Shown: positions 1 through 64,000 of the stretch, piece after piece | Layout of the letters: each line of letters starts with the position of its first letter | Numbering within the stretch: the stretch's first letter is position 1 | NCBI GenBank assembly: GCA_964613815.1 | Contig: CAZTKG010000002.1 | Coordinates: forward strand, 118,299-182,298 | Direction of reading: 5' to 3' | DNA: 64,000 nucleotides | Source: an uncultured Gammaproteobacteria bacterium | GTDB taxonomy: Bacteria > Patescibacteriota > Patescibacteriia > UBA9934 | Notes under the pieces: model-generated | Database searches by the model: none | Told to the model about the DNA's origin: nothing | The model's input: the letters and a program-made list of their open reading frames with translations, nothing else | Made by a program: the position numbers and the translations under genes

Positions 1-83
1 ACTATTATATTGCATGTGATATTAAGAAGTCTCGGCATGTAAAGACGGAGTATAAATTTCAGGGGGCGTTTTATGCGGAGGTT

Positions 84-1055
84 TTGGCGAAGGTACAGGG
101 AACGAAGCCTCAGATGGGGTATGTGCTTCATCCGGATGGGACGGTGGATCATTATCAGCTGGCGGAGTTTGTCGTGAATTTTCAGTTGACGCTTGATGAG
201 ATTGAGCGGATTTTGGATGGGGAGCATGAGCCGCATTTTTTTACGAGTGGATGCAAGCAATCGCCGTTTTTTTCTGAATGTCAGGATGCGGCGCGGAAGT
301 GTGATGATTTGTCGCTTTTGAATCGGGTGTGGCGGCGGGAGGTGGATGCGCTTGTTGGGGCGGGGATTAAGACGGTGACAGATCTTGCGAATGCGAGTTT
401 GGATCGTATTGGGAAGGTGCCGGATTTGACGATGGATCGGCTTTATTTTTTGCAGCAGCAGGCGATTGCGTTTGTGGAGGATCGTGTGATTTTTCTTGGG
501 GATGTGGATCTTCCAGATGAGGAGAAAGCGCTTGTGGTTGATATTGAGACGGATCCTTTGCATGTGAGCGATTATTTGTTTGGGGTACTCGTGGTTGATG
601 GGGAGGATGAGGAGTATCATGCGTTTTTTGCGGATGGGCCGGGAGGAGAGCGACATGCTTGGGAGGAGTTTTGTACGTTTTTGAAACCGTATACGCAGCA
701 GAATATGTATCATTATGGATGGTATGAGGTGGATGTGTTTCGGAAGCTTGTGGAGCGGTATGGAGCTCCGCCGGAAGTGCAGGTGATGTTTGAGGAGCGG
801 ATGATTGATTTGCTTGTGGCGATGCGGGAGAAGGTGATTTTTCCGACGAGTTTTTATTCGTTGAAAGATATTGCGAAGTATCTTGGATTTGAATGGCGGT
901 TGAAGGATGCGAGTGGATTGGATTCGATTTTGTGGTATCAGGAATGGTTGGGGACTGGAGATGCGCGAGTGAAGCAAGATATTTTGGAATATAATGAAGA
1001 TGATGTGGTGGCGACGTGGCATGTTTATAAATGGCTTCGTGAGAATAAAGCTTGA
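84..1055 (+). CDS. Predicted RNase H-like 3'-5' exonuclease domain protein (YprB/PF13482-like), N-terminal helix-hairpin-helix-like region; start may be TTG 84 or ATG 114
   Basis: The frame is open from the window start. It carries DEDD-like motifs (VVDIETD, YNEDDV) typical of the RNase_H_2/YprB family, and the ORF shows host-like GT-rich codon usage. Confidence 0.5.
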   Translation: MAKVQGTKPQMGYVLHPDGTVDHYQLAEFVVNFQLTLDEIERILDGEHEPHFFTSGCKQSPFFSECQDAARKCDDLSLLNRVWRREVDALVGAGIKTVTDLANASLDRIGKVPDLTMDRLYFLQQQAIAFVEDRVIFLGDVDLPDEEKALVVDIETDPLHVSDYLFGVLVVDGEDEEYHAFFADGPGGERHAWEEFCTFLKPYTQQNMYHYGWYEVDVFRKLVERYGAPPEVQVMFEERMIDLLVAMREKVIFPTSFYSLKDIAKYLGFEWRLKDASGLDSILWYQEWLGTGDARVKQDILEYNEDDVVATWHVYKWLRENKA

Positions 1056-1057
1056 GT

Positions 1058-1363
1058 ATGTTGAAGAAAAATGTGGAGTTTAAGAGGTGGCATGGAGGGG
1101 TTTTGGTGGTGGTTATTGTGATGGCTGGCGTGCTGTGGGTTTATGATATGTTGCCTCGAGACGAAGGGAGGCTTAGTTCTTATGCGTGCGAGCAGGTTGG
1201 AGGGCGGTATGATGGATGCGCGAGTCCTTGTGGGAGTTTAGATGATGAGCAAAGCTGCATGACTGTTTGTGTGCAGGCGTGTTTTTGTGAGACGAGTGAT
1301 CAGTGTCCGGAGGGGTTTGTGTGTTCTGATGAGAATATGGGGAGGATCTGTTCACCTGAATAG
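1058..1363 (+). CDS. Small cysteine-rich membrane-anchored protein (hypothetical)
   Basis: An ATG at 1058 follows the previous stop. There is one N-terminal TM helix, then a Cys-rich ~60 aa tail (10 Cys). Confidence 0.35.
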   Translation: MLKKNVEFKRWHGGVLVVVIVMAGVLWVYDMLPRDEGRLSSYACEQVGGRYDGCASPCGSLDDEQSCMTVCVQACFCETSDQCPEGFVCSDENMGRICSPE

Positions 1364-1368
1364 GGTTT

Positions 1369-2268
1369 ATGCGTACGTTGTTTCGATTGGCGATTGTGCT
1401 TTTGGTGGGGTATGGGGTGGTGTATTTTTTTGTTTTGCGTGGGGGAGGAGGGGAGGTGGTTCGGGTGGAGGTTGAGGAGGTGCGTTTTGAGGATGTTTTG
1501 GATGGTGGTGGCGCGGGTGATGACAGAATCATGCAGGATGAGATTGTTGATGAGGGGGAGGTTGAAGACGTTGATTCCGGAGAAGGGGACGAGGATTTGG
1601 ATGTTGATGATCATGATGACGTTATGCTGGATGAGGTTGCCGACGAGGGGGATCTCTCGACTTCGCTCGAGATGGGAATTGAGGAAATTGGTGGTTTACC
1701 TGCGGAGTTTAATTTGGCGGTACCGTTTACGTCTCAGGCGCCGCATGCGAATTGGGAGTTGCCTTATCAGGAGGCTTGTGAGGAGGCGAGTGCGTATATG
1801 GTGGCGGAATATTATGCCGGACGTGAGAGTGGGGTGATTGATGCGGGAGTGGCGGATGCGGCTATTTTGGAGGTTGTGGCGTTTCAGCAGGATTTGATTG
1901 GGGATTATTTGGATACGACGGCGGCAGAGACGGTGCAGTTTATTGATATGTTTTATGGGGTCGGGGCTCGGGTTGTCTATGATCCTGCCGTTGATGATAT
2001 TCGGGCGGAGATTGCGGCTGGGCGTCCGGTGATTTTGCCGGCTTCTGGGAAGGATCTTGAGAATCCGTTTTTTAGTGGCGACGGGCCGCTTTATCACATG
2101 CTTGTGATTAAGGGGTATGCGGATGGGGTGTTTATTGTGAATGATCCGGGGACGTATCGAGGGGAAAATTATGTGTATGATGAGGAGGTTTTGATGTCGG
2201 CGATGGGGGATTGGAATGGTGGGGACCCGGCGAATGGGGGGAAGGTTGTTATTTTTACGGAGAAATAA
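1369..2268 (+). CDS. C39-like peptidase domain protein (Peptidase_C39_2 / YvpB-like) with N-terminal TM helix and acidic linker
   Basis: The motif VPFTSQAP...QEACEEASAYMVAEYYAG matches the Peptidase_C39_2 signature (VP.I.Q.P...NGCE..S.AM...Y.G). It has an N-terminal TM helix and an acidic D/E-rich linker that contains an in-frame RPE-like repeat. Confidence 0.6.
   Translation: MRTLFRLAIVLLVGYGVVYFFVLRGGGGEVVRVEVEEVRFEDVLDGGGAGDDRIMQDEIVDEGEVEDVDSGEGDEDLDVDDHDDVMLDEVADEGDLSTSLEMGIEEIGGLPAEFNLAVPFTSQAPHANWELPYQEACEEASAYMVAEYYAGRESGVIDAGVADAAILEVVAFQQDLIGDYLDTTAAETVQFIDMFYGVGARVVYDPAVDDIRAEIAAGRPVILPASGKDLENPFFSGDGPLYHMLVIKGYADGVFIVNDPGTYRGENYVYDEEVLMSAMGDWNGGDPANGGKVVIFTEK
1647..1677. repeat. 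RPE-like palindromic element, half copy (right arm), in frame inside the C39-like peptidase gene
   Basis: GGGGATCTCTCGACTTCGCTCGAGATGGGA matches the right arm of the full copies at 4284 and 37603. It is translated as DLSTSLEMG. Confidence 0.7.
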
Positions 2269-2269
2269 T

Positions 2270-3637
2270 ATGAATAATACGTTGTTTGATTTGATGCCTG
2301 AGGGAGGGGGAGAGATCTCTCCACAAGGTCGAGATGGGGAGGGGGCGGTTCGAGATGGGGAGGGGGCGGTTCGGGATGAGAGTGAGGAGAGTGGGGCTTT
2401 GACGGTGGCGAAGTATTTGCATTTAGTGAATGAGACGCTTGGGCTTATTCCGAGTGATCGGATGAAGGTGGTGGGGGAGATTGTTGATTACAGAGTGAGT
2501 CAGGGGAAGTGGATTAATTTTGATTTGAAAGATGAGGAAGAGGATGCGAAAATTTCTTGTTTTGCGACGACGTTTAAGGTGAAGGGGCAGTTTGAGAGTG
2601 GGATGAAGGTGGAGGTGATGGGGTATCCGAAGGTGTATGAGCGGTTTGGGAAGTTTAGTTTGAATGTGCAGAGTTTGGAGCTTGTTGGTGAAGGAGCGCT
2701 TCATAAGGCGTATTTGATGTTGAAGGCGCAGCTTGAGAAAGAGGGGTTGTTTGATGTGGGACGGAAGCGAGGGTTGAAGCGGTTTCCTCGGCGGATTGGG
2801 CTTATTACGAGTCGAGAGGCGGCGGCGTATGGGGACTTTATGCGGATTTTGGGGAATCGGTGGGGCGGTGTTGAGGTGGTGCATGCGCATGTGCATGTGC
2901 AGGGGCAGCATGCGGTGAATGATATTTTGAAAGCTTTTGATGATTTTAATTCTGTGAGTGACCGTGAGGATGCGCCGGATGTGATTGTGCTTACGCGTGG
3001 GGGAGGAAGCTTGGAGGATTTGCATGCGTTTAATGATGAGGCGGTGGCGCGGGCGGTTTATGGGAGTAAGATTCCGGTGGTTGTAGGGGTTGGGCATGAG
3101 CGAGATGAGAGTTTGTGCGATTTTGTGGCGGATGTGCGAGCGAGTACGCCGAGTAATGCGGCGGAGCGGATTGTGCCTGACAGGCGAGAGGTATTAGGCG
3201 AAGTTGATACGAGCGTGCGTCGGATGGGAGGGCAGATGATGATGGCGGTCGAGCGGCGGAAGCGGGGGATTGTGCAGGCGAGTAATGTGTTTGTGCGGTT
3301 TGTGCAAGGACAGGTGTATCGGTTGAAGAGTGTGTTGCAGCGATTGCATCATCGGTTTGGGGCGTTTCAGGAAGAGCTTGCGTTGTATCGGGTTGATATG
3401 GAGCGGATGGATCATACGATGGAAAGAGGGTTAACGGGTGTTGTGCGGCAGTATAAGGAGCGTGTGGGGGCTTTGGAGCGGTTTTTGGGGCAGGTGGATG
3501 TGCAACGGGTGTTGAAGCGTGGGTTTTCGATTGTGCGGCAGGGGGAGCGGGTTGTGACGCGGGCTGATGGGGTTGCTGGAGGGGATGTGGTCGATGTACA
3601 ATTGGCGCACGGGAAGATTCAGGCGGAGGTAAAATAA
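2270..3637 (+). CDS. xseA: Exodeoxyribonuclease VII large subunit
   Basis: There is an OB-fold N-terminus and an XseA catalytic region (GLITSREAAAYGDFMRILGNRW...). The ATG at 2270 directly follows the upstream stop. An in-frame RPE copy plus a 21-bp tandem duplication sit near the N-terminus. Confidence 0.85.
   Translation: MNNTLFDLMPEGGGEISPQGRDGEGAVRDGEGAVRDESEESGALTVAKYLHLVNETLGLIPSDRMKVVGEIVDYRVSQGKWINFDLKDEEEDAKISCFATTFKVKGQFESGMKVEVMGYPKVYERFGKFSLNVQSLELVGEGALHKAYLMLKAQLEKEGLFDVGRKRGLKRFPRRIGLITSREAAAYGDFMRILGNRWGGVEVVHAHVHVQGQHAVNDILKAFDDFNSVSDREDAPDVIVLTRGGGSLEDLHAFNDEAVARAVYGSKIPVVVGVGHERDESLCDFVADVRASTPSNAAERIVPDRREVLGEVDTSVRRMGGQMMMAVERRKRGIVQASNVFVRFVQGQVYRLKSVLQRLHHRFGAFQEELALYRVDMERMDHTMERGLTGVVRQYKERVGALERFLGQVDVQRVLKRGFSIVRQGERVVTRADGVAGGDVVDVQLAHGKIQAEVK
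2309..2372. repeat. RPE-like element (right arm) followed by 2 x 21-bp tandem duplication, in frame in xseA N-terminus
   Basis: GGAGAGATCTCTCCACAAGGTCGAGATGGGG is followed by GAGATGGGGAGGGGGCGGTTC twice. It is translated as EISPQGRDGEGAVRDGEGAVRD. Confidence 0.7.
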
Positions 3638-3644
3638 TGACATT

Positions 3645-3869
3645 ATGACAACAAAAAAAGATCAAAAATTTGCGGAGGCGTTTGAACGACTTGAAAAGCT
3701 CGTGGAGTGGTTTGAGGGGGAGGATTTGGATCTCGATGAGGGGATTGCGAAGTTTGAGGAGGGGTTGGAGCTTGCGGGGGTTTGTAAGAAGAAACTTTTG
3801 GAGGTGGAGAATAAAGTGAAGTCTTTGCAGGAGAAGTATGCTTCTTCGCAGGAACAACAAGATTCTTAA
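3645..3869 (+). CDS. xseB: Exodeoxyribonuclease VII small subunit
   Basis: The 74-aa product begins AFERLEKLVEWFE...LDEGIAKFEEG, typical of XseB. It lies immediately downstream of xseA. Confidence 0.8.
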   Translation: MTTKKDQKFAEAFERLEKLVEWFEGEDLDLDEGIAKFEEGLELAGVCKKKLLEVENKVKSLQEKYASSQEQQDS

Positions 3870-3879
3870 TTTTGGAGGT

Positions 3880-4230
3880 ATGTATTTATTGTTACGGCTT
3901 TTGATTAATGCGCTTGCGCTTCTTGTGGTGACGCAGCTTGTGGCTGGGTTTAGTGTGGATACGTTTTATCATGCGCTTATTGCGGCGATTGTGCTTGGGA
4001 TCATCAATGCTGTGCTTCGGCCGGTTTTGGTTTTGTTGACGTTGCCGATTAATTTGTTGACGCTTGGGTTGTTTACGTTTGTGATTAATGGGGCGCTTAT
4101 TTGGTTTGTGGGGACGTTTGTGAAAGGGGTGGAGATTTCGGGTTTTTTGCCGGCGCTTATTGCGGCAATTTTGCTCTGGGCGATTAGTACTCTGAGTAAT
4201 ATGCTTGTCAAAGCGACGGATAAGATCTAA
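3880..4230 (+). CDS. DUF360 / phage-holin-family-4-like small membrane protein
   Basis: Four TM helices; the LLINALALLVVTQL...AVLRPVLVLLTLP pattern fits the DUF360 (YvlD-like) family. A GGAGG RBS precedes the ATG at 3880. Confidence 0.5.
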   Translation: MYLLLRLLINALALLVVTQLVAGFSVDTFYHALIAAIVLGIINAVLRPVLVLLTLPINLLTLGLFTFVINGALIWFVGTFVKGVEISGFLPALIAAILLWAISTLSNMLVKATDKI

Positions 4231-4283
4231 AGTTGGCGCGAAAGCGCCATTTTTCTTTCCCGTTCTGAGTGATTATTTTCATC

Positions 4284-4341
4284 TCCCATCTCGACCGACC
4301 GAAGGGAGTGGAGAGATCTCTCGACTTCGCTCGAGATGGGA
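4284..4341. repeat. RPE-like palindromic element, full copy, intergenic (overlaps pyrH RBS region)
   Basis: TCCCATCTCGACCGACCGAAGGGAGTGGAGAGATCTCTCGACTTCGCTCGAGATGGGA has inverted arms CCCATCTCGAC/GTCGAGATGGG around a central AGATCT. Confidence 0.8.
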
Positions 4342-4353
4342 AGGAAAAATATT

Positions 4354-5061
4354 ATGCCAAAACTTGAATTGCAGAAACAAAAGCCCGTTATTATTAGTGT
4401 TGGAGGATCCATGATTGTGCCGAATGGGGGGCCGGATGTGGAGTTTTTATCTAGATTGAAAGAATTTGTTTTGGGGATTGTTGAGCAGGACTGGAGAGTT
4501 ATTTTGGTCAGCGGCGGAGGGAAGACAGCTCGGCATTATATTGATGCGGCGGATGGGGTGCGGGGGGATGAGATTGATCCTGAGGATTTAGATTGGCTTG
4601 GGATTCACTGTACGCGCTTGAATGGGCATTTGCTTCGGACGATTTTTCGGGAGCATGCGTATCCTGTGGTGATTAAAGATCCTCGGCAGACGCCGGAGGA
4701 GTGGGATGAGGAGGTGCTGATTGCGGCTGGGTGGAAGCCTGGATGGAGTACGGATTATGTCGCTTGTCGGATTGCAGAGCGACTTGAGGTGGTGAATGTG
4801 GTGAATTTTAGTAATGTGGATTATGTGTATGAGGAGGATCCTCGGAAGAATCCTGATGCGAAGAGTTTGGATGCGGTGGATTGGAAGACGTATCGTGGGA
4901 TGGTGGGGGATGATTGGCATCCTGGGAAGAGTGCGCCGTTTGATCCTGTAGCGAGTCGGTTTTGTGAGGAGAATGGGATGCGAGTGGCGATGATTGGGAG
5001 TTTGGAGAGGGTGAAGGGGTTGTTTGAGAATGGGGAGTTTGAGGGGACGTTGATGGGGTAG
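4354..5061 (+). CDS. pyrH: UMP kinase, archaeal-type (amino-acid kinase family)
   Basis: VIISVGGSMIV...ILVSGGG amino-acid kinase motifs, ~235 aa as in archaeal UMPK. An AAGGA RBS precedes the ATG at 4354. The ATG at 4336 lies inside the repeat and is less likely. Confidence 0.7.
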   Translation: MPKLELQKQKPVIISVGGSMIVPNGGPDVEFLSRLKEFVLGIVEQDWRVILVSGGGKTARHYIDAADGVRGDEIDPEDLDWLGIHCTRLNGHLLRTIFREHAYPVVIKDPRQTPEEWDEEVLIAAGWKPGWSTDYVACRIAERLEVVNVVNFSNVDYVYEEDPRKNPDAKSLDAVDWKTYRGMVGDDWHPGKSAPFDPVASRFCEENGMRVAMIGSLERVKGLFENGEFEGTLMG

Positions 5062-5075
5062 ATTTGAAAAAAATA

Positions 5076-5106
5076 GCGCCCGCTGGCTGTGAAGCTGGCG
5101 GGCTTT
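5076..5106 (+). terminator. Hairpin + T-run downstream of pyrH
   Basis: GCCCGCTGGCTGTGAAGCTGGCGGGC followed by TTT. Confidence 0.45.
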
Positions 5107-5219
5107 GTGTTACGAGGGGGTCACGTCTGAGTAGTGGTGAGTGGGGCGATGACGATGCAGTATCGGATACCGGCAAGTCCTTCGATACCGGCTACTAGAT
5201 CGACGATCTTGTGGTCATG

Positions 5220-5254
5220 GCCCCCTAGTACGCATCTGCGGAACGGGGGTTTTG
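5220..5254. repeat. 35-bp direct repeat / hairpin (copy 1) GCCCCCTAGTACGCATCTGCGGAACGGGGGT
   Basis: A near-identical copy lies at 5574-5608, and both are followed by T-rich sequence. CCCCC...GGGGG stem. Confidence 0.6.
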
Positions 5255-5271
5255 AATTTGTACATACAATC

Positions 5272-5300
5272 TTGACAAAATTGGTATTTTGTGGTATTGT
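5272..5300 (+). promoter_or_regulatory. Sigma70-like promoter TTGACA-N17-TGG-TATTGT
   Basis: TTGACA at 5272, a 17-bp spacer ending in TGG, and TATTGT at 5295. The same architecture recurs at 15207, 18908 and 19255. Confidence 0.55.
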
Positions 5301-5326
5301 GGGAAAGTTTTTTACGGGAGAAAAAC

Positions 5327-5566
5327 ATGTTTGAGGATGTTCTTTCTTTTCTTTTCTGTGTCCTTCTGCTTGGCGTCGTCTTCGCCATGGTGGGTGATGA
5401 GGTGGTGGATGATTCTGTCCCGCTTCTCGCCGCTCTCGCGCCGGAGAAGCCGAAGCAGCTTCGGTTCGTTCCGGTGCCGGTGGATTGGAATCCGGCGCTC
5501 GAAGAGCTGCTGGGCACGGTCCAGTTTGAGGGAGAGGATTACGCGATTCGGAGTTTGGGCAACTAG
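5327..5566 (+). CDS. Small hypothetical membrane protein (79 aa), GC-rich codon usage
   Basis: A GGGAGA RBS and the ATG at 5327. There is one TM helix. The ORF is flanked by the 35-bp direct repeats and has atypical C-ending codons. Confidence 0.3.
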   Translation: MFEDVLSFLFCVLLLGVVFAMVGDEVVDDSVPLLAALAPEKPKQLRFVPVPVDWNPALEELLGTVQFEGEDYAIRSLGN

Positions 5567-5573
5567 CCTTTCG

Positions 5574-5608
5574 AATCGCGTGTAGCCCCCTAGTACGCAT
5601 TTGCGGAA
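5574..5608. repeat. 35-bp direct repeat / hairpin (copy 2), probable terminator of small ORF
   Basis: GCCCCCTAGTACGCATTTGCGGAACGGGGGTCTTGG followed by TTTTT. Confidence 0.6.
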
Positions 5609-5648
5609 CGGGGGTCTTGGTTTTTGGATGAGGAAAGGGTGGTTATTT

Positions 5649-5685
5649 GATTCCGAATGGATCCTTCACTGCGCTCTGGATGACA
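5649..5685. promoter_or_regulatory. Conserved 37-bp motif GATTCCGAATGGATCCTTCAC-N8-GGATGACA (copy 1 of 3), upstream of rplJ
   Basis: The same motif occurs at 25347-25382 and 37723-37758, in each case right after a terminator-like hairpin and followed by a G-run. Confidence 0.4.
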
Positions 5686-5697
5686 GGGGGTGAGAGG

Positions 5698-5726
5698 TTG
5701 ACCGTTTTTGATGATTGGTGTACAGT
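5698..5726 (+). promoter_or_regulatory. Putative rplJ promoter TTGACC-N17-TACAGT
   Basis: Sequence inspection, about 110 bp upstream of rplJ. Confidence 0.4.
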
Positions 5727-5835
5727 GCTCGCAACGCTGTAGACCGTAGGCATTTAAGTCCTACCGAGGCCTGAGATCATCATTGTGATGAAATTAGACT
5801 TTATCTGCGGCGATTAACGTCGTTTTTTTGTTTTT

Positions 5836-6357
5836 ATGGCTAAATCACGTCAACAGAAAGAGCAGATCGTTGCTGATGCAACGGATCGGTTCAAGCGGAT
5901 GAAGTCCGCTGCGTTTACGTCTATTTCTGGGTACACGATGGAGCAGGCTAATGAGCTTCAGAATCGTGCTGCGGAAGTTGGTGTGGATGTGTTTATTGCC
6001 AAGAAATCGCTTCTTTCGATTGCTGCCAAAGAGGCGGGAGTTGAGGGGCTTAATCCACGAGATTTTAGCGGATCTATCTTGACAGCTGTTTCGTTTGACG
6101 ACGAGGTGTCGGCAGCGAAGCTTTTGAAAGACTTTCAGAAAGAGAATGAAGATTTTGTTCTTGTTGGAGGTGTTTTGGAAGGGAAGGTTGTTGATTCTGA
6201 AGGTGTTGAGAAGTTGGCGAGTTTGCCGAGCAAAGAACAGTTGCTTGGACAGCTTGTTGGAACGCTCAATGCGCCAGTGTCTGGATTTGTTAACGTGCTC
6301 GCGGGGAATTTGCGAGGCTTGGTGACTGTTTTGAGCGCTATTCGCGATCAAAAGTAA
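5836..6357 (+). CDS. rplJ: 50S ribosomal protein L10
   Basis: The N-terminus (MAKSRQQKEQIVADATDRFK...) is typical of L10 and the gene is followed by rplL. Confidence 0.9.
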   Translation: MAKSRQQKEQIVADATDRFKRMKSAAFTSISGYTMEQANELQNRAAEVGVDVFIAKKSLLSIAAKEAGVEGLNPRDFSGSILTAVSFDDEVSAAKLLKDFQKENEDFVLVGGVLEGKVVDSEGVEKLASLPSKEQLLGQLVGTLNAPVSGFVNVLAGNLRGLVTVLSAIRDQK

Positions 6358-6380
6358 ATAACTTGTTTAATTGAATACGT

Positions 6381-6812
6381 ATGTCAGAAGAGACTACAAG
6401 CACCGAAGAGGTGAAGGAAGAAAAGAGTGTTGAGGTTCCTGAGAAGTTTAAGGCGCTTGTTTCTGAGATCGAAAAGATGTCTGTCATTGATCTTGCAGAT
6501 CTTGTGAAGGTTTTGGAAGATAAGTTCGGCGTTTCTGCTGCAGCTCCAGCGATGATGATGGCTGCACCTGCTGCTGGTGGAGAGGCTGCTGCTGAGGAGA
6601 AGAGTTCGTTTGATGTAGAGCTTACAACTATTGGAGACAGCAAGATTAATGTGATCAAGGCTGTTCGAGAGATCACTGGTCAGGGACTCAAGGATGCCAA
6701 GGATATGGTAGACGGAGCTCCTAAGGTGATTAAGGAAGGAGCTTCAAAGGAAGAGGCTGAAGAGATTAAGGGGAAGATCGAAGAAGCTGGTGGAACGGTT
6801 ACATTAAAGTAA
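6381..6812 (+). CDS. rplL: 50S ribosomal protein L7/L12
   Basis: N-terminal dimerisation region, an Ala-rich hinge and the C-terminal domain [14 protein letters not shown]...[16 protein letters not shown]. Confidence 0.9.
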
Positions 6813-6828
6813 TTGATTTCAAACAAAA

Positions 6829-6860
6829 AAACACCCATGCGTTTGCAGGGTGTTTTTTTG
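6829..6860. terminator. Bidirectional rho-independent terminator (A-run, ACACCC-loop-GGGTGT, T-run)
   Basis: AAAAAAACACCCATGCGTTTGCAGGGTGTTTTTTTG lies between the convergent genes rplL (+) and 6864-7145 (-). Confidence 0.75.
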
Positions 6861-6863
6861 TTT

Positions 6864-7145
6864 CTATTTCTTGCAAGACTTGCAAGATCCTTTGAGGAGG
6901 ATGAGGATACCGGACAAACCGATGAGGATTTGAATTAGCATCTCTAGCCAGTCCCAAGCGCCGAAAATCATGTTTACGACGTCGAGATCGAAGGCTCCAA
7001 CAAGTCCCCAGTTAAGTCCGCCAATGACGAGAAGCCAAAATGCGAGCGAATGGAGACCACATGCGTTGCCACACTTCATATGATCTTTGTTTATTACTAA
7101 TGTATTCAGCATATCACAAACTGTGCCTAAAATTAGCAGAGTCAA
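6864..7145 (-). CDS. DUF378-family small membrane protein
   Basis: GLNWGLVG motif and two TM helices. Confidence 0.5.
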   Translation of the reverse strand: MTLLILGTVCDMLNTLVINKDHMKCGNACGLHSLAFWLLVIGGLNWGLVGAFDLDVVNMIFGAWDWLEMLIQILIGLSGILILLKGSCKSCKK

Positions 7146-7184
7146 TGAATGGGTGTTGATAAATAAAAAGGTGGTGGAGAGGGT

Positions 7185-7427
7185 TTAGACGGCACCTTCT
7201 TGTTCTAGGATTTTTTGTTTTTTGTTTTTCCCTCTATTGTATCCTCCAATTTCTCCGTCTGATCGAATTACGCGATGGCAGGGAATGGTTGGATCAAGAT
7301 TTTTGTTTAGGATGTTTCCGACCGCTCTGTATGCTCGCGGGTGACCTATTGCTTCTGCGACTTGTTTGTATGTTCTTGTTTCGCCTTTTGGGATGGATTT
7401 TACGAATGTGTAGACGCTTTTTTTCAT
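7185..7427 (-). CDS. Methylated-DNA-protein-cysteine methyltransferase family, stand-alone C-terminal (DNA-binding/active-site) domain
   Basis: The PCHRVI motif includes the acceptor Cys, and the downstream GGY..G pattern matches the MGMT C-terminal domain. It is only 80 aa. Confidence 0.65.
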   Translation of the reverse strand: MKKSVYTFVKSIPKGETRTYKQVAEAIGHPRAYRAVGNILNKNLDPTIPCHRVIRSDGEIGGYNRGKNKKQKILEQEGAV

Positions 7428-7444
7428 GGTTTGGCTATGGTGGT

Positions 7445-9547
7445 TTATCGAACGAGGTGCATGAGGGTGAATTTTTGTAATTCTGTTGGGGTCAGGATGG
7501 TTGCTGTTTTGGATTCTTCGTCGATGATGAAAGATGTTGTTTGAGAGAGTGCGTCTGCTGTATATTGCGTTGTTATGCTGCCATCTTTATTTACGACGAT
7601 GATGCGCGCATTTGCGCTGTCCAAGATGTATAGATAGGAGGAGTCGGGTGTTGTTTGGATATCGGTTGCAGATTGGATTGGTGGATCGATTGTTTCGGTG
7701 TTCCATGATTGTTCTTTTCCAGATGTGAGTTTTGTGATTTTTTGGTCTGAGAGGATGTAGATGTCGCCATCGATTGTGAATGCTTTTGCTGTTGAAAGTG
7801 ATGATGAAAGGCTTGTGATCCAGGCTGTTCCAGCTTCGAAGTTGTCTCCTTGAGGGCGCATTTTTATAATTTGTTCTGTTGCTGCTGAGAGGGTGTATAG
7901 ATTTCCATTGAAGAGATCTATATCTTCTGCGCTTTCGAGGTTTGGTATTCCGCTTACGATTGGATTTAGTGTCGTTGTTCCGTAGAAAAATTTACCTAGA
8001 TTTCCATCTGTGTCCAGGAAGACTTGTGCTGTGTCATCTGATGCGGATTTTGTTGGGGCTGTTATTGATCCGAATGTGGCGTCTTCTTTTGTTAATTCTC
8101 CGTCTAGGAATTGATATTGATAAACATTTTTGTCATTTGTGAATAGGTAAATGCTGTTTGCTGCAGTAAGCATGGATGAGAATTTTGAGGATTCCATTGA
8201 TGTTGCGAGGGAGGTGGTCTGGACAGGTTGAAAGCCTTGGATTGCTGCCTTGATGGTATTTATTGAGGTTGTGAGTTCGGCCGCTTTCTCTTTTCCTTCT
8301 TCTGAAAGGGTGGTGATAAGGGATTCTGCCGCGTCAAGCTGTTCTAATGCTTGGGTTTTGTTGTCGTAGATGAGGCTCGCTTCTGCCGCGTGAATGTTTT
8401 CTTCAATTTGGGTAATCGTTGTTGAGAGGAGGGATTCTGTTGTTGTTTGGGATTTTTGGAATTTTGAAAGGGATAGGCCTCCAAAAAGAAGGCATAATGC
8501 GATCATGAGTCCGAGAATTCCGTATTTTACCGGATTTCCTAGATTTGCGAGTTTTGTTTTTATTGATGTTTTTGGTTGTTTTTTTGTGGCTGTTTTTGGT
8601 TTTTCTTTTGTTTCTTTTTTCCGAATTGGGATCGCGATTGTTTTGATGATTGTTCGAATTGTGCGTTTGATTGTTGTTTTTGGTCCTTTGGTTCCTGGCG
8701 CGAAGAGTTTTTTGGTGAGAGGCGTGATGTATTTTTTGGTTAGAGATGTTACTTCTAGAGTTTGTTCATTCAGTAGGGAGGCGGTTGTGTTTTGTGTTTG
8801 ATCTAGCTCGTTGATGGACATCATTGGGTTTACTTTTTTCGGCGGTCCTTTTGGTTCGATGGTTATTGCTTGGAATGTAATTCCAGCATAAGGGGTGTTG
8901 ATGCCGATGTGTTGTTCGATGCGTTTTAGGGCTCCTGCCGGAGGGAGAGTAACGAGAATGTTTTGGAGTTCTTCTTGGTGAATTTCTCTTGTTGGGACTC
9001 TTGTTGCGAGATAAAAAATGTCTCCCGGATTGATTTCGCCATCAAGGATGGTGATGAATGGTTTTTCCCAATTTTGTTCATTGTCTTGAAATTGTTCCGA
9101 AAGTTCGTAGATGGTGAATCGTTTTTGGTTGGTTTTGTGCAGAAAAACTGTGGGGAGATTTCCGATTCCGCTGAGGAAAATTTGGTTTTTCCAAATGAGA
9201 CCAATGACACCGTTGAAGTCTTGAATGTTGATGTGCGTGTGTTTTTCTGTGTGTTCGGCGATGGTTTGGTTGATTTCTGCAAGAGTTTGTTCGAAGTTTC
9301 GTGCAGGGCTTGTTCCTGGTTTTAGTTCTTTTATGATTGTTTTTGTTTTTTTGATGATGGCTTCTGCGAGGAGTTTTTTGGATTCGTTCTGACGACCATT
9401 GATTTGAATAAGCCCGAACATGCTCCCTTTTTTGTGAGGGAATTGGTCGAGAACGATTGATAGCGTTGTTTTATCTGTTTCGCGCTCGGAAAGGAGTTTG
9501 GCGGATTTGATGATGAGTTTGCTCATTTTGATTTTCCGTTCTAACAT
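7445..9547 (-). CDS. Large hypothetical membrane protein: cytoplasmic N-domain, one TM helix, Lys/Thr-rich linker, extracytoplasmic beta-propeller-like repeats
   Basis: A 700-aa ORF. It has a TM helix (GILGLMIALCLLFGGL) and repeated YILD..N.RIIVVNKDG-type (NHL-like) segments near the C-terminus. Confidence 0.5.
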   Translation of the reverse strand: MLERKIKMSKLIIKSAKLLSERETDKTTLSIVLDQFPHKKGSMFGLIQINGRQNESKKLLAEAIIKKTKTIIKELKPGTSPARNFEQTLAEINQTIAEHTEKHTHINIQDFNGVIGLIWKNQIFLSGIGNLPTVFLHKTNQKRFTIYELSEQFQDNEQNWEKPFITILDGEINPGDIFYLATRVPTREIHQEELQNILVTLPPAGALKRIEQHIGINTPYAGITFQAITIEPKGPPKKVNPMMSINELDQTQNTTASLLNEQTLEVTSLTKKYITPLTKKLFAPGTKGPKTTIKRTIRTIIKTIAIPIRKKETKEKPKTATKKQPKTSIKTKLANLGNPVKYGILGLMIALCLLFGGLSLSKFQKSQTTTESLLSTTITQIEENIHAAEASLIYDNKTQALEQLDAAESLITTLSEEGKEKAAELTTSINTIKAAIQGFQPVQTTSLATSMESSKFSSMLTAANSIYLFTNDKNVYQYQFLDGELTKEDATFGSITAPTKSASDDTAQVFLDTDGNLGKFFYGTTTLNPIVSGIPNLESAEDIDLFNGNLYTLSAATEQIIKMRPQGDNFEAGTAWITSLSSSLSTAKAFTIDGDIYILSDQKITKLTSGKEQSWNTETIDPPIQSATDIQTTPDSSYLYILDSANARIIVVNKDGSITTQYTADALSQTTSFIIDEESKTATILTPTELQKFTLMHLVR

Positions 9548-9596
9548 GCACAGTATATCGCATGAATTCAGGTTTGAATACGTATTTTATCTTTGT

Positions 9597-10274
9597 ATGC
9601 CCAAGGTTAGCACAAAGGAATTGGAGACGAAAAAAGAGGAGGCACCAGAAGGAGAGTTTGGTATTGTGAATTTGTTTGGATCAAAAACTCGTGTTCGGTT
9701 GCTTTCGTTGTTTTTGGATAATGCAGATCGATGTTTTTATGTCCGTGAGTTGACGCGAAAGATTGATGCGCAGCTTAACTCTGTGCGACGTGAGCTGACG
9801 AATTTGGTTGGGCTTGGAATTGTTTTGGAGGTTGAAGGGACGATTGTTCCTGGGGAGAAGATGGTTGCGAAAAAGAAGACGGATAAGAAGAAGTATTATC
9901 GTGCGAATGATCAGTTTACGTTTTTTGCAGAGCTTCGGAGCATTATGAAGAAGTCTGTTTTGATGATGAACAAGGTGCTTGTGGCGGATTTGGAGGCAGT
10001 TGGAACGCTGGATCTTTTGCTTCTTACGGGGAGGTTTTTGGATCAGGATGAGTCGCCGACGGATGTTTTGATCGTGGGAGATATTGCGGCTGGACCTTTA
10101 AAGAAGGCTATTGGAGAGTTTGAGAAGCGGATTGGGCATGAGGTGAATTATACGCTTATGCCTCGTGAAGAATTTTTGTATCGGCGAGATGTGAAAGATC
10201 GATTTCTTTTGTCTTGTTTGAATGTTGATAAGGTTGCGGTGGTGAATAATTTTCCTGATGGGCAATATTTATGA
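9597..10274 (+). CDS. Winged-HTH plus nucleotidyltransferase-like domain protein (hypothetical)
   Basis: The wHTH-like segment is RELTRKIDAQLNSVRRELTNLVGLGIV. C-terminal DLLLLTGRF...VLIVGDI resembles a minimal nucleotidyltransferase fold. The start at ATG 9597 is inferred. Confidence 0.35.
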   Translation: MPKVSTKELETKKEEAPEGEFGIVNLFGSKTRVRLLSLFLDNADRCFYVRELTRKIDAQLNSVRRELTNLVGLGIVLEVEGTIVPGEKMVAKKKTDKKKYYRANDQFTFFAELRSIMKKSVLMMNKVLVADLEAVGTLDLLLLTGRFLDQDESPTDVLIVGDIAAGPLKKAIGEFEKRIGHEVNYTLMPREEFLYRRDVKDRFLLSCLNVDKVAVVNNFPDGQYL

Positions 10275-10690
10275 GGTTGTATGTGAATGGAAGAGATATT
10301 CGTAAGATTGGGTTTGCGGTGGTTGAGGAGGGGGGATTTCGGGATTTGGAGGTTGTGGATTGTGGACCTTCTGCGTATCTAAAACAGCTTGATGCGTATT
10401 TGAAGCGGCGTTCATTTTTGCTTGACGATGTGGATCTTTTTTATGTGGTTGTTGGGCCAGGATCGCCGACGGCTTTGCGAGCGAGTTTATCAATTGTAAA
10501 TACAATCGCTTGGGTTCGCGAAATTCCTGTGGTAGCTGTGGAACAGGGTGGAGATGATGAGGATTCTGACACGCTTGAAGAATTGATGGGTGGGTATGAA
10601 CAAGTTGACATGAGCACGTATTTTGCGGAACCTGTGTATGGAAGGGGGCCTGGAGTTACTGTTTCAACTAAAGATCGGCTTAGGCAATAA
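10271..10690 (+). CDS. tsaB: tRNA threonylcarbamoyladenosine biosynthesis protein TsaB-like (short form)
   Basis: The GPGSPTALRASLSIVNTIAW motif matches the TsaB/YeaZ GPGSFTGLRIG signature. It is only 139 aa, as seen in reduced genomes. Confidence 0.5.
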   Translation: MRLYVNGRDIRKIGFAVVEEGGFRDLEVVDCGPSAYLKQLDAYLKRRSFLLDDVDLFYVVVGPGSPTALRASLSIVNTIAWVREIPVVAVEQGGDDEDSDTLEELMGGYEQVDMSTYFAEPVYGRGPGVTVSTKDRLRQ

Positions 10691-10720
10691 GTTGGTCGTC
10701 TATAAAATAACGAGAGCAAT

Positions 10721-11478
10721 ATGAATACTGTTCCAGATTATGTTGATGTGTTGCGATCAGCTTTTGTAGACCTATGGGCGGGGGTAGTGTCTTTTCTTCC
10801 AAAGCTGATTTTGGCGGTGATTGTTTTTTTAGTGGGATTGTTTTTGGCTGGGCTTTTGCGGACCGCTGTTGTGCGGATTGTGAAGATGCTTCGGCTTGAT
10901 GAGCTTTTGGAAAAGCTTGAAGTTAAGGCGAGTTTTTCTAAGATGGGGATCAAGCTTGATTTGGGGGAATTTCTAGGATGGCTTGTGAAGTGGTTTATCA
11001 TCATTCTTGTTTTGATTGCTGCTGCAGATGTGTTGCAGTGGGGTCAGGTGACGGTATTTTTGACACAAGTTGTTGGATATTTGCCGAATGTGATGATTGC
11101 GGTGATTATTTTGCTTGTTGGATTTATTTTGGGGAATTTTGTGCAGACAGTTGTGCAGGCAGCGGTTGATGCGGCGGAAATGAAGAATGCGCAGTTTTTG
11201 AGTGGGATTGCGAAGTGGGCGATTATTGTATTCAGCTTTATGGCTGCGCTTGTTCAGCTTGGGATTGCGGAGAGTTTGATCAGCGTACTTTTTACCGGTT
11301 TTGTGGCGATGATTGCGCTTGCTGGGGGGCTTGCGTTAAGGCTGAGCTTGTTCTCGATAAGCTTGCGAAGGATATTATGAGTCGTGATAGCGTGAAGGAG
11401 ATGAAGCGTGAGGAGAAGGTTCATTATGAGGATGTTGGGGGGAGCGATCACGCTGTGGGGGAGACGATTTCGCTTTAA
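10721..11478 (+). pseudogene. TM-helix-repeat (MscS N-terminal-like) membrane protein, apparent -1 frameshift at a G6 tract (~11325-11330); ORF 10721-11380 plus continuation 11323-11478
   Basis: The conserved TM helix repeat pattern reads through 11380. A second frame continues a protein-like C-terminus (KAELVLDKLAKDIMSRDSVKEMKREEK...). Adding one G at the G6 run joins the two frames. Confidence 0.4.
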
Positions 11479-11534
11479 GGATATTTAGAGAAAAAGATAG
11501 ACCCTGCCAGGCTGATGTTTGGCAGGGTTTTGGA

Positions 11535-12212
11535 TTAGGTTAAAATTTGCGTGTAGATGATGAGCATGATGGCGGCGTCGGCGAAGGCGTGGGCGATCCA
11601 GGGGGTGAGGAGGGATTTGGTGTATCGATAGAGGTAGCACCAGATGAGGCCTCCTGTGAAGACGGCGAGGGTGCCTAGAATGGTTGGGCCGATGGCGAGG
11701 ATGGTGCTGAGAATGACGATGTGGTGGAGGGTGAAGAGGGCGGAGGAGATAAGAGCGGCGGGCCAGAATGTGTGATTGACGGTGAGGCCTCGGAAGATGA
11801 ACCAGCGCCAGAAGTATTCTTCGATGAGAGAATGGGCGAGGGAGAGGAAGATGGCGAAGGGGATGAAATAGTTGAGGATGCCGAGGGAGGTGAGTTTGGT
11901 GGTGACGAGAGGTTTGAGAGCTTGGGGGTCGGGGATGATGAGTGGATGTGCGAGGTAGATGAAGAGGAAGGTGGCGACGCCGGTGATGAGGCCTAGGGCG
12001 ATTTGGCCTGATTTAGGTGTAGTTGGGTTCCATTTTGTGATTTTTGGGCCGTATTTTAAAACGAAGATTGGGGTGATTAAGATCAGAATTTTGGTGAGGG
12101 TGTAGGAGAGGGTGGCAAAGGTAGAGTCTGGGGCGATTTTGAAATAGAGGAGGGATCCTACGAGTTGGATGAGGCCGGCGAGGACGAGAATGGTTGTGAG
12201 GCGGTTTTTCAT
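11535..12212 (-). CDS. CPBP family intramembrane metalloprotease (CAAX protease / Abi family)
   Basis: It carries the EEYFWRWF (EExxxR), FTLHH (FxxxH) and HAFAD motifs and is multi-TM. The start is inferred at the internal ATG (MKNRLTT). Confidence 0.7.
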   Translation of the reverse strand: MKNRLTTILVLAGLIQLVGSLLYFKIAPDSTFATLSYTLTKILILITPIFVLKYGPKITKWNPTTPKSGQIALGLITGVATFLFIYLAHPLIIPDPQALKPLVTTKLTSLGILNYFIPFAIFLSLAHSLIEEYFWRWFIFRGLTVNHTFWPAALISSALFTLHHIVILSTILAIGPTILGTLAVFTGGLIWCYLYRYTKSLLTPWIAHAFADAAIMLIIYTQILT

Positions 12213-12351
12213 ACATTTTGAGTATACTAGATATTGACGATTGAGGGGGTTTTGGGTATGATCTGCGCACGAAGATAAGGTTGTCCTGGACCCCACGTCG
12301 CCCGGCGGAGCCGCGTTATGTTAGGGATTGATCCGGGATCGATTTCGTCGC

Positions 12352-12425
12352 TCCCGGATCGTCTAATGGCAGGACGCCTGGTTTTGGTCCAGGTAATCGG
12401 GGTTCGAATCCCTGTCCGGGAACCA
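12352..12425 (+). tRNA. tRNA-Gln (anticodon UUG), CCA encoded
   Basis: Manual fold gives acceptor TCCCGGA/TCCGGGA, D-arm GTCT-AATGGCA-GGAC, anticodon arm CCTGG-TTTTGGT-CCAGG, T-arm CGGGG-TTCGAAT-CCCTG, discriminator A and CCA. Confidence 0.8.
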
Positions 12426-12430
12426 AAGCA

Positions 12431-12461
12431 AAAAAGCTATCCTTGGATAGCTTTTTTGCTT
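12431..12461 (+). terminator. Rho-independent terminator after tRNA-Gln
   Basis: AAAAAAGCTATCCTTGGATAGCTTTTTTG. Confidence 0.75.
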
Positions 12462-12519
12462 TGTGTTTTCGGGGAGGGCTGCCCTGCGTAGCCCCTAACG
12501 CAGCCTTGGCGAAGTGGGG

Positions 12520-12534
12520 TCCGGGAACCAAAGA
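12520..12534. repeat. 15-bp direct duplicate of the tRNA-Gln 3' end (GTCCGGGAACCAAAG)
   Basis: It is identical to 12414-12428. This is a classic att-like signature about 100 bp downstream of the tRNA. Confidence 0.5.
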
Positions 12535-12599
12535 AAGAACGTCGCGTATGCGGTGTTTTTTCTTTGGTTCAATGGAGGATTTTTGTTATTCTTTCTGGG

Positions 12600-13175
12600 A
12601 TGTTTGATGAAGTTGAGTATTGTGGCCAAATTTTTGAGAACTTTGTATTGGCCGAGGTAGATGTTCGGTTTAAGAATTTTGAACGATGTGTGTTTAAGAG
12701 GTGTGATTTTTCGGGGTGTGATTTTGTGGGTTCGGAGTTTTCTGACTGTGTATTTGATCATTGTACTGTGAGTCTTGGAAAATTTGTTGATTGTGGTTTT
12801 CGAGATGTGGTGTTTAAACATTCGAAGCTTATTGGGGTGGATTTATCGAAATGTTCTGTTAATTTTTTTGATCTTGGGTTTGAAAAGTGTTTGATAGAGA
12901 CATGTGGATTTTCTGGATTACCTATGTCGGAGACAGTTTTTGAGGAGTGCGTGATTCGCGAGTGTGGTTTTGGTGAGGCGAATTTATCGAAGGCGGTTTT
13001 TGATGATTGTGATTTGGAGGGGACGTTATTTCATGGTGCAAAATTGGATGGGGCGAATTTTTCTCGTGCTAGAAATTATACGATTAATCCAGCTTCGAAT
13101 TCGATCAAGGGGGCTAAATTTTCGTTACCTGAGGCCGTATCTCTTCTTGGTGGGTTTGATATTGAGTTAGTTTAG
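12600..13175 (+). CDS. Pentapeptide-repeat protein (Qnr/MfpA-like fold)
   Basis: There are tandem A(D/N)LxX-type pentapeptide repeats throughout (CDFSGCDFVGSEFSDCVFDHC...). TTG at 12564 is an alternative start. Confidence 0.7.
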   Translation: MFDEVEYCGQIFENFVLAEVDVRFKNFERCVFKRCDFSGCDFVGSEFSDCVFDHCTVSLGKFVDCGFRDVVFKHSKLIGVDLSKCSVNFFDLGFEKCLIETCGFSGLPMSETVFEECVIRECGFGEANLSKAVFDDCDLEGTLFHGAKLDGANFSRARNYTINPASNSIKGAKFSLPEAVSLLGGFDIELV

Positions 13176-13183
13176 TCTGGTTT

Positions 13184-13942
13184 TTATTTTCCTGACCAAT
13201 GCAGTGTTTTCTTTTCGATTGCGATGAAGCAAGAATTAAATAGAAAACCTAAGAGACCGGTTAGGATGATAGCGGCGTACATTTCGGGAAGTTTGTAGAC
13301 CATTTGGTAGTTGAGGATTTTGAAGCCTAGGCCAATGTTGGTGCCGGCGAACATTTCTGCGACAACGACGAGGACGAAGGAGAAGGAGAGGCCGATGCGG
13401 AGGCCGGCGAAGATGGATGGGAGGGATTCTTTGAGGATGATGTTCCAGAAAATGAAGGGTTTTGAGGCTCCGTGGACGCGGAACCAGTCGATTCTGGCTT
13501 GTTTGACGGAGCGGGCGCCGTAGATGGTGTTGATGATGATGACGAGGGATGCGGCGTAGATGACGATGGCATATTTTGATTCGTCGCCGATGCCTAAAAT
13601 TAAAAGAAATAGGGGGAGGAGGGCGGTGGCGGGGATGGAGCGGAAGAAGTCGATGGTGGAGCGGGTGGCGAGGTCTAGAGGTTTTGAGCGACCGATGAGG
13701 AGGCCGAGGGGGACGGCGATGGCGCTTGAGATGAAGAAGCCGATGAGGGAGCGTTTGGTGGTGGTGAGGATGTCGGGGGTGATTTCGTTTGTGGTGATCC
13801 AGGTTGTGAGGACGGTGAAGATGTCTTGTGGGGGTGGGAGGAAGAAGGGGTCGATGAGTTCTAGGTGGGTGATGAGGAGCCATGCAAGAATCAAAAAAAC
13901 TGGGAGGGCGATGAAATATGTTGTTGTTTTGATTTTATTCAT
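13184..13942 (-). CDS. ABC transporter permease (NitT/TauT / SsuC-like family)
   Basis: Six TM helices and the binding-protein-dependent permease EAA-like loop ([22 protein letters not shown]). It overlaps the start of the downstream ATPase gene. Confidence 0.8.
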
Positions 13943-14669
13943 AGCCTTTTTCGAAGAGGGTGAGAACTTGGTTGCGGAGTTTGAAGAATTCTGGGGATTT
14001 GAGGGCTTCGAGGGTTCTTGGGCGTGGGAGGTTAATGTCGATGGTGCCCATGATGTTGGTTGGGGCTTTTGAGAGGACGGTGATTTTGTCGCTGAGGAAG
14101 ATGGCTTCGTCGATGTTGTGGGAGACGATGAGGGTGGTGGGTTTGTGATTATTCCAGAATGTTAAGAATTCTAGCCAGTGGATGCGGGAGTTGCTGTAGT
14201 CTAGGGCGGAGAATGGTTCGTCGAGGAGGAGGGTTTTGGGTTTATGGATGAGTTCTCGTGATAGTGCGAGGGATTGAGCGAGGCCTCCGGAGAGTTGGTA
14301 GGGGTATTTGTTTTGATGGGATTTTAGATTGAAACGGTTTAGAGCTTCTGTTTTTTGTTGGTTGGTGGCGTTTTTGATGTTTGCGAAGAGGGTGAGGTTG
14401 TGTTTGACGGTGTTCCAGGGGAGGAGGGTGTCTCGGTAGTTTTGGAAGAGAAAGCCGATGGGTTTTTGGGAGGTGGTTGATCCTGACTGAACTTGTTCTT
14501 GGCCTGCGATGATTTTGAGGAGCGTGCTTTTTCCGCTGCCGTTTGGGCCGAAGATGGCGTGGATGGAGCCTTCTTTTATGGTGAGGGAAAAACCCTGCAG
14601 GACTTGCAGAGTTTTTTTGGTTGGGTCTGTGTAGGATTTGTTTATTGAATTTATGATGAGATTGTTCAT
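13935..14669 (-). CDS. ABC transporter ATP-binding protein (SsuB/TauB-like)
   Basis: Walker [13 protein letters not shown] signature LSGGLAQ, Walker B LLLDEP. It is in an operon with the permease. Confidence 0.85.
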
Positions 14670-14776
14670 TTGATGATGAGTTCTGACATGTCGATTTGGG
14701 ATTTTGGTGACATTGTTTAAAGTATTCGCTTTGAACGGGGATTTGTCAACGAAAAATCGATGCGTTGTTGCATCGA

Positions 14777-15127
14777 TTATTTTGCAGTTTCTAGGACTTC
14801 TACTCTTGTTTGGAGTCTGTCGGCTCTGTGGGTGAATGCCGCGTGTTCGGATTCGTAGTCTTTGTGTCTTGCGGCCAGGCCATCGACGAGAGGGTAGATT
14901 TCGCTTTTGAATTGTTTGAAATCGTCTTTTGTTGGGTGGTTTTTGAGTTCTTCTTTGATGATACCTCTCACGATGGTGATCATTTCGTTTCGCGTGGCGT
15001 AGTCTTTGAGTTTTTCGTTGAATTTCTTTTCAAGTTTTTTCTCTAGGATGAGTTCTAGTTCAGCTCTTGTCACCATGTTTTGCATGATGAATTGGAGCAT
15101 TTCTTGGATGGATTGTTGTTCTTGCAT
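14777..15127 (-). CDS. Hypothetical protein (116 aa, coiled-coil rich)
   Basis: A clean ORF with host-like codon usage and no recognisable motif. Confidence 0.4.
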
Positions 15128-15206
15128 AGCGTATGTACTGTAGCATATGCGATTTTTGGGAAATGAAAATTTCAGTAGGTTTTTGTCAATATTTGTAATG
15201 AAATAC

Positions 15207-15235
15207 TTGACAGAGTGTATATTTTATGGTATTGT
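15207..15235 (+). promoter_or_regulatory. Sigma70-like promoter TTGACA-N17-TGG-TATTGT
   Basis: It has the same architecture as the promoters at 5272, 18908 and 19255. Confidence 0.5.
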
Positions 15236-15258
15236 TTTTTGTTCTTTTGGAGGGAGCG

Positions 15259-15504
15259 ATGGCGAAGTTGAGAGTTCCTGCTGCTGAGACGAGGGTGTCT
15301 CTTTCGGATGTGGAGGTGAAGCCTCCTACGTTCAAAGAGATGTTGGTCGCTTTCGTGGTGGTGATGGTGATTTGCGCGGGTGGGATTTTGCTCGGATGGG
15401 CGATCCTCGAGGCGTTGGCCACGATCCCGTTTTCGGGGGATGGCGGCGGCATCGAGCCGTGTCGCAGTCCTTGCGGCGGCGGTAATCCCCGTGGCTACAT
15501 CTAG
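15259..15504 (+). CDS. Small hypothetical membrane protein (81 aa), GC-rich
   Basis: GGAGGGA RBS, ATG at 15259, one TM helix and a Gly/Cys-rich tail. It has atypical GC-rich codons. Confidence 0.3.
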   Translation: MAKLRVPAAETRVSLSDVEVKPPTFKEMLVAFVVVMVICAGGILLGWAILEALATIPFSGDGGGIEPCRSPCGGGNPRGYI

Positions 15505-15599
15505 GTCGACAATTCTTGTTCGGCTGTTACGCTCCTGATGATTCAGGGGCGTTTCTTATTGGAGGATTTTTTGATTTGGTTGCGTGGTATGATGGTGGC

Positions 15600-17379
15600 A
15601 TGAAAGAAGAAAAAGTGAATTATCGTCAGGTTTTTAAAATGTATTGGCCCTCTGTTCGAAAGCAATGGAAGTTTATTTTTTTGTTTGTACCGCTTGGGAT
15701 GGTTACGGCGGGGCTTGTGGTGGCGGAACCGTATATTTATGGATCGGTGATTGATAGTTTGATTTTTTCTGTTCAAGAACAGCTTGGTTGGGAGGCTGGA
15801 TTTGCGGTTTTGGTGCCGTTTTTGATTGCTTGGGCGGGACTTGTGGTTGGGCAGACGTTTCTTGGGGCGTTGTATCGATATTGGGTTTGGTCGGTTGATA
15901 ATGAGATTTTGTTTGGGTTTGCGTCGGATTGGTTTCGGAAGGTTATGCGGCTTGATGTTGGGCGGTTTCGGGAAGAAAAGGCTGGCGGGCTTTTGCGGCG
16001 GTTCAATGCGGCTTGGGATGCGAGTTGGCGGGTGGTGGAGTTTTCTCTTTCGACGGTTTTGCAATCGGTGTTTTTGTTTTTTGCGGGGCTTGGGATGGGG
16101 GTGTTTATTGATTGGCGCATGACGCTTATTGCGCTTATTCCGTTGCCGATTGTAGTGACGATTGGGGTTTTTAACATGATGCTTACGGAGAAATGGCAGC
16201 GGATTGTGGAGGGATATTGGGATAAGGCGAGTGGGCTTGTTGGGGATGTGTTTATCAATATTAATGCGGTAAAGTCGTTTGTTGGAGAGGGGCGGATTGC
16301 GAAGCGGTATCGAAAGATTCACCGGCATGCGATTGATCATCAGCTGCCTGTTAATAAGCGTTGGGCGACTTCGGAGGCGCTTCAGGGGGCGGTTTATGTT
16401 GGGGGGGCGACTTGTGGTGTTTTTGGTGGGATCTTATTTTGTGCTTGGCGGAACGCTTACGCCGGGGGCTTTGATTACGTTCTTAGGACTTTCTGCGTTT
16501 ATTAGTAGTAGCGTGCAAAATGTGGTGAATCAGCTTTCGAATATTTCGCTTCAGCTTGTGCGGATGAATCGGGCGGCGCAGTTGTATTTTGAGGAGCCGG
16601 CGGTGAAGGATTTGGATCGGACGCGGCGATTAAAGCAGGTTCGTGGGGCGGTGGTGTTTGATGATGTGTCGTTTGCGTATTCGAATGGTGAGGCCGTGCT
16701 TCGGGATGTGACGTTTGAGGTTCCTGCAGGAAAGACGGTGGCGCTTGTTGGGGAGAGTGGGGCTGGAAAGAGTACGCTTGCGCAGATGATGACGCGGTTT
16801 CATGATCCGATTGAGGGGGCGGTAAAGATTGATGGGGTGGATATTCGAGAGATGAAGTTGGAGTTTTTGCGGAAGCATGTTGGATTTGTGATGCAGGATA
16901 ATATGCTGTTTCATGATTCGATTTTGGATAATATTCGATTTGCGAAGCCTGGGGCGAGTAAGGATGCGGTAATTCGGGCGGCGCGGAAGGCGCAGGCGCA
17001 TGACTTTATTAAAACTTTGAAAGGTGGGTATGACACGATTGTTGGGGAGCGAGGAGTGAAGCTGTCTGGTGGGCAGAAGCAGCGGATTGCGCTTGCTCGG
17101 GTGTTTTTGGCTGATCCTCCGGTGCTTGTGCTTGATGAGGCGACGAGCGCGCTTGATAGTAAGACGGAGCATGCACTTCAGGCGGCGCTTGAGGGGGTGA
17201 TGAAGGATCGGACGACGATTGTGATTGCGCATCGTTTGAGTACGGTGATGGGGGCGGATGAGATTTTGGTGATGGATAAGGGGCGTGTGGTAGATCGTGG
17301 GACGCATGCTCAATTGATTCGTCGGAAGGATGGGCTGTATAAGGAGTATTGGAAAATACAGGCAGGAGGATACATGTGA
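15600..17379 (+). pseudogene. ABC exporter, MsbA/lipid-A-type (TMD + NBD), interrupted by an apparent +1 frameshift in a G7 tract (16402-16408)
   Basis: ORF 15516-16505 encodes TM helices 1-5 and ORF 16279-17379 encodes TM6 plus the NBD (Walker A GESGAGKST, LSGGQKQR, Walker B VLVLDEAT). Removing one G from GGGGGGG yields a continuous protein ...AVYVGGRLVVFLVGSYFVLGGTLTPGALITF.... Confidence 0.6.
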
Positions 17380-17423
17380 TGTCTCACTGAAGGTTTTTTT
17401 TAGATATGCTAAACTAAGGCCCT

Positions 17424-18395
17424 ATGATTCATGTGGCGCTTGAGCACGGAAATGATCGGAGGGGGATGGTGTATAAGTCGCTTCGAGAGACGAATGATTT
17501 TTTTGATGCGCTTCGAGAGAAGAAGCGTATTTTGATTAAGGTGAATTTGGTTCATCATGAGCTGCAGCTTGCGAGTACGCATGTGGATGCGGTTCGAGGG
17601 GTTTTGGATGCGATTCGGCAGGTGACAGGAATGCCGGTGGTGATTGGGGATGGGGCTTATCATGGAACGCCGGCGGCTTTTCGTCATTTTGGATATGATC
17701 GGCTCGTTGATGAATATGAGCAGGTTTCGCTTGTGGATTTGAATGAAGGGGGTGTGCGTGATGGGCATTCTATTCGGGCTGATGGAGGGAAGAATGCGAT
17801 TCGGCGGGCGGATTTGGCGCATGAGGTGGATTTTCGGATTTCGCTTACGCCGATGAAGATGGATCAGGATGTTGCGGTTTCGCTTAGTGTGAAAAATTGG
17901 GTGATGGGGACGTGGATTGTGCCGCCGAGGATTAGTGCTTCTGGGCGAGTTTGGGCGCGGTGGCCTTGGATGCATGAAGAGGGGATTTGGGCTCAGCATG
18001 CGACGATATCGTCGCTCTTTCAGCAGCTTCCTTGTGATTGGGCGGTGGTTGATGGGGTGCTTGCGATGCAGGGGGATGGACCGGTTCGGGGTACTGCGAT
18101 TGAGGGGGAGGTGGTATTATCTGGAGGAGATCCAGTTGCGGTAGATGCGGTGGCGGCGACGCTTATGGGGGTTGATCCTGGGGATGTTGGGTATTTATCT
18201 ATGCTTGCGGAAGCGGATGTTGGGGCGATTGATTTAGGGACGGTGAATGTGCCGCCGATGATGATGGCTCAGTTGACGCGTGTATTTGAGCGGCCTGTTT
18301 GGTTTGAGGATCGGCTTGGGAAATGGCGGAATGCGGCCATCTCGACTGGAATGGAAAGATCTCTCGACGCTGCTCGAGATGGGAGAGAAAATTGA
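17424..18395 (+). CDS. DUF362 domain-containing protein
   Basis: The DUF362-type N-terminus is RILIKVNLVHHE...VVIGDGAY. The last ~15 codons are contributed by an RPE-like element. Confidence 0.55.
   Translation: MIHVALEHGNDRRGMVYKSLRETNDFFDALREKKRILIKVNLVHHELQLASTHVDAVRGVLDAIRQVTGMPVVIGDGAYHGTPAAFRHFGYDRLVDEYEQVSLVDLNEGGVRDGHSIRADGGKNAIRRADLAHEVDFRISLTPMKMDQDVAVSLSVKNWVMGTWIVPPRISASGRVWARWPWMHEEGIWAQHATISSLFQQLPCDWAVVDGVLAMQGDGPVRGTAIEGEVVLSGGDPVAVDAVAATLMGVDPGDVGYLSMLAEADVGAIDLGTVNVPPMMMAQLTRVFERPVWFEDRLGKWRNAAISTGMERSLDAARDGREN
18336..18385. repeat. RPE-like palindromic element (full, short) forming the 3' end of the DUF362 gene
   Basis: GCCATCTCGACTGGAATGGAAAGATCTCTCGACGCTGCTCGAGATGGGA. 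It is translated as ISTGMERSLDAARDG. Confidence 0.7.
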
Positions 18396-18411
18396 TTATT
18401 GAATATTTGAT

Positions 18412-18891
18412 ATGTCTACGTGTATTTTTCCGGGGAAGTTTCAGCCGTTTCATAACGGGCATATGCTTGTTGTTAAGGGGATGATGAAGGCTTGCGGGCG
18501 AGTTGCGATTGTGATTTGTGATGACAGTGGTGAGGATATGTTGTTTAGCTCGGAGAAGGTGCGGGAGATGATTAGTGCGGCGCTTCTTGATGAGGATATT
18601 GTGGATGCGGAAATTGTGGTGGTTGAGGATTGTGATACGGATGAGGAGTGGGCGGATAAGATTCTTGAGGCTTGCGATCGGCCTGATGGAGCGAAGGTTT
18701 GGAGTGGGCATGAGGATGTTCGGGCGCTTTTTGAGAAGATGGGGGTTGCTGTGCAGAAGGTTGTTCCGGTGCCGGGGATTGATAGTGGGGAGATTCGGGA
18801 GATGATTTTGAGCGGGAAGAAGACTTGGGAGAAAAAGGTTCCCGGGGATGTTGGACGGTTGATTCGTGTGCAGATGGCGGATTCGGAGTAG
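18412..18891 (+). CDS. Nicotinamide-nucleotide adenylyltransferase-like cytidylyltransferase (archaeal NMNAT type)
   Basis: The G(K)FQPFHNGH motif is the (H/T)xGH nucleotidyltransferase signature. ~160 aa, as for archaeal NadM-type NMNAT. Confidence 0.6.
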   Translation: MSTCIFPGKFQPFHNGHMLVVKGMMKACGRVAIVICDDSGEDMLFSSEKVREMISAALLDEDIVDAEIVVVEDCDTDEEWADKILEACDRPDGAKVWSGHEDVRALFEKMGVAVQKVVPVPGIDSGEIREMILSGKKTWEKKVPGDVGRLIRVQMADSE

Positions 18892-18907
18892 AGTTGTTGT
18901 TTGTTGA

Positions 18908-18936
18908 TTGACAAAATGCCACGTTCGTGGTATTTT
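18908..18936 (+). promoter_or_regulatory. Sigma70-like promoter TTGACA-N17-TGG-TATTTT
   Basis: Same architecture as 5272, 15207 and 19255. Confidence 0.45.
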
Positions 18937-18957
18937 TTGGTTGTCTTGGAGGTTATT

Positions 18958-19170
18958 ATGGCCAAAAGACGCGGTAAAAGGCCGCAAAATCCTGGGAAAC
19001 CAGGTCAGGAACGGGCTCGAGAGACTTCTCGTCTCGAATGTCCAAGTCCTGTTCGTCGTAATCCCGTTGCTTTGCTTGCGCTTCGGCGTCATGGTGGGGT
19101 AATGGATTCTAAGCGCGGTAAGCGGGGGTACCGTAGACGCGCAAAACATCAGAACCGTGGAGAGATTTGA
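18958..19170 (+). CDS. Small highly basic protein (70 aa; ~30% R/K)
   Basis: Strong GGAGG RBS and ATG at 18958. The composition resembles nucleic-acid-binding or ribosomal-like small proteins, with no motif recognised. Confidence 0.3.
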   Translation: MAKRRGKRPQNPGKPGQERARETSRLECPSPVRRNPVALLALRRHGGVMDSKRGKRGYRRRAKHQNRGEI

Positions 19171-19254
19171 TGCTTTCGCTTTCAATCGTGCACGCCTTGA
19201 ATGAGGCGTGTTTCGCATTTTTGAGGATTTTTGGGTGTTTTTGTCTAGTTTATC

Positions 19255-19283
19255 TTGACAAAATGGGGTTTTTATGGTATGTT
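19255..19283 (+). promoter_or_regulatory. Sigma70-like promoter TTGACA-N17-TGG-TATGTT
   Basis: Same architecture as above. It lies upstream of the GC-rich cassette array. Confidence 0.45.
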
Positions 19284-19388
19284 TGTCTGTTGTATTTTTT
19301 AAAAAATGATGAGAAATGTGTTGATTTTTCAGGGATATTTAGCGACTCTCCTCCTAAATATGCCTGTTCTATCAATCTGAGGTGAAAT

Positions 19389-19787
19389 TTGAGTTTTGTT
19401 GCGTTTTTGATCGCTGCAGCCGCGATGGTGGCGCCCAAGAAGGGTATCGCTGGCGTGTTCTCGCGGCGGGCAAAGTCTGTGCCGATGACGACGGTGTCGT
19501 ATCAGCAGGGGCTGGATATGCTGCTTGGAATGGGTGGCGACGGCGCGTTGTCTTGCTGGGTCGATTCTGGGGTGCGCGTTGACGTGCTTCGGGACGGTCA
19601 GCATGATGGAACCGTGTGGCTGGAGGCGGACTCTAGCGATTACGGTTTTGATCTCGGAGCGCTTTTGAGCTGGGGTGTTAGCCATGAGATGAATGTTCGG
19701 CTTCGGTCGGTTGTTTCTCAGGGTGAAGTCTTCCAGCTGTCTGATGACGCTGCTTTGTGCAGCGTGTATCGGGTGCACTTCCGTTAA
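19389..19787 (+). CDS. Small hypothetical protein, cassette 1 of GC-rich array (TTG start, or ATG at 19425)
   Basis: GC-rich codons with C-ending preference, a hydrophobic N-terminus, and a downstream CTCCGCGCA-ATTG-TGCGCGGAG terminator. Confidence 0.4.
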   Translation: MSFVAFLIAAAAMVAPKKGIAGVFSRRAKSVPMTTVSYQQGLDMLLGMGGDGALSCWVDSGVRVDVLRDGQHDGTVWLEADSSDYGFDLGALLSWGVSHEMNVRLRSVVSQGEVFQLSDDAALCSVYRVHFR

Positions 19788-19793
19788 CGCTTG

Positions 19794-19832
19794 GGTCTCC
19801 GCGCAATTGTGCGCGGAGGCCTGGACTCTTTT
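19794..19832 (+). terminator. Cassette terminator hairpin CTCCGCGCAATTGTGCGCGGAG + T-run
   Basis: A perfect 9-bp stem with an ATTG loop and TTTTTT. Related hairpins follow each cassette (20383, 20863, 21374). Confidence 0.7.
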
Positions 19833-19902
19833 TTGAAGAGATGAATGTGTCCATTTATGTGGATGCGAAATTTTTTCAATTCAATCTGCATGGAGGTAAA
19901 TC

Positions 19903-20361
19903 ATGCGTTTGTTCTTGTATAGCATGGCCCTTTGGGGTTGTGCTGAGATGATGCATTCGTCTGGCGAAGAGGTGGTCGTGGCTGCTGAAGTGCCTGTGAA
20001 CGTTCGTCCGGAAGGGCATGTTGAGCTGGTTTCGGGAGTGTATGCTCCCGATGATACCCTCATCAATTTCATGGGACGGACAAGCCTGGATCACTTCGAG
20101 GAAGTGGTTCGAGGTGGTTCCGGTCGACGGGTCACGGCTTGTCGGATAGAGTCCTTCTGGCTTCTTCGCGGCTATTCAATGCCGATCTCATCTGCGAGGC
20201 CGCGTCAATCCGAGATTTCGACGGTTGTCGACATGCTGGACTGGCTCACTGGTCCGCTTCCGGCTCCGACTGTCATGTCGGTTGATGTGTATCGCTTGGC
20301 CAGTGACTGTCTCATCATCGAGGTGGACTGGCAGGGCGTTCACGGCATCGACGTGGACTAG
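19903..20361 (+). CDS. Small hypothetical protein, cassette 2 (152 aa)
   Basis: Conserved leader ...GCATGGAGGTAAATC-ATG, a hydrophobic N-terminus (MRLFLYSMALWGC) and GC-rich codon usage. Confidence 0.45.
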   Translation: MRLFLYSMALWGCAEMMHSSGEEVVVAAEVPVNVRPEGHVELVSGVYAPDDTLINFMGRTSLDHFEEVVRGGSGRRVTACRIESFWLLRGYSMPISSARPRQSEISTVVDMLDWLTGPLPAPTVMSVDVYRLASDCLIIEVDWQGVHGIDVD

Positions 20362-20382
20362 GTTCGCCTGTTCCTTCGTGGT

Positions 20383-20420
20383 CCCTCGCGCAGCGTGTGC
20401 GAGGGGCCGAGACTCTTTTG
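20383..20420 (+). terminator. Cassette terminator hairpin CCCTCGCGCA-GCGT-GTGCGAGGG + T-run
   Basis: Sequence inspection. Confidence 0.6.
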
Positions 20421-20491
20421 TTGAAGTGATAGATGTGCTTGCCATTAATTTGGTGAGTGAATCGTTTCTTCAACCGCATGGAGGTAAAACC

Positions 20492-20842
20492 ATGCTCGAG
20501 ATGTTGTACGCTGTGCTTTTGGCACATTCCGTTTCCGTTCCTGTCGTCGATATCGTGCCTGGTGAAATGACTCATCAGGACTTGATCGACGAGGCGATGG
20601 AGGGTGGAGATCCGAAGCTCGTCACCTGTCCGATGAAGATCGAGGGCCAGGCGGTCGATTTGATCCAGGCTCTCGGCCAGTGGCCGGCGCCGGTGCTTGC
20701 CATCGTCGTCCCCCGGGACACGATGGATCTCGGGGAGGCCGAGCAGCACTTCATCGTCGACGGAATTCGGCCGACGCTGTACGATGCCGCCTATGTCGAC
20801 ACGGTCGACGGGCAGTGCGTGGTGGCAGCGTACGGCTGGTAG
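20492..20842 (+). CDS. Small hypothetical protein, cassette 3 (116 aa), paralog of cassette 4
   Basis: Conserved leader ...GCATGGAGGTAAAACC-ATG. PVVDIVPGEMTHQDLIDEAMEGGDP aligns with PVADVGADEVIDMYEFAMEIGPHGP of cassette 4. Confidence 0.5.
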   Translation: MLEMLYAVLLAHSVSVPVVDIVPGEMTHQDLIDEAMEGGDPKLVTCPMKIEGQAVDLIQALGQWPAPVLAIVVPRDTMDLGEAEQHFIVDGIRPTLYDAAYVDTVDGQCVVAAYGW

Positions 20843-20862
20843 AGCTGTTTCAATCTTGGTTT

Positions 20863-20905
20863 GCCCCCGCGCGATTGTGCGCGGGGGCGGCCACCGATTC
20901 TTTGT
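20863..20905 (+). terminator. Cassette terminator hairpin GCCCCCGCGCG-ATTG-TGCGCGGGGGC
   Basis: Perfect 11-bp stem, ATTG loop, T-rich tail. Confidence 0.65.
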
Positions 20906-20974
20906 TTGATGGCATAATGATGGTAATCCCTCCTGGGGTTATCGGTCTCGTTTCATCAATCGATGGAGATTCTA

Positions 20975-21349
20975 ATGAATCCAGTTCTTGCGGCATGTGC
21001 CGCTTCGTTCCTTCAGTGTCTGGGCGGCCACGGTCGTCCGGTGGCGGACGTGGGTGCCGATGAAGTCATCGACATGTACGAATTCGCGATGGAGATTGGC
21101 CCGCACGGGCCGTTCGCGATCGTGTGCGATCGTGTGCATCGGCGCGTGGACGTCAAGGTCTACGATGTGCGGGGCGATTTGCTCCGCGCGACCGAGTTCA
21201 ACGGTGAGGGTTTCGCCACGTGGTGGGACATGCTGTCTCTCGTGTCCGGCGATTTCGCCTACGCGCTCGATGGTGGGTTCGTGACCACCACCAAGCACGG
21301 TATCTGTGCTGAGGTGTGGCTCCTGCCGAGTCCGGGACCCCTTCGTTAG
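20975..21349 (+). CDS. Small hypothetical protein, cassette 4 (124 aa; or from ATG 20963)
   Basis: GGAG RBS before the ATG at 20975. It is homologous to cassette 3 and GC-rich. Confidence 0.45.
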   Translation: MNPVLAACAASFLQCLGGHGRPVADVGADEVIDMYEFAMEIGPHGPFAIVCDRVHRRVDVKVYDVRGDLLRATEFNGEGFATWWDMLSLVSGDFAYALDGGFVTTTKHGICAEVWLLPSPGPLR

Positions 21350-21373
21350 TCGGGCAACGATGTTTGCTCGATG

Positions 21374-21402
21374 CCTCCCGCGTTTGTTCGCGGGAGGTTT
21401 TA
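21374..21402 (+). terminator. Cassette terminator hairpin CCTCCCGCG-TTTGTT-CGCGGGAGG + T-run
   Basis: Sequence inspection. Confidence 0.65.
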
Positions 21403-21433
21403 AGTTTGAAGAAAAAAATCCACCCTTGTTGAT

Positions 21434-21823
21434 CTACTTGATGTTGATTCGGTAGGTCAGGGTGGTGACTTGGTGCATCTCTTTGGCGATTTTGGCGGCA
21501 CAGGGTTCGATGGGGCCGTCTGTCAGCGCGTGTTTGATGGAAGTCAGAGGCGCTTTTTCCGAGTCGGCTGCGCGTTGGAGTGTGATTGAGACTTGACCGA
21601 CTCTGTTTGTCATGGCGCATGCGATTGCGATGATTTCCATGATTTTATGGAGCGCCTTGAGGCGACCAAGTTTGTCGGTTGCGGGGATGTTTCCGCAAGC
21701 GTCCCAGAGATTTGCTTCGCGGGAGGGGGAGACGGCGGATCTGGTGAGGGTTGCCGTTTGCTCCTCGAAGTTGATACGGATGCTGAGCTCTTCGCCGTTT
21801 TGGAATGCGAAGGAGTTGATCAT
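21434..21823 (-). CDS. Hypothetical protein (129 aa)
   Basis: Clean ORF with no motif recognised. GC-rich like the adjacent array. Confidence 0.35.
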   Translation of the reverse strand: MINSFAFQNGEELSIRINFEEQTATLTRSAVSPSREANLWDACGNIPATDKLGRLKALHKIMEIIAIACAMTNRVGQVSITLQRAADSEKAPLTSIKHALTDGPIEPCAAKIAKEMHQVTTLTYRINIK

Positions 21824-21904
21824 GATTTTCTCCGAAAGAGCGATTGTCGGGGTGATTTTAGCTTAGATTTTAGATAAGTCAATAAAAAAATGACGCAGGA
21901 GGCG

Positions 21905-22453
21905 TCAGTGAGGGCGAATGGTGGTGATGGTTCGAGCGACGAGAGTCATGACATTGTCATCTTGAGGGTATTCGTGTGCCGTGTCGATGGTGAGATGCTC
22001 GTTCCTCTCGTCGTGTGTCGTGACACGCACGAGTGTTGTTGGGGTGTTTCGGCCTGGGAAGTCGTGGTAGAGATCGATGATGGTTGTGCGATCGATCAGG
22101 CTCGATAGCGCTGTTTCTGGAACGCCGTGATCGCTTGTTGTCCAGATTCGGGTTTCGATTCGTCGTCCATGAGCTTTGACCCACCATTCGTTGGAGTTTG
22201 CTCCACGGAAGATATTTGCTCTCTTTAGATTAGGTGGCGGGCTACCTGTGCAGCAGAGGAGTTCTGCGAATTTGATTTTAGGTCCAGTGATGATGACGAA
22301 GTGACTTGTGCCAATGATGGCTGCGCGAACGACGTGTCCGTTCCATGGAATCGCTGTTTCGGCGAAGGTGGTGAATGTATCTGCTGGAAATTGATCGACA
22401 CTTGCCGGATCGAGATAGTGATGGAAGGTGAGATCGTGGATTGAGAGGGGCAT
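21905..22453 (-). CDS. Hypothetical protein (182 aa)
   Basis: Clean ORF with no confident family assignment. Confidence 0.4.
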   Translation of the reverse strand: MPLSIHDLTFHHYLDPASVDQFPADTFTTFAETAIPWNGHVVRAAIIGTSHFVIITGPKIKFAELLCCTGSPPPNLKRANIFRGANSNEWWVKAHGRRIETRIWTTSDHGVPETALSSLIDRTTIIDLYHDFPGRNTPTTLVRVTTHDERNEHLTIDTAHEYPQDDNVMTLVARTITTIRPH

Positions 22454-22548
22454 CTTGGCTCCGAATGAACGTGGGGGAGAGGTTATCGGTTTTTTGTGTT
22501 GGCGTCAAGTTGTTTGGGTAAAAAATAGCCCGCTGAGATTGCGGGATG

Positions 22549-23043
22549 TTAGTTCATGGTTGGGTCTCGTGTGGTGTGCGCGTTTCGGGATTCCATGTAG
22601 ATGCGGACGGAGGGAAGTTTGGATTCATGATCCGTCCATGTTTGATGCGGGATGGCGGTAATTCCTGGGTATTCCATCAGGATGACTCGGAAATTATCTT
22701 GAGGGATGTATGCGCCAAGAACGATGATCGCTCTGATAAGCTTACCGGTGAACTGCGAATCCGGATTTTTTGCTGTTTCGCAATGTTGCGTAAGGGCGCC
22801 TAAGAGACCGTGCAGGCAGCTTGCAGTTCCGAGGAGGAATTGGAATCGGTTTTCTCTTCGGGTTGTTTCTGCGTGTTGACATGCTGTTTGTAGCGCTCTG
22901 ACTTCAGCTTCTAGCTCTTGGATGACGCTCATCTTTTCGTAGATAATTACGCCTGCTGATGTTCTTGTCGCTTGGAGTCTTTTTCGCGTGCGGAGGATTG
23001 TGATGATGAGGAAGAGGATGATTGCGGAGGGGAGAAGGAGCAT
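22549..23043 (-). CDS. Hypothetical membrane-anchored protein (164 aa)
   Basis: N-terminal TM helix (LLLPSAIILFLIITIL); no motif recognised. Confidence 0.35.
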   Translation of the reverse strand: MLLLPSAIILFLIITILRTRKRLQATRTSAGVIIYEKMSVIQELEAEVRALQTACQHAETTRRENRFQFLLGTASCLHGLLGALTQHCETAKNPDSQFTGKLIRAIIVLGAYIPQDNFRVILMEYPGITAIPHQTWTDHESKLPSVRIYMESRNAHTTRDPTMN

Positions 23044-23168
23044 TGATGGCCTCGAATGAGCGTGGAGACCATACCTTGAATATTGAGATTTGTGAATGGT
23101 TATGATACTGTGGGCTCACAATTTGATCCCACCTAACCCTAGTAAATGGGTTTGTGGGCGTTTTTCTT

Positions 23169-25247
23169 ATGACATTTAAACTTCACTCACATTACGAACC
23201 TGCTGGTGATCAACCGAAAGCGATTGATCAGCTTTGTGATGGGCTGGAAAAGGGCATGAAGGGGCAGACGCTTTTGGGGGTGACGGGGTCTGGGAAGACG
23301 TTTACGATGGCGAATGTGATTGAGCGGGTGCAGCGGCCGACGCTTGTGATTGCGCATAACAAGACGCTTGCGGCGCAGCTTTGTAGTGAGTTTCGGTCGT
23401 TTTTTCCGGAGAATGCGGTGGAATATTTTGTTTCTTATTATGATTATTATCAGCCTGAGGCGTATATGCCTCGGTCGGATACGTATATTGAAAAAGAGGC
23501 GCAGGTGAATGAGGAGATTGATCGGTTGCGGCATAGTGCGACGAAATCACTTTTGTCGCGACGGGATGTGATCGTGGTTGCTTCGGTGAGTTGTATTTAT
23601 GGACTTGGGTCGCCGGATGAGTATAAAGATGTGGTTTTGGAGTTGAAGGTTGGGCAGGATATTGATCGTGCGGCGTTTTTGCGGCAGCTTGTTGGGATGT
23701 ATTACGAACGTACGACGACAGTTGTGGAGCGTGGGAAGTTTCGGGCGCTTGGGGATGTGGTGGAGGTGCAGCCGGCGAGTGAGAAGAAGTCGATGTATCG
23801 TGTGACCATGGACGGTGGGAAGGTGCATGAGATTTTTTTGCTTGATCCGTTGACGCGGAAGATTAAGGATCGGTTGCAGAATTTGTGGTTGTTTCCGAAT
23901 AAGCATTATGTGGTTGGGTCTGATCGGGTGGAGAATGCGCTTTCGCGGATTCGGCATGAGCTTGATGAGCGGTTGGAAGAGCTTGATGGGCAGGGGAAGG
24001 TTTTGGAGCATGCGCGGCTCAAACAGCGGACGAAGTATGACATTGAGATGATTAAGAATTTAGGGTATTGCAATGGGATTGAGAATTATTCTCGGCATTT
24101 TGAGGGGCGGAAGGCTGGGGAACCGGCGTCTACATTGCTTAGTTATTTTCCAGATGATTTTTTGACGGTTATTGATGAGAGTCATGTGACGGTTTCGCAG
24201 GTTCGGGCGATGTATGCAGGGGATCAGGCGCGGAAGAAGACGCTTATTGATCATGGGTTTCGATTGCCGAGTGCGGCGGATAATCGGCCGCTTCAGTTTG
24301 AGGAATTTGAGGAGCAGGTTGGGCAGACGGTTTATGTGAGTGCGACGCCGGGGAATTATGAGGGGGATCATTCTGATCAGGTGGTTGAGCAGATTGTGCG
24401 GCCGACGGGGCTTGTGGACCCGCGGATTGTGATTCGGCCGGTTACGGAGGGTGTGAAGCCTGGCGGGGCGAAAGGGATTGATTTTGTTGAGATGTTGGGG
24501 GTTGAAATTGATGCGGAGGTTCCGGCATTGGGGCAGGTTGATGATCTTATTGAGAGGGTGAAGGTTGTTATTGAAAATAAGGGGCGCAGTTTGGTGACGA
24601 CGCTTACGAAGAAAATGGCGGAGGATTTGACGCAGTTTTTGGTTGAGGAGGGGATGAAGGTTCAGTATTTACATAGTGGGGTGCAGACGTTTGAGCGGAT
24701 TGAGGTTTTGAGTAAGTTGCGGGAAGGAGTGTATGACATTGTGGTTGGGGTGAATTTGCTTCGAGAGGGGCTTGACTTGCCAGAGGTGCAGCTTGTGGCG
24801 ATTTTGGATGCGGATAAAGAGGGGTTTTTGCGGAGTGAGACGTCGCTTGTGCAGACGATTGGGCGGGCGGCTCGGAATGCGGATGGGTATGTGGTGTTGT
24901 ATGCAGATAAGATGACGGGGAGTATGAAGCGTGCGCTTGTGGAGACGAAGCGGCGACGGGATATTCAGGAAGCTTATAACGAAGAACACGGGATTACGCC
25001 GACGACGATTGTGAAAAAAGTGGATGATATTCGGGACATGATTTCGATGCCGGAATCGACGGATGATGTGCTCGATGTGGAGCTTACTGCGAGTGTCGCG
25101 GAGCTTGATGAGGCGATTTTTGATAAGACAGATGAAATGAAGAAGGCGGCGGCGAATTTGTTGTTTGAGACGGCTGCGCGGTTGCGGGATGAGATTGAGC
25201 TTTTGAAGAAAGAGCGGGCGGGGAGGATTGAGGATGGGGGTGCATAG
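23169..25247 (+). CDS. uvrB: Excinuclease ABC subunit B
   Basis: Walker A GVTGSGKT, the helicase motifs and the UvrB-type C-terminus. ATG 23169 gives MTFKLHS, the canonical UvrB N-terminus. Confidence 0.9.
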   Translation: MTFKLHSHYEPAGDQPKAIDQLCDGLEKGMKGQTLLGVTGSGKTFTMANVIERVQRPTLVIAHNKTLAAQLCSEFRSFFPENAVEYFVSYYDYYQPEAYMPRSDTYIEKEAQVNEEIDRLRHSATKSLLSRRDVIVVASVSCIYGLGSPDEYKDVVLELKVGQDIDRAAFLRQLVGMYYERTTTVVERGKFRALGDVVEVQPASEKKSMYRVTMDGGKVHEIFLLDPLTRKIKDRLQNLWLFPNKHYVVGSDRVENALSRIRHELDERLEELDGQGKVLEHARLKQRTKYDIEMIKNLGYCNGIENYSRHFEGRKAGEPASTLLSYFPDDFLTVIDESHVTVSQVRAMYAGDQARKKTLIDHGFRLPSAADNRPLQFEEFEEQVGQTVYVSATPGNYEGDHSDQVVEQIVRPTGLVDPRIVIRPVTEGVKPGGAKGIDFVEMLGVEIDAEVPALGQVDDLIERVKVVIENKGRSLVTTLTKKMAEDLTQFLVEEGMKVQYLHSGVQTFERIEVLSKLREGVYDIVVGVNLLREGLDLPEVQLVAILDADKEGFLRSETSLVQTIGRAARNADGYVVLYADKMTGSMKRALVETKRRRDIQEAYNEEHGITPTTIVKKVDDIRDMISMPESTDDVLDVELTASVAELDEAIFDKTDEMKKAAANLLFETAARLRDEIELLKKERAGRIEDGGA

Positions 25248-25251
25248 GGGT

Positions 25252-25332
25252 TCCCATCTCGACCGAGTGTAATGAGTGGAGAGATCTGGTTTAACAGGGC
25301 TGCAGGATCTCTCCGCGTTGGTCGAGATGGGA
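25252..25332. repeat. RPE-like palindromic element (full, 81 bp with internal insertion) immediately after uvrB stop
   Basis: TCCCATCTCGACCGAGTGTAATGAGTGGAGAGATCTGG...GGATCTCTCCGCGTTGGTCGAGATGGGA, followed by a T-run, so it is a likely terminator. Confidence 0.8.
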
Positions 25333-25346
25333 TGGAAGAGGTTTTT

Positions 25347-25382
25347 GATTCCGAATGGATCCTTCGACCCTCAGGATGACAC
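25347..25382. promoter_or_regulatory. Conserved motif GATTCCGAATGGATCCTTCGAC-N7-GGATGACA (copy 2 of 3)
   Basis: It matches 5649-5685 and 37723-37758. Confidence 0.4.
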
Positions 25383-25785
25383 ACGGGGGAAGTGAAAGCC
25401 GCTCCCCGAACGAGGTCGGGGGGCGGCTAGGTGCAACACTGTTACGCCCGGTCGGTGAGCATCAATCTTGTGGACTGCGCAGGGTACCTGGGGTGCGGCG
25501 ATCGCGGTCCAGGATGGCGTCTACGTGATTTCCTCGAATGAGGTCCGATGGGTGGGCAGTACTGTTTGGTCGGTGGGGCGTATTGTGAGAACCCGCCACG
25601 GCCGAGGATGTACGTTTTCATCTTGCGTTCCGAATGATTCCGCATGCCGGTGGTGTGCTGCGCTTTACTGTGCGATGCTGAGCGATGCAAACGTTCGTGA
25701 ATCACGAGAAGCATGCAAGGTGATGTGATAGTGATTGCCTTTGTATTATAAGAAGGTTTGAGAGGAAATTGATAATTGATTGTGT

Positions 25786-28341
25786 ATGAAAGATAAAATT
25801 ACGATTAAAGGTGCGCGAGAGCATAACCTCAAAAATATTGATTTGGCGTTGCCGCGTAATAAATTGATTTGTTTTACGGGACTTTCTGGAAGCGGGAAGT
25901 CTAGTTTGGCGTTTGATACGATTTTTGCGGAAGGGCAGCGGCGGTATATTGAGAGTTTGAGTGCGTATGCGCGGCAGTTTTTGGGGCAGATGCAGAAGCC
26001 GGATGTGGATGAGATTGATGGGTTGAGTCCGGCGATTAGCATCGATCAAAAAGCGCATAGTCGGAATCCACGGTCGATTGTGGCGACGGTGACGGAGATT
26101 TATGATTATTTGCGTGTGTTGTATGCGCGTGTTGGAAAGGCGGTTTGCCCGACGTGTCGGAGTAGTATTGAGCGGATGGGGGTTGATGGGATTGTGGTGG
26201 CTGCTTTGCGGGATCTTGGTGAGCACCCGCGGCAGAAAGGAAGAGATCTCCCGACTTCGCTCGAGATGGGAAAATTATCAGGAGGTGAAGTTCAGATTTT
26301 GGCTCCGGTGATTCGAGGGCGGAAGGGGGAGTATTATCAGCTTTTGTATGATCTTTATAATCAGGGGTTTGCGAAAGTGCGCGTTGACGGGAAGGAGCAT
26401 CGGCTTAGTGAGAAAATTAAGTTATCGCGTTATAAGAAGCATGATATTGAAGTGATTATTGATACGATTCCGGCGACGGCATTGAAGGATCCGAGTCAGG
26501 ACGATCGGCAGCGGATTAATGAGGCGGTGGAGCGAGCAATTGAGGTTGGGGAGGATTTGGCGCTTGTGGTGTTTCCGGATGGGCATGAGCGGTTGTTTAG
26601 TACGAAGTTTAGTTGTGTGGATTGTGGGTTTTCGTTTCCGGAGATTGAGCCTCGGCTGTTTAGTTTTAATAGTCCTTATGGAGCATGTCAGCCTTGTGGG
26701 GGGCTTGGGACGACGGAGCTTTTTAGTGAAGATTTGTGTGAGGTTTGTGAAGGGGCTCGGCTTCGGCCTGAGGGGCGGAGTGTTTTGGTTGGAGGGAAGT
26801 CGATTGTGGAAGCCGTTGGGATGACGATTGGGAATAGTGCGCAATGGTTTTTGGAGCTTGAGCTGGATGAGCGGCAGATGGAGATTGCGGGAGCGGCGTT
26901 GAATGAGATTCAGAATCGTCTTTCTTTTCTTGATGATGTTGGGCTTGATTATTTGACGCTTGATCGGCGGGCGGGGACGCTCAGTGGTGGAGAGGCGCAG
27001 CGGATTCGGCTTGCGAGTCAGGTAGGATCAAGACTTGTGGGGGCGCTTTATGTTCTTGATGAACCTACAATTGGTCTCCATCAGCGGGACAATGAGCAGT
27101 TGATTCGGACTTTGGAAGATCTTCGAGATTTGGGGAATACGGTGATTGTGGTTGAGCATGATGAGGATACGATTCGGCGGTCGGATTTTATGGTTGAGAT
27201 TGGGCCCGGGGCTGGTGTGCATGGAGGGAATGTGATTGCGGCGGGGGAGGTGCCGGCGATTTTTGAGGATAAGAATTCTCGGACGGCGGCGTATATGCGA
27301 GGGGATGAGGGGATTGAGGTGCCGAAGAAGCGACGGAAGGTTGGGCGGGATAAGATTAAGGTTGTGGGGGCTGAGGCGCATAATTTGAAGAAGTTGAATG
27401 TGGAGTTTCCGCTTCGGCGGTTTGTGTGTGTGACGGGGGTGAGTGGGAGTGGGAAGTCAACGCTTGTGCATGATGTGATGTATAGCGCGCTTGCGAAAAA
27501 ATTGAATGGGCGGAAAAAGAAGCCTGGGAAGCATAAGGCGGTGATGGGGGTTGAGTATATTGATAAGATTGTTTTGATTAATCAGTCGGCGATTGGGCGG
27601 ACGAGTCGGTCGAATCCTGCGACGTATACCGGGGCTTGGGGGCCGATTCGGGAGTTGTTTGCGGCAACGGAAGAGGCACGGTTTCGTGGGTATAAGCCTG
27701 GGCGGTTTAGTTTTAATGTGCCCGGAGGTCGATGTGATAATTGTGATGGGCATGGGAAGATTGCGATTGAGATGCATTTTTTGCCGACGGTGCATGTGGA
27801 GTGTGATGTGTGTAAGGGGAAGCGATTTAGGCGGGAGACGCTTGAGGTTGTTTGGAATGAAAAGAATATTTGGCAGGTGCTTGATATGACGGTTGAGGAG
27901 GGGGCGGTGTTTTTTAAGAATGTTCCTACGGTGTTTGAGAAGTTGAAGACAATGAATGAGGTTGGGCTTGGGTATTTGAAGTTGGGACAGAGTGCGACGA
28001 CGCTCAGTGGAGGAGAGGCGCAGCGGGTGAAGCTCGCCACGGAACTATCGAAACGACAGACGGGACGGACGTTGTATATTTTGGATGAGCCGACGACGGG
28101 GTTGCATTTTGAAGACATTAAGAAGTTGCTTCAGGTGTTGCATCGGTTGGTGAGTAAGGGGAATTCTGTGGTTGTGATTGAGCATAATTTGGATGTGATT
28201 AAGACGGCGGATTGGATTATTGATTTGGGGCCTGATGGTGGGGAGCGTGGAGGGAAGCTTGTGATTGCGGGGACGCCGGAGGAGGTTGCGCGTTGTGCAC
28301 AGAGTGAGACGGGGAAATATTTGAAGCATTATGTTGATTGA
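25786..28341 (+). CDS. uvrA: Excinuclease ABC subunit A
   Basis: Two ABC ATPase modules (GLSGSGKSSL, GVSGSGKSTL; LSGGEAQR twice) with zinc-finger Cys clusters. It contains an in-frame RPE half-copy at 26239-26272. Confidence 0.9.
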   Translation: MKDKITIKGAREHNLKNIDLALPRNKLICFTGLSGSGKSSLAFDTIFAEGQRRYIESLSAYARQFLGQMQKPDVDEIDGLSPAISIDQKAHSRNPRSIVATVTEIYDYLRVLYARVGKAVCPTCRSSIERMGVDGIVVAALRDLGEHPRQKGRDLPTSLEMGKLSGGEVQILAPVIRGRKGEYYQLLYDLYNQGFAKVRVDGKEHRLSEKIKLSRYKKHDIEVIIDTIPATALKDPSQDDRQRINEAVERAIEVGEDLALVVFPDGHERLFSTKFSCVDCGFSFPEIEPRLFSFNSPYGACQPCGGLGTTELFSEDLCEVCEGARLRPEGRSVLVGGKSIVEAVGMTIGNSAQWFLELELDERQMEIAGAALNEIQNRLSFLDDVGLDYLTLDRRAGTLSGGEAQRIRLASQVGSRLVGALYVLDEPTIGLHQRDNEQLIRTLEDLRDLGNTVIVVEHDEDTIRRSDFMVEIGPGAGVHGGNVIAAGEVPAIFEDKNSRTAAYMRGDEGIEVPKKRRKVGRDKIKVVGAEAHNLKKLNVEFPLRRFVCVTGVSGSGKSTLVHDVMYSALAKKLNGRKKKPGKHKAVMGVEYIDKIVLINQSAIGRTSRSNPATYTGAWGPIRELFAATEEARFRGYKPGRFSFNVPGGRCDNCDGHGKIAIEMHFLPTVHVECDVCKGKRFRRETLEVVWNEKNIWQVLDMTVEEGAVFFKNVPTVFEKLKTMNEVGLGYLKLGQSATTLSGGEAQRVKLATELSKRQTGRTLYILDEPTTGLHFEDIKKLLQVLHRLVSKGNSVVVIEHNLDVIKTADWIIDLGPDGGERGGKLVIAGTPEEVARCAQSETGKYLKHYVD
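26239..26272. repeat. RPE-like element (right arm) in frame inside uvrA
   Basis: GGAAGAGATCTCCCGACTTCGCTCGAGATGGGA is translated as RDLPTSLEMG, immediately before the conserved ILAPVIRGRKGE segment. Confidence 0.75.
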
Positions 28342-28367
28342 TGGGTTGGTTTGCTTTGTTGCGCGGT

Positions 28368-28506
28368 GTCGGCGTCGAGGTGCCGTGCGACGTCGGGTCG
28401 GGACACCTTTAGCGTCAAGCCCGTTTATTTTTGCTACAGGATGGATGGGGCTGGAGCGGCGGTGTCATATCCTCCGCCTCCTTACGCACGGCACCTCGAC
28501 GCCGAC
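28368..28506. repeat. Inverted-repeat element: 22-bp perfect arms (GTCGGCGTCGAGGTGCCGTGCG / CGCACGGCACCTCGACGCCGAC) around a ~95-bp GC-rich core, in the uvrA-uvrC spacer
   Basis: Direct sequence comparison: the arms at 28368-28389 and 28485-28506 are exact reverse complements. Confidence 0.7.
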
Positions 28507-28531
28507 GTGGATTCATCTTTTGTGATTTTTT

Positions 28532-29881
28532 ATGGCGATTCCGGATTTTGTTCAAATACAGAGAGATGTTTTGCCCGATGATCCTGGGGTGTATTTTTAT
28601 TATGATTGTGATGGGGAGCTTTTGTATATTGGGAAGGCGACGAGTTTGAAGAAGCGGGTGGGGTCTTATTTTAATAAGGCGCATGATCGGCGGATTGCGG
28701 AATTGGTTGGGAAGATTCGGCGGATTGATTATATTGAAACGAAGACGTCTGTGGAGGCTTTGGTGCTTGAGGCGAATCAGATTAATGTGTTGCAGCCGCC
28801 ATATAATATTTTGAATAAGGATGATAAGAGTTTTTTGTATCTTTTGGTTACTAGTACGGATTTTCCTCGGCCGGTTTTGATTCGTGGGCATGAGCTTGCG
28901 GGGGCTGGGGTCGCGCCGTTTGCGGGGGCGATTCCGGAGAAGTTGGGAGGGAAATATCGGGCGATGTTTGGGCCGTATACGAGTTCTTATAGTTTGAAGA
29001 AGGCGATGGAGTTGATTCGGCGGGCGATTCCTTGGAGTGTTTGTCGGCCGCCTGAGGAGACAGGGAGTGATCGGTTGTGTTTTGATGCGCAGATTGGGAA
29101 GTGTCCGGGGGTTTGTGGGGGGAAGATATCAAAACAGCGCTATCGACGGATGATGAAGCGGTTTGAGATGTTTTTTGGGGGGAAGACAGCGCGGCTTTTG
29201 GGGCGGATGAAGAAGGAGATGGAGAAGGCGGCGAAGGAGATGCGGTTTGAGGAGGCGGCGGAGATTCGGAATGCGCTGTTTTCGCTTGAGCATATTCGGG
29301 ATATTGCGATGATTACGAAGGAGGATGTGGAGTTGCCGATGACGAGGGTGGATGAGGAGATGTATGTGGATTTGGAAGGGTGGATTGAGGCGTATGATAT
29401 TAGTAATATTTCTGGGACGTCGGCGGTTGGGAGTATGGTGGTGTTTTTTGAGGGGCGGCCTTTGAAGGCGGCTTATCGGAAGTTTAAGATTAAGACGGTG
29501 ATTGGGGCGGATGATGTTGGGTGTATGGAGGAGGTGATGCGGCGGCGGTTAAAGCGGGCGTTGCGATATCCGAAAGCTTGGGGGTTGCCGGAGATTATGG
29601 TGATTGATGGAGGAGAGGGGCAGGTGAATCGGGTGCGGGAGGTGTTTGCGGAGATGGGGGTGGATGTGCCGCTGATTGGGATTGCGAAGGGGTATGATCG
29701 GAAGCAAGATCGGCTCGTCTTTGATCGGGGGGATGTGCGAGTGACGAGTGTGGCGGAGCGGGGGAAGGAGGTGTTTTGTAAGGCGCGGGATGAGGCGCAT
29801 CGGTTTGCGGTTAAGTATCATAAGGAGGTGCGGAGTCGGGCGAGTGGGATTCGGCGGGGGAAGAAAAAAACCTCCGGATGA
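28532..29881 (+). CDS. uvrC: Excinuclease ABC subunit C (short form, 449 aa)
   Basis: GIY-YIG N-terminus (GVYFYYDCDGELLYIGKATSLKKRV), UvrBC-interaction region and an RNase H-like endonuclease domain. It appears to lack the C-terminal (HhH)2 tail. Confidence 0.8.
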   Translation: MAIPDFVQIQRDVLPDDPGVYFYYDCDGELLYIGKATSLKKRVGSYFNKAHDRRIAELVGKIRRIDYIETKTSVEALVLEANQINVLQPPYNILNKDDKSFLYLLVTSTDFPRPVLIRGHELAGAGVAPFAGAIPEKLGGKYRAMFGPYTSSYSLKKAMELIRRAIPWSVCRPPEETGSDRLCFDAQIGKCPGVCGGKISKQRYRRMMKRFEMFFGGKTARLLGRMKKEMEKAAKEMRFEEAAEIRNALFSLEHIRDIAMITKEDVELPMTRVDEEMYVDLEGWIEAYDISNISGTSAVGSMVVFFEGRPLKAAYRKFKIKTVIGADDVGCMEEVMRRRLKRALRYPKAWGLPEIMVIDGGEGQVNRVREVFAEMGVDVPLIGIAKGYDRKQDRLVFDRGDVRVTSVAERGKEVFCKARDEAHRFAVKYHKEVRSRASGIRRGKKKTSG

Positions 29882-30130
29882 GATCATCTGGAGGGTCGGT
29901 GGTCTGCGGCGCGGCACTATGCACAGCCGAGCTATGCGGTGCTTTGCGTTTGGTTGTTATCAATATTTTTTGGGTTTGTCAATGTGTTGGCTGGGTTATG
30001 CGGGGTGAGTGACCCGTTCTTCCTTCTTCGCCAAGGTTTCGAAGGACAAGTCGCTCAGCGAAGCTGAGCTACGAAGGGTTACCCCACTTCGCTTTGTGAG
30101 CTACGTTAGGGGTTTAATCTGCCCCCGGCA

Positions 30131-30165
30131 GATTAAAAAACCTCGACTGTGAGGTCGAGGATCGG
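30131..30165 (-). terminator. Hairpin CCTCGAC-N6-GTCGAGG preceded by A-run (terminator-like on minus strand); copy 1 of 2
   Basis: AAAAAACCTCGACTGTGAGGTCGAGG. A second copy lies at 30417-30452, the start of a ~285-bp degenerate tandem unit. Confidence 0.4.
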
Positions 30166-30260
30166 TGCGTTGCGAAGCTTTGCCTGGCGCGGCTGCGCGT
30201 AGCTATGCGGATGTGTTTTATTGTATATTTGTTTGAACGTCAATGTTTTCACAGATTCGC

Positions 30261-30412
30261 TTGACAGGTTTGAGGGGATTTGATAAGCAATGGCTAACTT
30301 GGCGTGGAATCTTGTGTGAATCAAGAACTGTCTCTCTGCAACGGTTTCTGCTTAGTCCGATCTTCGTCCAGGTTGCATTTAAACATCAGCGTCAGAGAGC
30401 GCTGATGTTTTT
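30261..30412 (+). ncRNA. Candidate small transcription unit (weak TTGACA-N17-TAAGCA promoter to strong terminator), possible sRNA or truncated leader
   Basis: TTGACA at 30261. There is a strong rho-independent terminator ACATCAGCG-TCAGAGAG-CGCTGATGT-TTTTT at 30378-30412 and no convincing ORF. Confidence 0.2.
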
Positions 30413-30551
30413 TATGATGAAAAAACCTCGACACGGATGTCGAGGGTCGGTGGTAAGCGCTGCGGCGCACTGCGTGGCGAAGCCTTGCATTGCGTGGATA
30501 TTTGATCATGAATTTGGGTTGGTGTCAATGAGTATGTTTTGTCGAGATGGG

Positions 30552-30580
30552 TTGACTGTTTCCGTATATGTTGCTACATA
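30552..30580 (+). promoter_or_regulatory. Promoter TTGACT-N17-TACATA upstream of REC-domain gene
   Basis: Sequence inspection. Confidence 0.4.
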
Positions 30581-30634
30581 GGGCATGGAGTTCTTTCATA
30601 CAATTTGTCGAAATATCGGCGATCGGAGATACAA

Positions 30635-32050
30635 ATGAAGATTCAGAAGAATGGCATGACGTTTACGGTCCTTCCTGAGGGCGGCTTCACCTGTGATGAT
30701 CTTGCTGGCTTGCCGGCGGCGTTTGAGGAGAGGTGGAGTTCGGAGGAGATTCAGGACGATACGGCTCGGCATCTTGCCGCGTTGCGAGGTCTCGCGAGGC
30801 CGCGCTTTGTTTCAGACGAGGAGCGTGACGCTGTTCCTGAGGGTCATCGGAAGGCGCTTGGAGAGGAGCGGTTCGACGAGGTCGTCGCTTCGTTGCGGGC
30901 CCGCGTGTGTGACCTCGATCCTTTTCAGCAGTTTGTGTTCTGGATCAGTCATTGGTGGCACTTTCTTGACGGGGAGGCTGAGGGGATTTGTGTTTCATTT
31001 ATTGAGGCCCAGGAGAGTTCGAAGTTGGCGATTAGGGAGAGGGTTTTCCCGCTCTTTCCCAGGGGTGTGCAGCGCGCAGTGATGGATGCTGATTTTCTTT
31101 CGGTCGCTGTTGGGGGTGGTCACTTTGCGATGCTGTTTGGTGGTACGAGTCGGCGGCTCATTGTGACTGACACGCAGCTTTTTGAGCTTCGGGATGTGCA
31201 TGGGTATTCGTATCTGGGCATTACCGCTGAAGGGTTGCCAGTGGCTCGGTCGAGGTGTAATCGTTTCGGTGGGCGGGCTTGGTTTGATGGTCGTCGATTG
31301 ATGGCGCATCCGCAGTTTCAGACCTGTGCGCCTGGCATGGTGGTCATCGATGGCGGATATAAGGTCAATACGACTCGCGCGACGATCGTGAATGGTGCCC
31401 ATTATGCGCTTGTCGATGAGGCTGACGCTGTTGCTCATACGACTGGTTCTGCTGGGGGGCCGTGGGGCGCTACGTTTACGTCTGCCGAGGGCATTCAGTC
31501 GATTGCTTTGGCGCGTCAGTCGGGGGAGCGGATGCGGGTCGAGGAGGGGCGTGTGAAGTTGGATGGGCGTGAGCTCAAGCCGTTTGGCATGTTTACTCCG
31601 TCGTCGGTTCAGCTGCTCGATAACGGCTTCGCTCTGTACGGATGGTCGGATTATCACGAGATTGTCTCGATTCGGTATGATCGCGTCATCATTGTAGATG
31701 ACCGTTCGGATTGGATTGATTCCGTTGTCTCTCATTTCGCTGATGATGATGTCGCCTTCGAGGTGTTCTGCACTGATCATGCTGGGGTGGCGCTTAGTGG
31801 CATTCTTCGGTCGGAGCCCGACGCCGTACTGCTCGACATGCATCTGACTGATGAGGAGCGGTTTGATGGGTTGTGGATCGCGAATGAGCTCGCGAAGCGT
31901 GAGTTCTCGGGACGGATTATGATTACGAGCGGGTCTGGGTTGAGGCAGCTTCAGGCGATGCAGGCGCTTATTCATGTTGCGACCGACGCGCCTGGCAAGG
32001 ACTTGGATCGGATTCAGCTTGCTCTGTGTGGGCGGCTGTCTGACGAATGA
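30635..32050 (+). CDS. Hypothetical protein with C-terminal response-regulator receiver (REC) domain; GC-rich, atypical codon usage
   Basis: The C-terminal ~120 aa have VIIVDD, LLDMHL (phospho-Asp position) and IMITSG (T/S position), consistent with a CheY-like fold. The N-terminal ~370 aa are unassigned. GGAGA RBS before the ATG at 30635. Confidence 0.5.
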   Translation: MKIQKNGMTFTVLPEGGFTCDDLAGLPAAFEERWSSEEIQDDTARHLAALRGLARPRFVSDEERDAVPEGHRKALGEERFDEVVASLRARVCDLDPFQQFVFWISHWWHFLDGEAEGICVSFIEAQESSKLAIRERVFPLFPRGVQRAVMDADFLSVAVGGGHFAMLFGGTSRRLIVTDTQLFELRDVHGYSYLGITAEGLPVARSRCNRFGGRAWFDGRRLMAHPQFQTCAPGMVVIDGGYKVNTTRATIVNGAHYALVDEADAVAHTTGSAGGPWGATFTSAEGIQSIALARQSGERMRVEEGRVKLDGRELKPFGMFTPSSVQLLDNGFALYGWSDYHEIVSIRYDRVIIVDDRSDWIDSVVSHFADDDVAFEVFCTDHAGVALSGILRSEPDAVLLDMHLTDEERFDGLWIANELAKREFSGRIMITSGSGLRQLQAMQALIHVATDAPGKDLDRIQLALCGRLSDE

Positions 32051-32118
32051 TATTCGTCGTTCTCTCGGATTTTCCGGGGGATTTTTTATTTGGATGGGCG
32101 CGCGCTTTGTGTTCTGTG

Positions 32119-32231
32119 TCATCTCGACCTTGCTGGAGAGATCTCATCCTGCCAGCACGGCTGATATTTACCGACGTCGGTGATCATTGCTCGCGGTACC
32201 GAAGAGGGTCTCTCCAGCAAGGTCGAGATGA
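32119..32231. repeat. MITE-like composite RPE-family element: 23-bp perfect terminal inverted repeats (GTCATCTCGACCTTGCTGGAGAG) flanking a ~65-bp core
   Basis: The arms are exact reverse complements and share the CATCTCGACC/GGTCGAGATG ends with the RPE family. It is intergenic, upstream of mraZ. Confidence 0.75.
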
Positions 32232-32528
32232 CAACGGGGGAGTGGGGGATGGTTTTTTATATATATCTGACGTTCTGTGGATAGTTGTGGTTGCTGGTGG
32301 GGGCGTGGTGGGTTATAGTGGGGGCAACGAGGCACAAAGTGGGGCGCCCCGCAATTTTCGTTTGCGGAGCTCGAGTCGTAAGACTCCATGTTCGGGAAAC
32401 TTCCCCCTGTCAGGAATTGTTGTAACGCTTACTCTCGGTGAGCATGCGCCAACGATTCGTGATAGGAATCGATCAACCGCGTGTTCTTTCCTTTGCGCGA
32501 CGTTAGCCGTTAAGGCGACGTTAAAACA

Positions 32529-32961
32529 TATGTTCATAGGCGAGTATCATCACCAATTAGACGACAAGGGTCGCCTTGCGATCCCGGTGAAGTTTCGTGG
32601 AGACCTTGCGAAAGGTGCGGTTGTGACGCGAGGTCTTGACTCTTCACTGTTCCTGCTCCCCTTGGAGGAGTGGGGCAAGCTTGCTGATTCTTTGGCAAAT
32701 TTGCCCTTGGGGCAGGCAAACTCACGTGCGTTCTCCCGTCTCATGCTTGCGGGCGCAATGGACGTGAAGTTGGATAAACAAGGGAGATTCATTGTTCCCG
32801 AATACTTACGGAAGTATGGGAAGTTGGATAAGAAAGTGGTAATTGTCGGGGTTTCTACTCGACTGGAGCTTTGGGATGCGGCTACTTGGGAAGCGTATTC
32901 TGCGCAGACTCAGGCGGATGCTGAAGCGATCGCTGAACAGTTAGGAGATTTAGGAATCTAG
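32529..32961 (+). CDS. mraZ: Transcriptional regulator MraZ
   Basis: Two SpoVT/AbrB-like repeats (GEYHHQLDDKGRLAIP...; LDKQGRFIVPEYLRKYG). It is followed by rsmH as in dcw clusters. Confidence 0.85.
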
Positions 32962-32971
32962 ATTAATAGGT

Positions 32972-33826
32972 ATGAAGCATGTCCCTGTCCTCATGAATGA
33001 GGTTTTGGACGGGCTCAATCTACAGTCTGGAGACACGGTTATTGACGCAACTGTCGGTCTTGGAGGGCACGCGCAGCGTTTGCTGGACGTGGTGTCTCCT
33101 GGAGGAGAGTTGATTGGGTTCGACCGTGATGAGAGAAATTTACAAGAGGCAAAGAGGCGACTTGGCAGTGATTCTGCAAGTTGTCGGTTGATTCACGATT
33201 CGTTTGCGAATGTTGGGTCGCACGATTTGCCTGGTGTGGATGGCGCTCTGTTTGATCTTGGGTACTCTTCTGTTCATGTTGATGACGCGGAACGTGGGTT
33301 CAGTTTTCAGCAGGATGGGCCTCTTGATATGCGGTATGACACGCGTGACGGGAGGACGGCGGAAGATATCGTAAACGACTGGAGCGAGGAGGAGTTGGCG
33401 CGGATTTTTCGTCAGTTTGGCGAAGAGCGGTTTAGTGCGCGGATTGCGCAGCGAGTTGTTCGTGAGCGTAAAATGGTGCGTATTACGACAACGACGCAGT
33501 TGGCTGACGTTGTTGCGAGTGCGGTGCCGGCGCGTGGGAAGATTCATCCTGCGACAAAGGTGTTTCAGGCGCTTCGGATGGAGGTGAATGATGAGCTTTC
33601 ACATATTGAAAAAGGATTGGGGGATGCAATTGGACTTCTGAAGTCAGGGGGTCGAATTGCGGTCATCAGTTTTCATTCGCTTGAAGATCGGCTGGTTAAG
33701 CAGCTGTTTAAAGGGCGAGATGATTTGGGGCTGATTAATAAGAAGGTTATTCGTCCTAGTGATGAAGAGACTTCTGAGAATCCGCGAGCGCGCAGTGCTA
33801 AGTTGCGTGTTGCTGAGAAGATTTAG
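32972..33826 (+). CDS. rsmH: 16S rRNA (cytosine1402-N4)-methyltransferase
   Basis: HVPVLMNEVL...VIDATVGLGGHA...GFDRDE...DLGYSS motifs of RsmH/MraW. Confidence 0.9.
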   Translation: MKHVPVLMNEVLDGLNLQSGDTVIDATVGLGGHAQRLLDVVSPGGELIGFDRDERNLQEAKRRLGSDSASCRLIHDSFANVGSHDLPGVDGALFDLGYSSVHVDDAERGFSFQQDGPLDMRYDTRDGRTAEDIVNDWSEEELARIFRQFGEERFSARIAQRVVRERKMVRITTTTQLADVVASAVPARGKIHPATKVFQALRMEVNDELSHIEKGLGDAIGLLKSGGRIAVISFHSLEDRLVKQLFKGRDDLGLINKKVIRPSDEETSENPRARSAKLRVAEKI

Positions 33827-34147
33827 ATGCGAGAAAGATTGCAAACAATTCAACTGTTTTTGCAAGATCGGAGCTGGATTCAGCTTGCGGTTTTGGCTGT
33901 GACGATTGTGATTGGCGTGCTTTACATCTGGCAGGTTAATCTGAGCGCGACGCGAGGGTTTGCGATGCGGGATTTGGATCGTCAGGTGGAAGATATGGGG
34001 ATTCAGAATGAGCGAAATCTTTTGGAGGTTGCGAGGTTGAGATCGGTAGACAGTGTGAGTAAGCGGGTTCAGATGCTTGGGCTTGTGGAGGTGGATGTGG
34101 CGGATTATATTGATGCGGGAGATAGCGCGGTGGCGGTGAATAAATAA
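33827..34147 (+). CDS. FtsL-like cell division protein (septum formation initiator family)
   Basis: Small bitopic protein (TM helix LAVLAVTIVIGVLYIW followed by a coiled coil) at the canonical position after rsmH. Confidence 0.5.
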   Translation: MRERLQTIQLFLQDRSWIQLAVLAVTIVIGVLYIWQVNLSATRGFAMRDLDRQVEDMGIQNERNLLEVARLRSVDSVSKRVQMLGLVEVDVADYIDAGDSAVAVNK

Positions 34148-34155
34148 GGGGGCAG

Positions 34156-34186
34156 GAAGAGATCTCTCCACAGCGGTCGAGATGGC
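34156..34186. repeat. RPE-like element, right-arm half copy, intergenic
   Basis: GGAAGAGATCTCTCCACAGCGGTCGAGATGG. Confidence 0.7.
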
Positions 34187-34223
34187 TGCGGGGTGGAGGG
34201 TTTTTTGATATACTGAGGCCACT

Positions 34224-35831
34224 ATGACTGATGGTGCTTTAGGTGCTTCTTCTTCACGTCGGCCTCGGCCGGCGGTGCTTATGGTTATTGATGGGTTTGG
34301 GGTTGCGCCAGATAGTGAGGGGAATGCGGTGACGCGGGCGAAGATGCCTGTTTTTGATGAATTGACGAAGCGGTATCCGGTTGTGACGCTTAGGGCCAGT
34401 GGAGAGACGGTTGGTTTGATGTGGGGGGAGATGGGTAATAGTGAGGTTGGGCATTTGACGATTGGGGCTGGGCGGGTGTATTACCAGGCGTTGCCTCGGA
34501 TTGAGCGGGCTGTGAAGGATAAGAGTTTGTTTGAAAATGAGTCTTTGGTTGAGGCGATGGAGCATGCGAAAAAAGGCGGGGGGACACTGCATTTGATGGG
34601 GATCATGTCTTCCGGGAAGGTTCATGGGTATAATTCGCATTGTTATGCTGTTTTGGAGATGGCGAAGCAGATGAAGGTGAAGAAGGTGGTGATTCATGCG
34701 ATTTTGGATGGGCGGGATACGCTTTATAATTCTGGGATGGATTTTTTGGTGGAGCTTAATCAGAAAATGGATGAGATTGGGGTTGGAGTGATTGGGAGTT
34801 TGAGCGGGCGGTATTTTGCGATGGATCGGGATAATCGGTGGGATCGGGTTGAGAAGGCGTATAACGCGATTGCGCTTGGGCAGAGTGCGGAGCAGTTTGA
34901 GGATGCGATTGAGGCGGTGAAGGCTTCTTATGCGAAGGAAGTTTATGATGAGGAGTTTGTGCCGGTTGTGATGACGAAAAAAGGAAAGCCGGTTGGGACG
35001 GTAGAGGCTGGGGATGCGATGGTGTTTTTTAACTATCGACCAGATCGGGCGCGGCAGATTACGAAGGCGTTTTGTTTGCCGAGTTTTGATAAGTTTTCTC
35101 GGGAGTTTATTCCAGAGGTGTATATGGCGACGTTTGGGGAGTATGAGGCTGGGTTGCCGGTTCATGTGGTGTTTCCGCCGACGAAGATTAAGAATTGTTT
35201 GGCCGAGGTGCTGTCAAATGCGGGGCTTGTGCAGCTTCATATTGCCGAGACGGAGAAGTATGCGCATGTGACGTTTTTTATGAATGGGACGCGGGAGGAG
35301 CCTTATCCGAATGAGGATCGGGAGATCATTCCTTCGCCGAAAGTGCCGAGCTATGATCAGAAGCCGGAGATGAGCGCGCCGGAGATTACGGAGAAGGTTG
35401 TGTCAGAAATCAAAACCGGAAATTACGATGTGATTATTATGAACTTTGCCAATCCGGATATGGTTGGGCATACGGGGGATGTTGCGGCGACGATTAAGGG
35501 GAATGAAACGGTGGATGCGTGTGTGGGGAAGATTGTGGAGGCGGTTTTGGCGGCGGATGGAGTGCTTTTTATCACAGCGGATCATGGGAATGGGGAGGAG
35601 GTTTCGAATTTGCAGACGGGGGATGTGGATAAGGAGCATAGTACGAATCCGGTTCCGTTCTATATAATAGGAAAACAGTATGAAGGGCATCCTGGTATGG
35701 CTGGTGATGTGCCGAATGGGGATCTTTCGTTTATGCCGCCGATTGGAATTTTGGCGGATGTGGCTCCGACGATGTTGAAGGTGCTTGGGATTGAGCAACC
35801 GCCTGAGATGACGGGGACGCCGTTAATTTGA
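34224..35831 (+). CDS. gpmI: 2,3-bisphosphoglycerate-independent phosphoglycerate mutase
   Basis: iPGM motifs VLMVIDGFG, the catalytic Ser region GNSEVGHL and the metal-binding C-terminal domain (ADHGN). Confidence 0.85.
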   Translation: MTDGALGASSSRRPRPAVLMVIDGFGVAPDSEGNAVTRAKMPVFDELTKRYPVVTLRASGETVGLMWGEMGNSEVGHLTIGAGRVYYQALPRIERAVKDKSLFENESLVEAMEHAKKGGGTLHLMGIMSSGKVHGYNSHCYAVLEMAKQMKVKKVVIHAILDGRDTLYNSGMDFLVELNQKMDEIGVGVIGSLSGRYFAMDRDNRWDRVEKAYNAIALGQSAEQFEDAIEAVKASYAKEVYDEEFVPVVMTKKGKPVGTVEAGDAMVFFNYRPDRARQITKAFCLPSFDKFSREFIPEVYMATFGEYEAGLPVHVVFPPTKIKNCLAEVLSNAGLVQLHIAETEKYAHVTFFMNGTREEPYPNEDREIIPSPKVPSYDQKPEMSAPEITEKVVSEIKTGNYDVIIMNFANPDMVGHTGDVAATIKGNETVDACVGKIVEAVLAADGVLFITADHGNGEEVSNLQTGDVDKEHSTNPVPFYIIGKQYEGHPGMAGDVPNGDLSFMPPIGILADVAPTMLKVLGIEQPPEMTGTPLI

Positions 35832-35847
35832 TAATGACTATAATTTT

Positions 35848-36744
35848 ATGGGGGATGAACAGCACGTTGCGCCTGAAGCGCAGCCGGCTCCTGGGAAGAG
35901 TACTTCTGTTGCTGTGCATAGCAGTGGTGGAAAAGGGTTTTTGATTTCGACGGTTGTTTTGGCGGTATTGCTTTGTGGCGCTGTGGCGTTTGCACTTATT
36001 ATGAGCATGAAGGCTGGTGAAGCGGATGAGCATGTGGATATTTGGGAAGGGCAGGCGCAGGTTTGTGAGTTTGAGCTTGGGGAGTGTATGGCGACGGTGG
36101 ATGAGATGGAGAGTGAGGAGGATGAAGTTGAGGCGTTTATGACGTTTGATGGTGGTGAGGTGGTTTTGGATACGGAAGCTGATGCGAAAACATTGACGAT
36201 CGGTGCTTATAATGATGCGCGGTATGACTGTATGGCGATTGATCCGTTTGGCGCGACGTATGCCATGGGGGTAGATGGATTGGCGGATGAGGCGACGGTG
36301 GAAGGTATTGCTGGATTTACGGATGCTTCGGAGAGTCTTTTGATTAATCTCCAAGGGTTGATGGAGCAGCATGATTATTTGAATGCTGGAAGTCTTTGTC
36401 GGCATCAAGATGTGTTGTATGTGACGCTTGGGAATAATCGACATGTGGGGATCTTTAAGGCTGATATGAGTGAGGCGGGAGAAGTGACGGCATTGAAGCG
36501 ACTAGGAGGTTGGTTTGAGCAGTGGTATGGATCTGATGGGATGTATTTTGGAGGACCTGGGGATGAGGTTGCGTATGCACAGGTCTATGCGGATGCGGGC
36601 GCGTCTCAGTGGCGGGTATGGGCGTATGATGCGGATACAGGGGTTTATGATTTGATTGAGTCTTGTGGTCAGAATAATCCAGACTTGGTAGAAGGGCCGT
36701 ATGTTGAATGTGCTCGTGAGTATGTCCGCAATGAGGTAGAGTAG
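35848..36744 (+). CDS. Hypothetical membrane-anchored acidic protein (298 aa)
   Basis: One TM helix (FLISTVVLAVLLCGAVAFALIM), an acidic extracytoplasmic domain with Cys pairs, and a good downstream terminator. Confidence 0.45.
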   Translation: MGDEQHVAPEAQPAPGKSTSVAVHSSGGKGFLISTVVLAVLLCGAVAFALIMSMKAGEADEHVDIWEGQAQVCEFELGECMATVDEMESEEDEVEAFMTFDGGEVVLDTEADAKTLTIGAYNDARYDCMAIDPFGATYAMGVDGLADEATVEGIAGFTDASESLLINLQGLMEQHDYLNAGSLCRHQDVLYVTLGNNRHVGIFKADMSEAGEVTALKRLGGWFEQWYGSDGMYFGGPGDEVAYAQVYADAGASQWRVWAYDADTGVYDLIESCGQNNPDLVEGPYVECAREYVRNEVE

Positions 36745-36762
36745 ATTAATATTTGTTATGAT

Positions 36763-36790
36763 GAGGCGACCTGAGAGGGTCGTCTTTTTT
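36763..36790 (+). terminator. Rho-independent terminator GGCGACC-TGAGAG-GGTCGTC-TTTTTT
   Basis: Sequence inspection. Confidence 0.7.
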
Positions 36791-36794
36791 GTAT

Positions 36795-36864
36795 CCCATC
36801 TCGAGCGCAGTCGCGAGATCTGATGGCGGCAGGGTTGCAAGATCTCTCCACAAGGTCGAGATGG
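36795..36864. repeat. RPE-like palindromic element (full copy), intergenic upstream of nth
   Basis: TCCCATCTCGAGCGCAGTCGCGAGATCTGATGGCGGCAGGGTTGCAAGATCTCTCCACAAGGTCGAGATGG. Confidence 0.8.
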
Positions 36865-36887
36865 CAATGAGATGAGTAGTTTGATTT

Positions 36888-37640
36888 ATGACAAAGCGCG
36901 AAGAAAACATTAGACAAATTTTAGCGGTTTTGAAAAAGCGTTGGCCTACGCCTGGAGCGATGGAGATTGGGAATGCGTATATGGCGGTGGTGGCAGTTGC
37001 GCTTAGTGCTCGGACGCGGGATGAGCAGGTTTTGAAGTTGTTGCCGCGGTTTTTTGGGGTGTATCCGACACCTTTGGCGTTATCAAAAGCGACGCCTGAG
37101 GAGATTGAGGGGTACATTAACACGATCGGGATGTATCGGCAGAAGGCGCGGAATTTGCAGAAGATGGCGGTGCGGGTTTGTGAAGTTTATGATGGGAAGA
37201 TTCCTGGTAATATGGAGGATTTGACATCGCTTGCGGGGGTTGGGCGGAAGACAGCGAGTGTGATTTTGCCGTATATTTTTGGGAAGCCGGCGATTGCGGT
37301 GGATACGCATGTGCATCGGGTGACGAATCGGCTTGGATGGGTGAAGACGCAAATGCCGGCGGAGACGGAGAAGGCGCTTTTGAAGATTGTGCCGGAGGAT
37401 GTGCATCCGACGGTGAATCGGGTGTTTGTGAAGCATGGGCGGTATGTCTGTATTTCGAAGCCTCGATGTTGGGCGTGTCCGGTGCGGGATATGTGTCCGT
37501 TTGCGGAGAAGAATTTGGTGGAGCCGAAGGATGCTGAGGAGATTTTGGTGGATATTGAGCGGAGGGAGGAGGTGGTTCAGCGGCTTCGGGAGGGGGTTGA
37601 GGTCCCATCTCGACCGAATGAAGTGAGTGGAGAGATCTGA
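36888..37640 (+). CDS. nth: Endonuclease III (DNA-(apurinic or apyrimidinic site) lyase)
   Basis: HhH-GPD motif (LTSLAGVGRKTASVIL), catalytic Asp (AVDTHVHRV) and the 4Fe-4S cluster C-x6-C-x2-C-x5-C. The last 12 codons come from an RPE element. Confidence 0.85.
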   Translation: MTKREENIRQILAVLKKRWPTPGAMEIGNAYMAVVAVALSARTRDEQVLKLLPRFFGVYPTPLALSKATPEEIEGYINTIGMYRQKARNLQKMAVRVCEVYDGKIPGNMEDLTSLAGVGRKTASVILPYIFGKPAIAVDTHVHRVTNRLGWVKTQMPAETEKALLKIVPEDVHPTVNRVFVKHGRYVCISKPRCWACPVRDMCPFAEKNLVEPKDAEEILVDIERREEVVQRLREGVEVPSRPNEVSGEI

Positions 37641-37707
37641 TTATGGTGGGGATGAAGGGGTGGACGACGGGAGGATTGCAAGATCTCTCCACAAGGTCGA
37701 GATGGGG
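37603..37707. repeat. RPE-like palindromic element (full, 105 bp); left arm supplies the C-terminus and stop of nth, right arm + T-run acts as terminator
   Basis: TCCCATCTCGACCGAATGAAGTGAGTGGAGAGATCTGA...CAAGATCTCTCCACAAGGTCGAGATGGGGA followed by GGGGTTTTTTT. Confidence 0.8.
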
Positions 37708-37722
37708 ATGAGGGGTTTTTTT

Positions 37723-37758
37723 ATTTCGAATAGATCCTTCACTTTGTTCTGGATGACA
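37723..37758. promoter_or_regulatory. Conserved motif TATTTCGAATAGATCCTTCAC-N8-GGATGACA (copy 3 of 3), followed by TATACT -10-like box at 37779
   Basis: It matches the copies at 5649 and 25347. Confidence 0.4.
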
Positions 37759-37790
37759 ATGAGAGGGGGGTGGTGTGTTATACTTTTTGC

Positions 37791-37889
37791 ATGAAAAAAC
37801 AAACAGGGTTTCAGAAATTTGTTGCGGTCGTGGCGCTTCTGGTGATGGTTAGTATGGTTGTGATGACGTTTGCGGTTGGATTGTTTTGA
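37791..37889 (+). CDS. Possible 32-aa hydrophobic micropeptide (MKKQTGFQKFVAVVALLVMVSMVVMTFAVGLF) directly upstream of recJ
   Basis: The ATG follows a TATACT box. It has a single TM helix, and its stop overlaps the recJ start region. Confidence 0.2.
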   Translation: MKKQTGFQKFVAVVALLVMVSMVVMTFAVGLF

Positions 37890-37893
37890 TATG

Positions 37894-39591
37894 GCAATAT
37901 GGACGGTGGCGGAGAAGGTTTCGGAGGATTTAGTTGATCAGCTTTTGCATAATCGTGGGGTTGCGGCAGATGATCGGGCGGCGTTTATGGCGCCTGATTA
38001 TGCGACTGGGACGCACGATCCTTTTTTATTTACGCGGATGGAAGAGGCGGCGCGGCGGGTTTTTGAGGCGCTTAGGAATAAGGAGCGGATTGTGATTCAT
38101 GGGGATTATGATGCGGATGGGGTTTGTGGGGCGAGTGTGCTTTATTTGGCGCTTTTGGAGATTCGGGATCGTATTCCGCTCGATGGGCCGTTTGAGGGTT
38201 TGATTGAGGTGTTTTTGCCGGATCGGGAAGAGGATGGGTATGGGATTGCGGAGCATACGATTCGGCGATTTGGGGAGGAGAAGCGGGATTTGGTGATTAC
38301 GGTGGATTGCGGGATTTCTAATGCGGATGAGTTGGATTTGGCGGGAGAGCTTGGGATGGATGTGATTGTTTGTGATCATCATCAGCTTGGAGAACGACTT
38401 CCTGAGAAGGCGATGCTTATTCATCCGTTGGTGCCTGGAGAGGATTATCCGAATAAGACGCTTTGTGGGACGGGAGTGGCGTTTAAGCTTGTGAGTGGGG
38501 TGTTTGAGATTGCGCGACGGGAGGGGATTGATTTTGTTGTTGGGCATGAGAAATGGTATTTGGATTTTGTAGCGGTGGCGACTGTGACGGATGTGATGCC
38601 GCTTGTGGGGGAGAATCGGGTTTTGGAGAAATATGGACTTGTGGTTTTGAATAAGACGCAGAGGCCAGGACTTTTGGAGATTTTGCGGACAGCGAAAGTT
38701 GAGCCTGGGGGGATAGATACGCAAACGATTGGGTTTCAGATTGGGCCGCGTTTGAATGCTGCGGGGCGGCTTGGGTCGGCGAAGATGGCGTTTTTGACGT
38801 TGGTTGCGGAGGATCATGAGGAGGCGGCTGTGCATGCGGATGCTTTGGATGAGATTAATAAGGAGCGGCGGCGGATTAGTGATTCGATGTTTCGGCAGGC
38901 ACGGAATATTGTGAAGGCGCGTGAGGATCAGAAGTCGGTGACGGTGGTTTGGGATCATGATTGGAAGCCTGGTGTTGTGGGGATTATTGCGGGGAAACTT
39001 GTGCGGGAGTTTGGGGCGCCGGCGTTTGTGCTTACGCGAAGTGGGGATCATTTTGTGGGATCTGGTCGGAGTATGGGAGGAATGCATCTTGTGGAGGCGA
39101 TGCGGTCGTGTGGGGATATTTTTATGAAGGCTGGTGGGCATCCGCAGGCTTGTGGGTTGTCTATTGCTGATGAAGATCAGCTGCGGCTGTTTGCTGATCG
39201 GGTAGACGCGTTTGGGAGGGAGTATTTTGGGGAGATTGGGCCTGTGGATGAGCTTTTGATTGATGCGGAGGTGCGTGTGCAGGATTTGGGATGGGACTTG
39301 CATGGGGATGTGATGAGTTTGGCGCCGTTTGGGCAAGGGAATCGGTTACCGAAGTTTTTGGTGCGAGGGGTGCAGGTGGTGGAATCTCGAAAGATTGGGG
39401 CAACGGAGCGGCATTTGAAAATGGCGATTCGAGATGATGTTGGGTCTCGACTTGAAATGATTGGGTTTGGGTTTGGTTCGCGGTATGATGAAGCGAAGCC
39501 TGGGGCTGTGCTTGATATGGTGATGGAACTTGATGTGAATGAATGGAATGGGAGGCGGAGTTTGCAGGGAAGAATTATTGATTTTCGATAA
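37894..39591 (+). CDS. recJ: Single-stranded-DNA-specific exonuclease RecJ
   Basis: DHH motifs (HGDYDADG, VITVDCG, DHH at VIVCDHHQ) and the DHHA1 domain (GGHPQACG). TTG 37870 is an alternative start. Confidence 0.85.
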   Translation, partial: AIWTVAEKVSEDLVDQLLHNRGVAADDRAAFMAPDYATGTHDPFLFTRMEEAARRVFEALRNKERIVIHGDYDADGVCGASVLYLALLEIRDRIPLDGPFEGLIEVFLPDREEDGYGIAEHTIRRFGEEKRDLVITVDCGISNADELDLAGELGMDVIVCDHHQLGERLPEKAMLIHPLVPGEDYPNKTLCGTGVAFKLVSGVFEIARREGIDFVVGHEKWYLDFVAVATVTDVMPLVGENRVLEKYGLVVLNKTQRPGLLEILRTAKVEPGGIDTQTIGFQIGPRLNAAGRLGSAKMAFLTLVAEDHEEAAVHADALDEINKERRRISDSMFRQARNIVKAREDQKSVTVVWDHDWKPGVVGIIAGKLVREFGAPAFVLTRSGDHFVGSGRSMGGMHLVEAMRSCGDIFMKAGGHPQACGLSIADEDQLRLFADRVDAFGREYFGEIGPVDELLIDAEVRVQDLGWDLHGDVMSLAPFGQGNRLPKFLVRGVQVVESRKIGATERHLKMAIRDDVGSRLEMIGFGFGSRYDEAKPGAVLDMVMELDVNEWNGRRSLQGRIIDFR

Positions 39592-39592
39592 T

Positions 39593-40015
39593 ATGAAAGC
39601 AATTATGTATGCAGATGGAGGGTCTCGGGGGAATCCTGGGCCTGCCGGGAGTGGAGCGGTGATTTTTGATTATTCTGATGGAGTGCGCGGAGAGGTTTTG
39701 GGGGAGGTGGCTCGATATATTGGAAAAGATACGAATAACCAGGCGGAGTATAAGGCGATTGTGTTTGGGCTTGCGGAGGCGCTTGAGCTTGGGGTTACTG
39801 ATCTTGAAGTTCGATTGGATAGTCAGCTTGCGGTGAAGCAGATCAATGGGGAGTATCGTGTGAAGAATCCGGGGATTGCGGAGCGGTTTTTGGAGGTGAA
39901 GAATTTGATTGTGAAGTTTGAGCGGATTCGGTTTGAGCATGTGCGGCGGGAGAAGAATGTGGAGGCGGATGCGCTTGTGAATAAGGCGATTGATGCGGCT
40001 TTGGGGAAGGTATGA
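39593..40015 (+). CDS. rnhA: Ribonuclease H (type 1, compact archaeal/actinobacterial-like form)
   Basis: The catalytic DEDD residues lie in YADGGSRGNPG...NNQAEYKAIV...D. 140 aa, and the start directly abuts the recJ stop. Confidence 0.75.
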   Translation: MKAIMYADGGSRGNPGPAGSGAVIFDYSDGVRGEVLGEVARYIGKDTNNQAEYKAIVFGLAEALELGVTDLEVRLDSQLAVKQINGEYRVKNPGIAERFLEVKNLIVKFERIRFEHVRREKNVEADALVNKAIDAALGKV

Positions 40016-40509
40016 CATTCGGTGAAATAGCTGAAGATTTGCTTGTTATGATGCGGGATGATCAAGAGATGCGGAAGCGTGTGATTAATGGCGGAGATTT
40101 TGATTCGTCGCTAGATGTGGGGCATACGAATCGTTTGAAGAAGATTGTAGAAGATATTGGATGGCCGACAATTTCTAAGGTTGGAGAGGAGGCTTCTCAT
40201 GCTGCATGGCTTCTTGTTCAGCATGCTGATATTGATGTGGATTTTCAAAAATTATGTTTGGAAATGATGCGAGATGTTTCATCTGGAGAGATTCAAGTTA
40301 TAGAGCTTGCGTTTTTGGAGGATCGTGTACGGGTTAATGAAGAGCGGGATCAGTTATTTGGCACGCAGTTTTATCTTGATGATGCAACTGGTCTTTTTGG
40401 GCCTCGTTCGATCGAGAACATTGATGGACTTGATGATCGTCGGGCGCAATTTGGACTCGGACCGTTTGCTGATTATCGAGATTCGATGATCGCGAAGTAT
40501 GGTTCGTAG
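40012..40509 (+). CDS. Hypothetical protein (165 aa)
   Basis: Its ATGA overlaps the rnhA stop. No motif recognised. Confidence 0.4.
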   Translation: MTFGEIAEDLLVMMRDDQEMRKRVINGGDFDSSLDVGHTNRLKKIVEDIGWPTISKVGEEASHAAWLLVQHADIDVDFQKLCLEMMRDVSSGEIQVIELAFLEDRVRVNEERDQLFGTQFYLDDATGLFGPRSIENIDGLDDRRAQFGLGPFADYRDSMIAKYGS

Positions 40510-40528
40510 TGTGGTATAATCAAGTCAA

Positions 40529-41686
40529 TTGCTTATGGGACTATTTGGAAAAAAGACGTCCGCTGCTCCGGGGCTCATTGGGGTTGATATTGGGACTGGA
40601 GGGATGAAGTGTGTGGAGCTTGTTCCGGAATCGGGGAAGCTGCGTTTGCGCACGTATGGGTTTTCTGAAGAGAAAAATCCGGCACTTGATGATGCGCCGC
40701 TTTTGAGTGATCCGAAACGGGCGGCTGCGGTACTTTCGGCGATTATTAAGAAGTCAGGTATGAAGACGCGACGGGCGAATGCGTCTTTGCAAAGTCATGA
40801 AGTATTTCATGCGATTATTACGATTCCACAGCCTCGGACGGCAAAAGAAGATATTAAGCCGATGATTGAGACGCAGGTGAAGAAGGTGTTGCCGCAACCG
40901 ATTGATGAGATGATTTTGGATTCCACCGTTATTGATCAGGATTTGATGCCTAAAGCGCCGAAAAAAGATCACGATAAAAAAGGAGATGAGGCAGGTGAGA
41001 AGAAGAAAGGAGACGCGGTTTCTGCTTCGGAGATGGTTCACGATCGGAAGCATGTTCGTGTGCTTGTGAGTGGGGCGCCAAAGACGATTGTTCAGTCCTA
41101 TGTAGATACGTTTAAGATTGCAAAAATTGATTTGGCTTCGCTTGAGACTGAGGCATTTGCATTGATTCGGTCGCTTATTGGGAATGATAAGTCTCGGATC
41201 ATGATTGTTGATATTGGATTTAATCGGACGAATATTTCTATTGTGCATCAAGGAGTTCCGTTTTTGCATCGTAGTGTTCGGGCTGGTGGGTCGAACATGA
41301 CGAAAATGATCTCTGAGAAAATGGGGGTGAGTTTGGAAGAGGCTGAGCAGACGAAGCGAGATTTTGCTGTTCTTGAAAATGGAGATGAAGTCCCGGAAGT
41401 GTTCGCAAAGGCAATGCAGCCTATTCTGCATGAGATTACCTACTCGCTGCAGCTTTATGCGCAGCAAGATTTTCACGTTCATCAAATGGTTGAGAAGATT
41501 GTTTTAACTGGTGGATCGGCAACGCTTCCGCAGATTCGTCCATTTCTTTCTCAGGCGCTCGATATTAATGTCTATTTAGGAAATCCTTGGGCTCGGGTTG
41601 GTGTTCCATCGGGAATGGATGCGGTACTCGCAGAGAACGGTGCGCGGTTTTCTGTGGCCATTGGATTAGGGATGAAGAAGAAATGA
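40529..41686 (+). CDS. pilM: Type IV pilus assembly protein PilM (actin-like ATPase fold)
   Basis: N-terminal GLIGVDIGTGGMKCVEL and an ASKHA fold. It lies in a cluster with a pilin and the prepilin peptidase. Confidence 0.75.
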   Translation: MLMGLFGKKTSAAPGLIGVDIGTGGMKCVELVPESGKLRLRTYGFSEEKNPALDDAPLLSDPKRAAAVLSAIIKKSGMKTRRANASLQSHEVFHAIITIPQPRTAKEDIKPMIETQVKKVLPQPIDEMILDSTVIDQDLMPKAPKKDHDKKGDEAGEKKKGDAVSASEMVHDRKHVRVLVSGAPKTIVQSYVDTFKIAKIDLASLETEAFALIRSLIGNDKSRIMIVDIGFNRTNISIVHQGVPFLHRSVRAGGSNMTKMISEKMGVSLEEAEQTKRDFAVLENGDEVPEVFAKAMQPILHEITYSLQLYAQQDFHVHQMVEKIVLTGGSATLPQIRPFLSQALDINVYLGNPWARVGVPSGMDAVLAENGARFSVAIGLGMKKK

Positions 41687-41687
41687 T

Positions 41688-42062
41688 ATGTCTATGCCGT
41701 CAATTGCTATTGTTGCAAAAGATCAGTATTTGGCTGGTATTTATGGAAGAAAGTTTGAAAATGACGGTTGGGAAGTTGAGGTTTCGGAGAGTTTTGATGA
41801 GGGGCGACGAAAGGCTTCTCGTATGCGTCCTTCTGTAATGCTTCTTGACGTGGATTGTGTTGAGGATGCACCGAAAACAATTCGTGCGCTGAAGGCAATG
41901 CCGACGCTTTTTCGAACAAAGATTGTAGCGGTTGCACAGAATGGTTGTAGATTACAGATTGGGGCTGTGCGGGATGCGGGCGCGGAGACGTATTTGGTTT
42001 TAGGTCATTTTGTCCCGCGTGAAGCGGTTGCTAAGATGCGTAATTTGTTACAAGAATCTTGA
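41688..42062 (+). CDS. Receiver-like (CheY-fold) single-domain protein, possibly degenerate (PilH-like position)
   Basis: 124 aa with a (beta-alpha)5-like pattern and VMLLDVD at the phospho-acceptor position, but it lacks the canonical N-terminal DD pair. Confidence 0.4.
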   Translation: MSMPSIAIVAKDQYLAGIYGRKFENDGWEVEVSESFDEGRRKASRMRPSVMLLDVDCVEDAPKTIRALKAMPTLFRTKIVAVAQNGCRLQIGAVRDAGAETYLVLGHFVPREAVAKMRNLLQES

Positions 42063-42065
42063 TGT

Positions 42066-42575
42066 ATGTTTGATCAAAAAGGGGTTTCAAAAATTGAATT
42101 ATTGGTGATTGTCGGGATCGTGGGTCTTTTAGGTGTTCTTGCAATGTATGCCGTTTTATATGCGCGTTCTCAGGCGCGAGATGCAGTGAGACTTAGTGAC
42201 GTGCGTCAAGTTCAGGCTGCTCTAGAGGTGTACTTTAATACGTTGAATTCTTATCCAGAAACGGAAGAGGTTTTGCCGCTTGGGCATTCCGCGAGTCGAT
42301 GTTTGGATGATGGAGGATTTGGATCTAGTTGTCCGGATGATTCAGTGACTTTTATGTCCATTGTTCCATCTATGCCTTCTACTGGTCTTGATGGAGAAGT
42401 TGTATGCGGCGGTGTGACAAATAGTTACTGTTATTATGGTAGCAGTATTCAATATTTTGTTGAGTTTGAACTTGAGCGAGATAATATTTTGATTGGGCTT
42501 GTAGAAGGAGTGAATTGTGCGACAGAAAATGGAGTGAAGGCAGGTGCTTGTCAGGTTAATATGGATTCTCTCTAG
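42066..42575 (+). CDS. Type IV pilin-like protein (prepilin N-terminal cleavage/methylation motif)
   Basis: QKG|VSKIELLVIVGIVGLL has the cleavage Gly, Glu at +5 and a hydrophobic helix. The C-terminal domain has Cys pairs. Confidence 0.6.
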   Translation: MFDQKGVSKIELLVIVGIVGLLGVLAMYAVLYARSQARDAVRLSDVRQVQAALEVYFNTLNSYPETEEVLPLGHSASRCLDDGGFGSSCPDDSVTFMSIVPSMPSTGLDGEVVCGGVTNSYCYYGSSIQYFVEFELERDNILIGLVEGVNCATENGVKAGACQVNMDSL

Positions 42576-42576
42576 T

Positions 42577-43368
42577 ATGTCGGTCATTTGGATGGCGCTT
42601 TTGGTTGGATTTGCTGGTGTGTTAATGGGGAGTTTTGTGAATGCTGTTATTTTCCGTTCGCAAAGTAAGGAATCGCTTTGGAGTCGGAGCAAGTGTCGGT
42701 CTTGCGCGGTTCCAATTCATCCAAAAGATTTGGTTCCTATTGTTAGTTATTTTGCTTTGAAGCGACGATGCAGGTCTTGTAAGGCGGAGATTGAATGGCA
42801 ATATCCTGTTATTGAGTTGGCCATGGGGGTCATGTTTGCGCTTTTGTATGCGCGGGTGATGTTTGGCGTTGGTATTCCTGATTTTGTTGATGACGGAGAA
42901 TTGTTTGTGCTTCTTTTGCGAGATTTGATTGCAGCGGTTTTTTTGGTCATTATTTTTGTTATTGATTTAAAATACTCGGTGATTTTGGATCGATTTAGCA
43001 TTCCTGCGCTTTTGTTTGCGCTTTTGTTGAATGTGCATTTGGGTGCTGATCCGGCGATGCTGTTGCTTGCGGGGCTTTTGATTGGAGGTTTTTTCGCGTT
43101 TCAATATATTGTTTCCAAGGGGGCATGGATTGGGGGAGGCGATGTTCGGATGGGGATGTTTATGGGATGTTTGCTTGGTGTCTGGCATGGTGTATTGGCA
43201 CTTTTTTTGGCTTACGTTATAGGGGCTATTGTCGGCTTGGTTTTGATTGCTAGGCATCGAAAGAGTTTGAAGAGTCATATTCCTTTTGGAACATTTTTGG
43301 CATTCACGACGTTTATTGTGATGATTTGGGGAGAGGATTTGTTGATTTGGTATCTGGGGCTGATTTAG
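42577..43368 (+). CDS. pilD: Prepilin peptidase (A24 family)
   Basis: Zinc-binding CRSC...CRSC tetrad and the catalytic Asp motifs (GGGDVRMG). Confidence 0.8.
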   Translation: MSVIWMALLVGFAGVLMGSFVNAVIFRSQSKESLWSRSKCRSCAVPIHPKDLVPIVSYFALKRRCRSCKAEIEWQYPVIELAMGVMFALLYARVMFGVGIPDFVDDGELFVLLLRDLIAAVFLVIIFVIDLKYSVILDRFSIPALLFALLLNVHLGADPAMLLLAGLLIGGFFAFQYIVSKGAWIGGGDVRMGMFMGCLLGVWHGVLALFLAYVIGAIVGLVLIARHRKSLKSHIPFGTFLAFTTFIVMIWGEDLLIWYLGLI

Positions 43369-43381
43369 ATACAATGCGGCC

Positions 43382-45418
43382 ATGGATAAGCGCGCTGCAG
43401 CGGAAAGAATTGAAAAGTTACGTGACGTGATAGAGCATCATCGGTATCTCTATCATGTTTTGGATACGCAGGAGATTAGTGATGCCGCGCTTGATAGTTT
43501 GAAGCATGAGCTGTTTGCGCTTGAGCAGGCATTTCCAGATTTGATTACGAATGATTCGCCGACGCAGCGAGTTGGTGGGGCGCCGCGTGAGATGTTTACG
43601 AAATATCGTCATGGGGAGCGGATGCTCAGTATGGAAGACGTTTTTTCTCGGGAGGAGTTCGAAGGTTGGGCTCGGCGAGCACGAAAAGCGGGGTGGAGTG
43701 GGGATGCGCGGTTTTTTTGTATGACAAAGATTGATGGGCTTGCGATTTCGCTTACGTACGAGGGTGGAAAGATGACTGTTGCGGCAACGCGAGGGGATGG
43801 ATTTGTTGGAGAGGAGGTGACGGAGAATGTGCGGACGATTGAGTCTGTGCCGCTTCGATTGCGACAGATTGAGGATGCGGATCGGGATCGGTTCGTGTCT
43901 GACTTTGGGTTATCTCCTTTGGTTATTGATCGGATTCGGGCGGGAAATTTTGTGGTGCGAGGGGAGGTTTTTATGCGGAAAGAAGATTTTGAAAATTTGA
44001 ATCGGCGACGAGAAAAGGATGGGGAGACATTGTTTGCGAATCCTCGTAATGTTTCTGCGGGGAGTATTCGGCAGCTTGATTCGAAGGTGACGGCTTCTCG
44101 GCCCCTTCGGTATCGGGCATGGCATTTGGATGATATTGGGCAGGGGACGCAGGGGGCGAGCATGGCGATTTTGGAGATGCTGGGATTTAACACAGCTCCT
44201 GGGGCGGTGGTTGATGGAGTGGAAGCGGCGGAGGCGTATTTTGAGCAGCTTGATCAGGATCGGGATGGGCTTGCGTATTGGATTGATGGACTTGTGGTGC
44301 GAGTGGATGATTTAGTGGCATATAAGGGACTTGGCGTTGTCGGGAAGACACCACGCGGGCTTGTTGCTTGGAAGTTTCCTGCTGAGGAGGTGACGACGCA
44401 GTTAGCGTCCGTTGACTGGCAGGTTGGTCGTACGGGGAAGTTGACGCCTGTTGCGACCGTAAAGGCTGCTGAGGTGGCAGGGACGACGGTGACGCATGCG
44501 ACGCTTCATAATGTGGATGAGATTCGGCGGCTTGGGGTGAAGATTGGGGATACGGTGATTTTGAAGAAGGCGGGGGATATTATTCCGAAGATTGTGAAGG
44601 TGCTTGAGGATTTGCGAACGGGGGAAGAGGTGGATGTTGAGATTCCTGATGCGTGTCCGGTTTGTGAGGGAGGGCTTGAGAGTCCTGAGGGTGCGGTTGA
44701 TTTGTTTTGTGAGAATGATGTGTGTTTTTCAAAAGAGAAAGAGCGGATTTTGCATGCGGCTCGGGCGTTTGATGTGGTTGGGCTTGGTGGAAAGACGGTG
44801 GAGCGGTTTTTGGAGATTGGGCTTATATCGAGTCCGGCGGATTTATTTCGGCTGACGTCAGGAGATATTCGAGATTTGGAGGGGTTTGGAGATACGTCGG
44901 CGGAGAAGCTTGTGGAGGAAATTGTAAAGAAGAAATCGATTGGGTTTGATAAGTATTTGCAGGCGCTTAGTATTTCGAATGTTGGTGAACAGACGGCTCG
45001 GGATTTGGCGAAGGCGTTTGAGGGGGTTGAGGGTTTGATGGAGGCAAGTAGGGATCGATTGATGACGATTGATGATGTCGGGCCTGTTGTGGCGGATTCT
45101 ATTTTGGCGTTTTTTGGGAGCGATCGAGGGCGGAGATTGGTTGCGGATTTTGCGGAGGTTGGGGTTGTGGTTGAGATGGATAGTGATAATCAAGGCGGGA
45201 TTTTTGATGGGAAGACGTTTGTGCTTACCGGGACGATGAGTGTGTCTCGTGAGGTGATTGCGGGGATGATTCGGGAGCGTGGGGGGAAGGTGAGTAGTTC
45301 GGTGAGTAAGAAGACAGATTATTTGGTAGCTGGCGAGAATGCGGGATCGAAGAAGGATAAGGCTGAGGTTGCAGGGGTTGAGATCTTGTCGGAAGCGGCA
45401 TTTCGAGATATGTTATAG
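43382..45418 (+). CDS. ligA: NAD-dependent DNA ligase
   Basis: KxDG adenylation motif (CMTKIDGLAIS), OB fold, Zn finger (CPVCEGGLESPEGAVDLFCEN), HhH and C-terminal BRCT. Confidence 0.9.
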   Translation: MDKRAAAERIEKLRDVIEHHRYLYHVLDTQEISDAALDSLKHELFALEQAFPDLITNDSPTQRVGGAPREMFTKYRHGERMLSMEDVFSREEFEGWARRARKAGWSGDARFFCMTKIDGLAISLTYEGGKMTVAATRGDGFVGEEVTENVRTIESVPLRLRQIEDADRDRFVSDFGLSPLVIDRIRAGNFVVRGEVFMRKEDFENLNRRREKDGETLFANPRNVSAGSIRQLDSKVTASRPLRYRAWHLDDIGQGTQGASMAILEMLGFNTAPGAVVDGVEAAEAYFEQLDQDRDGLAYWIDGLVVRVDDLVAYKGLGVVGKTPRGLVAWKFPAEEVTTQLASVDWQVGRTGKLTPVATVKAAEVAGTTVTHATLHNVDEIRRLGVKIGDTVILKKAGDIIPKIVKVLEDLRTGEEVDVEIPDACPVCEGGLESPEGAVDLFCENDVCFSKEKERILHAARAFDVVGLGGKTVERFLEIGLISSPADLFRLTSGDIRDLEGFGDTSAEKLVEEIVKKKSIGFDKYLQALSISNVGEQTARDLAKAFEGVEGLMEASRDRLMTIDDVGPVVADSILAFFGSDRGRRLVADFAEVGVVVEMDSDNQGGIFDGKTFVLTGTMSVSREVIAGMIRERGGKVSSSVSKKTDYLVAGENAGSKKDKAEVAGVEILSEAAFRDML

Positions 45419-45423
45419 CGCAT

Positions 45424-45711
45424 ATGGAATTTGATATTGAGAAAGTTGCGAAATTGGCTCTTATTGATCTTAGCGATGAGCAGAAAACGGCATTTGCAGA
45501 GCAATTTCCGCAGATTTTGGATTATATTAATCAACTTCAGGAGGTTGATACGAGCGGTGTGGAGGCGCGGCCTTATTTGAATGATTTGCATAATGTGTTT
45601 CGAGAAGATGAAGTTCAGGAGAGTTCTGACGTGTTGAAGGGGGCTTTGAAGGAGGCGTTTCCGAAAAAAGTTGGGGATGCGCTTAAGGTCCCTGGTGTTT
45701 TTAGCGAATAA
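45424..45711 (+). CDS. gatC: Asp-tRNA(Asn)/Glu-tRNA(Gln) amidotransferase subunit C
   Basis: 95 aa with the typical GatC pattern, immediately upstream of gatA. Confidence 0.8.
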   Translation: MEFDIEKVAKLALIDLSDEQKTAFAEQFPQILDYINQLQEVDTSGVEARPYLNDLHNVFREDEVQESSDVLKGALKEAFPKKVGDALKVPGVFSE

Positions 45712-45713
45712 GT

Positions 45714-47147
45714 ATGAAGACAGCTATTGAAATTCGAGATGCGATTCGGGATGGGGGGATGACGGCGGAAGATGCTGTGAAGGCATCGTTGAAAATTATT
45801 GAAGAGAAGAATGAAGGTTTGAATGCGTTTTTGGAGGTGTATGAAGATGAGGCGCTTGCGCGTGCTCGTGATTTGGATGCGCGGAAGGCGGCCGGGGAAG
45901 ATATTGGGCGACTTGGAGGTGTTCCTGTTGCCGTGAAGGATGTCATGCTTGTTAAGGGGCATATAGCGAGTGCGGGATCGAAAATTTTGGAAAATTACAT
46001 GGCGTCTTACACGGCGACGGCTGTGCAACGGTTGATAGATGAAGGGGCGATCGTGATTGGGCGGACGAATTGTGATGAATTTGCGATGGGGGCTTCGAAT
46101 GAAAATTCGGCATATGGGCCAGTGAAAAATCCTTACGATGAAACGCGGATTTCTGGTGGGTCGAGTGGAGGATCGGCGGCGGCTGTTGCGAGTGGGATGG
46201 TGTCGATTGCGCTTGGGAGTGATACTGGGGGGTCTATTCGGCAGCCGGCGGGGTTTTGTAATCTCGTGGGGTTGAAGCCTTCGTATGGGCGCGTGAGTCG
46301 ATATGGGTTGATGGCGCTCACGTCTAGTTTTGATCAGATTGGGCCGTTTGCGCATACGGTTGCGGATGCGGCGCTTGTTTTGGAGATCATGGAAGGAGTT
46401 GATGCGCATGATGCGACGAGTCGGGAGATTGGTGAGACGTCTGTTGCGGAGCTTTTGGATACCTCGTTTGATGGGATGACGTTTGGGGTGCCGAAGCAGT
46501 GTTTTATTGAGGGGATTGATGAAAAGACGTTGAAACTTGTGAAGGATGCGATTGTGCTCGTGGAGTCGAAAGGGGGGACGATTAAAGAGGTTGACTTGCC
46601 GCTTAGTGCAAAGGGGGTTGCAACGTATTATATTTTGCTTCCTGCGGAGGCGAGTTCGAATTTGGCTCGATTTGATGGGATTCGGTATGGGGATCGGTCG
46701 GAAGAAGAGGATGCGATTGCGAATTATTTACGAACGCGCGGGGATGGATTTGGTGATGAGGTGAAGCGGCGGGTGATTTTGGGGACGTATATTTTGAGCG
46801 CAGGGTATTATGATGCGTACTATAAAAAAGCTTTAGCTGTGCGAAAGGCGATGCATGATGAGTACGCTGAGGTGTTTAAGGAGGTTGATGTTTTGATCAC
46901 GCCGACGAGTCCTTCACCTGCTTGGAAGCTTGGGGAGAAGGTTGATGACCCGCTTTTCAACTACTTGGCTGATATATTTACGTGTTCTGCGAATATTGCG
47001 GGGATTTGTGGGGTATCTGTTCCGTGTGGGTTTAGTGATGGATTGCCGGTTGGTGTGCAGTTTTTGGCAGGTGCTTTTGAGGAGGCGAAGTTGCTTCGGG
47101 CGGCAGCGGCTTATGAAGAGGCTCGTGGAGATTTGGAGGTATCATGA
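45714..47147 (+). CDS. gatA: Glutamyl-tRNA(Gln) amidotransferase subunit A
   Basis: Amidase signature [12 protein letters not shown] and the Ser-cisSer-Lys catalytic region. Confidence 0.9.
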
Positions 47148-47887
47148 TTCCATACGCTGAAATACATTCCGTGGCAATTGGCCCTTTGACGATTTATGTT
47201 TGGGGGTTTTTTGTTGCGCTTGGATGTTTGGTTGGGCTTTGGGTTGCGCGAGGGTTGGCGCGGAAGCGAGGGTTGAATTTGGATGTTTTGACGAGTGCGT
47301 TTTCTTGGGCGCTTGTTGGGGCGCTTGTTGGGGCTCGGGTTGGGTATTTTTTGTTTTATGATTTTTGGACGTTTTGGGAAGAGCCTTTGGTGTTTTTTGC
47401 GTTGAATGGGGGAGGGTATTCGGTGATCGGGGGGTTTATTGGTGCGGTGGTTTTGGGGGTTTGGTGTTTGAAGAAGTATCAGGTAGATGTTTTGAAGTAT
47501 GCGGATGTGATGATTTTTGGATTGCCAATAGGGCTTGGTATTGGTCGGATCGGGTGTTTTTTTATTCATGATCATCCTGGGACGGTCACAGATTTTTGGT
47601 TGGGGGCTGAATATGTGGATGGCATTGCGCGGCATGATCTTGGGCTCTACTTATCGTTGAATGGTTTTTTGCTAGCCTTGGTCTTTTGGTGGTTGTCTCG
47701 GCGGGATGTTTGGGTTGGGCTTTATGTTGTTTTGTTTTTGGGATGGTATGGGGTTACACGTTTCGGGTTGGACTTTCTTCGGATTGGTGATGTAAAATAC
47801 TGGTCACTTACGCCAGCTCAGTATGCATCGGTTGTGATGGTTGCGGCGGCGGCGTTCTTGATTTATCGATTTAAGCATAAAACGTAA
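47144..47887 (+). CDS. lgt: Prolipoprotein diacylglyceryl transferase
   Basis: Lgt signature GGFIGAVV...GRIGCFFIHDH, multi-TM. Its ATGA overlaps gatA. Confidence 0.8.
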   Translation: MIPYAEIHSVAIGPLTIYVWGFFVALGCLVGLWVARGLARKRGLNLDVLTSAFSWALVGALVGARVGYFLFYDFWTFWEEPLVFFALNGGGYSVIGGFIGAVVLGVWCLKKYQVDVLKYADVMIFGLPIGLGIGRIGCFFIHDHPGTVTDFWLGAEYVDGIARHDLGLYLSLNGFLLALVFWWLSRRDVWVGLYVVLFLGWYGVTRFGLDFLRIGDVKYWSLTPAQYASVVMVAAAAFLIYRFKHKT

Positions 47888-47895
47888 CCTCATTT

Positions 47896-48606
47896 ATGGA
47901 GCAAAGAAAAGGGTTTTTTGATGGGAGTCCGCTCATGATTTTTATTTTTGGATTGGTAACAGGGGTCGCGCTGATGGCGATTTTTGGTGGGGGGATGAGT
48001 TTTGGAGGAGGGGGAGATAAAGTTGTGCGGACGTTTGATACGGGTGATGAAGGGGATGCTGGTTCTGAAGGTGGGTCTGCTGGCACGACGCTTGCTCCGG
48101 TTGAGGCTGGAGAGCATATTCTTGGGGATATTGAGAACGCGGAGGTGGTGATTGTGGAGTATTCTGATTTTGAATGTCCGTTTTGCACGCGGCATCATCC
48201 GACGATTGAGCAGTTGATGGAGGAATATGATGGGCAGATCGCTTGGGTGTATCGGCATTTTCCGCTTTCGTTCCATGCAAATGCGACGCCGGCGGCCGTT
48301 GCGAGTGAATGCGCAGCGGATCAAGGGTTATTTTGGGAATATTCAAAAGCATTGTTTGAGCGGCCTGGTGATTTGAATGAGGAGCTGTATCTATCCATCG
48401 CGGGGGATTTGGGGATTGGTGGAGATCAGTTTGAGAATTGTTTGGCGGCGAATGATTATGAAGCGGATGTGAATGAAGATATGGCAAGTGGAGCTGCGGC
48501 TGGTGTTGGTGGGACTCCTGCGACGTTTGTGAATGGGGAACTTGTGAGCGGGGCTGTGCCGTACGCGACGCTCGATGCGATGGTGCAGGCGATTTTGGGG
48601 AGTTAG
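47896..48606 (+). CDS. DsbA-like thiol:disulfide oxidoreductase, membrane-anchored
   Basis: TM anchor, then a thioredoxin fold with a CPFC active site and the DsbA-type TP..FVNG cis-Pro region. Confidence 0.7.
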   Translation: MEQRKGFFDGSPLMIFIFGLVTGVALMAIFGGGMSFGGGGDKVVRTFDTGDEGDAGSEGGSAGTTLAPVEAGEHILGDIENAEVVIVEYSDFECPFCTRHHPTIEQLMEEYDGQIAWVYRHFPLSFHANATPAAVASECAADQGLFWEYSKALFERPGDLNEELYLSIAGDLGIGGDQFENCLAANDYEADVNEDMASGAAAGVGGTPATFVNGELVSGAVPYATLDAMVQAILGS

Positions 48607-48624
48607 TTCTTAAGAGTGATTTTA

Positions 48625-48668
48625 GCTTGATACAAAAGTGGTCCGTACGGACCACTTTTGTATCAAGC
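48625..48668. repeat. 44-bp perfect palindrome GCTTGATACAAAAGTGGTCCGTAC|GTACGGACCACTTTTGTATCAAGC
   Basis: Exact self-complementarity. It shares the 16-bp core TGGTCCGTACGGACCA with the palindrome at 48767. Confidence 0.8.
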
Positions 48669-48766
48669 AAGTGAGTTGGTCTGGTCGATGATTCGTCCAT
48701 TTTTTGTTTACATGGTTTTATTTGTTTTCTTCTTGATGAAAAAGATGAACATGTATAGCGCGTTTT

Positions 48767-48810
48767 GCCTGTATTAATAATGGTCCGTACGGACCATTAT
48801 TAATACAGGC
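48767..48810. repeat. 44-bp perfect palindrome GCCTGTATTAATAATGGTCCGTAC|GTACGGACCATTATTAATACAGGC
   Basis: Exact self-complementarity. It has the same core as 48625 but different arms. Confidence 0.8.
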
Positions 48811-48862
48811 AGAGCTGTTTGATTTTATGGGGAGAGTTGAGTCGGATGAGGGAAGGGGATAG

Positions 48863-49324
48863 TTATCCGAATATTCCTCCGAATTGGGTGTTTTCTTGTT
48901 TTGGTTGCGGGGGGGATTTTGAAGTTTGAATGGATTTTTCGGCTGTGTCTTCCCGCTTTGTTTTTTGAGCTACGGGGCGCGGGCTGGATGAGGGATTGGG
49001 GGTGTTTGATGGTTTTTTTCCGCTTGTCGCTTGGACCCATCTATCGATTCTGGCCATTTCTTTTTCTACGGTTGGGCCGTCGTATTCTCCGCCGTGCATG
49101 TTTGATCCTCCGTAGCTTGGTTTTTTTTGGTCGAGGTGAAGATCAAAAACAACAGATGTTTCGGTTTGTTTAAGGTAGAGGTGAAAACGTGGGTAGAAGC
49201 CGGCGGTGGGTTTGAGGATGTAGCTGGATTTTTTGGTGTTTGGGTCGATGAAGTGGGAGTATCCTGATTGGCGGAGGACTTGGAGGGGTTGGGGGACTTC
49301 ATCGCGCGTGTACGTAATTTTCAT
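48863..49324 (-). CDS. Hypothetical protein (153 aa)
   Basis: Clean ORF with a C-terminal low-complexity S/P/K-rich tail. Confidence 0.4.
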   Translation of the reverse strand: MKITYTRDEVPQPLQVLRQSGYSHFIDPNTKKSSYILKPTAGFYPRFHLYLKQTETSVVFDLHLDQKKPSYGGSNMHGGEYDGPTVEKEMARIDRWVQATSGKKPSNTPNPSSSPRPVAQKTKREDTAEKSIQTSKSPPQPKQENTQFGGIFG

Positions 49325-49341
49325 ATTGATTTTAGGATAGT

Positions 49342-49974
49342 CTAAATTGCTTCGACGCGGAAGTTTGGGGCTTCGTGGATTTCTTTCATTCTGTCTGGGA
49401 AGGTGGCCTTGATGATGTTGATGCAGTTTGTGGCGATGATGGTAGGGAGGGGTTCTGCGTCGATGATGTGGTCGGCGTGATGCTTGCTCGGCCAGATGTA
49501 TTGTTTAGCTGCAGGGATCATGACGTGGTTGAGATAGCCGTCTTCGACCCAGGGTTGGCGGATGCGGCGGCGGGTGATGTGGGAGGCTTCTGAGAGGTCG
49601 AGGAAGATGCTGAGGTCGAGATGGGTTCTGAGGCGAGGTTCTGCGAGGGTCATGAAGCCGTCGATGAGGATGATGGGGGCTGGGAAGACGCATTTGGAGC
49701 CGATGCGGGCGTCGACTTTTCGGTCGTAGTTGGGGACCATGGCGTAGTGGCCGTTTTTGAGGTCTTCGACGGCTTTGAGTAATAAGTCCCAGTGGATGGA
49801 GGTGGGGTGGTCCCAGTTTTTGAAGCCGTTAATGTGGCCGACTTCGGGGTGGTCTTTGAAGAAATCGTCGAATTTGAGGCGGGAGATGTTTTGGAACGAG
49901 GATTGAATGGAGCGGCAGAGAACGGATTTGCCTGCGCCAGAGGGGCCTGCGATGCCGATGAGGTAGGGTTTCAT
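49342..49974 (-). CDS. Uridine kinase / phosphoribulokinase-family P-loop kinase
   Basis: P-loop IGIAGPSGAGKS at the N-terminus, and PRK/Udk-like size and spacing. Confidence 0.65.
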   Translation of the reverse strand: MKPYLIGIAGPSGAGKSVLCRSIQSSFQNISRLKFDDFFKDHPEVGHINGFKNWDHPTSIHWDLLLKAVEDLKNGHYAMVPNYDRKVDARIGSKCVFPAPIILIDGFMTLAEPRLRTHLDLSIFLDLSEASHITRRRIRQPWVEDGYLNHVMIPAAKQYIWPSKHHADHIIDAEPLPTIIATNCINIIKATFPDRMKEIHEAPNFRVEAI

Positions 49975-50065
49975 AGAGGGGTTGTCCACAATGAGGGATC
50001 TGATGATGTGATTTTATCACAGCCTCAAGATGATGTGGGTTCGGTGTTTGATATACTTTATATAT

Positions 50066-50254
50066 ATGAAAAAGAAAAAGGTTGAGGATACATTTGGTTA
50101 TAAGGGGTGGATGAATTCGGATAATATTTGGAAGCGGATGTTTGGGGTGTTTGGGTATTATACGCTTGCGAATATTGTGATTACGCTTGGGATGCTTTTG
50201 GTGTTTGGAGTGTTTGTGTTTTTAGGGTTTTTGGTGACTTGGTTGGTTCGGTAG
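50066..50254 (+). CDS. Small membrane protein (62 aa)
   Basis: Lys-rich N-terminus then two TM helices. Followed by a bidirectional terminator. Confidence 0.3.
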   Translation: MKKKKVEDTFGYKGWMNSDNIWKRMFGVFGYYTLANIVITLGMLLVFGVFVFLGFLVTWLVR

Positions 50255-50270
50255 ATTTGATTTTTATTTG

Positions 50271-50297
50271 GTTTCAAAAAAGAGCTTCAAAGCTCTT
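50271..50297. terminator. Bidirectional terminator AAAAAAGAGCTTCAAAGCTCTTTTTTG
   Basis: Perfect hairpin flanked by A- and T-runs. It marks the left edge of the AT-rich island. Confidence 0.75.
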
Positions 50298-50602
50298 TTT
50301 TGTGCTGCCGAGATCAGCTATGTGCCGGGAGGGTCGAGTTGAGCTCGATTGCCTCGCTCAGCAGTTTTCGGTTGGAAGATCTGCGAAGCTCAGCTTCGCT
50401 AGACACCGATCTTCAAACCGAGCTGAGCTCGGTGGCGGACCGGACGGGTTGAGTAACAAGGTTTGGGAGGTTTTGTAAGGGCTTTTGGGATATTATTTCT
50501 AGACGAATTTCAGGCACTCGGGTCGGGGTCTTTTTTGGGAACTTGAGACAAAATGAGACAGTAGTTAAAAAAATGGGGGGCTAAATCATAAAATCACGGC
50601 TT

Positions 50603-51109
50603 ATGAAAATTCCCAAAGACCTAGTTCAAGAACTTAAGGATATTCATCAAGAAAAGACAGGTAAAACGTTGAGTAATGAAGACGCGCTTGAGGGAGCAAA
50701 CAACTTAACCAATTTCGCCAAGCTTCTACTGGACTGTGCTGAGCGCGATCGTAAACGTAAACTGCAGCTCAAAGAGTCGCCAAAGGGTTTCCATCTTCCC
50801 GAAGGAGAACGTTACAATTGTTTCATTTGCCACAATGTAGTTTCAGGAGAATCAAGTTGGTACAGCAAGCACGGGATCACGTGTCTTATTTGCAAGGAAG
50901 CTTTGAGGAAGCGAGTCATTCCAGTGAGTGTCATGCGCAATCGTGATAGCTGGTTAGCGATGTGGGAAGTGAAGAAGCTTCTTGTACTACACCACTCCAC
51001 CATACTAAAAATGATCCGCACTGGTAAACTAAAGGCGCGGATCATTAAAAATGGAGAGCGTGATTACTTTTGGGTGTTTTTGAAGAAAGAGAATCGTCTA
51101 CTCACCTAA
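50603..51109 (+). CDS. Zn-ribbon (CxxC...CxxC) protein with C-terminal HTH-like segment (possible excisionase/MerR-like regulator)
   Basis: CFICHN...CLICKE zinc ribbon. [17 protein letters not shown] resembles a MerR/Xis-type HTH. The gene is AT-rich. Confidence 0.4.
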
Positions 51110-52306
51110 GTCGGCGTCACCATCTGAAAGTTCTTCAAACTTAGCTGTCATTGTAGGATTGCCTCGTGTCAATTTTTTAATCGTCAGATCTTCCGCCTTA
51201 TTATTGGCGAGACGCAGGTTGTTTTCAGAAGACAGGAGGGCCGCCTTAGTCTTTTGAAGATGATTGATTGTTTTATCGATTTCATCAATGGCAGTTTTGA
51301 ATCTACGACTCGCAAGATCGTAGTTTTTTGCGAACCCTTCCTTAAAGACGTTTATCCGATCTTCAAAATTTGTAATGTCCACATTTTGGCTTCGCATCAA
51401 AGCAAGTTCTGCTTTGTATTCGAGAGAGTTCATTGCGGCGTTGCGGAGCAGTGTAATCATCGGAATAAAGAATTGCGGACGAACTACGTACATCTTAGGG
51501 TATTTATGAGACACGTCGACAATACCTGTGTTATACAGTTCATTTTCGGTCTCCAAGAGCGTTACCAGAACAGCATATTCACAATTTTTCTCTGTGCGGT
51601 CTTTATCAAGCTCACGTAAAAAGTCTTCGTTCTTTTTCTTTGTGGCAGTTTCATCGCCTTCATTTTTCATTTCGAACATGATAGAAGTAATTTCATTCCC
51701 AGCTTCGTCGGTTTCCCGATAAATGTAATCGCCCTTACTTCCGGTTTTGGAATCATTATCCTTTTCAAAATATGCATTTTGAAAAGCAGTTGCACGGAGT
51801 TTGTTGAACTCAGTTTCACAATGCTGTTCCAGGGTCTCCCCAAGCATTTTGGTGCTGAGTTTTAATTTCATGTCCTTGTAACGCTCAATCATTTCATCCT
51901 TTGACTTTAATTCATTTTCATACTTTTCCTTCATAGAAACTTCGCGCAGCTCCATTTCATGCTCCTTGCTTTGCAACTTATTCTTGAGATGGTCTCGTTC
52001 TTTTTCGATGGAATTAACTGCCTCTGTTACGGCGAGTTTTTTCTCAAGAGCCTCACTCTCCATTTTTGACTTGAGAGAAGCTATCTCGGAGTCTTTTTTT
52101 ACAAGGTCTTCCTGCATTGAATTCTTTAGATTGGCCTCAGCGAGTTTCACGGCATCTTCTTGCTGTCTCTCGGCTAAAGATAGGCGATCATGCAGTTCTT
52201 TTTCAAACTGATCGTCACGAACTTGTTTGAGAATATCCGCGAACCCAGCTTCATCTACTTTGAAAGTCTTTTTACAGTGCGGGCAATTGATGGTTTGGTC
52301 GGTCAT
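51098..52306 (-). CDS. DUF2130-like protein: N-terminal Zn-ribbon (CPHC), long coiled coil, C-terminal globular domain
   Basis: [19 protein letters not shown]... then a ~200-aa coiled coil and a C-terminal KGDYIYRE...[12 protein letters not shown] segment, consistent with the DUF2130 architecture. Confidence 0.5.
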
Positions 52307-52399
52307 ACAGGGTTTGGTTTATTGGTTAGAAACTTGACGCATCTCTTGTTTATGGTAATATCACGTTCAGATATAAGTGTCAAACTCTGAATAAGAAAT

Positions 52400-53281
52400 A
52401 TGCAATCAATACCCTCTCAGGATCAAGCTTTGCTCAATCTGGGCAAAATCAACGGCTGGATTGACTCCTCACCTGTCGCAACCGTCATGCGCCATTCTAT
52501 GGCAAATTTAGCATTTGAGCTTACAAAAGCAGATCTTCAAGTAGAAATCGACATTGGTAACCTGCTTTCAATCTCTGATTCTCCAATTACATCAAAACGA
52601 TTCAAGAAAGTCTTTCTCGATCCTCTTGTGGGAAATGATTATGCTGTGGTCTTACAAAAAGTCCATCAACAAATATTCGCACAGAGTGAAGGGTATCAAT
52701 TTCAACCAGGGCAATTGCGATCGGAGAATACCCCTGGACAAATACAGGGCATTATTAACAAAATTGATGAGAGCAGTGATTCTCCATTCGCAAAGGCCCT
52801 AGATCTTCATAAGAATTTTCTAGACCTAAAACCATTTAATAACGGAAATGAAATCATTGCAGCTCTGCTACCAAATATATACCTAACTCATCGAGGTGTA
52901 ATGCTTGCGCCCATACTAAGCTTTCATAATTTCCCTGCACAAGGCGATGATGCAGATGAGTGGTTTCAAGACCAAACAAATCTTATCATCACTCTCTTGC
53001 ACGAAATTCGAGATTTGGAGCAAGAATACAAAAGTCGAACTAATGGATTTGCAACACAGCGTAAAAAACTTTTCTCAGGACTTTTGCCTTTTATGATGAA
53101 ACGTCCGAAGTTTACGATTCAAGAATTACTGGATGAATATGGACAAAGTACATATCAAACCATTAATGAACTATTCAAAGATCTGGTAAAGCTCAATGTG
53201 CTAAAGGAGCTTACGGGAAATGCGCGGTTCAGAGTCTTTCACCTTCACGAATATTCAAATCTTTTCAAAACAATCGTATGA
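52400..53281 (+). CDS. Fic/DOC-family-like protein with degenerate active-site motif (KPFNNGNE in place of HPFx[DE]GNGR)
   Basis: Fido-like length and helical pattern, with the motif-like segment LDLKPFNNGNEIIAALL. It sits just upstream of hsdM, a position frequently occupied by Fic genes in Type I R-M loci. Confidence 0.45.
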   Translation: MQSIPSQDQALLNLGKINGWIDSSPVATVMRHSMANLAFELTKADLQVEIDIGNLLSISDSPITSKRFKKVFLDPLVGNDYAVVLQKVHQQIFAQSEGYQFQPGQLRSENTPGQIQGIINKIDESSDSPFAKALDLHKNFLDLKPFNNGNEIIAALLPNIYLTHRGVMLAPILSFHNFPAQGDDADEWFQDQTNLIITLLHEIRDLEQEYKSRTNGFATQRKKLFSGLLPFMMKRPKFTIQELLDEYGQSTYQTINELFKDLVKLNVLKELTGNARFRVFHLHEYSNLFKTIV

Positions 53282-55317
53282 CAAATTTCAAAGATAAGAC
53301 TCAGCTCATTTGGAGTATTGCAGATATTCTCCGTGGTGGATGGAAGCAACATGAGTATCAAGATGTCATTCTTCCTCTTGTTGTTATCAAGCGTTTAGAT
53401 CTCCTCCTCTCCTCAACAAAGAAGTCTGTGCTCGAGCAATATAACGAGCTAAGTGGAGAGATTAATGACCTTGATCCAATTCTCAAGGCAACATCTGGAG
53501 TCGGTTTTTATAATATCTCTGAATATGACTTTGAGTCACTTCTTGAAGACCCTGCTGGCATTGCACAGAACTTTAGAAATTATTTAAACAAGTTTAGTGA
53601 AAATATTACTGACATTATTGAGAAGTTTGATTTTGATCGTCAGCTAGATCGTCTTGATGGAGGAAATCTCTTGTATGAAATTATAAAGGTCATAAATAAA
53701 GTTGACCTTCATCCGGATCGTGTAGACAATCATGAGATGGGGTCCATCTTTGAGGAGCTTATTAGAAAATTTGCGGAACAATCGAATGAGACCGCTGGGG
53801 AGCATTACACGCCACGCGATGTGATTAAAGTCATGGTCGAAGTTCTCTTCGCACCAGACCAAAAAAAACTCCAAAAAGAACATCTTATTAAAACCGTCTA
53901 CGATTGTGCTTGTGGTACTGGTGGGATGCTCTCTGTTGCAAAGGATCACATAAAAGATGAGATTAAAAGTGATGCAGACATCTACCTTTACGGACAAGAG
54001 CTCAACCCTGTCACCTACGCTATGTGTAAGGCGGACATGCTGATTAAGGGTGAGGACCCGAATAATATTAAAGGTGGAGAAAAAGATCATTCACTGGCAA
54101 GCACACTTGCAAATGATCAGTTTTTTGGAAAGGACTTTGACTATATGCTTACAAACCCTCCTTTTGGAGTGGATTGGAAAAAAGACAAGCAAACTGTTGA
54201 GCGAGAGGCTGAACGTGGATTTGCTGGGCGTTTTGGTGCGGGGACACCGCGTGTATCAGATGGACAATTGCTTTTTCTACAACATCTTATTTCAAAAATG
54301 AGACCAGAACATGATGGTGGGTCGCGCTTAGGAATTGTTTTTAATGGCTCACCACTATTTACTGGTGATGCAGGAAGCGGAGAGAGTGAAATTCGTAGAT
54401 GGATTTTAGAGAACGATTGGCTTGAAACAATAATCGCGCTTCCTGATCAGCTATTTTTCAACACAGGTATCCCAACATACCTTTGGTTTATTACGAACCG
54501 AAAATCAGATGAGCGTAAAGGTAAGGTGCAGATTGTAGACGCTCGAGGCTTCTGTAAAAAAATACGAAAGAGTCTCGGAAACAAACGTAATGAGATTACG
54601 GAAGATGATCGGAAAAAGATCATTGAACTTTATTCGTCATTTGAAGAAAATGAACACTCAAAGATTTTCAACAATGAAGACTTTGGATACCGACAGATCA
54701 CCGTGGAACGACCTCTTCGATTGAACTTTCAGGTAAATGAGGAGCGGTTGAAAAATCTGACCTTGGATAAATTTCTCACCACTGGTGAAAAAAAAGCAAC
54801 AAAATTACAACTACAGCGAGCTGCTATTTGTCGAATATTAACCAATGCAGTTTTACCGAAGATGTCAAAAAAACTGTACAAAAATCGTCAGGAATTTATC
54901 AGTGACCTGACCGATACATACAACTCCATTGGTGATCTAGATACTCCACTACCACAGCCGATATTAAAAGCAGTGATTGAATCACTTTCAGAACAGGATG
55001 ATACGGCAGATATTTGTATGGACAGCAAGGGCAACTCTGAAGCACATGCAAGCTTACGTGACACAGAAAATATTCCACTCGATCAAAATATTCAGGAGTA
55101 TTTCAATAAAGAAGTAAAGCCTTATGTTACGGATGCTTGGATCAATGAAAGTAAAAAAGATCACAAGGATAAAAAGATCGGGAAAGTTGGATATGAGATT
55201 CCTGTGACAAGATTTTTTTACAAATACAATACCCCAAGATCATTGAAAGATATTGAAATCGATATTCAAAAAACAGAGCAAGAGCTTGTTGATCTTCTTA
55301 AACAGATGTCTGTATGA
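53278..55317 (+). CDS. hsdM: Type I restriction-modification system, methyltransferase (M) subunit
   Basis: N-terminal HsdM domain (LIWSIADILRG), AdoMet motif I (DCACGTGGML) and motif IV NPPFG (LTNPPFGVDW). Confidence 0.9.
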   Translation: MTNFKDKTQLIWSIADILRGGWKQHEYQDVILPLVVIKRLDLLLSSTKKSVLEQYNELSGEINDLDPILKATSGVGFYNISEYDFESLLEDPAGIAQNFRNYLNKFSENITDIIEKFDFDRQLDRLDGGNLLYEIIKVINKVDLHPDRVDNHEMGSIFEELIRKFAEQSNETAGEHYTPRDVIKVMVEVLFAPDQKKLQKEHLIKTVYDCACGTGGMLSVAKDHIKDEIKSDADIYLYGQELNPVTYAMCKADMLIKGEDPNNIKGGEKDHSLASTLANDQFFGKDFDYMLTNPPFGVDWKKDKQTVEREAERGFAGRFGAGTPRVSDGQLLFLQHLISKMRPEHDGGSRLGIVFNGSPLFTGDAGSGESEIRRWILENDWLETIIALPDQLFFNTGIPTYLWFITNRKSDERKGKVQIVDARGFCKKIRKSLGNKRNEITEDDRKKIIELYSSFEENEHSKIFNNEDFGYRQITVERPLRLNFQVNEERLKNLTLDKFLTTGEKKATKLQLQRAAICRILTNAVLPKMSKKLYKNRQEFISDLTDTYNSIGDLDTPLPQPILKAVIESLSEQDDTADICMDSKGNSEAHASLRDTENIPLDQNIQEYFNKEVKPYVTDAWINESKKDHKDKKIGKVGYEIPVTRFFYKYNTPRSLKDIEIDIQKTEQELVDLLKQMSV

Positions 55318-56564
55318 ACAAACTTGAGCGATTGAAATTTTCGGTGAACATCAATCCGAGCAAAAAAGAGATTCCAAATTTACCAGATGATACAGATGTT
55401 GCCTTTTTGCCTATGGAAGCTGTTTCAACGAAGGGTAAAGTAAAGCCAGTTACACGCAGCTTGTGCGAGGTGTCACAAGGGTATACATATTTTCGAGATG
55501 GGGATGTCGTGATGGCAAAAATTACTCCTTGTTTTGAGAATGGTAAGGGTGCGGTCATACAAAAGCTTTTGAATGGATTCGGATTTGGTTCAACGGAATT
55601 TGTTGTATTCCGTCCTCAAAATATAGACACCAAGTATCTATATTACATAATTTCATCTAATCATTTTAGAAAAACGGGAAAGATGGAAATGCGTGGATCG
55701 GCAGGGCAACAGCGTGTGCCAGAAACGTTTATTTCAAATTATCTTATTGAAAAAATATCTATTAGTGAACAAAAAAAGAGGGTTAATTTTCTCGATGAGA
55801 AGACGGTGTTAATTGATGTGGTTATAAAAAAGAAACAGAAACAGATTGAGCTCCTTAAAGAAAAACGTGCTGCTCTTATTGCTCAGTCTGTTACAAAAGG
55901 ACTTAATCCGAATGTGAAGATGAAAGATTCTGGTGATGAGTGGATCGGTGAGATTCCTGAAGAATGGAAAATGCTTAAACTCAAGCAACTAACTAATCAT
56001 CCTTTTCAGTACGGTTTGAACGAATCCGCGATTGAAAACATTTCAGGTGACCCTAGATATATTCGTATTACAGATATTGATGCCGATGGGGGTTTACGAA
56101 ATTCCTCAATCAAAACCATGAGCAAGGTCAAAGCTAAAGGATATTTCTTAAAAGATGGAGATATGTTATTTGCGCGATCTGGAGCAACAGCTGGCAAATC
56201 TTTTATCTATAAGGAAAGATATGGAGCAAGTTGCTTTGCTGGATACTTAATCCGATTCATGCCAGATCGAAGAAAACTATTGCCCGATTATATTAACTTT
56301 ATCACTCAATCTACCTATTACGAGAACTGGAAGGACAGTATTTTTATTCAATCTACTATTCCAAATATTAGCGCGGACAAGTATAAGGGTTTTTTAGTCC
56401 CGGTTCCCTCAGTAGATGAACAGGAAGAAATAGTGACATATCTGAATCAGAATACCGAAATTATTGATATGACAATCAGTAAGATTCAAAAGTCGATCAA
56501 ACTAATTCAAGAATATCGTTCCTCACTAATCTCGCATGCGGTGACTGGAAAAATTGTTGTATGA
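55314..56564 (+). CDS. hsdS: Type I restriction-modification system, specificity (S) subunit
   Basis: Two target-recognition domains separated by a conserved central helix, with a C-terminal conserved repeat. Its start overlaps the hsdM stop. Confidence 0.85.
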   Translation: MNKLERLKFSVNINPSKKEIPNLPDDTDVAFLPMEAVSTKGKVKPVTRSLCEVSQGYTYFRDGDVVMAKITPCFENGKGAVIQKLLNGFGFGSTEFVVFRPQNIDTKYLYYIISSNHFRKTGKMEMRGSAGQQRVPETFISNYLIEKISISEQKKRVNFLDEKTVLIDVVIKKKQKQIELLKEKRAALIAQSVTKGLNPNVKMKDSGDEWIGEIPEEWKMLKLKQLTNHPFQYGLNESAIENISGDPRYIRITDIDADGGLRNSSIKTMSKVKAKGYFLKDGDMLFARSGATAGKSFIYKERYGASCFAGYLIRFMPDRRKLLPDYINFITQSTYYENWKDSIFIQSTIPNISADKYKGFLVPVPSVDEQEEIVTYLNQNTEIIDMTISKIQKSIKLIQEYRSSLISHAVTGKIVV

Positions 56565-58318
56565 GCTTGAGTGGTAAGAAAAATTTTTCGATCTACAAAG
56601 CCAAACAGGGTGTGGTTGATCAATTTTTGAATTCGGAAGACTCCTTAGATGATCATATTTTAGGTCTTTTAAATGAGCGGAAAGCCAAAACAAAACAATA
56701 CAGTTCGTTCGAAGTCCAACTTGATGACGATGTGCAAGAAAATTGGAGCATCTCCCTCAGTCATAGAGTGCACAGCAGTCATAGTAGCTGGAATACAATT
56801 TTACAAAGTTTAAATCAGGGCATTGATGCATTGTCACGAGATGAGCACGACTTCATTATTAGTGTTTTTAACGGTGAGGCGATTTACTTTGTTTCAGGTG
56901 GTTATGCATATAACGATTTAATCGATTTTGTAGATATCAATTTTCCTTTGGAACTTTTGAAACGAATTGTCGATCCATCTGCTATTAAGGCTGCAAAAAG
57001 TCGGGCGCTCACGGGTCAGTTTTTTGCCAAAGATTTGTACTTTCGTGGGCCGGCTTCAATCGCGGGCGTCGAGGGATTCGGTCAGGTTTGGAAGGAAGTA
57101 CATGCACGTTTGGACGAAGATTTTTTAAACGATCCTGACATTGTTTCGATTTTCGGATCCGTAAAGAAGATCAATGTTACGACAAAAGCAAATTTTCAAA
57201 TAAAGAGAAAAATTGACTTTGCTGGCTTATTGTCATTAATAGAAAAGCTACATCAGTATTTGCAAAGAGTCCTTGATCCTGATGTTAAACATTTATTCTC
57301 GTTCTTGGATGGCGTAGAACTTGTACGCAGTGGTCAGCTGAAAGCGAAACTAGCAAAACACGTTTCAGAAATCTGTTTAGATAACATGGTGAATGATACT
57401 AGATACGATTTTGATGTAAGTCATAGGAATTACGAGAAGTATTTCAGTGCTGATGTTTATGTGCTTATAAAAGATCGTTCCCGCCTACAGGAATTTCAAC
57501 ACGAGCCTACATATAATGAAATCATTGATGTTCTGAATAGCGAAGTTTCTGATTTAGAGGAACTCGGAAAAGTGAACCTAAAATCAGAACATGAGTTAGA
57601 ATATGAGGATACTTCTGGTTCTTTTAACTCACATTTACATGGAGAAATAGAACTAGAAAATCAAAAGTATTTCCTGATTGATGGAGATTATTATCGAGTG
57701 AATACTTCATTTCTGGATTTTGTAAAAAGACAATACGACACACGTATCATCAATGGCTGTTTGAGCGACCAATCTGTATTGTCGTCTCTAACATTAAATT
57801 CCGGATGGCTTGAGGCGGACTATAATGAAGGTTTCGTGAATGATTCTGGTGTCATCGTTGGTGACAGATTCCTTTACAAGAACATCGAGTTATTTGATCT
57901 GCTTGCAGCGAATCACGAAGAGAAAAAGATATATGTTTTCCAGAATAAGATTGGTATTGGAGCTGGTACAAGAGATGCTTGCTCTCAGATTAGAAATGCG
58001 GCCAACATAATTTCTCAAATGCAGGTCGAGAGGGATGATACCTCGGTGAAGGATTTGTTCTCAAAAATTTCCGTTAGTAATGTTAGTTATGCAGGAGTAA
58101 AGATCTCTGAACAAACAGGCATGCTTGGCGAGGATGACTTTGTTAATCTATTTAGAGGCGAGTACGAAATTATATATGTACTTAATTTGTTAAAAACTGA
58201 TATCGATAAGGTTAAGCAAACGGAATCAAATATCGCAAAATTTGAAATCTTGTCTTTGGAAGAGCACCTGAAAACAAAAGGAGCATCTCTCATAATATTA
58301 GCAACGAATTTAGATTGA
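56561..58318 (+). CDS. Uncharacterised 585-aa protein embedded between hsdS and hsdR (candidate R-M-associated defence/abortive-infection gene)
   Basis: Its start (ATGA) overlaps the hsdS stop and its stop overlaps the hsdR start, so it is translationally coupled. No Walker A/B, no PD-(D/E)xK or HEPN motif recognised by eye. Confidence 0.75.
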   Translation: MSLSGKKNFSIYKAKQGVVDQFLNSEDSLDDHILGLLNERKAKTKQYSSFEVQLDDDVQENWSISLSHRVHSSHSSWNTILQSLNQGIDALSRDEHDFIISVFNGEAIYFVSGGYAYNDLIDFVDINFPLELLKRIVDPSAIKAAKSRALTGQFFAKDLYFRGPASIAGVEGFGQVWKEVHARLDEDFLNDPDIVSIFGSVKKINVTTKANFQIKRKIDFAGLLSLIEKLHQYLQRVLDPDVKHLFSFLDGVELVRSGQLKAKLAKHVSEICLDNMVNDTRYDFDVSHRNYEKYFSADVYVLIKDRSRLQEFQHEPTYNEIIDVLNSEVSDLEELGKVNLKSEHELEYEDTSGSFNSHLHGEIELENQKYFLIDGDYYRVNTSFLDFVKRQYDTRIINGCLSDQSVLSSLTLNSGWLEADYNEGFVNDSGVIVGDRFLYKNIELFDLLAANHEEKKIYVFQNKIGIGAGTRDACSQIRNAANIISQMQVERDDTSVKDLFSKISVSNVSYAGVKISEQTGMLGEDDFVNLFRGEYEIIYVLNLLKTDIDKVKQTESNIAKFEILSLEEHLKTKGASLIILATNLD

Positions 58319-61272
58319 TTATGACTACTAACATAAAAGAAATTGGATTTGAGGAGTTTATTGAACAATTCCTCGTTGAGCAAAATGGATACAGATCTCG
58401 TCCAGCAAGTAAATATCTGAAGAATCTCTGCATGGATTGGGAGGCGGTTTTAGAATTTATTGAAAACACTCAATCCGAGAAATTGGATCGCTTGATGGAA
58501 ATCCATGGCGATCAGATCAATGACAAATTGTTTAATAGGTTGGATAAGGAGATTCGTGAGCGCGGGACTTTGGATGTGCTTCGTAACGGTTTTTCAGATC
58601 ATGGGCAAAATATAGATCTCGCATATTTCAAACCAAACTCTGGGATGAATCCTGACAGTCAACGTTTGTATGATGGAAATATCTTGAGTGTCATGCGGCA
58701 GGTGCATTACAGCACACAGAATGAAAACTCTATTGATATCATTTTGTTTTTGAATGGACTACCTATTTTTACAGTTGAGTTGAAAAATCAATTAACGGGA
58801 CAGACTGTAAAGAATGCGATCCAGCAATATCGTGTTGATCGTGATCAAAAAGAACCGCTACTGCAGTTTAAACGCTGTCTTGCTCACTTTGCTGTTGATA
58901 CCGAATTGGTTTATATGACCACGCAATTGCGAGGGCTTAAAACATTCTTCCTGCCATTTAATAAAGGTTATCAAAATGGTGAAGGAAATCCGCCGGTAGA
59001 AAATGGGTACAAAACGTCTTATCTTTGGGAAGATGTGTGGCGGAAGGATAGTGTTTTAGAGTTGGTAAAGAAATTCATCAATATTCAAGTAGAGATAAAG
59101 GAAGATGAGCGTGGTAGACAATACCGTGATGAAAAGCTTATCTTTCCTCGTTACCACCAACGTGACACCGTAAAACGATTGGTGGAAGGCTCACAACAGA
59201 ATGGATCAGGGCAAAATTATTTGATCCAACACAGTGCTGGGAGTGGAAAGAGTAATACAATCGCGTGGACCGCTCATAGGCTTTCCGAGCTTTATGGAGA
59301 TGATAACAAGAAAGTTTTTGACACCATTCTTGTGATCACAGATCGGCGTGTCCTTGATAAACAATTGCGGGATACGATCATTCAGTTTGAACAAGTACAA
59401 GGTGTTGTAAAACCAATAACAGAGAGTTCTTCAGAGTTAAAAGAGGCTCTTGAATCCGGAGAAAAGATCATTATTACAACGTTGCAAAAATTTCCGTTTA
59501 TCATAGATGCGATTGAATCTATTCCAGGGAGGAACTTCGCGGTACTGATTGATGAGGCACATTCTTCTCAGTCAGGTGATCAGGCAGCTCAATTGCGTGA
59601 AGTACTTCAGGTAGACAATTTGGATGACGCCGAGACTCAAGAGGAATCATTTCTTCCAGAAACAAGCGAAGACAAAGTTTTAAAGAAGCTTCGAAGTCGT
59701 AAGGTAAAAACACCGAATATAAGTTTCTTTGCGTTTACAGCTACTCCAAAGCAAAAGACACTCGAATTATTTGGAACAAAAAATCCTTTGGACGGAAAAT
59801 ATTATCCGTTTAGTTTGTATTCCATGAAGCAGGCAGTTGAAGAAGGGTTTATTTTAGATGTGCTGAAAAATTACACAACGTATAAAGCCTTCTTTAATTT
59901 ATTGAAATCAATTGAAGATGATCCTGAGTTTGAGAAAAGTAAGGCACAGAGACTTCTAGTTGGATATGTCGAAAAACACGAACATGCTATCGCAAGAAAG
60001 ACTGAAGTCATGGTAGAACATTTTCGAAATCGCATTGCAAAGCAAATTCATGGAAAGGCAAAATCAATGGTTGTAACAAAGTCACGTTTGCATGCTGTTC
60101 GTTACAAACAGGCTTTTGATAAATACTTGTCGGAGCATAATTACCCATTCAAAACACTGGTTGCATTTTCAGGGACTGTACGTGATGGTGATGAGGAGTA
60201 TACAGAAGCACAGATGAACGGTGTTTCCGATCAGGTTACTGCTGAGGAATTTAAAAAGGATGGTTATAAATTTTTGATTGTTGCGGAAAAGTTTCAGACA
60301 GGTTTCGATCAGCCATTACTCAACGCAATGTATGTGGATAAAAAATTGAGTGGTGTTGGTGCAGTTCAGACATTGGGTAGATTGAATCGATCGCGCTCCG
60401 GTAAGAATGAGGTATTTGTTTTGGACTTTGTAAATGAGATGGAAGAGATTAAGGAAGCTTTCCAGCCCTACCACATCACAACTGTGCTTTCTGAGGGGAC
60501 AGATCCAAACCTGTTACATGACCTAGAGAGAGATCTTTATGCCTACAAACTTTTCACCCAGCATGAGGTGGCTGGATTTGTAAGTGATTTTTTACGTGGT
60601 GCTGGACCTGACAAAATCAATTCGGTACTAGATGTTGTAGTTGATAGGTTTTTGGATGAAGCAACAGAAGTTCAGAATGATTTTAAAAAGAAATGTAAGG
60701 AGTTCGTACGTCGGTATGCATTTGCTTCACAGATCATTCCGTTTGAAAGCACTGAACTGGAAAAATTATTCATGTTCACAAAGTTGCTTTCAAAAAAATT
60801 ACCTAGGTCAAAAGAAGAATTGCCAATTGAGGTTTTGGAGAGTGTTGATATTGAATCATATAAATTACTCGAACAAACAAAAGGGACCATTAAATTGGAT
60901 TCAGAAGATGGTGAACTTGAACCAATGCAGAGTGGCGATACGCAAAAAAAACTTGAAGAAAAGGAATCGCTGTCGACTATTGTAAAAGAAATAAACGACA
61001 GATTTGGGACAGAGTTTACCTCAAAAGATGTTGTAATAATTAATCAGTTGGGTGAGCGACTTGTTGAAGATGCGTCATTGCAGGGATCTATAAAAACAAA
61101 TTCAATTGACACTGCAAAGATAAAATTTGATCAAGTCTTGCAAACAGAGTTGGTGGGTATGTTGAAACAACACATGGACTTCTATAAAAAGCTGGATAAG
61201 AACCCTGAGCTCAAGTCATATTTTGGAGACAGGATGTATAGTCATGTACGTAAAGAGGTTGTCAAAAATTAG
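58315..61272 (+). CDS. hsdR: Type I restriction enzyme, restriction (R) subunit
   Basis: N-terminal nuclease region, SF2 helicase motifs (GSGKSNT Walker A, DEAH-like DEAH at VLIDEAHSSQ, QTLGRLNR motif VI) and a C-terminal helical domain. Confidence 0.9.
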   Translation: MIMTTNIKEIGFEEFIEQFLVEQNGYRSRPASKYLKNLCMDWEAVLEFIENTQSEKLDRLMEIHGDQINDKLFNRLDKEIRERGTLDVLRNGFSDHGQNIDLAYFKPNSGMNPDSQRLYDGNILSVMRQVHYSTQNENSIDIILFLNGLPIFTVELKNQLTGQTVKNAIQQYRVDRDQKEPLLQFKRCLAHFAVDTELVYMTTQLRGLKTFFLPFNKGYQNGEGNPPVENGYKTSYLWEDVWRKDSVLELVKKFINIQVEIKEDERGRQYRDEKLIFPRYHQRDTVKRLVEGSQQNGSGQNYLIQHSAGSGKSNTIAWTAHRLSELYGDDNKKVFDTILVITDRRVLDKQLRDTIIQFEQVQGVVKPITESSSELKEALESGEKIIITTLQKFPFIIDAIESIPGRNFAVLIDEAHSSQSGDQAAQLREVLQVDNLDDAETQEESFLPETSEDKVLKKLRSRKVKTPNISFFAFTATPKQKTLELFGTKNPLDGKYYPFSLYSMKQAVEEGFILDVLKNYTTYKAFFNLLKSIEDDPEFEKSKAQRLLVGYVEKHEHAIARKTEVMVEHFRNRIAKQIHGKAKSMVVTKSRLHAVRYKQAFDKYLSEHNYPFKTLVAFSGTVRDGDEEYTEAQMNGVSDQVTAEEFKKDGYKFLIVAEKFQTGFDQPLLNAMYVDKKLSGVGAVQTLGRLNRSRSGKNEVFVLDFVNEMEEIKEAFQPYHITTVLSEGTDPNLLHDLERDLYAYKLFTQHEVAGFVSDFLRGAGPDKINSVLDVVVDRFLDEATEVQNDFKKKCKEFVRRYAFASQIIPFESTELEKLFMFTKLLSKKLPRSKEELPIEVLESVDIESYKLLEQTKGTIKLDSEDGELEPMQSGDTQKKLEEKESLSTIVKEINDRFGTEFTSKDVVIINQLGERLVEDASLQGSIKTNSIDTAKIKFDQVLQTELVGMLKQHMDFYKKLDKNPELKSYFGDRMYSHVRKEVVKN

Positions 61273-61281
61273 CCGCTGTCT

Positions 61282-61956
61282 ATGTTGAAAAGTACCGAAC
61301 ACATCCTCAGGGAAGCATCTGAAAATTTTGCCAAATCCATAGCACAAATACAGGAGCCTTTTAAGAAATTTGAAAGAACCATTGCATCATTTACAGAACC
61401 TATTCGAAAATTTGAGGAGCAAATAAAGCAACAACAAGATGCATTTGCTCAAATGAATAAATTTTTGGCCGCTGTTGATCTACCCAAAATAGTCGCTAGC
61501 GACATATTAGATGCATGGGCTGTTCAAGGCGTAGATATTGATGAATATGTTGAAAACTCTGCTGAGCTTGCAGAAGATTTGAGTTACGATTTTGCTGAAT
61601 CTCTTGAGGAGGTCATTGAAAAGCATTCAAAAGAAACTGGCACCACTCAAATTCGACTTACCTCCAATGGAAGAATGTTTCATATTGATTCCCCTGATAA
61701 GGACCATGAACTATCTGAACAAATGGAAAAATTCTTTCGTGCACTGAAGAAAGGGTTTACTGCAACAGACAAACTTGTCACTGTGAGCGGCTATGCGACT
61801 GAGCGCAGTCTACGAACTGCGGCCAATAAGTTGAATCGTTTAGGTCGCGGAAAATTAGGTTTGAGCGTTCCGATTGCCGTTGGTAAGCGAGGAAAGGGCT
61901 ACAGATTGGGGAGGCGTATTCATGTTCATAGGTTACCAAACAAGCTCGATAGATAG
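61282..61956 (+). CDS. Hypothetical protein (224 aa) downstream of hsdR
   Basis: Clean ORF with a basic C-terminal tail (GRGKLGLSVPIAVGKRGKGYRLGRR). Followed by a strong terminator. Confidence 0.45.
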   Translation: MLKSTEHILREASENFAKSIAQIQEPFKKFERTIASFTEPIRKFEEQIKQQQDAFAQMNKFLAAVDLPKIVASDILDAWAVQGVDIDEYVENSAELAEDLSYDFAESLEEVIEKHSKETGTTQIRLTSNGRMFHIDSPDKDHELSEQMEKFFRALKKGFTATDKLVTVSGYATERSLRTAANKLNRLGRGKLGLSVPIAVGKRGKGYRLGRRIHVHRLPNKLDR

Positions 61957-61972
61957 ATACAGTGGATAACTA

Positions 61973-62007
61973 ACAAAAAATCACCTAACTTTAGGTGATT
62001 TTTTGTT
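61973..62007 (+). terminator. Rho-independent terminator AAAAAATCACCTAACTTTAGGTGATTTTTTG
   Basis: Perfect hairpin with T-run. Confidence 0.8.
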
Positions 62008-62089
62008 AGCGAGACTAGATGGGTGCTGTATGTCCGATGTACGAGACTAAATGGGATGATTCCTTTGTAAATCACTTAAAACAAGGAAT

Positions 62090-63361
62090 ATGTCCACAGA
62101 GATTTCAATTCAATACATCAGCATTGATGTTCTTAAATCGGCAGAGTACAACCCTCGTTCTTGGGATGAACATGCGAAAGAGAAACTTAAAGCAAGTATC
62201 AAACAGCACGGATTCTGCGATCCGATTATTGTGAACGGCTCATCAGAACGGAAGAACATTATTATTGGTGGACACTTTCGAACCGAGTGTGCACGCGAGC
62301 TAGGATTCACGGAAGTCCCCGTTGTATACGTCAACCTCACTCTTGAACAAGAAAAGGCGCTCAACCTTCGTCTTAACAGAACGGGTGGAGAATGGAACTT
62401 CGAGATGCTAAAAGAATTCGATATTGGCTTGCTTTTGGATGTCGGATTTGATGATCAAGACCTCTCAAACATCTGGGATGACATCCTACCTATTGAAGAT
62501 GATGACTTTAATGTCGAGGAGACCGTTAACGACACAAGAGAACCCACCACCCAACCTGGCGATCTGTTTCAGCTCGGGAATCACCGTCTTCTCTGTTCAG
62601 ATTCGACAGACATTGAATCAGTAAAACGTCTCGTTGGAAACCAGAGGATCGACATGATCTTCTGCGACCCTCCGTACAACATTGGGTTCAGTTATAAAAA
62701 TGGACTTACAACAAAAGGAAAATACGGAGGCAAGATAGACGATTCAAAAACAGATGAGGATTATCGGAAATTCATTCAATCCACCATGGTCAACGCTCTT
62801 GCAGTGACGAAGTCTGATTCACACGTCTTCTATTGGTGTGATCAGAAATATATCGGACTCATGCAATCTCTGTACGAGGATCTCGGTGTTGTAAACAGAC
62901 GTGTGTGTCTATGGATCAAAAATAATTTCAACATGACGCCACAGGTTGCGTTCAACAAAGCATACGAGCCCTGTGTCTACGGCACGGTCGGTTCACCGTA
63001 TCTCAATCCGGATGTGACGAATTTGCATGAAATTACCAACAAAGAAGTTGCTTCGGGCAATCGGTGCCTTGATGACATTATTGATCTGTTTGACATCTGG
63101 TTAGCGAAACGCGATAGCGCCAATGAGTACCAACACCCTACGCAAAAGCCCTTAACGCTCTGTGAGAAGCCCCTAAGGCGTTGCACAAAACCTGGAGACA
63201 ACGTCCTGGACTTGTTCGGGGGTAGCGGTAGTGTGTTGCTGGCTTGTGAACAGATGAAGCGTCGAGCATTTATATGTGAGTGTGATCCAGTTTTTTGTGA
63301 CGTAATCCTGCGCCGCTTCGAAGAAATGACCGGTATCAAGGCTAAGAAAATAAATGACTAA
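62090..63361 (+). CDS. ParB-like nuclease domain fused to a DNA methyltransferase (N6-adenine/N4-cytosine, beta-class)
   Basis: N-terminal ParB/Srx-like domain (IIVNG...IIGGHFR). The methyltransferase domain has a DPPY motif (IFCDPPYNIGF) and AdoMet motif I (LDLFGGSGSVLLA). Confidence 0.8.
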   Translation: MSTEISIQYISIDVLKSAEYNPRSWDEHAKEKLKASIKQHGFCDPIIVNGSSERKNIIIGGHFRTECARELGFTEVPVVYVNLTLEQEKALNLRLNRTGGEWNFEMLKEFDIGLLLDVGFDDQDLSNIWDDILPIEDDDFNVEETVNDTREPTTQPGDLFQLGNHRLLCSDSTDIESVKRLVGNQRIDMIFCDPPYNIGFSYKNGLTTKGKYGGKIDDSKTDEDYRKFIQSTMVNALAVTKSDSHVFYWCDQKYIGLMQSLYEDLGVVNRRVCLWIKNNFNMTPQVAFNKAYEPCVYGTVGSPYLNPDVTNLHEITNKEVASGNRCLDDIIDLFDIWLAKRDSANEYQHPTQKPLTLCEKPLRRCTKPGDNVLDLFGGSGSVLLACEQMKRRAFICECDPVFCDVILRRFEEMTGIKAKKIND

Positions 63362-63362
63362 T

Positions 63363-64000
63363 ATGGAAATTCAAACTGGCGACATTATAAAACTTGGGGA
63401 TCACTTACTCCTCTGTGGAAGCGCCGCAGACAAAGTCCAAGTCGAGCGATTGCTTTCTGGTCGTGCTATCAATCTGATCCTTACAGACCCTCCGTACGGT
63501 GTAGCGTACGTTGAAAGCAAAGAAGGGTTCACTCAATCAATAGCTAAACTAAAAGTGATTAAGGGCGATGAAATTCAAACGGAAGCAAACTACAGATCCT
63601 TCACCTGTGCGTGGCTCACGCATGCACAGCCATTCATGGCAAAGAAGAATTCTGTTTACATCTTCAATTCGGACAAGATGATCTTTGCCCTGCGTGAGGG
63701 TATGCAACAGGCTGGGTTCAGATTTACGCAACTACTTATCTGGGCAAAGACTCACGCGGTCATTGGGCGGATGGACTACTTACCTCAGCATGAGCTCATT
63801 GCGTATGGCTGGTATGGAACGCATAAGTTTCATAAGTCTAAAGACAAATCAGTGCTGGTGTATCCCAAACCAAATAAATCAAAATTCCATCCCACGACCA
63901 AACCCATTGGACTCCTTCGGCGCATGATCCTCAATAGCTCAAAGGTTGGTGACACGGTCTACGATCCATTTGGAGGATCTGGGTCAACTCTTCTGGCATG
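63363..64000 (+). CDS. DNA methyltransferase (DPPY-type), paralogous to the methyltransferase domain of the upstream gene; 3' end beyond window
   Basis: LILTDPPYGVAY (motif IV) and DPFGGSGSTLLA (motif I). Its N-terminus (KLGDHLLLCGSA) parallels QLGNHRLLCSDS of the previous gene. The ORF runs off the window end. Confidence 0.75.
   Translation, partial: MEIQTGDIIKLGDHLLLCGSAADKVQVERLLSGRAINLILTDPPYGVAYVESKEGFTQSIAKLKVIKGDEIQTEANYRSFTCAWLTHAQPFMAKKNSVYIFNSDKMIFALREGMQQAGFRFTQLLIWAKTHAVIGRMDYLPQHELIAYGWYGTHKFHKSKDKSVLVYPKPNKSKFHPTTKPIGLLRRMILNSSKVGDTVYDPFGGSGSTLLA

Follow-up and report, generated by a model that had tools for sequence, protein, structure and literature searches.

The window analysed here is a stretch of 64,000 nucleotides in which the last codons of nth run into an interspersed hairpin repeat. 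This raises the question of whether genes have co-opted such repeats as 3'-end modules for the coding tail, stop codon and terminator, or whether the repeats are insertions that the affected proteins tolerate.

The nth gene (endonuclease III; 36888..37640, + strand) is identified by its Pfam HhH-GPD and HHH domains, the ORF list and an ortholog alignment. Its end overlaps copy 10 of the repeat, a full doublet at 37604..37707 (+) with a predicted fold of -45.9 kcal/mol. The left arm (37604..37638, +) has a CCC head, an ATCTC/GAGAT stem, a tandem G.A and a 13-nt loop, and is followed by a variable linker (37639..37680, +) and the right arm (37681..37707, +), which is the inverted unit AGATCTCTCCACAAGGTCGAGATGGGG. 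The original prediction placed the last 12 nth codons and the TGA within the left arm. This arm encodes the final 11-12 codons, (V)PSRPNEVSGEI, together with the first base of the TGA, while the stop codon itself (37638-37640) straddles the arm/linker junction and is completed by the first two linker bases. The long loop and the junction have stops in all three frames, and the nth frame ends after 12 codons. All 27 aligned orthologs lack the tail and end 2-3 residues past LRxxAV. One of them comes from an 84%-identical relative in which the element is absent after the stop, and nucleotide homology between the two loci stops at window position 37580. With insertion boundaries chosen by eye, the native nth stop would be the TGA at 37709-37711, and the empty-site allele expected from it would read ...GTTGAGGGATGA... 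The copy would then have inserted about two codons ahead of the native stop, so that the frame enters the left arm. An identical full-length nth protein is also present on a separate JGI contig.

A repeat also adds coding sequence close to the C-terminus of a second gene, a member of the DUF362 family (17424..18395, +; Pfam DUF362 and ortholog alignment). This gene reads through copy 4, a compact in-frame doublet (18336..18383, +) whose 48 nt correspond exactly to 16 codons, AISTGMERSLDAARDG. The stop TGA (18393-18395) lies 10 nt past the last conserved base of this copy and is therefore outside the element. It had been proposed that the gene ends inside an element at 18336-18385; the read-through is confirmed, but the stop lies 10 nt beyond. 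Without the element the protein would end in ...WRNA-REN followed by the stop, consistent with the ortholog lengths. The TGA is probably the native one, again with boundaries chosen by eye, and this second insertion would have added 48 nt in frame four codons ahead of it. Identical full-length DUF362 proteins occur on 6 contigs from four sources. The expectation that the tails would be missing elsewhere is borne out in the 27 nth orthologs and in the 21 aligned for DUF362, and these comparisons support the view that both C-terminal tails are element-derived and lineage-specific.

The first 38 kb of the window contain ten repeat copies, six inverted doublets and four single units, all listed on the + strand. 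Copy 1 (1647..1676) is a single unit within the gene of a membrane-anchored C39-like peptidase, where it is read in frame as GDLSTSLEMG in the acidic linker. Copy 2 (2309..2380), a single unit with a 21-nt tandem duplication of its own 3' end, lies at the 5' end or in the leader of xseA, a gene with an ambiguous start (ATG 2270 or TTG 2399). Copy 3 (4285..4340) is a compact doublet 35 nt downstream of a canonical terminator (4234-4249), and the first ATG of the next ORF falls in its GAGATGG. Copy 5 (25253..25331) is a full doublet with a predicted fold of -47.9 kcal/mol (z = -4.9). It begins 5 nt past the TAG (25245-25247) of uvrB (23154..25247, +; Pfam UvrB, UvrB_inter and UVR). Copy 6 (26240..26270), a single unit, is in frame inside uvrA (..GRDLPTSLEMG..) and, in alignments with solved UvrA structures, shows up as an insertion. 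Copy 7 (32118..32232) is a doublet between a terminator (32061-32081) and mraZ, with canonical GTCAT heads and fully complementary arms; its MFE fold has a stem of ~30 bp and a structured centre of ~53 nt (-75.2 kcal/mol, z = -7.6). Copy 8 (34156..34185), a single unit, begins 9 nt past the stop of the ORF at 33827-34147 and pairs in its predicted fold with a downstream GUGGAGGG-U6. Copy 9 (36795..36864) is a doublet 8 nt after a canonical terminator (36763-36786) and 24 nt before the nth start. Seven of the ten copies lie between genes or at 3' ends; the others are copies 1 (C39-like gene), 2 (xseA 5' end) and 6 (uvrA). A stop codon is overlapped by the copy, or lies no more than 10 nt before it, in four of the ten.

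The basic unit is ~25-35 nt long and has a short head and a 5-bp stem, ATCTC/GAGAT. The head is CCC in the window and GTC in one window copy and most relatives. The stem is followed inwards by a tandem G.A (a TC/TC internal loop on the opposite strand), 1-2 more pairs and the loop, and a C comes directly after the stem. Units are single or arranged as an inverted pair with a variable linker, in which case the pair can fold as one long hairpin; predicted folds of the doublets are very stable, at -46 to -75 kcal/mol. The family is genuine and clearly exceeds chance expectation, with 3 occurrences of the 25-mer AGATCTCTCCACAAGGTCGAGATGG in the window (0 expected) and 18 of TCGAGATGG (1.08 expected). 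The stem triplet co-varies between families (CTC/GAG, TGC/GCA, TCT/AGA, CCT/AGG, TTC/GAA, TCC/GGA, CCC/GGG), which indicates that each arm is a hairpin in its own right. Hetero-pairs make up half of the gene-flanking arm pairs. The element matches no known RNA family in Rfam. The whole window gave tRNA-Gln alone at gathering score, five related loci gave nothing at E<=1 beyond one 16S rRNA and chance matches, and the gap at 25370-25800 had no match. A literature search with the sequence string of the element returned shRNA and primer noise only.

As judged by comparison with related loci and with published families, the unit belongs to a cross-phylum hairpin superfamily that includes the CGTC-tagged REPs, Rickettsia RPE-4/6 and Neisseria dRS3/NTS, also called SRM. 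Related arms occur at over 102 loci, among them loci of Uhrbacteria, other Patescibacteria, Anaerococcus, Balneolaceae and Pirellulales. CGTC-tagged REPs (Di Nocera et al. 2013, PMC3733652) are likewise short tagged hairpins with stems starting A-T/T-A, found mainly as inverted dimers with variable spacers. They also lie just 3' of ORFs, with about 10% at ORF ends and with ends that at times supply stop codons, and their in-frame intragenic copies favour uvrA, uvrB and other repair genes (PMC3733652). The window has the same arrangement, with 6 dimers, spacers of 0-63 nt, mostly intergenic or 3' positions and occasional in-frame copies. The unit differs from this class in several details. The tag is CGTC, with TGTC and CCTC allowed; both arms of copy 7 carry TGTC (32116-32119 and, as the reverse complement, 32229-32232), whereas the other copies have TCCC or GCC, and most carry the CCC head. 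The stem begins AT...AT and spans 8-9 positions, as in the REP rule of 8-9 bp, but positions 6-7 are the tandem G.A (ATCTC-GA-C(C)/(G)G-GA-GAGAT), giving 5 bp, the tandem G.A and 1-2 bp in place of a perfect 8-9 bp. Loops are 4-6 nt in right arms and 5-13 nt in left arms, including the arm with a 13-nt loop, against 4-5 nt in the REP rule, and the unit tail is C(T) rather than CCA. The host is one of the Patescibacteria (Uhrbacteria-like), a phylum absent from the list in PMC3733652. The published SRM pattern (Chenal 2025), HGTCWYN(0-2)YYVSBRHN(0-5)WNVSBRGN(0-2)RNCYNB, has 0 matches on both window strands, while a canonical NTS control matches; the window variant is therefore called a divergent member of the superfamily.

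Other repeat systems resemble the window units in position and differ from them in sequence. E. coli REP/BIME are also extragenic palindromes within a few nt of stop codons, but they are GTAG-headed, tied to RAYT tyrosine transposases and have no sequence relation to the units. A REP/REPIN-RAYT system was considered and rejected: the GTAG head is absent, and the genes enclosed by arms elsewhere encode GIY-YIG proteins. Between inverted copies at two Anaerococcus loci (L010, L018), no RAYT or transposase was found among the ORFs checked. Insertions of Rickettsia RPE-1 and Neisseria Correia/NEMIS are, as here, translated into lineage-specific segments or ORF ends (PMC3733652), but the window repeats are a different sequence family. 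Correia elements have terminal inverted repeats, target duplications, and IHF and promoter motifs.

The Ssn nucleases provide a further link. The association of Ssn GIY-YIG proteins with SRM has been described together with their activity on ssDNA: such hairpins, in single-stranded form, are bound and cleaved by Ssn proteins (Chenal et al. 2025, PMC11893778). The link between GIY-YIG genes and hairpins is thus already known, having been published in 2025 (PMC11893778). Elsewhere, including in two other Uhrbacteria, small single-domain GIY-YIG genes (putatively Ssn-family) are flanked by the arms (L033, L042, L077, L051), and CTC- or TTC-type arms bracket GIY-YIG genes at L033, L042, L116, L148 and L154. 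A loose hairpin regex was used only on GIY-YIG loci and with controls, being noisy on the G/T-rich strand of the window (47 matches vs 13 expected). The association is strong over 80 GIY-YIG metagenome loci: a hairpin is present upstream in 43/77, downstream in 47/77 and on both sides in 30/77; shuffle controls gave 2.3%, 4% and 0.1%, respectively. Hairpin density is 5.6 per kb beside the GIY-YIG gene, falling to 0.15-0.5 per kb beyond 500 nt. A flanking hairpin is present on one side in 56-61% of cases and on both in 39%, compared with 71% and 42% in PMC11893778. A homolog at L159, which is flanked by canonical NTS-like repeats, belongs to the same protein family, with 51% identity to the Uhrbacteria GIY-YIG protein. 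The flanked proteins contain only GIY-YIG (PF01541) in Pfam; one of two had a sub-threshold NCBIfam match to TIGR01453 (group I intron endonuclease; 22.7 bits vs a cut-off of 56), and among solved structures the UPF0213 protein 1ZG2 comes closest (E = 0.05). All occurrences of the GIY-YIG protein P0292 are one locus in different samples and are therefore uninformative on mobility.

Like SRM, the window repeats are oriented 20-50 nt hairpins present in many copies, with a C right after the palindrome (PMC11893778). Unlike SRM, the window units are missed by the published pattern, which finds SRMs at 2/80 of the related GIY-YIG loci, and the window has no ssn gene (tblastn and a small HMM search found no Ssn-like gene in its 64 kb). 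The main text of PMC11893778 mentions neither CPR bacteria nor Anaerococcus. The right arm has 25 nt identical between this CPR bacterium and Anaerococcus. On this basis, we consider it a speculative and rather unlikely extension that the CCC-headed ATCTC/GAGAT tandem-G.A hairpins are the sites of a new Ssn specificity class shared by these phyla through horizontal transfer, and that the concentration in and beside the excision-repair genes xseA, uvrB, uvrA and nth would be a functional link to ssDNA metabolism and not chance.

Taken together, the copies are probably REP-like interspersed hairpin repeats of the SRM/CGTC-REP superfamily, which is Ssn-linked elsewhere, and the tails at gene ends are by-products of tolerated insertions. 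The copies lie mostly right behind genes or terminators and now and then within them. The insertion pattern at nth and DUF362 suggests that the tails are by-products that the proteins tolerate and not adopted 3'-end modules. In the transcript, such strong hairpins beside or across stop codons may nonetheless influence mRNA stability or translation termination, as E. coli REPs do. The in-frame internal copies in uvrA and the C39-like protein follow the usual tolerated-insertion pattern of REP/RPE-type repeats (PMC3733652). Repeats are already known to land by accident in the last codons of genes, and the case uncovers no novel class of gene-end module.

It is possible, although we consider it doubtful, that the hairpins also act on RNA, by protecting 3' ends from exonucleases or by stalling ribosomes less than ~15 nt from the stop, as reported for E. 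coli REPs, and that selection keeps them at gene ends. Gene 3' ends are enriched in copies, and selection for a role at the RNA level is another conceivable source of this preference. In the predicted fold, a hairpin of -46 kcal/mol contains the nth stop codon. As summarised in PMC12306157, E. coli REPs near stop codons can affect translation and mRNA stability, and PMC3733652 also deals with REPs near stop codons. Asymmetric window copies all have the same orientation, co-directional with the genes. All genes of this stretch lie on one strand and its GC skew is extreme, so orientation does not distinguish transcription from replication-strand effects. The substrate of the Ssn proteins is ssDNA and not RNA. 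The elements are also absent at the same sites in relatives and therefore give no sign of conservation.

The adopted-module explanation, in which the elements give tail, stop and intrinsic terminator to nth, DUF362 and uvrB, is improbable. It is consistent with the four of ten copies that overlap or closely follow a stop, with the origin of the nth stop at the arm/linker junction, with the high predicted stability of the doublets and with a T-run 8-20 nt downstream of four copies. The terminator component is where it fails. An intrinsic terminator was taken as a G+C-rich stem-loop with a U-tract within 0-2 nt. The T-run after nth begins at 37716, 8 nt past the stem base at 37707, and that after uvrB begins 9 nt past its stem base. 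Since both spacers (8 and 9 nt) are G-rich and non-U, the nth and uvrB copies do not have the canonical geometry. uvrB had been described as terminated by the copy after its stop; the copy does lie 5 nt past the stop, but its stem is separated from the T-run. A terminator scan flagged 0 copies while flagging many ordinary terminators, and copies 3, 7 and 9 (4285, 32118 and 36795) are just downstream of the independent canonical terminators noted above. A hybrid hairpin abutting the U-run is possible at copy 8 only. The T-runs belong to a second repeat module, a CCT-type unit aligned from three window copies, one after nth (37712..37758, +; T-run, ATTTCGAATAGATCCTTC...CTGGATGACA), one with its T-run directly after copy 5 (25340..25381, +) and a third at 5641..5685 (+). 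The DUF362 copy and the compact copy at 4285 have no T-run. The proposed combination of hairpin and T-run as a terminator is not supported, given the spacer, the second module and the scan. The wider idea of co-opted 3'-end modules is likewise not supported, with copies in frame inside the uvrA and C39-like ORFs and the DUF362 stop outside the element.

A further explanation is that the copies are classical MITEs, bounded by the terminal inverted repeats of a DDE-type insertion sequence and mobilised in trans. The outer inverted repeats CCCATCTCGAC...GTCGAGATGGG and the variable centres would fit such elements. This explanation is highly improbable. None of the 6 doublets shows a target-site duplication or flanking direct repeat, many units stand singly, the arms are hairpins in their own right with co-varying stems, and the genes enclosed by arms elsewhere encode GIY-YIG nucleases and not transposases. 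A short TGAGG flanks the nth copy on either side and was rejected as a target-site duplication because it is not repeated at other copies. The remaining explanation treats the tails as ancestral coding sequence, or else the insertions as artefacts of assembly. It has no supporting point and can practically be dismissed, given the absence of the tails from 27 nth and 21 DUF362 orthologs and the identical full-length proteins in further assemblies.

For annotation, the C-termini of nth and DUF362 and the internal segments of UvrA and the C39-like protein are repeat-encoded in this organism and should not be taken for conserved protein features. The Ssn/SRM (CGTC-REP) superfamily is extended to Candidate-Phyla-Radiation bacteria and Anaerococcus. 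The published SRM pattern misses a large share of the hairpins beside Ssn-like genes, with 2/80 loci detected as compared with ~45/77 under a looser structural definition, and these misses matter for cataloguing Ssn specificities as ssDNA tools.

The window contains a real repeat family: the right-arm 25-mer occurs three times against 0 expected, and the 9-mer TCGAGATGG occurs 18 times against 1.08. Reading each site individually gave a total of 10 copies, all within 1.6-37.7 kb. Inverted doublets are located at 4285-4340 and 18336-18383 (both compact copies, the latter inside the DUF362 gene), 25253-25331 (3' of uvrB), 32118-32232, 36795-36864 and 37604-37707 (at the nth 3' end). Single units are found at 1647-1676 (in a C39-like peptidase gene), 2309-2380 (xseA 5' region), 26240-26270 (inside uvrA) and 34156-34185. 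Doublets consist of two arms, CCCATCTCGACC-(loop)-GGAGAGATCT on the left and AGATCTCTCC-(loop)-GGTCGAGATGGG on the right, separated by a linker of 0-63 nt; in compact copies the arms are joined via an AGATCT palindrome. Rfam has no family for the element. A second repeat module, GGTTTTTGATTCCGAATGGATCCTTCG...CTCAGGATGACA (also written GGTTTTTGATTCCGAATGGATCCTTC...GGATGACA), has three copies (5641-5685, 25340-25381 and 37712-37758) and belongs to the same superfamily as a diverged unit, its stem being ATCCT/AGGAT and its head ATGAC. A CTC-type doublet (ATCTC/GAGAT stem) immediately precedes it in two of the three cases. Two small repeat pairs, 5220-5259 with 5585-5624 and 48621-48659 with 48763-48801, are both unrelated to the main family; one is GCCCCCTAGTACGCAT(C/T)TGCGGAACGGGGG, a hairpin with a T-rich tail, and the other holds the palindrome GGTCCGTACGGACC.

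The gene identities on which the original prediction relied agree with a Pfam search: nth (36888-37640, + strand), the DUF362 gene (17424-18395, + strand), uvrB (23154-25247, + strand), uvrA (25780-28341), uvrC (28532-29881), xseA (2216-3637) and recJ (37870-39591). Judged by the homologs of nth and the DUF362 gene, the host is a Candidate-Phyla-Radiation (CPR) bacterium near Candidatus Uhrbacteria. The coding end and stop of nth lie in the element as proposed, with (V)PSRPNEVSGEI encoded within the left arm (37604-37638) and the TGA (37638-37640) spanning the arm/linker junction. The tails were expected to be missing from orthologs, and they are: the nth tail occurs in none of 27 aligned orthologs, all of which end 2-3 residues beyond the conserved LRxxAV helix, and the DUF362 tail in none of 21. 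The closest nth relative (84% identical) has the C-terminus ...RERVDGDLS (stop), and its nucleotide homology to the window ends at 37580. The sequence after its gene is unrelated and contains a hairpin/T-run of its own, and no copy of the element is present at the locus. A second relative has a compact nth locus, with iPGM, nth and the next gene abutting or overlapping, and also lacks the element. When the insert is set at 37603-37706, with boundaries chosen by eye, ...GTT GAG GGA TGA is restored, and the ortholog-like ...LREGVEG (stop) would be the native protein end. Tailed nth and DUF362 proteins are recorded in further assemblies; therefore, they are not assembly errors.

The DUF362 gene was also said to end inside an element. 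The compact copy is read through in frame (exactly 48 nt, encoding AISTGMERSLDAARDG); however, the stop is 10 nt past its last conserved base. Minus the element, the protein would end at ...WRNAREN (stop), inside the range of ortholog tails, so the copy is most likely an in-frame insertion with the native stop retained. The uvrA copy is likewise in frame, and in alignments with solved UvrA structures ~19 residues around QKGRDLPTSLEMG form an insertion; another in-frame copy lies in the acidic linker of the membrane-anchored C39-like peptidase. The copy at xseA may be either an N-terminal extension or a leader, since two start codons are plausible. At 2324-2380 in this region the unit's 3' end, GGTTCGAGATGGGGAGGGGGC, is duplicated in tandem (21 nt, two to three copies) and would translate as GRDGEGAVRDGEGAVRDE; similar 3'-end duplications occur at L038, L047 and L093, loci from other genomes or metagenomes. 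The first ATG of an amino-acid-kinase ORF (4336) falls within the repeat's GAGATGG, and a second ATG 18 nt downstream (4354) is preceded by a purine-rich AAGGA run in repeat-flanking sequence. Four of the 10 copies cross a stop codon or lie within ~10 nt of one, compared to a rough estimate of ~5% of positions by chance. The long-loop left arm has stops in all three frames (two TGA in the loop and ATCTGA at the junction); therefore, any ORF entering it soon terminates, which is a mechanical explanation. Five copies touch repair genes, which make up ~17% of the repeat-bearing 50 kb, a sample too small for any conclusion.

The uvrB claim stands as to position, with a full copy 5 nt after the TAG. 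The predicted folds of the doublets are strong at nth (-45.9 kcal/mol), uvrB (-47.9 kcal/mol) and 32118 (-75.2 kcal/mol). Judged from sequence geometry and fold prediction, a terminator role for the copies is not accepted, because the T-run starts 8 nt (nth) or 9 nt (uvrB) past the stem base after a G-rich spacer, which departs from intrinsic terminator geometry; because a scan of these 40 kb listed many ordinary terminators and none of the copies; because separate canonical terminators already serve the upstream gene just 5' of three copies (4234-4249, 32061-32081 and 36763-36786); because the T-run after the nth and uvrB copies is part of the second module; and because neither of two compact copies (4285 and 18336) has a T-run. 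The single unit at 34156 is the sole copy predicted to pair with downstream sequence into a hairpin abutting a U-run.

GC skew on the + strand is extreme from 1 to ~50 kb (+0.3 to +0.5 in 2-kb windows), where nearly all genes are on that strand, and falls away beyond ~50 kb. The block at 50000-64000 is low in GC (0.38-0.42), is without skew and encodes a Fic-domain protein (52400-53281) and the HsdM (53278-55317) and HsdR (58315-61272) proteins of a type I restriction-modification system. Repeat copies are absent from this block, which resembles an acquired island. The uvrB-uvrA gap (25385-25780, ~400 nt) is also less skewed; no convincing ORF or Rfam match was found in it, and its fold is no better than shuffles (z = -1.5).

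Relatives of the element were sought with a degenerate right-arm pattern in one genome per species, which gave at least 102 loci. Among the matches listed are two other Uhrbacteria, other Patescibacteria, Doudnabacteria, many Anaerococcus species (isolates included), Balneolaceae, Riflebacteria, Chloroflexota and Pirellulales. Several Anaerococcus (Firmicutes) genomes (comparison loci L008, L010, L018, L023, L028, L029, L036, L058, L079 and L095) carry exactly the same 25-nt right arm as the window (2313, 36840 and 37681), including its loop. The Anaerococcus units sit in AT-rich intergenic arrays. Upstream partner arms are often CCATTTCGA...GAGAAATCT or CCATCCCGA...GAGGGATCT; the changes are compensatory within one arm, therefore each arm is its own hairpin.

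Rickettsia RPE-4/6 and Neisseria dRS3 are among the CGTC-tagged REPs, which were defined by Di Nocera et al. 2013; these REPs have no dedicated transposase, lie near ORF 3' ends and can provide stop codons with their ends (PMC3733652). Copies of these REPs inside genes are found preferentially in uvrA, uvrB and further repair genes (PMC3733652), a pattern that the repair-gene copies in the window echo. Chenal et al. 2025 showed that NTS (oriented dRS3) and related SRM (Ssn-related motif) hairpins flank genes of Ssn-family single-domain GIY-YIG proteins, with an SRM on at least one side of 71% and on both sides of 42% of Ssn genes (PMC11893778). Ssn proteins bind and cut these hairpins solely as single-stranded DNA, and Ssn restrains transformation in Neisseria (PMC11893778). 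The published degenerate SRM sequence matched no units in the window and found SRMs at only 2 of 80 GIY-YIG loci. The window elements were placed in the SRM/NTS superfamily because the GIY-YIG protein of L159, a locus flanked by canonical NTS-like repeats, is 51% identical to an Uhrbacteria protein flanked by window-type units; they would form a divergent subfamily with a CCC head, 5-bp stem and tandem G.A.

A small GIY-YIG gene was found among the units of a Balneolaceae array, and GIY-YIG homologs in one Pirellulales locus and two Uhrbacteria lie between an upstream left arm and a downstream right arm. The association was tested on 80 metagenome loci encoding GIY-YIG homologs, 77 of which were counted for hairpins (CAT-xxx...x'x'x'-ATC within 130 nt upstream, the inverted form downstream). 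Hairpins were upstream in 43/77 (shuffles 2.3%), downstream in 47/77 (4%) and on both sides in 30/77 (0.1%), in agreement with Chenal et al. 2025, who had already published the link (PMC11893778). Within 100 nt of the gene, hairpins occur at 5.6 per kb, compared with 0.15-0.5 per kb more than 500 nt away, and show a 2:1 orientation preference. The stem triplets vary (TGC, TCT, CCT, TTC, TCC, CCC and CTC) with the complement always present, both bracketing arms diverged together at one locus, and the GIY-YIG stop codon often adjoins the right arm (T-GAGAT...). On one 338-kb contig (L185/L186), two GIY-YIG genes each lie within arrays of hairpin doublets, between complete doublets and not within one; the arrays widen two gaps between genes of a single branched-chain ABC-transporter operon, which now span 0.6-0.8 kb. 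No Ssn-like gene was found in the 64-kb window or seen in the ~60 Anaerococcus loci fetched.

The original observation is largely correct. The preferred reading is that a hairpin repeat of a known type, selfish or domesticated, inserted at these sites and was tolerated, rather than being adopted as tail-stop-terminator modules. What is new is modest: the window's subfamily is now recorded from both Anaerococcus and CPR bacteria, and the SRM pattern in print proves too narrow.

Follow-up and report, generated by a model that had tools for sequence, protein, structure and literature searches.

A tRNA-adjacent foreign island in a CPR bacterium as a candidate satellite-like element with its own terminase and defence cargo

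What kind of DNA begins near 50.3 kb of the 64,000-nucleotide window, the whole stretch analysed here from a marine, ultra-small Uhrbacteria-like bacterium of the CPR/Patescibacteria: a defence island, the remnant of a mobile element, or an element with a vehicle of its own? We propose, at a probability of roughly one half, that it is a satellite-like integrative element which encodes its own terminase, relies on the capsids of a helper and carries defence genes as cargo.

Composition, borders and insertion site

The window composition profile changes at about 50.3-50.6 kb, where strand-skewed host DNA gives way to unskewed AT-rich DNA. Across 1-50 kb the GC content is 0.42-0.56 (mostly ~0.50) and the GC skew +0.17 to +0.55 (mostly +0.4 to +0.5), whereas from 51 kb to the window end they are 0.37-0.45 and -0.06 to +0.19. 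The base fractions are A.205, C.149, G.347 and T.299 in the host part (1-50000) and A.317, C.181, G.216 and T.285 in the island (50600-64000). Third codon positions of plus-strand host genes hold G.41-.58, T.32-.42 and C.01-.06 (G+T ~90%), with the mirror image in minus-strand host genes (C.33-.68, A.19-.46), while island genes on either strand show A.23-.34, T.28-.37, G.16-.25 and C.12-.28. The switch that an earlier note had read from the letters, starting at ~50.3 kb, is therefore confirmed as an extreme break in GC, GC skew and codon-position profiles, and the island is foreign in composition; the AT-richness claimed in that note holds, but the codons it called A-ending are actually A/T-ending without strand bias.

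The window contains the left two thirds of the island, whose total extent is ~19 kb, to window-equivalent ~69.4-69.55 kb. The continuation of ~5.5 kb past the window end was read on the identical metagenome contigs L001-L003, window-equivalent positions being L002 + 52089. From 52090 to its end the window is base-for-base identical to three independent assemblies, which are mutually identical over 21,272 bases, across the right junction into host-like DNA; the left junction (udk to the first island genes) is present on two contigs, L004 and L005. On the right flank the GC skew along L002 is up to +0.23-0.25 by ~17.5-19 kb and back to +0.38 to +0.47 from ~18.5 kb. The features bordering the island are:

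50066..50254, plus strand: small membrane ORF of 62 aa, from a gene call on the same contig (L004 9721-9909); last host-like gene of the left flank
50275..50302, no strand: perfect 13-nt inverted repeat CAAAAAAGAGCTT/AAGCTCTTTTTTG from an inverted-repeat scan, flanked by A and T runs
50301..50440, no strand: hairpin-rich, C-rich segment between the terminator-like repeat of the host and the conserved element end
50430..50602, plus strand: conserved left-end sequence directly upstream of the first island gene (family-conserved part 50430-50575)
69557-69644 (window-equivalent), minus strand: tRNA-Ser(GGA), from a tRNA search, with host-like DNA beyond

The 62-aa ORF lies on the host side of the border, outside the island, and G+T amounts to 90% and C to 4% at 50200-50249. 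The inverted repeat looks like a bidirectional terminator closing the host flank; the consensus terminator scan passed over it, its 2-nt loop being too short. The segment at 50301-50440 has a predicted fold in the form of a three-way junction (MFE -73.5 kcal/mol; z -3.35 on the plus and -3.97 on the minus strand), found no match in an Rfam search, and has a C fraction of 0.20-0.28 versus 0.04-0.14 in the host flank; it may belong either to the host or to the element. Of the terminator and palindrome-rich segment that the earlier note had placed at this border, the repeat and the hairpins are present, without a call from the simple terminator scan. The left-end sequence includes a direct repeat, GAGACA-N4-GAGACA, at 50545-50560, which is confined to the loci grouped as A below, and a promoter-like site at 50565-50594 (promoter scan) just 5' of the first island gene. 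In nhmmer searches ~135 nt of it matched the left ends of L092 (45-258; 1.8e-7) and L085 (1157-1289; 6.5e-4), and no consensus RNA structure was supported within it. Judged from sequence, it is probably a protein-binding end, an operator or an att arm.

The gene order of the left flank, RecJ...LigA-GatC-GatA-Lgt-DsbA-udk, is preserved in three relatives (L006, L079 and a 617-kb contig), which lack the block at this position. In L079 a gap of 53 bp separates tRNA-Ser(GGA) from the uridine-kinase-like gene (udk), the two being oriented to each other as in the studied genome, and therefore ~19 kb have been inserted at that site. The tRNA-Ser(GGA) orthologues have a mean column identity of 94% across three genes, with the 3' 31 nt identical. 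In our best reading the block is a foreign integrative element between the 3' end of tRNA-Ser(GGA) and udk; since udk of the nearest relatives is only 56-62% identical, the junctions cannot be fixed to the base nor the insertion dated. Past the window end, where the earlier note had suggested looking for an integrase or att repeat, lie a large serine recombinase (LSR), TerS and TerL genes and the tRNA gene; no att repeat turned up, since comparison of the two island ends, in direct and inverted orientation, gave no match better than shuffles. None of the contigs examined shows the element excised or circular, and there was no strain-level empty site, every contig with the exact island protein showing the same context.

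Gene content of the island

The island genes, together with one conserved intergenic region, are as follows, positions beyond 64,000 being window-equivalent:

50603-51109, plus strand: Zn-ribbon protein, 168 aa, four Cys (CFIC at residue 73, CLIC at 94)
51098-52306, minus strand: DUF2130 coiled-coil protein, cargo (Pfam DUF2130 7.6e-90)
52400-53281, plus strand: degenerate Fic-like protein (Pfam Fic 1.2e-6)
53278-55317, plus strand: hsdM (HsdM_N + N6_Mtase; PADLOC MTase_I 2.6e-270)
55314-56564, plus strand: hsdS (Methylase_S; PADLOC Specificity_I 7.6e-92, residues 4-416)
56561-58318, plus strand: DUF6119/TIGR04141 gene between hsdS and hsdR (Pfam DUF6119 9.2e-22; TIGR04141 4e-16)
58315-61272 (called start 58321), plus strand: hsdR (HSDR_N, SWI2_SNF2, ResIII, T1R_D3-like; PADLOC REase_I 8.8e-37)
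61282-61956, plus strand: 224-aa protein, first conserved-core gene, directly 5' of the packaging operon; no Pfam family above cut-off
61957..62089, plus strand: conserved intergenic region with a terminator-like hairpin and, after it, ~70 nt that are conserved in L073 and L072 as well
62090-63361, plus strand: core gene, fusion of ParB_N (CTPase-fold; 8.5e-11) and a beta-class DPPY DNA methyltransferase (N6_N4_Mtase 3.4e-30)
63363..64000, plus strand: second DPPY DNA methyltransferase (N6_N4_Mtase; PADLOC MTase_II 2.8e-60), truncated here by the window end; the full gene encodes 248 aa and ends at window-equivalent 64109
64106-64555, plus strand: TerS-like (phrog_309 1.3e-10)
64533-66020, plus strand: TerL (phrog_38 4.5e-84)
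66075-66899, minus strand: PDC-S14, GIY-YIG/DUF4357 (PDC-S14 2.3e-82)
67071-68375, plus strand: LSR (phrog_95 5.5e-56)
68381-69400, minus strand: PDC-S21, DUF4917 sirtuin-like (PDC-S21 6.8e-98)

Within the window this agrees with the gene content given in the earlier note: a Zn-ribbon/HTH protein (its HTH match being weak), a divergent DUF2130-like gene, a degenerate Fic-like gene, a complete Type I R-M system with an embedded gene, another hypothetical gene (61282-61956) and two tandem paralogous DPPY methyltransferases, the first of them ParB-fused.

Our best reading of the element backbone comprises the 224-aa protein, the ParB-methyltransferase, the second methyltransferase, TerS, TerL and the LSR. 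The 224-aa protein looks like a DNA-binding protein, its C-terminus appearing winged-helix-like (...GKGYRL) when judged by eye; jackhmmer recovered homologues in the same position in L073, L095, L072, L092 and L109, and a gene on the same strand, of roughly 130-390 aa, occupies this place in about half of the family loci. The intergenic region that follows matches L073 at 1.2e-10 (nhmmer) and may serve the packaging operon as promoter or control region. The ParB-methyltransferase (phrog_498 3.9e-102; DPPY at residue 193) is of a fusion type enriched in phages and prophages (10.1101/2025.10.10.680097), and shares 28% identity (E 2e-31) with the second methyltransferase. All of 38 TerL homologues keep the Walker A/B and the acidic nuclease residues unchanged, and the TerL profile matches two terminases of known structure, 4bij and 8dgc. 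In the LSR, Resolvase, Recombinase and Zn_ribbon domains occur along with the catalytic YARKSSE and DRLSR motifs, and the protein resembles CcrB as well as the structurally solved SPbeta integrase. Searches of the island ORFs against Pfam, PADLOC, PHROG and NCBIfam gave no match to structural families, and portal, capsid, tail, lysis and replication genes are all missing from the element; the absence of structural genes from this genome refers to ~73 kb (64 kb + ~9 kb) of a 579-kb scaffold.

Around this backbone the Type I R-M system with its DUF6119 gene, the dead Fic/SoFic-like protein, DUF2130, PDC-S14 and PDC-S21 are best read as exchangeable defence cargo. The 168-aa protein, with a weak excisionase-type HTH (Pfam HTH_17, E 0.006, under the curated cut-off) and homologues in four other family loci (cluster 24: L085, L108, L161, L162), is a candidate regulator or recombination directionality factor. 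A DUF2130 homologue directly follows hsdR in the family locus L099. The Fic-like protein, which PADLOC matches to SoFic (1.2e-13) over its C-terminal part only, is degenerate and has lost its catalytic motif, since residues 144-155 read KPFNNGNEIIAA instead of HxFx(D/E)GNGRxxR. The DUF6119/TIGR04141 family is rare (514 of 1.84 billion representatives); in our protein E418, E443, D446, K463, R471, Q476 and S556 are invariant, and a Foldseek search with its AF2 model (pLDDT 88.9) gave a sole suggestive match, the CdiA-CT nuclease 4g6u_A (prob 0.95, E 0.02), so that the modelled C-terminal domain is possibly nuclease-like. The prr locus is the EcoprrI Type Ic R-M system with the embedded anticodon nuclease PrrC. 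Our operon resembles it in being a complete Type I operon with overlapping reading frames and an extra gene between hsdS and hsdR, the position of PrrC, but the embedded DUF6119/TIGR04141 protein has no similarity to PrrC. The clustering of Type I R-M, SoFic-like, PDC-S14 and PDC-S21 genes in foreign DNA by a tRNA gene likewise recalls tRNA-linked defence islands, from which the locus differs in having an identifiable vehicle with an unusual core (terminase + LSR).

Recurrence of the capsid-less core

TerL homologues number >3,600 at E<=1e-20, many of them on contigs of 100-590 kb, and the few carrying names belong to Patescibacteria or Parcubacteria. Clustering, which took in all 85 loci with a TerL relative, gave two main arrangements. 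Group A (n=41), drawn mostly from IMG/VR, whose contigs are chosen by viral hallmarks, and including many short contigs, has the methyltransferase in 41/41 loci, this TerS type in 38/41, the LSR in 35/41 and a portal in 0/41. Group B (42 loci; tailed phages, e.g. L120, L141, L144) has a homologous TerL (33-43% identity) and the same gene order up to TerL, often with a homologous methyltransferase just 5' of TerS. The two groups differ in that: 1) downstream of TerL, group B has portal, protease, major capsid, adaptor and tail genes, and group A the LSR and cargo; 2) the replication genes of the phages (Sak4-like, O-like initiator) lie upstream; 3) TerS falls in cluster c2 in group A and c5 in group B; and 4) in a neighbour-joining tree TerL of groups A and B forms cleanly separate clades. 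Among 107 non-core neighbours in group A loci there was no recurrent structural PHROG in the 25 most frequent families listed, and one singleton 'tail protein' match. Six further chromosomal contexts (L072, L073, L076, L082, L163, L164) share the order methyltransferase-TerS-TerL, and none has structural genes; the LSR is within 0-6.5 kb in four of them, and L163 and L164 have none within 10 kb downstream of TerL, so that the terminase cassette can exist without an LSR.

Four other family loci (L096, L100, L107, L116), and possibly L072 too, have a tRNA gene at the side of the LSR, in the same orientation. TerL, TerS, the methyltransferases and the LSR are under purifying selection, with dN/dS of 0.01-0.21 where synonymous sites are unsaturated. 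Between L072 and our element the packaging module is 81-89% identical at the amino acid level and the LSRs only 50%. The cargo varies among members and includes Type I R-M (hsdM in 11/41 and hsdR in 9/41 loci), MmeI-type R-M, Shedu, HerA/NurA/DruA, diversity-generating retroelements (DGRs) and RHS toxins. The earlier note had spoken of a horizontally acquired defence island or mobile-element remnant: the DNA is foreign, absent from relatives and rich in defence genes, but 'remnant' is probably wrong: dozens of loci have the same capsid-less core, and wherever its genes were compared they are intact. We found no published description of such an element.

Alternative explanations and the satellite-like reading

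An unlikely alternative is that the LSR element is no more than an SCC-type carrier and that the ParB-methyltransferase/TerS/TerL cassette belongs to the cargo, in a cellular or anti-phage role: it might cleave or sequester the DNA of invading phages, or obstruct phage procapsids, rather than serve transfer of the element. SCC elements integrate in rlmH, use CcrAB or CcrC, and have no terminase or ParB-methyltransferase core. Among NCBIfam models CcrB fits our LSR best (4.4e-34), though far short of the equivalog cut-off. SCC elements, themselves lacking transfer genes, and other LSR-mobilised islands share with our element site-specificity, exchangeable cargo and a lack of conjugation genes; the element described here, however, lies next to tRNA genes. 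The cassettes without a nearby LSR in L163 and L164, the constant embedding of the cassette among defence genes and the differing histories of LSR and cassette seen with L072 also favour this view. Yet TerL and TerS match no PADLOC model, most of the group A loci without a linked LSR are truncated contigs, and a complete TerS+TerL pair with conserved nuclease is a standard packaging motor. In SaPI-type satellites interference and self-packaging are not mutually exclusive.

Less probable again is a decayed prophage joined to a defence island, in which an LSR-integrated phage by tRNA-Ser lost its structural, lysis and replication genes and left inert methyltransferases, terminase and integrase. 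The methyltransferase-TerS-TerL order is indeed the start of the structural operon in related true phages, 17/42 group B loci have a homologous methyltransferase, and the lack of replication genes, att repeats and circular forms fits decay. Against this, the same reduced layout is seen in 41 loci whose TerL, down to 38% identity, still forms one clade apart from phage TerL; TerL, TerS, methyltransferase and LSR align over their full length in every compared pair, with the low dN/dS given above, synonymous sites often being saturated; catalytic residues are invariant; and independent decay would not halt at one gene boundary each time. We give slightly less credence still to a dispersed GTA-like or split prophage, whose head and tail genes elsewhere in these small genomes would be completed by the terminase module of the island. 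The ~73 kb inspected leave room for such genes on the scaffold, and a cassette widespread in one phylum under purifying selection is what a domesticated function would look like; but the cassette travels with an integrase and variable cargo, has a foreign composition in this genome, is absent at this site in the three relatives, and in none of seven chromosomal contexts has a structural gene within 10 kb, which fits a mobile element and not a domesticated locus. Native DNA of locally different composition, or an assembly or binning chimera, is extremely improbable: nothing was found in its favour, the low-GC patches elsewhere in the window (6-11 kb and 40-43 kb) keep the host skew (+0.28 to +0.40) that the island lacks, host-like DNA resumes on the far side, relatives lack the block, and the three identical assemblies across the right junction, with the left junction on L004 and L005, exclude an assembly chimera.

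The satellite-like reading rests on comparison with phage satellites (PICI/SaPI, cf-PICI, PICMI, PLE, P4-like), which are integrated elements of ~6-20 kb with an integrase and few or no virion genes, encode functions that steer packaging to their own DNA (a TerS in SaPIs, TerS and TerL in cf-PICIs), and often carry anti-phage cargo. Our element resembles them in being small and integrated and in combining an integrase with putative packaging genes of its own and anti-phage cargo. It has a complete TerS+TerL pair without capsid genes, as against the pair together with capsid genes in cf-PICIs, TerS only in PICIs/SaPIs and neither in PLE and P4. Most described satellites carry a replication gene; this element has neither a replication/primase module nor a recognisable Stl/AlpA-type regulator. 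It also departs from them in the invariant ParB-methyltransferase of its core and in having CPR bacteria as hosts. PLEs use a large serine recombinase (PMC9638900).

By analogy with these satellites we propose the following cycle, in which excision, helper dependence, packaging and the parts played by the methyltransferases and the 168-aa and 224-aa proteins are all putative. The LSR would integrate and presumably excise the element. Upon infection by a helper tailed phage, TerS and TerL of the element would recognise and cut its DNA and pump it into helper procapsids. Both methyltransferases may pre-methylate the packaged DNA against restriction in the next host. Between transfers the cargo would shield the host cell, and hence the element.

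Composition, extent and gene content of the island

GC content is mostly ~0.50 from position 1 to ~50.2 kb of the window and 0.37-0.45 from ~51 kb to its end, with a GC skew of mostly +0.4 to +0.5 in the host flank and about +0.1 (-0.06 to +0.19) in the island, and G+T occupies ~90% of third codon positions on the host plus strand vs ~50% in the island. These two regimes bear out the switch near 50.3 kb, from G+T-rich host-like to AT-rich coding, that an earlier note on this stretch had claimed. Third positions of host plus-strand genes are.41-.58 G,.32-.42 T and.01-.06 C, and those of minus-strand genes are the mirror image: as the plus strand carries ~90% G+T whatever the gene orientation, minus-strand genes are C/A-rich at these positions, and the bias tracks the DNA strand rather than gene direction. 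In island genes third positions are A/T-rich on both strands and the asymmetry is absent; thus, of the A-ending codons claimed for the island, the A-richness stands, but T is equally involved and there is no strand bias between the two. Over the host DNA (window 1-50250 and 17600-21272 of L002, a contig extending past the window) G makes up 34.7% and C 14.9% of the plus strand, an extreme asymmetry, and the skew of two relatives without the island (L006 and L079) is weak, about 0.1; the asymmetry is an unusually strong mutational bias specific to this lineage. At 6000-11000 (including a 700-aa minus-strand ORF without a Pfam family, 7445-9547) and 40000-43000 (including type IV pilus genes) GC drops to 0.42-0.46, but unlike in the island a host-like skew is retained (+0.28 to +0.40), and both patches are probably native or long-resident DNA. 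At 19000-23000 and 30000-33000, where the ORFs include a minus-strand DUF2617 protein, a response-regulator-like protein and MraZ, the skew falls to +0.17 to +0.24 and GC climbs to 0.53-0.56.

The palindrome-rich left border that had been noticed by eye was located as a perfect 13-nt inverted repeat (50275-50302) followed by a 140-nt hairpin-rich segment (50301-50440), with a predicted three-way junction of -73.5 kcal/mol (z -3.4 and -4.0). The segment is far more C-rich than the host flank and has the host terminator immediately on one side and the conserved element end on the other. Candidate identities are a small RNA, a repeat element or a structure at a recombination site, and an Rfam search at the border gave nothing credible (top match 22.9 bits vs a gathering score of 115).

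The exact sequence of the ParB-methyltransferase occurs on 14 contigs, all of one genomic context. Three of these that we fetched (one JGI and two ENA assemblies) are mutually identical over 21,272 bases, match the window from 52090 to its end with zero mismatches, and continue with the following features.

Features past the window end, in window-equivalent coordinates (L002 position + 52089)
to 64109: second methyltransferase, running past the window end
64106-64555: TerS-like small terminase subunit (phrog_309, 1.3e-10)
64533-66020: TerL, large terminase subunit (phrog_38, 4.5e-84)
66075-66899 (-): GIY-YIG/DUF4357 protein (PADLOC candidate defence family PDC-S14, 2.3e-82)
67071-68375: large serine recombinase (LSR), 434 aa (phrog_95, 5.5e-56), with the catalytic Ser and YARKSSE and DRLSR motifs
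68381-69400 (-): DUF4917 sirtuin-like protein (PADLOC candidate defence family PDC-S21, 6.8e-98)
69557-69644 (-): tRNA-Ser(GGA) (tRNA gene call)

The host GC skew returns beyond the tRNA gene, which gives an island of about 19 kb that starts between 50303 and about 50432, stops between 69401 and 69556 and has a site-specific recombinase, the LSR, close to one end. Searches of 15 island ORFs against Pfam, PHROGs and NCBIfam returned no portal, major capsid, tail or lysis family, and the same databases gave no primase, helicase or rep domain of a replication module in the island ORFs.

All the genes that had been listed between 50.3 and 64 kb were recovered with the domains claimed for them. The Type I restriction-modification (R-M) system is complete: in Pfam and PADLOC searches the HsdM match spans residues 2-677 of 679 and that of HsdS 4-416 of 416, and the 985-aa HsdR has HSDR_N, helicase and T1R_D3-like domains. 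The Fic-like protein has a degenerate motif (KPFNNGNEIIAA at residues 144-155, instead of HxFx(D/E)GNGRxxR) and scores 19 bits against the NCBIfam SoFic model, whose cut-off is 550; the DPPY methyltransferases share 28% identity with each other. The gene between hsdS and hsdR belongs to DUF6119/TIGR04141, a rare family with invariant E418, E443, D446, K463, R471, Q476 and S556. Its AF2 model is confident (pLDDT 88.9) and has a single suggestive structural neighbour, a CdiA-CT nuclease domain (probability 0.95, E 0.02). In the prr locus PrrC is likewise encoded between hsdS and hsdR, and a reasonable but unproven guess is that the DUF6119 protein may be a restriction-linked nuclease or abortive-infection effector. 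As in the window (51098-52306), a DUF2130 gene (12947-14203) neighbours Type I R-M genes in L099, another member of the element family, and this repeated adjacency hints at a functional link between the two.

Insertion site and element ends

The genomes nearest by the uridine-kinase-like gene udk, on the left-flank side, are a metagenome-assembled genome, at 56% identity, and one of Candidatus Uhrbacteria, at 54%, and the other named homologues are from Patescibacteria. The order RecJ-RNaseH-PilM...prepilin peptidase-LigA-GatC-GatA-Lgt-DsbA-udk is kept in three relatives (L006, L079 and a 617-kb contig), and beyond udk all three have ordinary host genes in place of the island; with udk identities of 56-59%, all three are distant. 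L079 has the orthologous tRNA-Ser(GGA) 53 bp upstream of udk, the two genes being oriented to each other as they are in the island genome, and the simplest reading of the comparison is an insertion of ~19 kb between the 3' end of the tRNA and udk. In L006 the tRNA (8393-8480) is again close to udk but inverted relative to L079 (9860-9947) and the island genome, and the genes on its far side differ between relatives; hence the tRNA neighbourhood has itself been rearranged and is a rearrangement hotspot. An exact look-up of the udk protein for a strain-level empty site returned island-bearing contigs only, and no closer relative was found above 56% in metagenome and genome scans or above 62% in a protein search; the junctions therefore cannot be placed to the base.

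The earlier note had proposed looking past the window end for an integrase, an att repeat or conjugation genes. An integrase, the LSR, is there, together with the terminase and the tRNA gene, but no att repeat was detected: when the left border (50250-50650) was aligned locally with the right border (L002 17250-17620), in direct and inverted orientation, the score was 19 vs a shuffle mean of 18.6-18.7. An undetectable repeat is expected of an LSR, given its very short crossover core. The string TGGCGGACCGGACGGGTTGAG at 50436-50456 (TGGCGGA...GGAC.GG) looks like the reverse-complemented 3' end of tRNA-Ser, TGGCGGAGAGGACAGGATTCGAA, at the island's other end, and similar strings (TTGGCGG...ACGGGTT.AGTA.CA and TTGGCTGG) occur at the left ends of two other elements, L092 and L085. 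As the border alignment does no better than shuffles, the resemblance is insignificant alone, yet it is conserved across elements. L092 and L085 share with the island a conserved stretch of about 135 nt at its left end (50430-50575), and in them too it sits at the element edge; this stretch includes a promoter-like site upstream of the first island gene and a GAGACA-N3/4-GAGACA repeat confined to related capsid-less loci (group A, below), and a consensus RNA structure for it was unsupported (-5.6 kcal/mol). GGGTCG was considered as a shared core motif near element ends and dropped, having 8 intergenic matches in group A vs 19 in the related tailed-phage loci (group B). Four other members, and possibly L072, likewise have a tRNA gene on the LSR side, oriented as here.

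The foreign composition, the absence of the block from all three relatives despite left-flank synteny, and the LSR beside tRNA-Ser uphold the proposal that the block is a defence island or mobile element gained by horizontal transfer. That this is a foreign, defence-carrying island of ~19 kb beside a tRNA gene, cut by the window end, is well supported.

Relatives of the packaging genes

At E<=1e-20 the homologues of TerL number more than 3,600; the few with names are from Patescibacteria or Parcubacteria, and many homologues are on contigs of 100-590 kb. Across 38 homologues the Walker A/B and nuclease acidic residues are invariant, and the TerL profile matches solved terminases. Six further chromosomal contexts (TerL identity 54-88%) all have the order ParB-methyltransferase, sometimes a second methyltransferase, TerS and TerL; a gene of ~200-260 aa precedes the ParB-methyltransferase in all but one (L082), an LSR lies 0-6.5 kb downstream in four, and none of the six has structural genes. 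The smallest such gene run is about 6 kb (L072, 6589-12612). Another 80 loci came from searching IMG/VR with a profile (a scan of viral contigs with the LSR alone as query found no relative), and clustering of ORFs divided the 85 loci with a TerL relative into groups A and B, leaving two loci unassigned. Group A (41 loci, including the window island) has a methyltransferase in 41, one TerS type (c2) in 38, an LSR in 35 and a portal in none. The 42 loci of group B combine the other TerS type and TerL with a portal (1.5e-111), protease, major capsid, adaptor and tail genes, and are ordinary tailed phages. With ParB/methyltransferase, TerS of cluster c2 and TerL in this order, an LSR downstream and no portal, the island falls in group A. 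In a neighbour-joining tree TerL of the two groups are cleanly apart, and the island TerL groups with those of L072, L073 and L082 inside clade A, away from all 42 portal-linked ones. None of the 83 loci is on a circular or terminally redundant contig.

Synonymous sites between group A pairs are often saturated with low dN, and dN/dS, where computable, is 0.01-0.21 for TerL, TerS, the methyltransferases and the LSR. The family is modular: the island and L072 share 81-89% amino acid identity in the packaging module and only 50% in the LSR. Cargo varies between members, with Type I R-M genes (hsdM in 11/41 loci, hsdR in 9/41) and diversity-generating retroelements (DGRs) recurring. In 34 group A loci, taken without redundancy, the 107 non-core neighbours downstream of TerL include helicases, methyltransferases, Sie-like proteins, and reverse transcriptase and Avd of DGRs, and no recurrent structural family was found among them. 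In L072 (14273-15668), L085, L094 and L095 the recurrent DGRs (reverse transcriptase and bAvd) occupy the stretch from the LSR to the element end. Four group A loci (L086, L087, L088 and L113) have two tandem TerL genes of about 520-560 aa each, the copies belonging to different sub-clades of the TerL tree, and one 55-kb contig (IMGVR_UViG_3300032737_000190) carries two different group A elements (L085 and L108) about 25 kb apart, each with its own methyltransferases, TerS, TerL and LSR.

About half of the IMG/VR contigs found with the TerL profile are group A, without virion genes (L070, L084-L117, L126, L161 and L162). They seem to have been listed as viral genomes on the terminase only, and contigs flagged as viral by TerL alone, about half of the IMG/VR matches here, are probably not viruses. 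In the literature searched, largely outside subscription journals, no account was found of elements that pair a terminase with a serine recombinase and have no capsid, whether in CPR bacteria or elsewhere; on comparative evidence, the island belongs to a large and apparently undescribed family of such elements in CPR bacteria.

Models for the element and their implications

The best-supported model, to which we give a probability of roughly 0.5, is a satellite-like integrative element with its own terminase. Like phage satellites (PICI, cf-PICI, PLE, P4-like and PICMI), the island is integrated and small (~19 kb), has an integrase (the LSR), lacks structural genes and appears to carry packaging genes of its own, the TerS-like protein and TerL; unlike them it has no replication module, although PICMIs are not known to have one of their own either. 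It differs from an SCC-type cassette, as its LSR scores 118 bits against CcrB (cut-off 900) and it lies beside tRNA-Ser and not rlmH. In such an element 1) the LSR would perform integration and excision; 2) TerS and TerL would package element DNA into capsids that a helper phage supplies, the obvious candidates for this helper, though candidates only, being group B-like phages; 3) the ParB-methyltransferase fusions, of a kind known from phages (10.1101/2025.10.10.680097), may protect element DNA; and 4) the defence cargo would pay for its upkeep.

Given the missing replication module, two sampled cassettes without a nearby LSR and a genome read only in part, three rivals retain some probability. 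The terminase cassette might itself be cargo or a defence device, which we consider unlikely; TerL and TerS matched no PADLOC defence model. A decayed prophage is a still less probable source: the island differs from an intact prophage in having no portal, major capsid, tail or lysis genes, and the earlier suggestion of a remnant is itself unlikely, since the capsid-less core recurs in 41 loci with genes under purifying selection. Least probable is that the locus is one part of a dispersed system of the gene transfer agent type.

The window alone supports a fairly ordinary conclusion, and the interest comes from the wider element family. The CPR/Patescibacteria are a large share of bacterial diversity; their genomes are very small, few mobile elements or phages are known for them, and the exchange of defence genes among them is poorly understood. 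The present finding suggests for them a type of element that recurs, is maintained by selection and unites an integrase with a complete DNA-packaging motor but has no capsid. More tentatively, these may be old, phylum-wide and undescribed satellites that retained TerS, TerL and a ParB-methyltransferase of a phage ancestor but none of its shell genes, use LSRs to enter tRNA-adjacent sites and form a main vehicle of defence systems and DGRs in these tiny genomes. The capsid-less family is also a source of many LSR and att-site candidates. If the satellite-like model is true, the elements would represent a new solution to capsid piracy, intermediate between the TerS-only PICIs and the capsid-forming cf-PICIs, and would account for the movement of R-M systems, Shedu, DGRs and candidate defence genes among CPR/Patescibacteria.

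Follow-up and report, generated by a model that had tools for sequence, protein, structure and literature searches.

A predicted nuclease of the DUF6119 family as cargo of a mobile Type I restriction-modification operon

The DNA examined here (the window, 64,000 nucleotides from an uncultured bacterium) contains a Type I restriction-modification (R-M) operon with an open reading frame for 585 residues, ORF585, inserted between hsdS and hsdR. In the E. coli prr locus (hsdM-hsdS-prrC-hsdR), this slot is occupied by the gene for PrrC. An earlier note on the sequence regarded ORF585 as an unrecognized protein and proposed that it may be an effector guarded by the R-M complex. The question is whether ORF585 is a partner of HsdMSR, or an independent gene housed in the hsd operon.

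The operon and its variable slot

The operon consists of six genes, in order a Fic-like gene, hsdM, hsdS, ORF585, hsdR and orf224 (Table 1). The position of ORF585 in the prrC slot was confirmed: the coordinates given previously are exact, the flanking genes were identified with Pfam, and hsdM lies upstream. The Type I R-M set is intact and co-oriented, with hsdM, hsdS and hsdR all matching both Pfam and NCBIfam models. The Fic-fold gene has a degenerate active-site motif, KPFNNGNEIIAA, and its C-terminal region (189–289) is SoFic-like, as it matches PADLOC SoFic. A Fic-like gene also heads the two closest operons, L030 and L031 (47–49% identity).

Table 1. Features of the operon and of ORF585 (positions in the window)
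Feature	Position	Strand	Basis or remark
Promoter-like site TTGACG-16-TAATAT with TG, 5′ of the operon's first gene	52334..52361	+	Consensus match only
Fic-fold gene, first of the operon	52400..53281	+	Pfam Fic, 29.7 bits
hsdM, Type I methyltransferase subunit	53278..55317	+	Pfam HsdM_N + N6_Mtase, E = 1.5e-64
hsdS, specificity subunit, 416 aa	55314..56564	+	Pfam Methylase_S
ORF585, DUF6119/TIGR04141 family, 585 aa, ATG start	56561..58318	+	ORF calls, Pfam, NCBIfam
N-terminal and middle region of ORF585, aa 1–402, α+β modules	56561..57766	+	No convincing structural relative
Predicted C-terminal PD-(D/E)xK-type nuclease domain, aa ~405–585	57773..58318	+	Structure model
Candidate catalytic residues E418; E443; D446	57812–57814; 57887–57889; 57896–57898	+	
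Candidate catalytic residues Q461-x-K463; R471 and Q476	57941–57949; 57971–57988	+	
hsdR, restriction/translocase subunit, 983 aa	58321..61272	+	Pfam HSDR_N, SWI2_SNF2, ResIII, T1R_D3-like
orf224, coiled-coil protein, last gene of the operon	61282..61956	+	Coiled-coil matches sub-threshold only
Intrinsic (bidirectional) terminator, operon end	61970..62009	.	Perfect 18-bp hairpin between A and T runs

The hsdS and ORF585 genes are joined by a 4-nt ATGA overlap (gttgtATGAgc). The same overlap is found at the Fic-like/hsdM and hsdM/hsdS junctions, GTATGA being present in all three. Such an overlap had been reported at both ends of ORF585, but only the 5′ one stands: at the 3′ end, the TGA (58316–58318) is followed by tt and then by the ATG of hsdR at 58321. 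An hsdR start at the in-frame TTG 58315, giving a TTGA overlap, was considered and is contradicted by the corresponding junctions and by public gene calls. In L030 and L031, a stop codon and two nucleotides precede an ATG that opens the same N-terminus (MTTNIKEIGF / MPTNTKEIGF), and the gene calls on identical contigs place the hsdR start 3 nt past the last base of ORF585. As the two lines of evidence agree, the start of hsdR is assigned to ATG 58321.

The promoter-like site upstream of the operon is weak evidence, since such sites are no more numerous in the region than in shuffled sequence, and a scan for promoters and terminators inside the operon revealed no internal regulatory signals above chance. 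The terminator hairpin folds as RNA with −23.6 kcal/mol (z = −10.1), and none of 200 shuffled sequences was as stable. The tightly packed genes of the operon are almost certainly co-transcribed.

The operon is carried by an integrated mobile element of low GC. The GC content of the island is 0.38–0.39, compared to 0.50 for the host, and a terminase gene, two methylase genes, a GIY-YIG gene and a serine recombinase gene lie just downstream.

The HsdR and HsdM proteins of L030 and L031 are 84 and 79% identical to those of the window, and the slot between hsdS and hsdR is occupied in these operons by unrelated genes of 233 and 417 codons. Their products are membrane or coiled-coil proteins unrelated to ORF585. 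Operons with an HsdR more than 60% identical to that of the window number in the thousands. Homology between the three operons compared here breaks exactly at the end of hsdS and at the ATG of hsdR; the HsdS C-terminus, ...IQEYRSSLISHAVTGKIVV, is common to all three, and homology ends where HsdS ends. The orf224 position is also variable, with an unrelated 441-aa gene in L030 and none in L031. Searches of the alternative slot cargos and of other neighbours with PADLOC and Pfam returned nothing usable. ORF585 is a cargo cassette in a swappable slot, which needs no partner adapted to HsdMSR because the closest operons hold unrelated proteins there. With three unrelated cargos in three related operons and exact breakpoints, the locus would provide a clean natural example of cassette exchange in an R-M operon if an anti-phage function of ORF585 is confirmed.

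Family membership and predicted fold of ORF585

ORF585 proved not to be an unrecognized protein. From its profile scores, it is a member of a catalogued family, with 77.8 bits against Pfam DUF6119 (PF19614, curated cut-off 27) and 58.6 bits against NCBIfam TIGR04141 ("sporadically distributed protein", curated cut-off 35). The profile searches suggested previously thus identified the family with Pfam and NCBIfam, and gave no match among the PADLOC v2.0.0 models, including the HEC/PDC candidates, nor in PHROG. A word-indexed homologue search yielded 3 matches only, and an exhaustive search of a 50%-identity representative library (E ≤ 1e-3) was used instead to count the relatives. The family comprises about 514 clusters at 50% identity and is spread over CPR bacteria, Firmicutes, Chlamydiae and many metagenomic lineages. 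Most of the members listed are stand-alone proteins of about 590 residues, a length class that ORF585 fits as a soluble, single polypeptide. Within the family it is divergent, with 37% identity to the nearest cluster. In chlamydial members, a USP-type deubiquitinase (UCH) is fused to the protein, an architecture that is not defence-like and counts against a defence function; apart from these fusions, no informative fused domains were found in the members of 817–1387 residues in Pfam. A literature search for DUF6119 and TIGR04141 returned no functional study, and DUF6119, PF19614 and TIGR04141 were not found in the searchable parts of the supplementary tables of Payne et al. 2024 (bioRxiv 10.1101/2024.01.29.577857).

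Several other assignments were set aside, mostly in agreement with the earlier note, which had seen no P-loop, no HEPN motif and no resemblance to PrrC, RloC or half of an HsdS. ORF585 contains no Walker A motif ([AG]x4GK[ST]) and has no ATPase, PrrC or RloC match in Pfam, NCBIfam or PADLOC. The matches to the HEPN RNase pattern Rx4-6H sit at non-conserved arginines. A degenerate or extra HsdS half was rejected, with no Methylase_S match and blast comparisons reporting only DUF6119, as was a membrane Abi protein, no hydrophobic segment being present.

The same note had also denied any PD-(D/E)xK motif, and here the AlphaFold2 model (pLDDT 92.2, pTM 0.87) points the other way. The last ~180 residues are predicted to fold into a restriction-endonuclease-like PD-(D/E)xK nuclease domain: the α-β-β-β-α-β core of this superfamily is present in the model, and the closest structural matches of the domain are restriction endonuclease catalytic domains. 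Foldseek comparison of ORF585 with the PDB gave nothing below E = 0.001 and a single-sequence search of solved structures gave no match; the sole profile match among solved structures, a PCNA fragment (E = 0.07), was treated as noise. The N-terminal ~400 residues form a family-specific module, which may be the substrate-binding, nucleic-acid-binding or sensing part of the protein.

In the model, helix 1 carries E418, D446 is found where strand 2 starts, strand 3 contains (Q/H)461-x-K463, and the next helix has R471/Q476. All are invariant or near-invariant in an alignment of 128 sequences, D446 and K463 being invariant and at the canonical PD-(D/E)xK positions. ORF585 retains the family-invariant E443, D446, K463, R471 and Q476, together with E418 and S556. 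Position 461 is a histidine in 104 of the 128 sequences and a glutamine in 20, rather than an aspartate or glutamate; ORF585 has QxK where HxK is commoner. Any nuclease activity or its chemistry may therefore be atypical. The missing carboxylate may be supplied by the invariant E443 and E418. The active-site constellation of the predicted domain appears intact and family-invariant.

Known PD-(D/E)xK effectors include the single-protein Shedu SduA and Gao Upx, and HamA of the two-protein Hachiman system. None has sequence similarity to ORF585; the likeness in structure does not go beyond the generic nuclease core, the N-terminal region being unrelated.

Neighbourhoods of the relatives

Fourteen independent DUF6119 neighbourhoods were sampled, including that of the window, the relatives' loci being searched with an 11-sequence alignment of the family. 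The single neighbour seen most often is Type I R-M, present in three of the 14 contexts (the window, L016 and L036). Conservation of the hsdS and hsdR flanks, which had been suggested as a check, is limited: ORF585 is the only copy inside an hsd operon, in L016 and L036 the gene is adjacent to and outside the hsd genes, and the other 11 neighbourhoods have no adjacent hsd genes. The nearest relatives of ORF585 (P0004, P0005 and P0007) stand alone.

Other defence or methylase genes lie beside the DUF6119 gene in five neighbourhoods. They are a Type II R-M system (L004), GajA/GajB-like gene pairs assigned to Gabija from their Pfam domains (L020 and L034, the latter with additional TIR and NB-ARC genes), Shedu (L024), and a Type IIG-like methylase (L007). 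As members of the family repeatedly occur next to R-M systems of Types I and II, Gabija and Shedu, the objection anticipated in the earlier note, that homologues might never be associated with R-M, does not apply. In 6 of the 14 neighbourhoods no defence context was seen, which counts against a defence function.

Possible roles of ORF585

Genes that lie within Type I R-M systems frequently act as defences in their own right (PMC11411939; Payne et al. 2024). TgvAB, on VPI-2 of Vibrio cholerae, is an independent defence whose genes sit inside a Type I R-M operon (PMC11411939), and the Type I-nested "guilt-by-embedding" candidates are predicted to be independent defences too (Payne et al. 2024). 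The variable cargo slot of ORF585 fits this picture, although TgvAB, a GmrSD-like Type IV system, has two proteins and ORF585 is one protein, from a family unrelated to it. With its predicted nuclease-like family and its swappable slot in a mobile Type I operon, ORF585 is a reasonable new anti-phage candidate. The best explanation, held with somewhat more belief than doubt, is that it is an autonomous nuclease-type anti-phage effector, carried as cargo in the operon on the integrated mobile element. The operon would supply transcription and probably translational coupling. Once the N-terminal module is triggered, the C-terminal domain would cleave nucleic acid, most probably DNA, and ORF585 would add a second line of defence beside the Type I enzyme, as has been shown for TgvAB within its host operon. 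In this scheme, the defence function, DNA as the substrate and the autonomy from HsdMSR are what we infer.

ORF585 could instead be, as the earlier note supposed, a latent toxic nuclease bound and silenced by HsdMSR in the manner of PrrC. Release would follow an attack on the complex by an anti-restriction protein of a phage, such as Ocr, ArdA or Stp, and would lead to abortive infection. PrrC has an N-domain of the ABC-ATPase (P-loop) type and a C-domain that is an RNase. ORF585 shares with it the gene slot and co-expression with the restriction complex, and is tightly coupled to hsdS by the ATGA overlap. The three Type I R-M contexts also speak for a guard, as they involve distantly related DUF6119 proteins (26–33% identity) and different HsdR subtypes, and exceed random expectation by our rough, not computed, estimate. 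However, ORF585 lacks the Walker A motif, has a predicted PD-(D/E)xK domain, and its relatives are mostly not embedded, whereas PrrC hardly ever occurs outside a Type I R-M system (Payne et al. 2024). This near-obligate embedding is not a trait of DUF6119, with one of 14 genes embedded and two adjacent outside the hsd genes. The lack of hsd neighbours for 11 of the 14, including the nearest relatives, and the unrelated proteins in the slot of the two closest operons argue in the same direction. What survives of the earlier proposal is a plausible defence effector, as defence neighbours recur; the guard role is possible and poorly supported, and both the silencing by HsdMSR and the release by a phage protein are considered very unlikely. 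It is just as hard to believe that DUF6119 proteins form a new effector class that targets DNA and is functionally wired to Type I R-M complexes, as a PD-(D/E)xK analogue of PrrC. The N-terminal module would then dock on HsdM/HsdS and the nuclease would be unleashed once a phage disables restriction; such wiring to HsdM/HsdS would account for Type I R-M being the commonest single neighbour of distantly related family members.

DUF6119 genes often lie next to serine recombinases and ParB-methylases, and this could indicate a mobile-element function instead of defence. ORF585 would be a housekeeping nuclease for recombination, replication, packaging or exclusion of competitors, and the hsd operon a permissive insertion site. 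A serine recombinase gene directly adjoins the DUF6119 gene in L006/L023 and L020 and is near it in L004, L034 and the island of the window; homologues (32–44% identical) of the ParB-methylase encoded at 62090–63361 of the window are found 0.6–6.5 kb away in L007, L008, L020, L024 and L025; and terminase-like genes are in the vicinity. The position and orientation relative to these genes are not fixed, however, and DUF6119 co-localizes with cargo-type defence genes rather than core modules. The elements that bear the closest operons, those of L030 and L031, are devoid of a DUF6119 gene. No relatives were found by a pattern scan of a viral contig collection, nor by tblastn against deposited phages and plasmids with the window protein and one consensus-like family member as queries. 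A housekeeping role is regarded as unlikely. The nuclease could also be a complementary restriction enzyme and not an effector triggered for abortive infection. It would then be a solitary endonuclease, Type II-like or of Type IV (modification-dependent), and like TgvAB or BrxU it would directly restrict the DNA that the Type I enzyme lets through. The structural proximity to restriction endonuclease catalytic domains and the precedent of Type I operons that contain Type IV systems (PMC11411939) are in favour of this, and DUF6119 is neither fused nor strictly linked to a cognate methylase. This too is thought improbable, and an autonomous anti-phage effector remains the preferred reading of ORF585.

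Embedded defence genes and PD-(D/E)xK effectors are already well known, and the finding overturns nothing. DUF6119 is a widespread family without assigned function, and no defence catalogue listing it was found. The locus and its relatives give the family a concrete annotation, that of a candidate nuclease effector with named predicted catalytic residues, and ORF585 now has a defined genetic setting, a swappable cargo slot in a mobile Type I R-M operon. If an anti-phage function is confirmed, DUF6119 would be one more single-gene defence family.

Operon anatomy and genomic setting

The 585-aa gene ORF585 lies between hsdS and hsdR, as the earlier note had placed it and as the ORF listing and Pfam confirm, within a six-gene operon running from a Fic-like gene to orf224, the gene 3' of hsdR. 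The sequence GTATGA is read at each of the Fic-like/hsdM, hsdM/hsdS and hsdS/ORF585 junctions. The ATGA overlap described at the start of ORF585 is genuine, and translation is likely coupled to that of hsdS through it. The one described at its stop is absent: the junction reads ...ttagaTTGAttATGactact, where the TGA (58316–58318) is followed by two bases and the ATG of hsdR, so that the genes nearly abut. This hsdR start is retained because a stop, 2 nt and ATG precede hsdR in two homologous operons, which have the N-terminus MTTNIKEIGF / MPTNTKEIGF in common, and because the public annotation of identical contigs places the first base of hsdR three bases past the end of ORF585. The TTG of the mechanical ORF list, which would give a TTGA overlap, was set aside. 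A scan for internal promoters and terminators in the operon returned nothing above chance.

The Fic-fold protein has a degenerate active-site motif (KPFNNGNEIIAA versus HxFx(D/E)GNGRxxR) and a C-terminus resembling SoFic. It is probably not an AMPylase and may be a regulator; both of the closest operons conserve a leading Fic-like gene with equally degenerate motifs. The divergent DUF2130 gene upstream, found again in one of these (L030), may be part of the same module.

The operon is contained in a compositional island, with a GC content of 0.37–0.41 and a GC skew of about 0.13 from ~50 kb on; at the boundary itself GC falls to 0.38–0.42 and the skew to about 0.1. In the preceding 50 kb, GC is about 0.50 and the skew 0.17–0.54 per 2-kb bin, mostly 0.3–0.5. 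So strong a skew is unusual; most of the longest ORFs of positions 1–50000 are on the + strand. A ParB_N and N6_N4 methylase fusion (ParB-methylase) lies just past the operon. Given this island and the methylases, terminase and recombinase downstream, the operon is carried as cargo by an integrated mobile element or a prophage remnant. Fourteen metagenomic contigs, of up to 579 kb, encode a protein identical to ORF585, and it is on these that the second methylase, large terminase, GIY-YIG/DUF4357 gene and large serine recombinase beyond the window are seen.

Coordinates of the operon, its surroundings and features of related loci
Feature	Sequence	Position	Strand	Description
DUF2130 gene	window	51098–52306	-	divergent
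Fic-fold gene	window	52400–53281		Pfam; first gene of the operon
hsdM	window	53278–55317		HsdM_N, N6_Mtase
hsdS	window	55314–56564		416 aa; Methylase_S
ORF585	window	56561–58318	+	585 aa; ATG start
hsdR	window	ATG 58321 (or TTG 58315)		983 aa (or 985 aa); HSDR_N, SWI2_SNF2, ResIII, T1R_D3-like
orf224	window	61282–61956		3' of hsdR
Hairpin	window	61970–62009		perfect 18-bp, A and T runs on flanks; -23.6 kcal/mol, z = -10; 3' of orf224
ParB-methylase	window	62090–63361		ParB_N, N6_N4 methylase
Island beyond window end	L001–L003	15530–21758		second methylase, 149-aa ORF, large terminase (Terminase_6C), GIY-YIG/DUF4357 gene, large serine recombinase
DUF6119-USP	L010	5856–9668
DUF6119-USP	L011	6222–9620
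DUF6119-USP	L028	1206–4831
hsdM-hsdS slot	L030	6605–6967		120 aa
hsdM-hsdS slot	L031	5862–6401		179 aa
hsdS	L031	6398–7741

Family and predicted fold

The earlier note had left the protein unrecognised, a view overturned by above-cut-off matches to Pfam DUF6119 (PF19614; 77.8 bits, cut-off 27) and NCBIfam TIGR04141, 'sporadically distributed protein' (58.6 bits, cut-off 35). No match was found in PADLOC v2.0.0 or PHROGs and no sequence relative in the PDB; a literature search found no functional study of DUF6119 or TIGR04141, and relatives are annotated merely as 'DUF6119 family protein'. Among 1.84 billion representatives searched exhaustively with phmmer, 514 clusters scored E <= 1e-3, and 265 of them E <= 1e-10. 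Listed members are mostly 570–640 aa long, the nearest being 37% identical to ORF585. Members of a distinct branch, from Chlamydiae/Parachlamydiales MAGs, carry a USP-type ubiquitin hydrolase (PF00443) fused C-terminally to DUF6119 and are 1270 and 1132 aa long; on one metagenomic contig DUF6119 and the hydrolase are adjoining genes. This association could reflect a host-directed effector or a link with ubiquitin-like conjugation.

The AlphaFold2 model built with a 128-sequence alignment is confident (pLDDT 92.2, pTM 0.87). Structural comparison gave values of 7.9 for N.BspD6I, 7.5 for FokI, 7.4 for NucS, 6.8 for Upx, 6.7 for the R.BspD6I small subunit and Cas4, 6.6 and 6.4 for CdiA-CT DNase toxins and 6.4 for BamHI; HamA, Card1, OkrAI, the Avs3 nuclease, BglII, McrC and Shedu SduA come further down. 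The predicted secondary structure of residues 418–545 is the canonical alpha-beta-beta-beta-alpha-beta core, and conserved residues coincide in the model with the catalytic positions of the PD-(D/E)xK superfamily: E418 (127/128) in the first helix, D446 where strand 2 begins, (Q/H)461-x-K463 in strand 3, and R471 and Q476 in the following helix. E443, D446, K463, R471 and Q476 are invariant in the 128 sequences, S556 is found in 127/128 and D435 in 103/128 (H in 24). The local motif is hhhD(K/R)-x7-IE(L)(C/F)D-x~14-hhh(H/Q)xK-x7-RDxxSQ. Unlike in the usual site, the second carboxylate position is H (104/128) or Q (20/128; Q in ORF585) at residue 461. The invariant E443, which lies three residues ahead of D446, is a candidate for the replaced carboxylate; some restriction enzymes are known in which the acidic residue has migrated.

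Cargo slots and neighbourhoods

HsdR relatives number thousands, and the operons of two at 84% identity were examined. The gene order is DUF2130, Fic-like, hsdM, 120-aa ORF, hsdS, 233-aa ORF, hsdR, 441-aa ORF in L030, and Fic-like, hsdM, 179-aa ORF, hsdS, 417-aa ORF, hsdR, ParB, two methylases, GIY-YIG/DUF4357 in L031, whose genes 3' of hsdR match the island of the window. HsdM is 79% and the Fic-like protein 47–49% identical to those of the window. Homology ends at the last hsdS codons and resumes at the hsdR ATG, and the genes in between are unrelated to ORF585 and to one another; ORF585 is therefore one of several cassettes that can replace each other here. Of the two other slot proteins, the one of 233 aa has a membrane helix at its N-terminus and the one of 417 aa has coiled-coil repeats and C-terminal membrane helices, neither having a usable Pfam or PADLOC match. 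The slot follows the pattern already published as 'embedding', in which Type I operons carry defence genes (Payne et al. 2024), and shown experimentally for TgvAB in the Type I operon of V. cholerae (PMC11411939).

A second slot, between hsdM and hsdS, holds small unrelated proteins in L030 and L031, each with a hydrophobic stretch that suggests a membrane helix; the window has no equivalent, its hsdM and hsdS overlapping each other. The orf224 site is a third variable position, since it encodes a coiled-coil protein with a basic C-terminus in the window and an unrelated, acidic coiled-coil protein of 441 aa in L030, and is empty in L031. In HsdS, the second target-recognition domain of L031 matches the first of the window at 54% identity and the other halves differ, which points to shuffling of domains among related specificity subunits.

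Fourteen independent DUF6119 contexts with usable flanks were picked by similarity rank and contig size, not content. The neighbourhood test suggested earlier found Type I R-M embedding or adjacency in three: the window (embedded), L016 (142 nt upstream of a DUF3761 / 162-aa / hsdR-hsdM-hsdS operon) and L036 (116 nt downstream of hsdM-hsdS-hsdR). The gene adjoins a BsuBI/PstI-type Type II R-M system in L004 and GajA/GajB-like genes in L020 and L034, the latter also with TIR, DUF2971, helicase-DUF2726 and NB-ARC; it lies 2 kb from Shedu in L024, and in L007 an N6_Mtase/Eco57I-type methylase follows 2.3 kb downstream of it, past one 525-aa ORF. No recognised defence gene was found in 6/14 (L013, L015, L017, L032, L006, L025). 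Markers of mobile elements, namely large serine recombinases, terminase-like genes or a ParB-methylase, are present in 9/14. ParB-methylase homologues 32–44% identical to that of the window lie 0.6–6.5 kb from DUF6119 in L007, L008, L020, L024 and L025, often with terminase-like genes, which suggests a common mobile-element family with DUF6119 in its cargo region. No relative turned up in viral contigs (pattern scan) or in deposited phages and plasmids (tblastn).

Proposed function of ORF585

The most economical reading, to which we give slightly better than even credence, is a defence-cargo nuclease. ORF585 would combine a predicted C-terminal PD-(D/E)xK nuclease with an N-terminal family-specific module, would be carried as interchangeable cargo of a Type I R-M operon on a mobile element, and would act as an autonomous nuclease-type defence complementing restriction. 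The operon would supply its expression, with translational coupling through the hsdS overlap.

Type I R-M is the commonest single neighbour (3/14), notable for proteins just 26–33% identical mutually, and would fit the PrrC-like guard of the earlier note, in which ORF585 is silenced by HsdMSR and released upon phage anti-restriction attack. That mechanism is improbable: most relatives have no adjacent hsd genes, the slot takes unrelated cargos, and in L016 and L036 the DUF6119 gene lies outside the hsd genes, which argues against an obligate partnership with HsdMSR. The other serious rival, housekeeping of the mobile element, draws on the recurrence of recombinase and ParB-methylase as neighbours; we consider it unlikely, as the position relative to them is not fixed and the elements with the closest operons (L030, L031) have no DUF6119 gene.

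As a nuclease-type defence protein ORF585 would be of a familiar sort, PD-(D/E)xK effectors being the commonest kind, and it is not an orphan, its family being catalogued. What is new is a functional prediction for DUF6119 with named candidate catalytic residues, the association of the family with defence islands and Type I R-M, and the exact three-way cassette exchange at the hsdS-hsdR slot between the window, L030 and L031.
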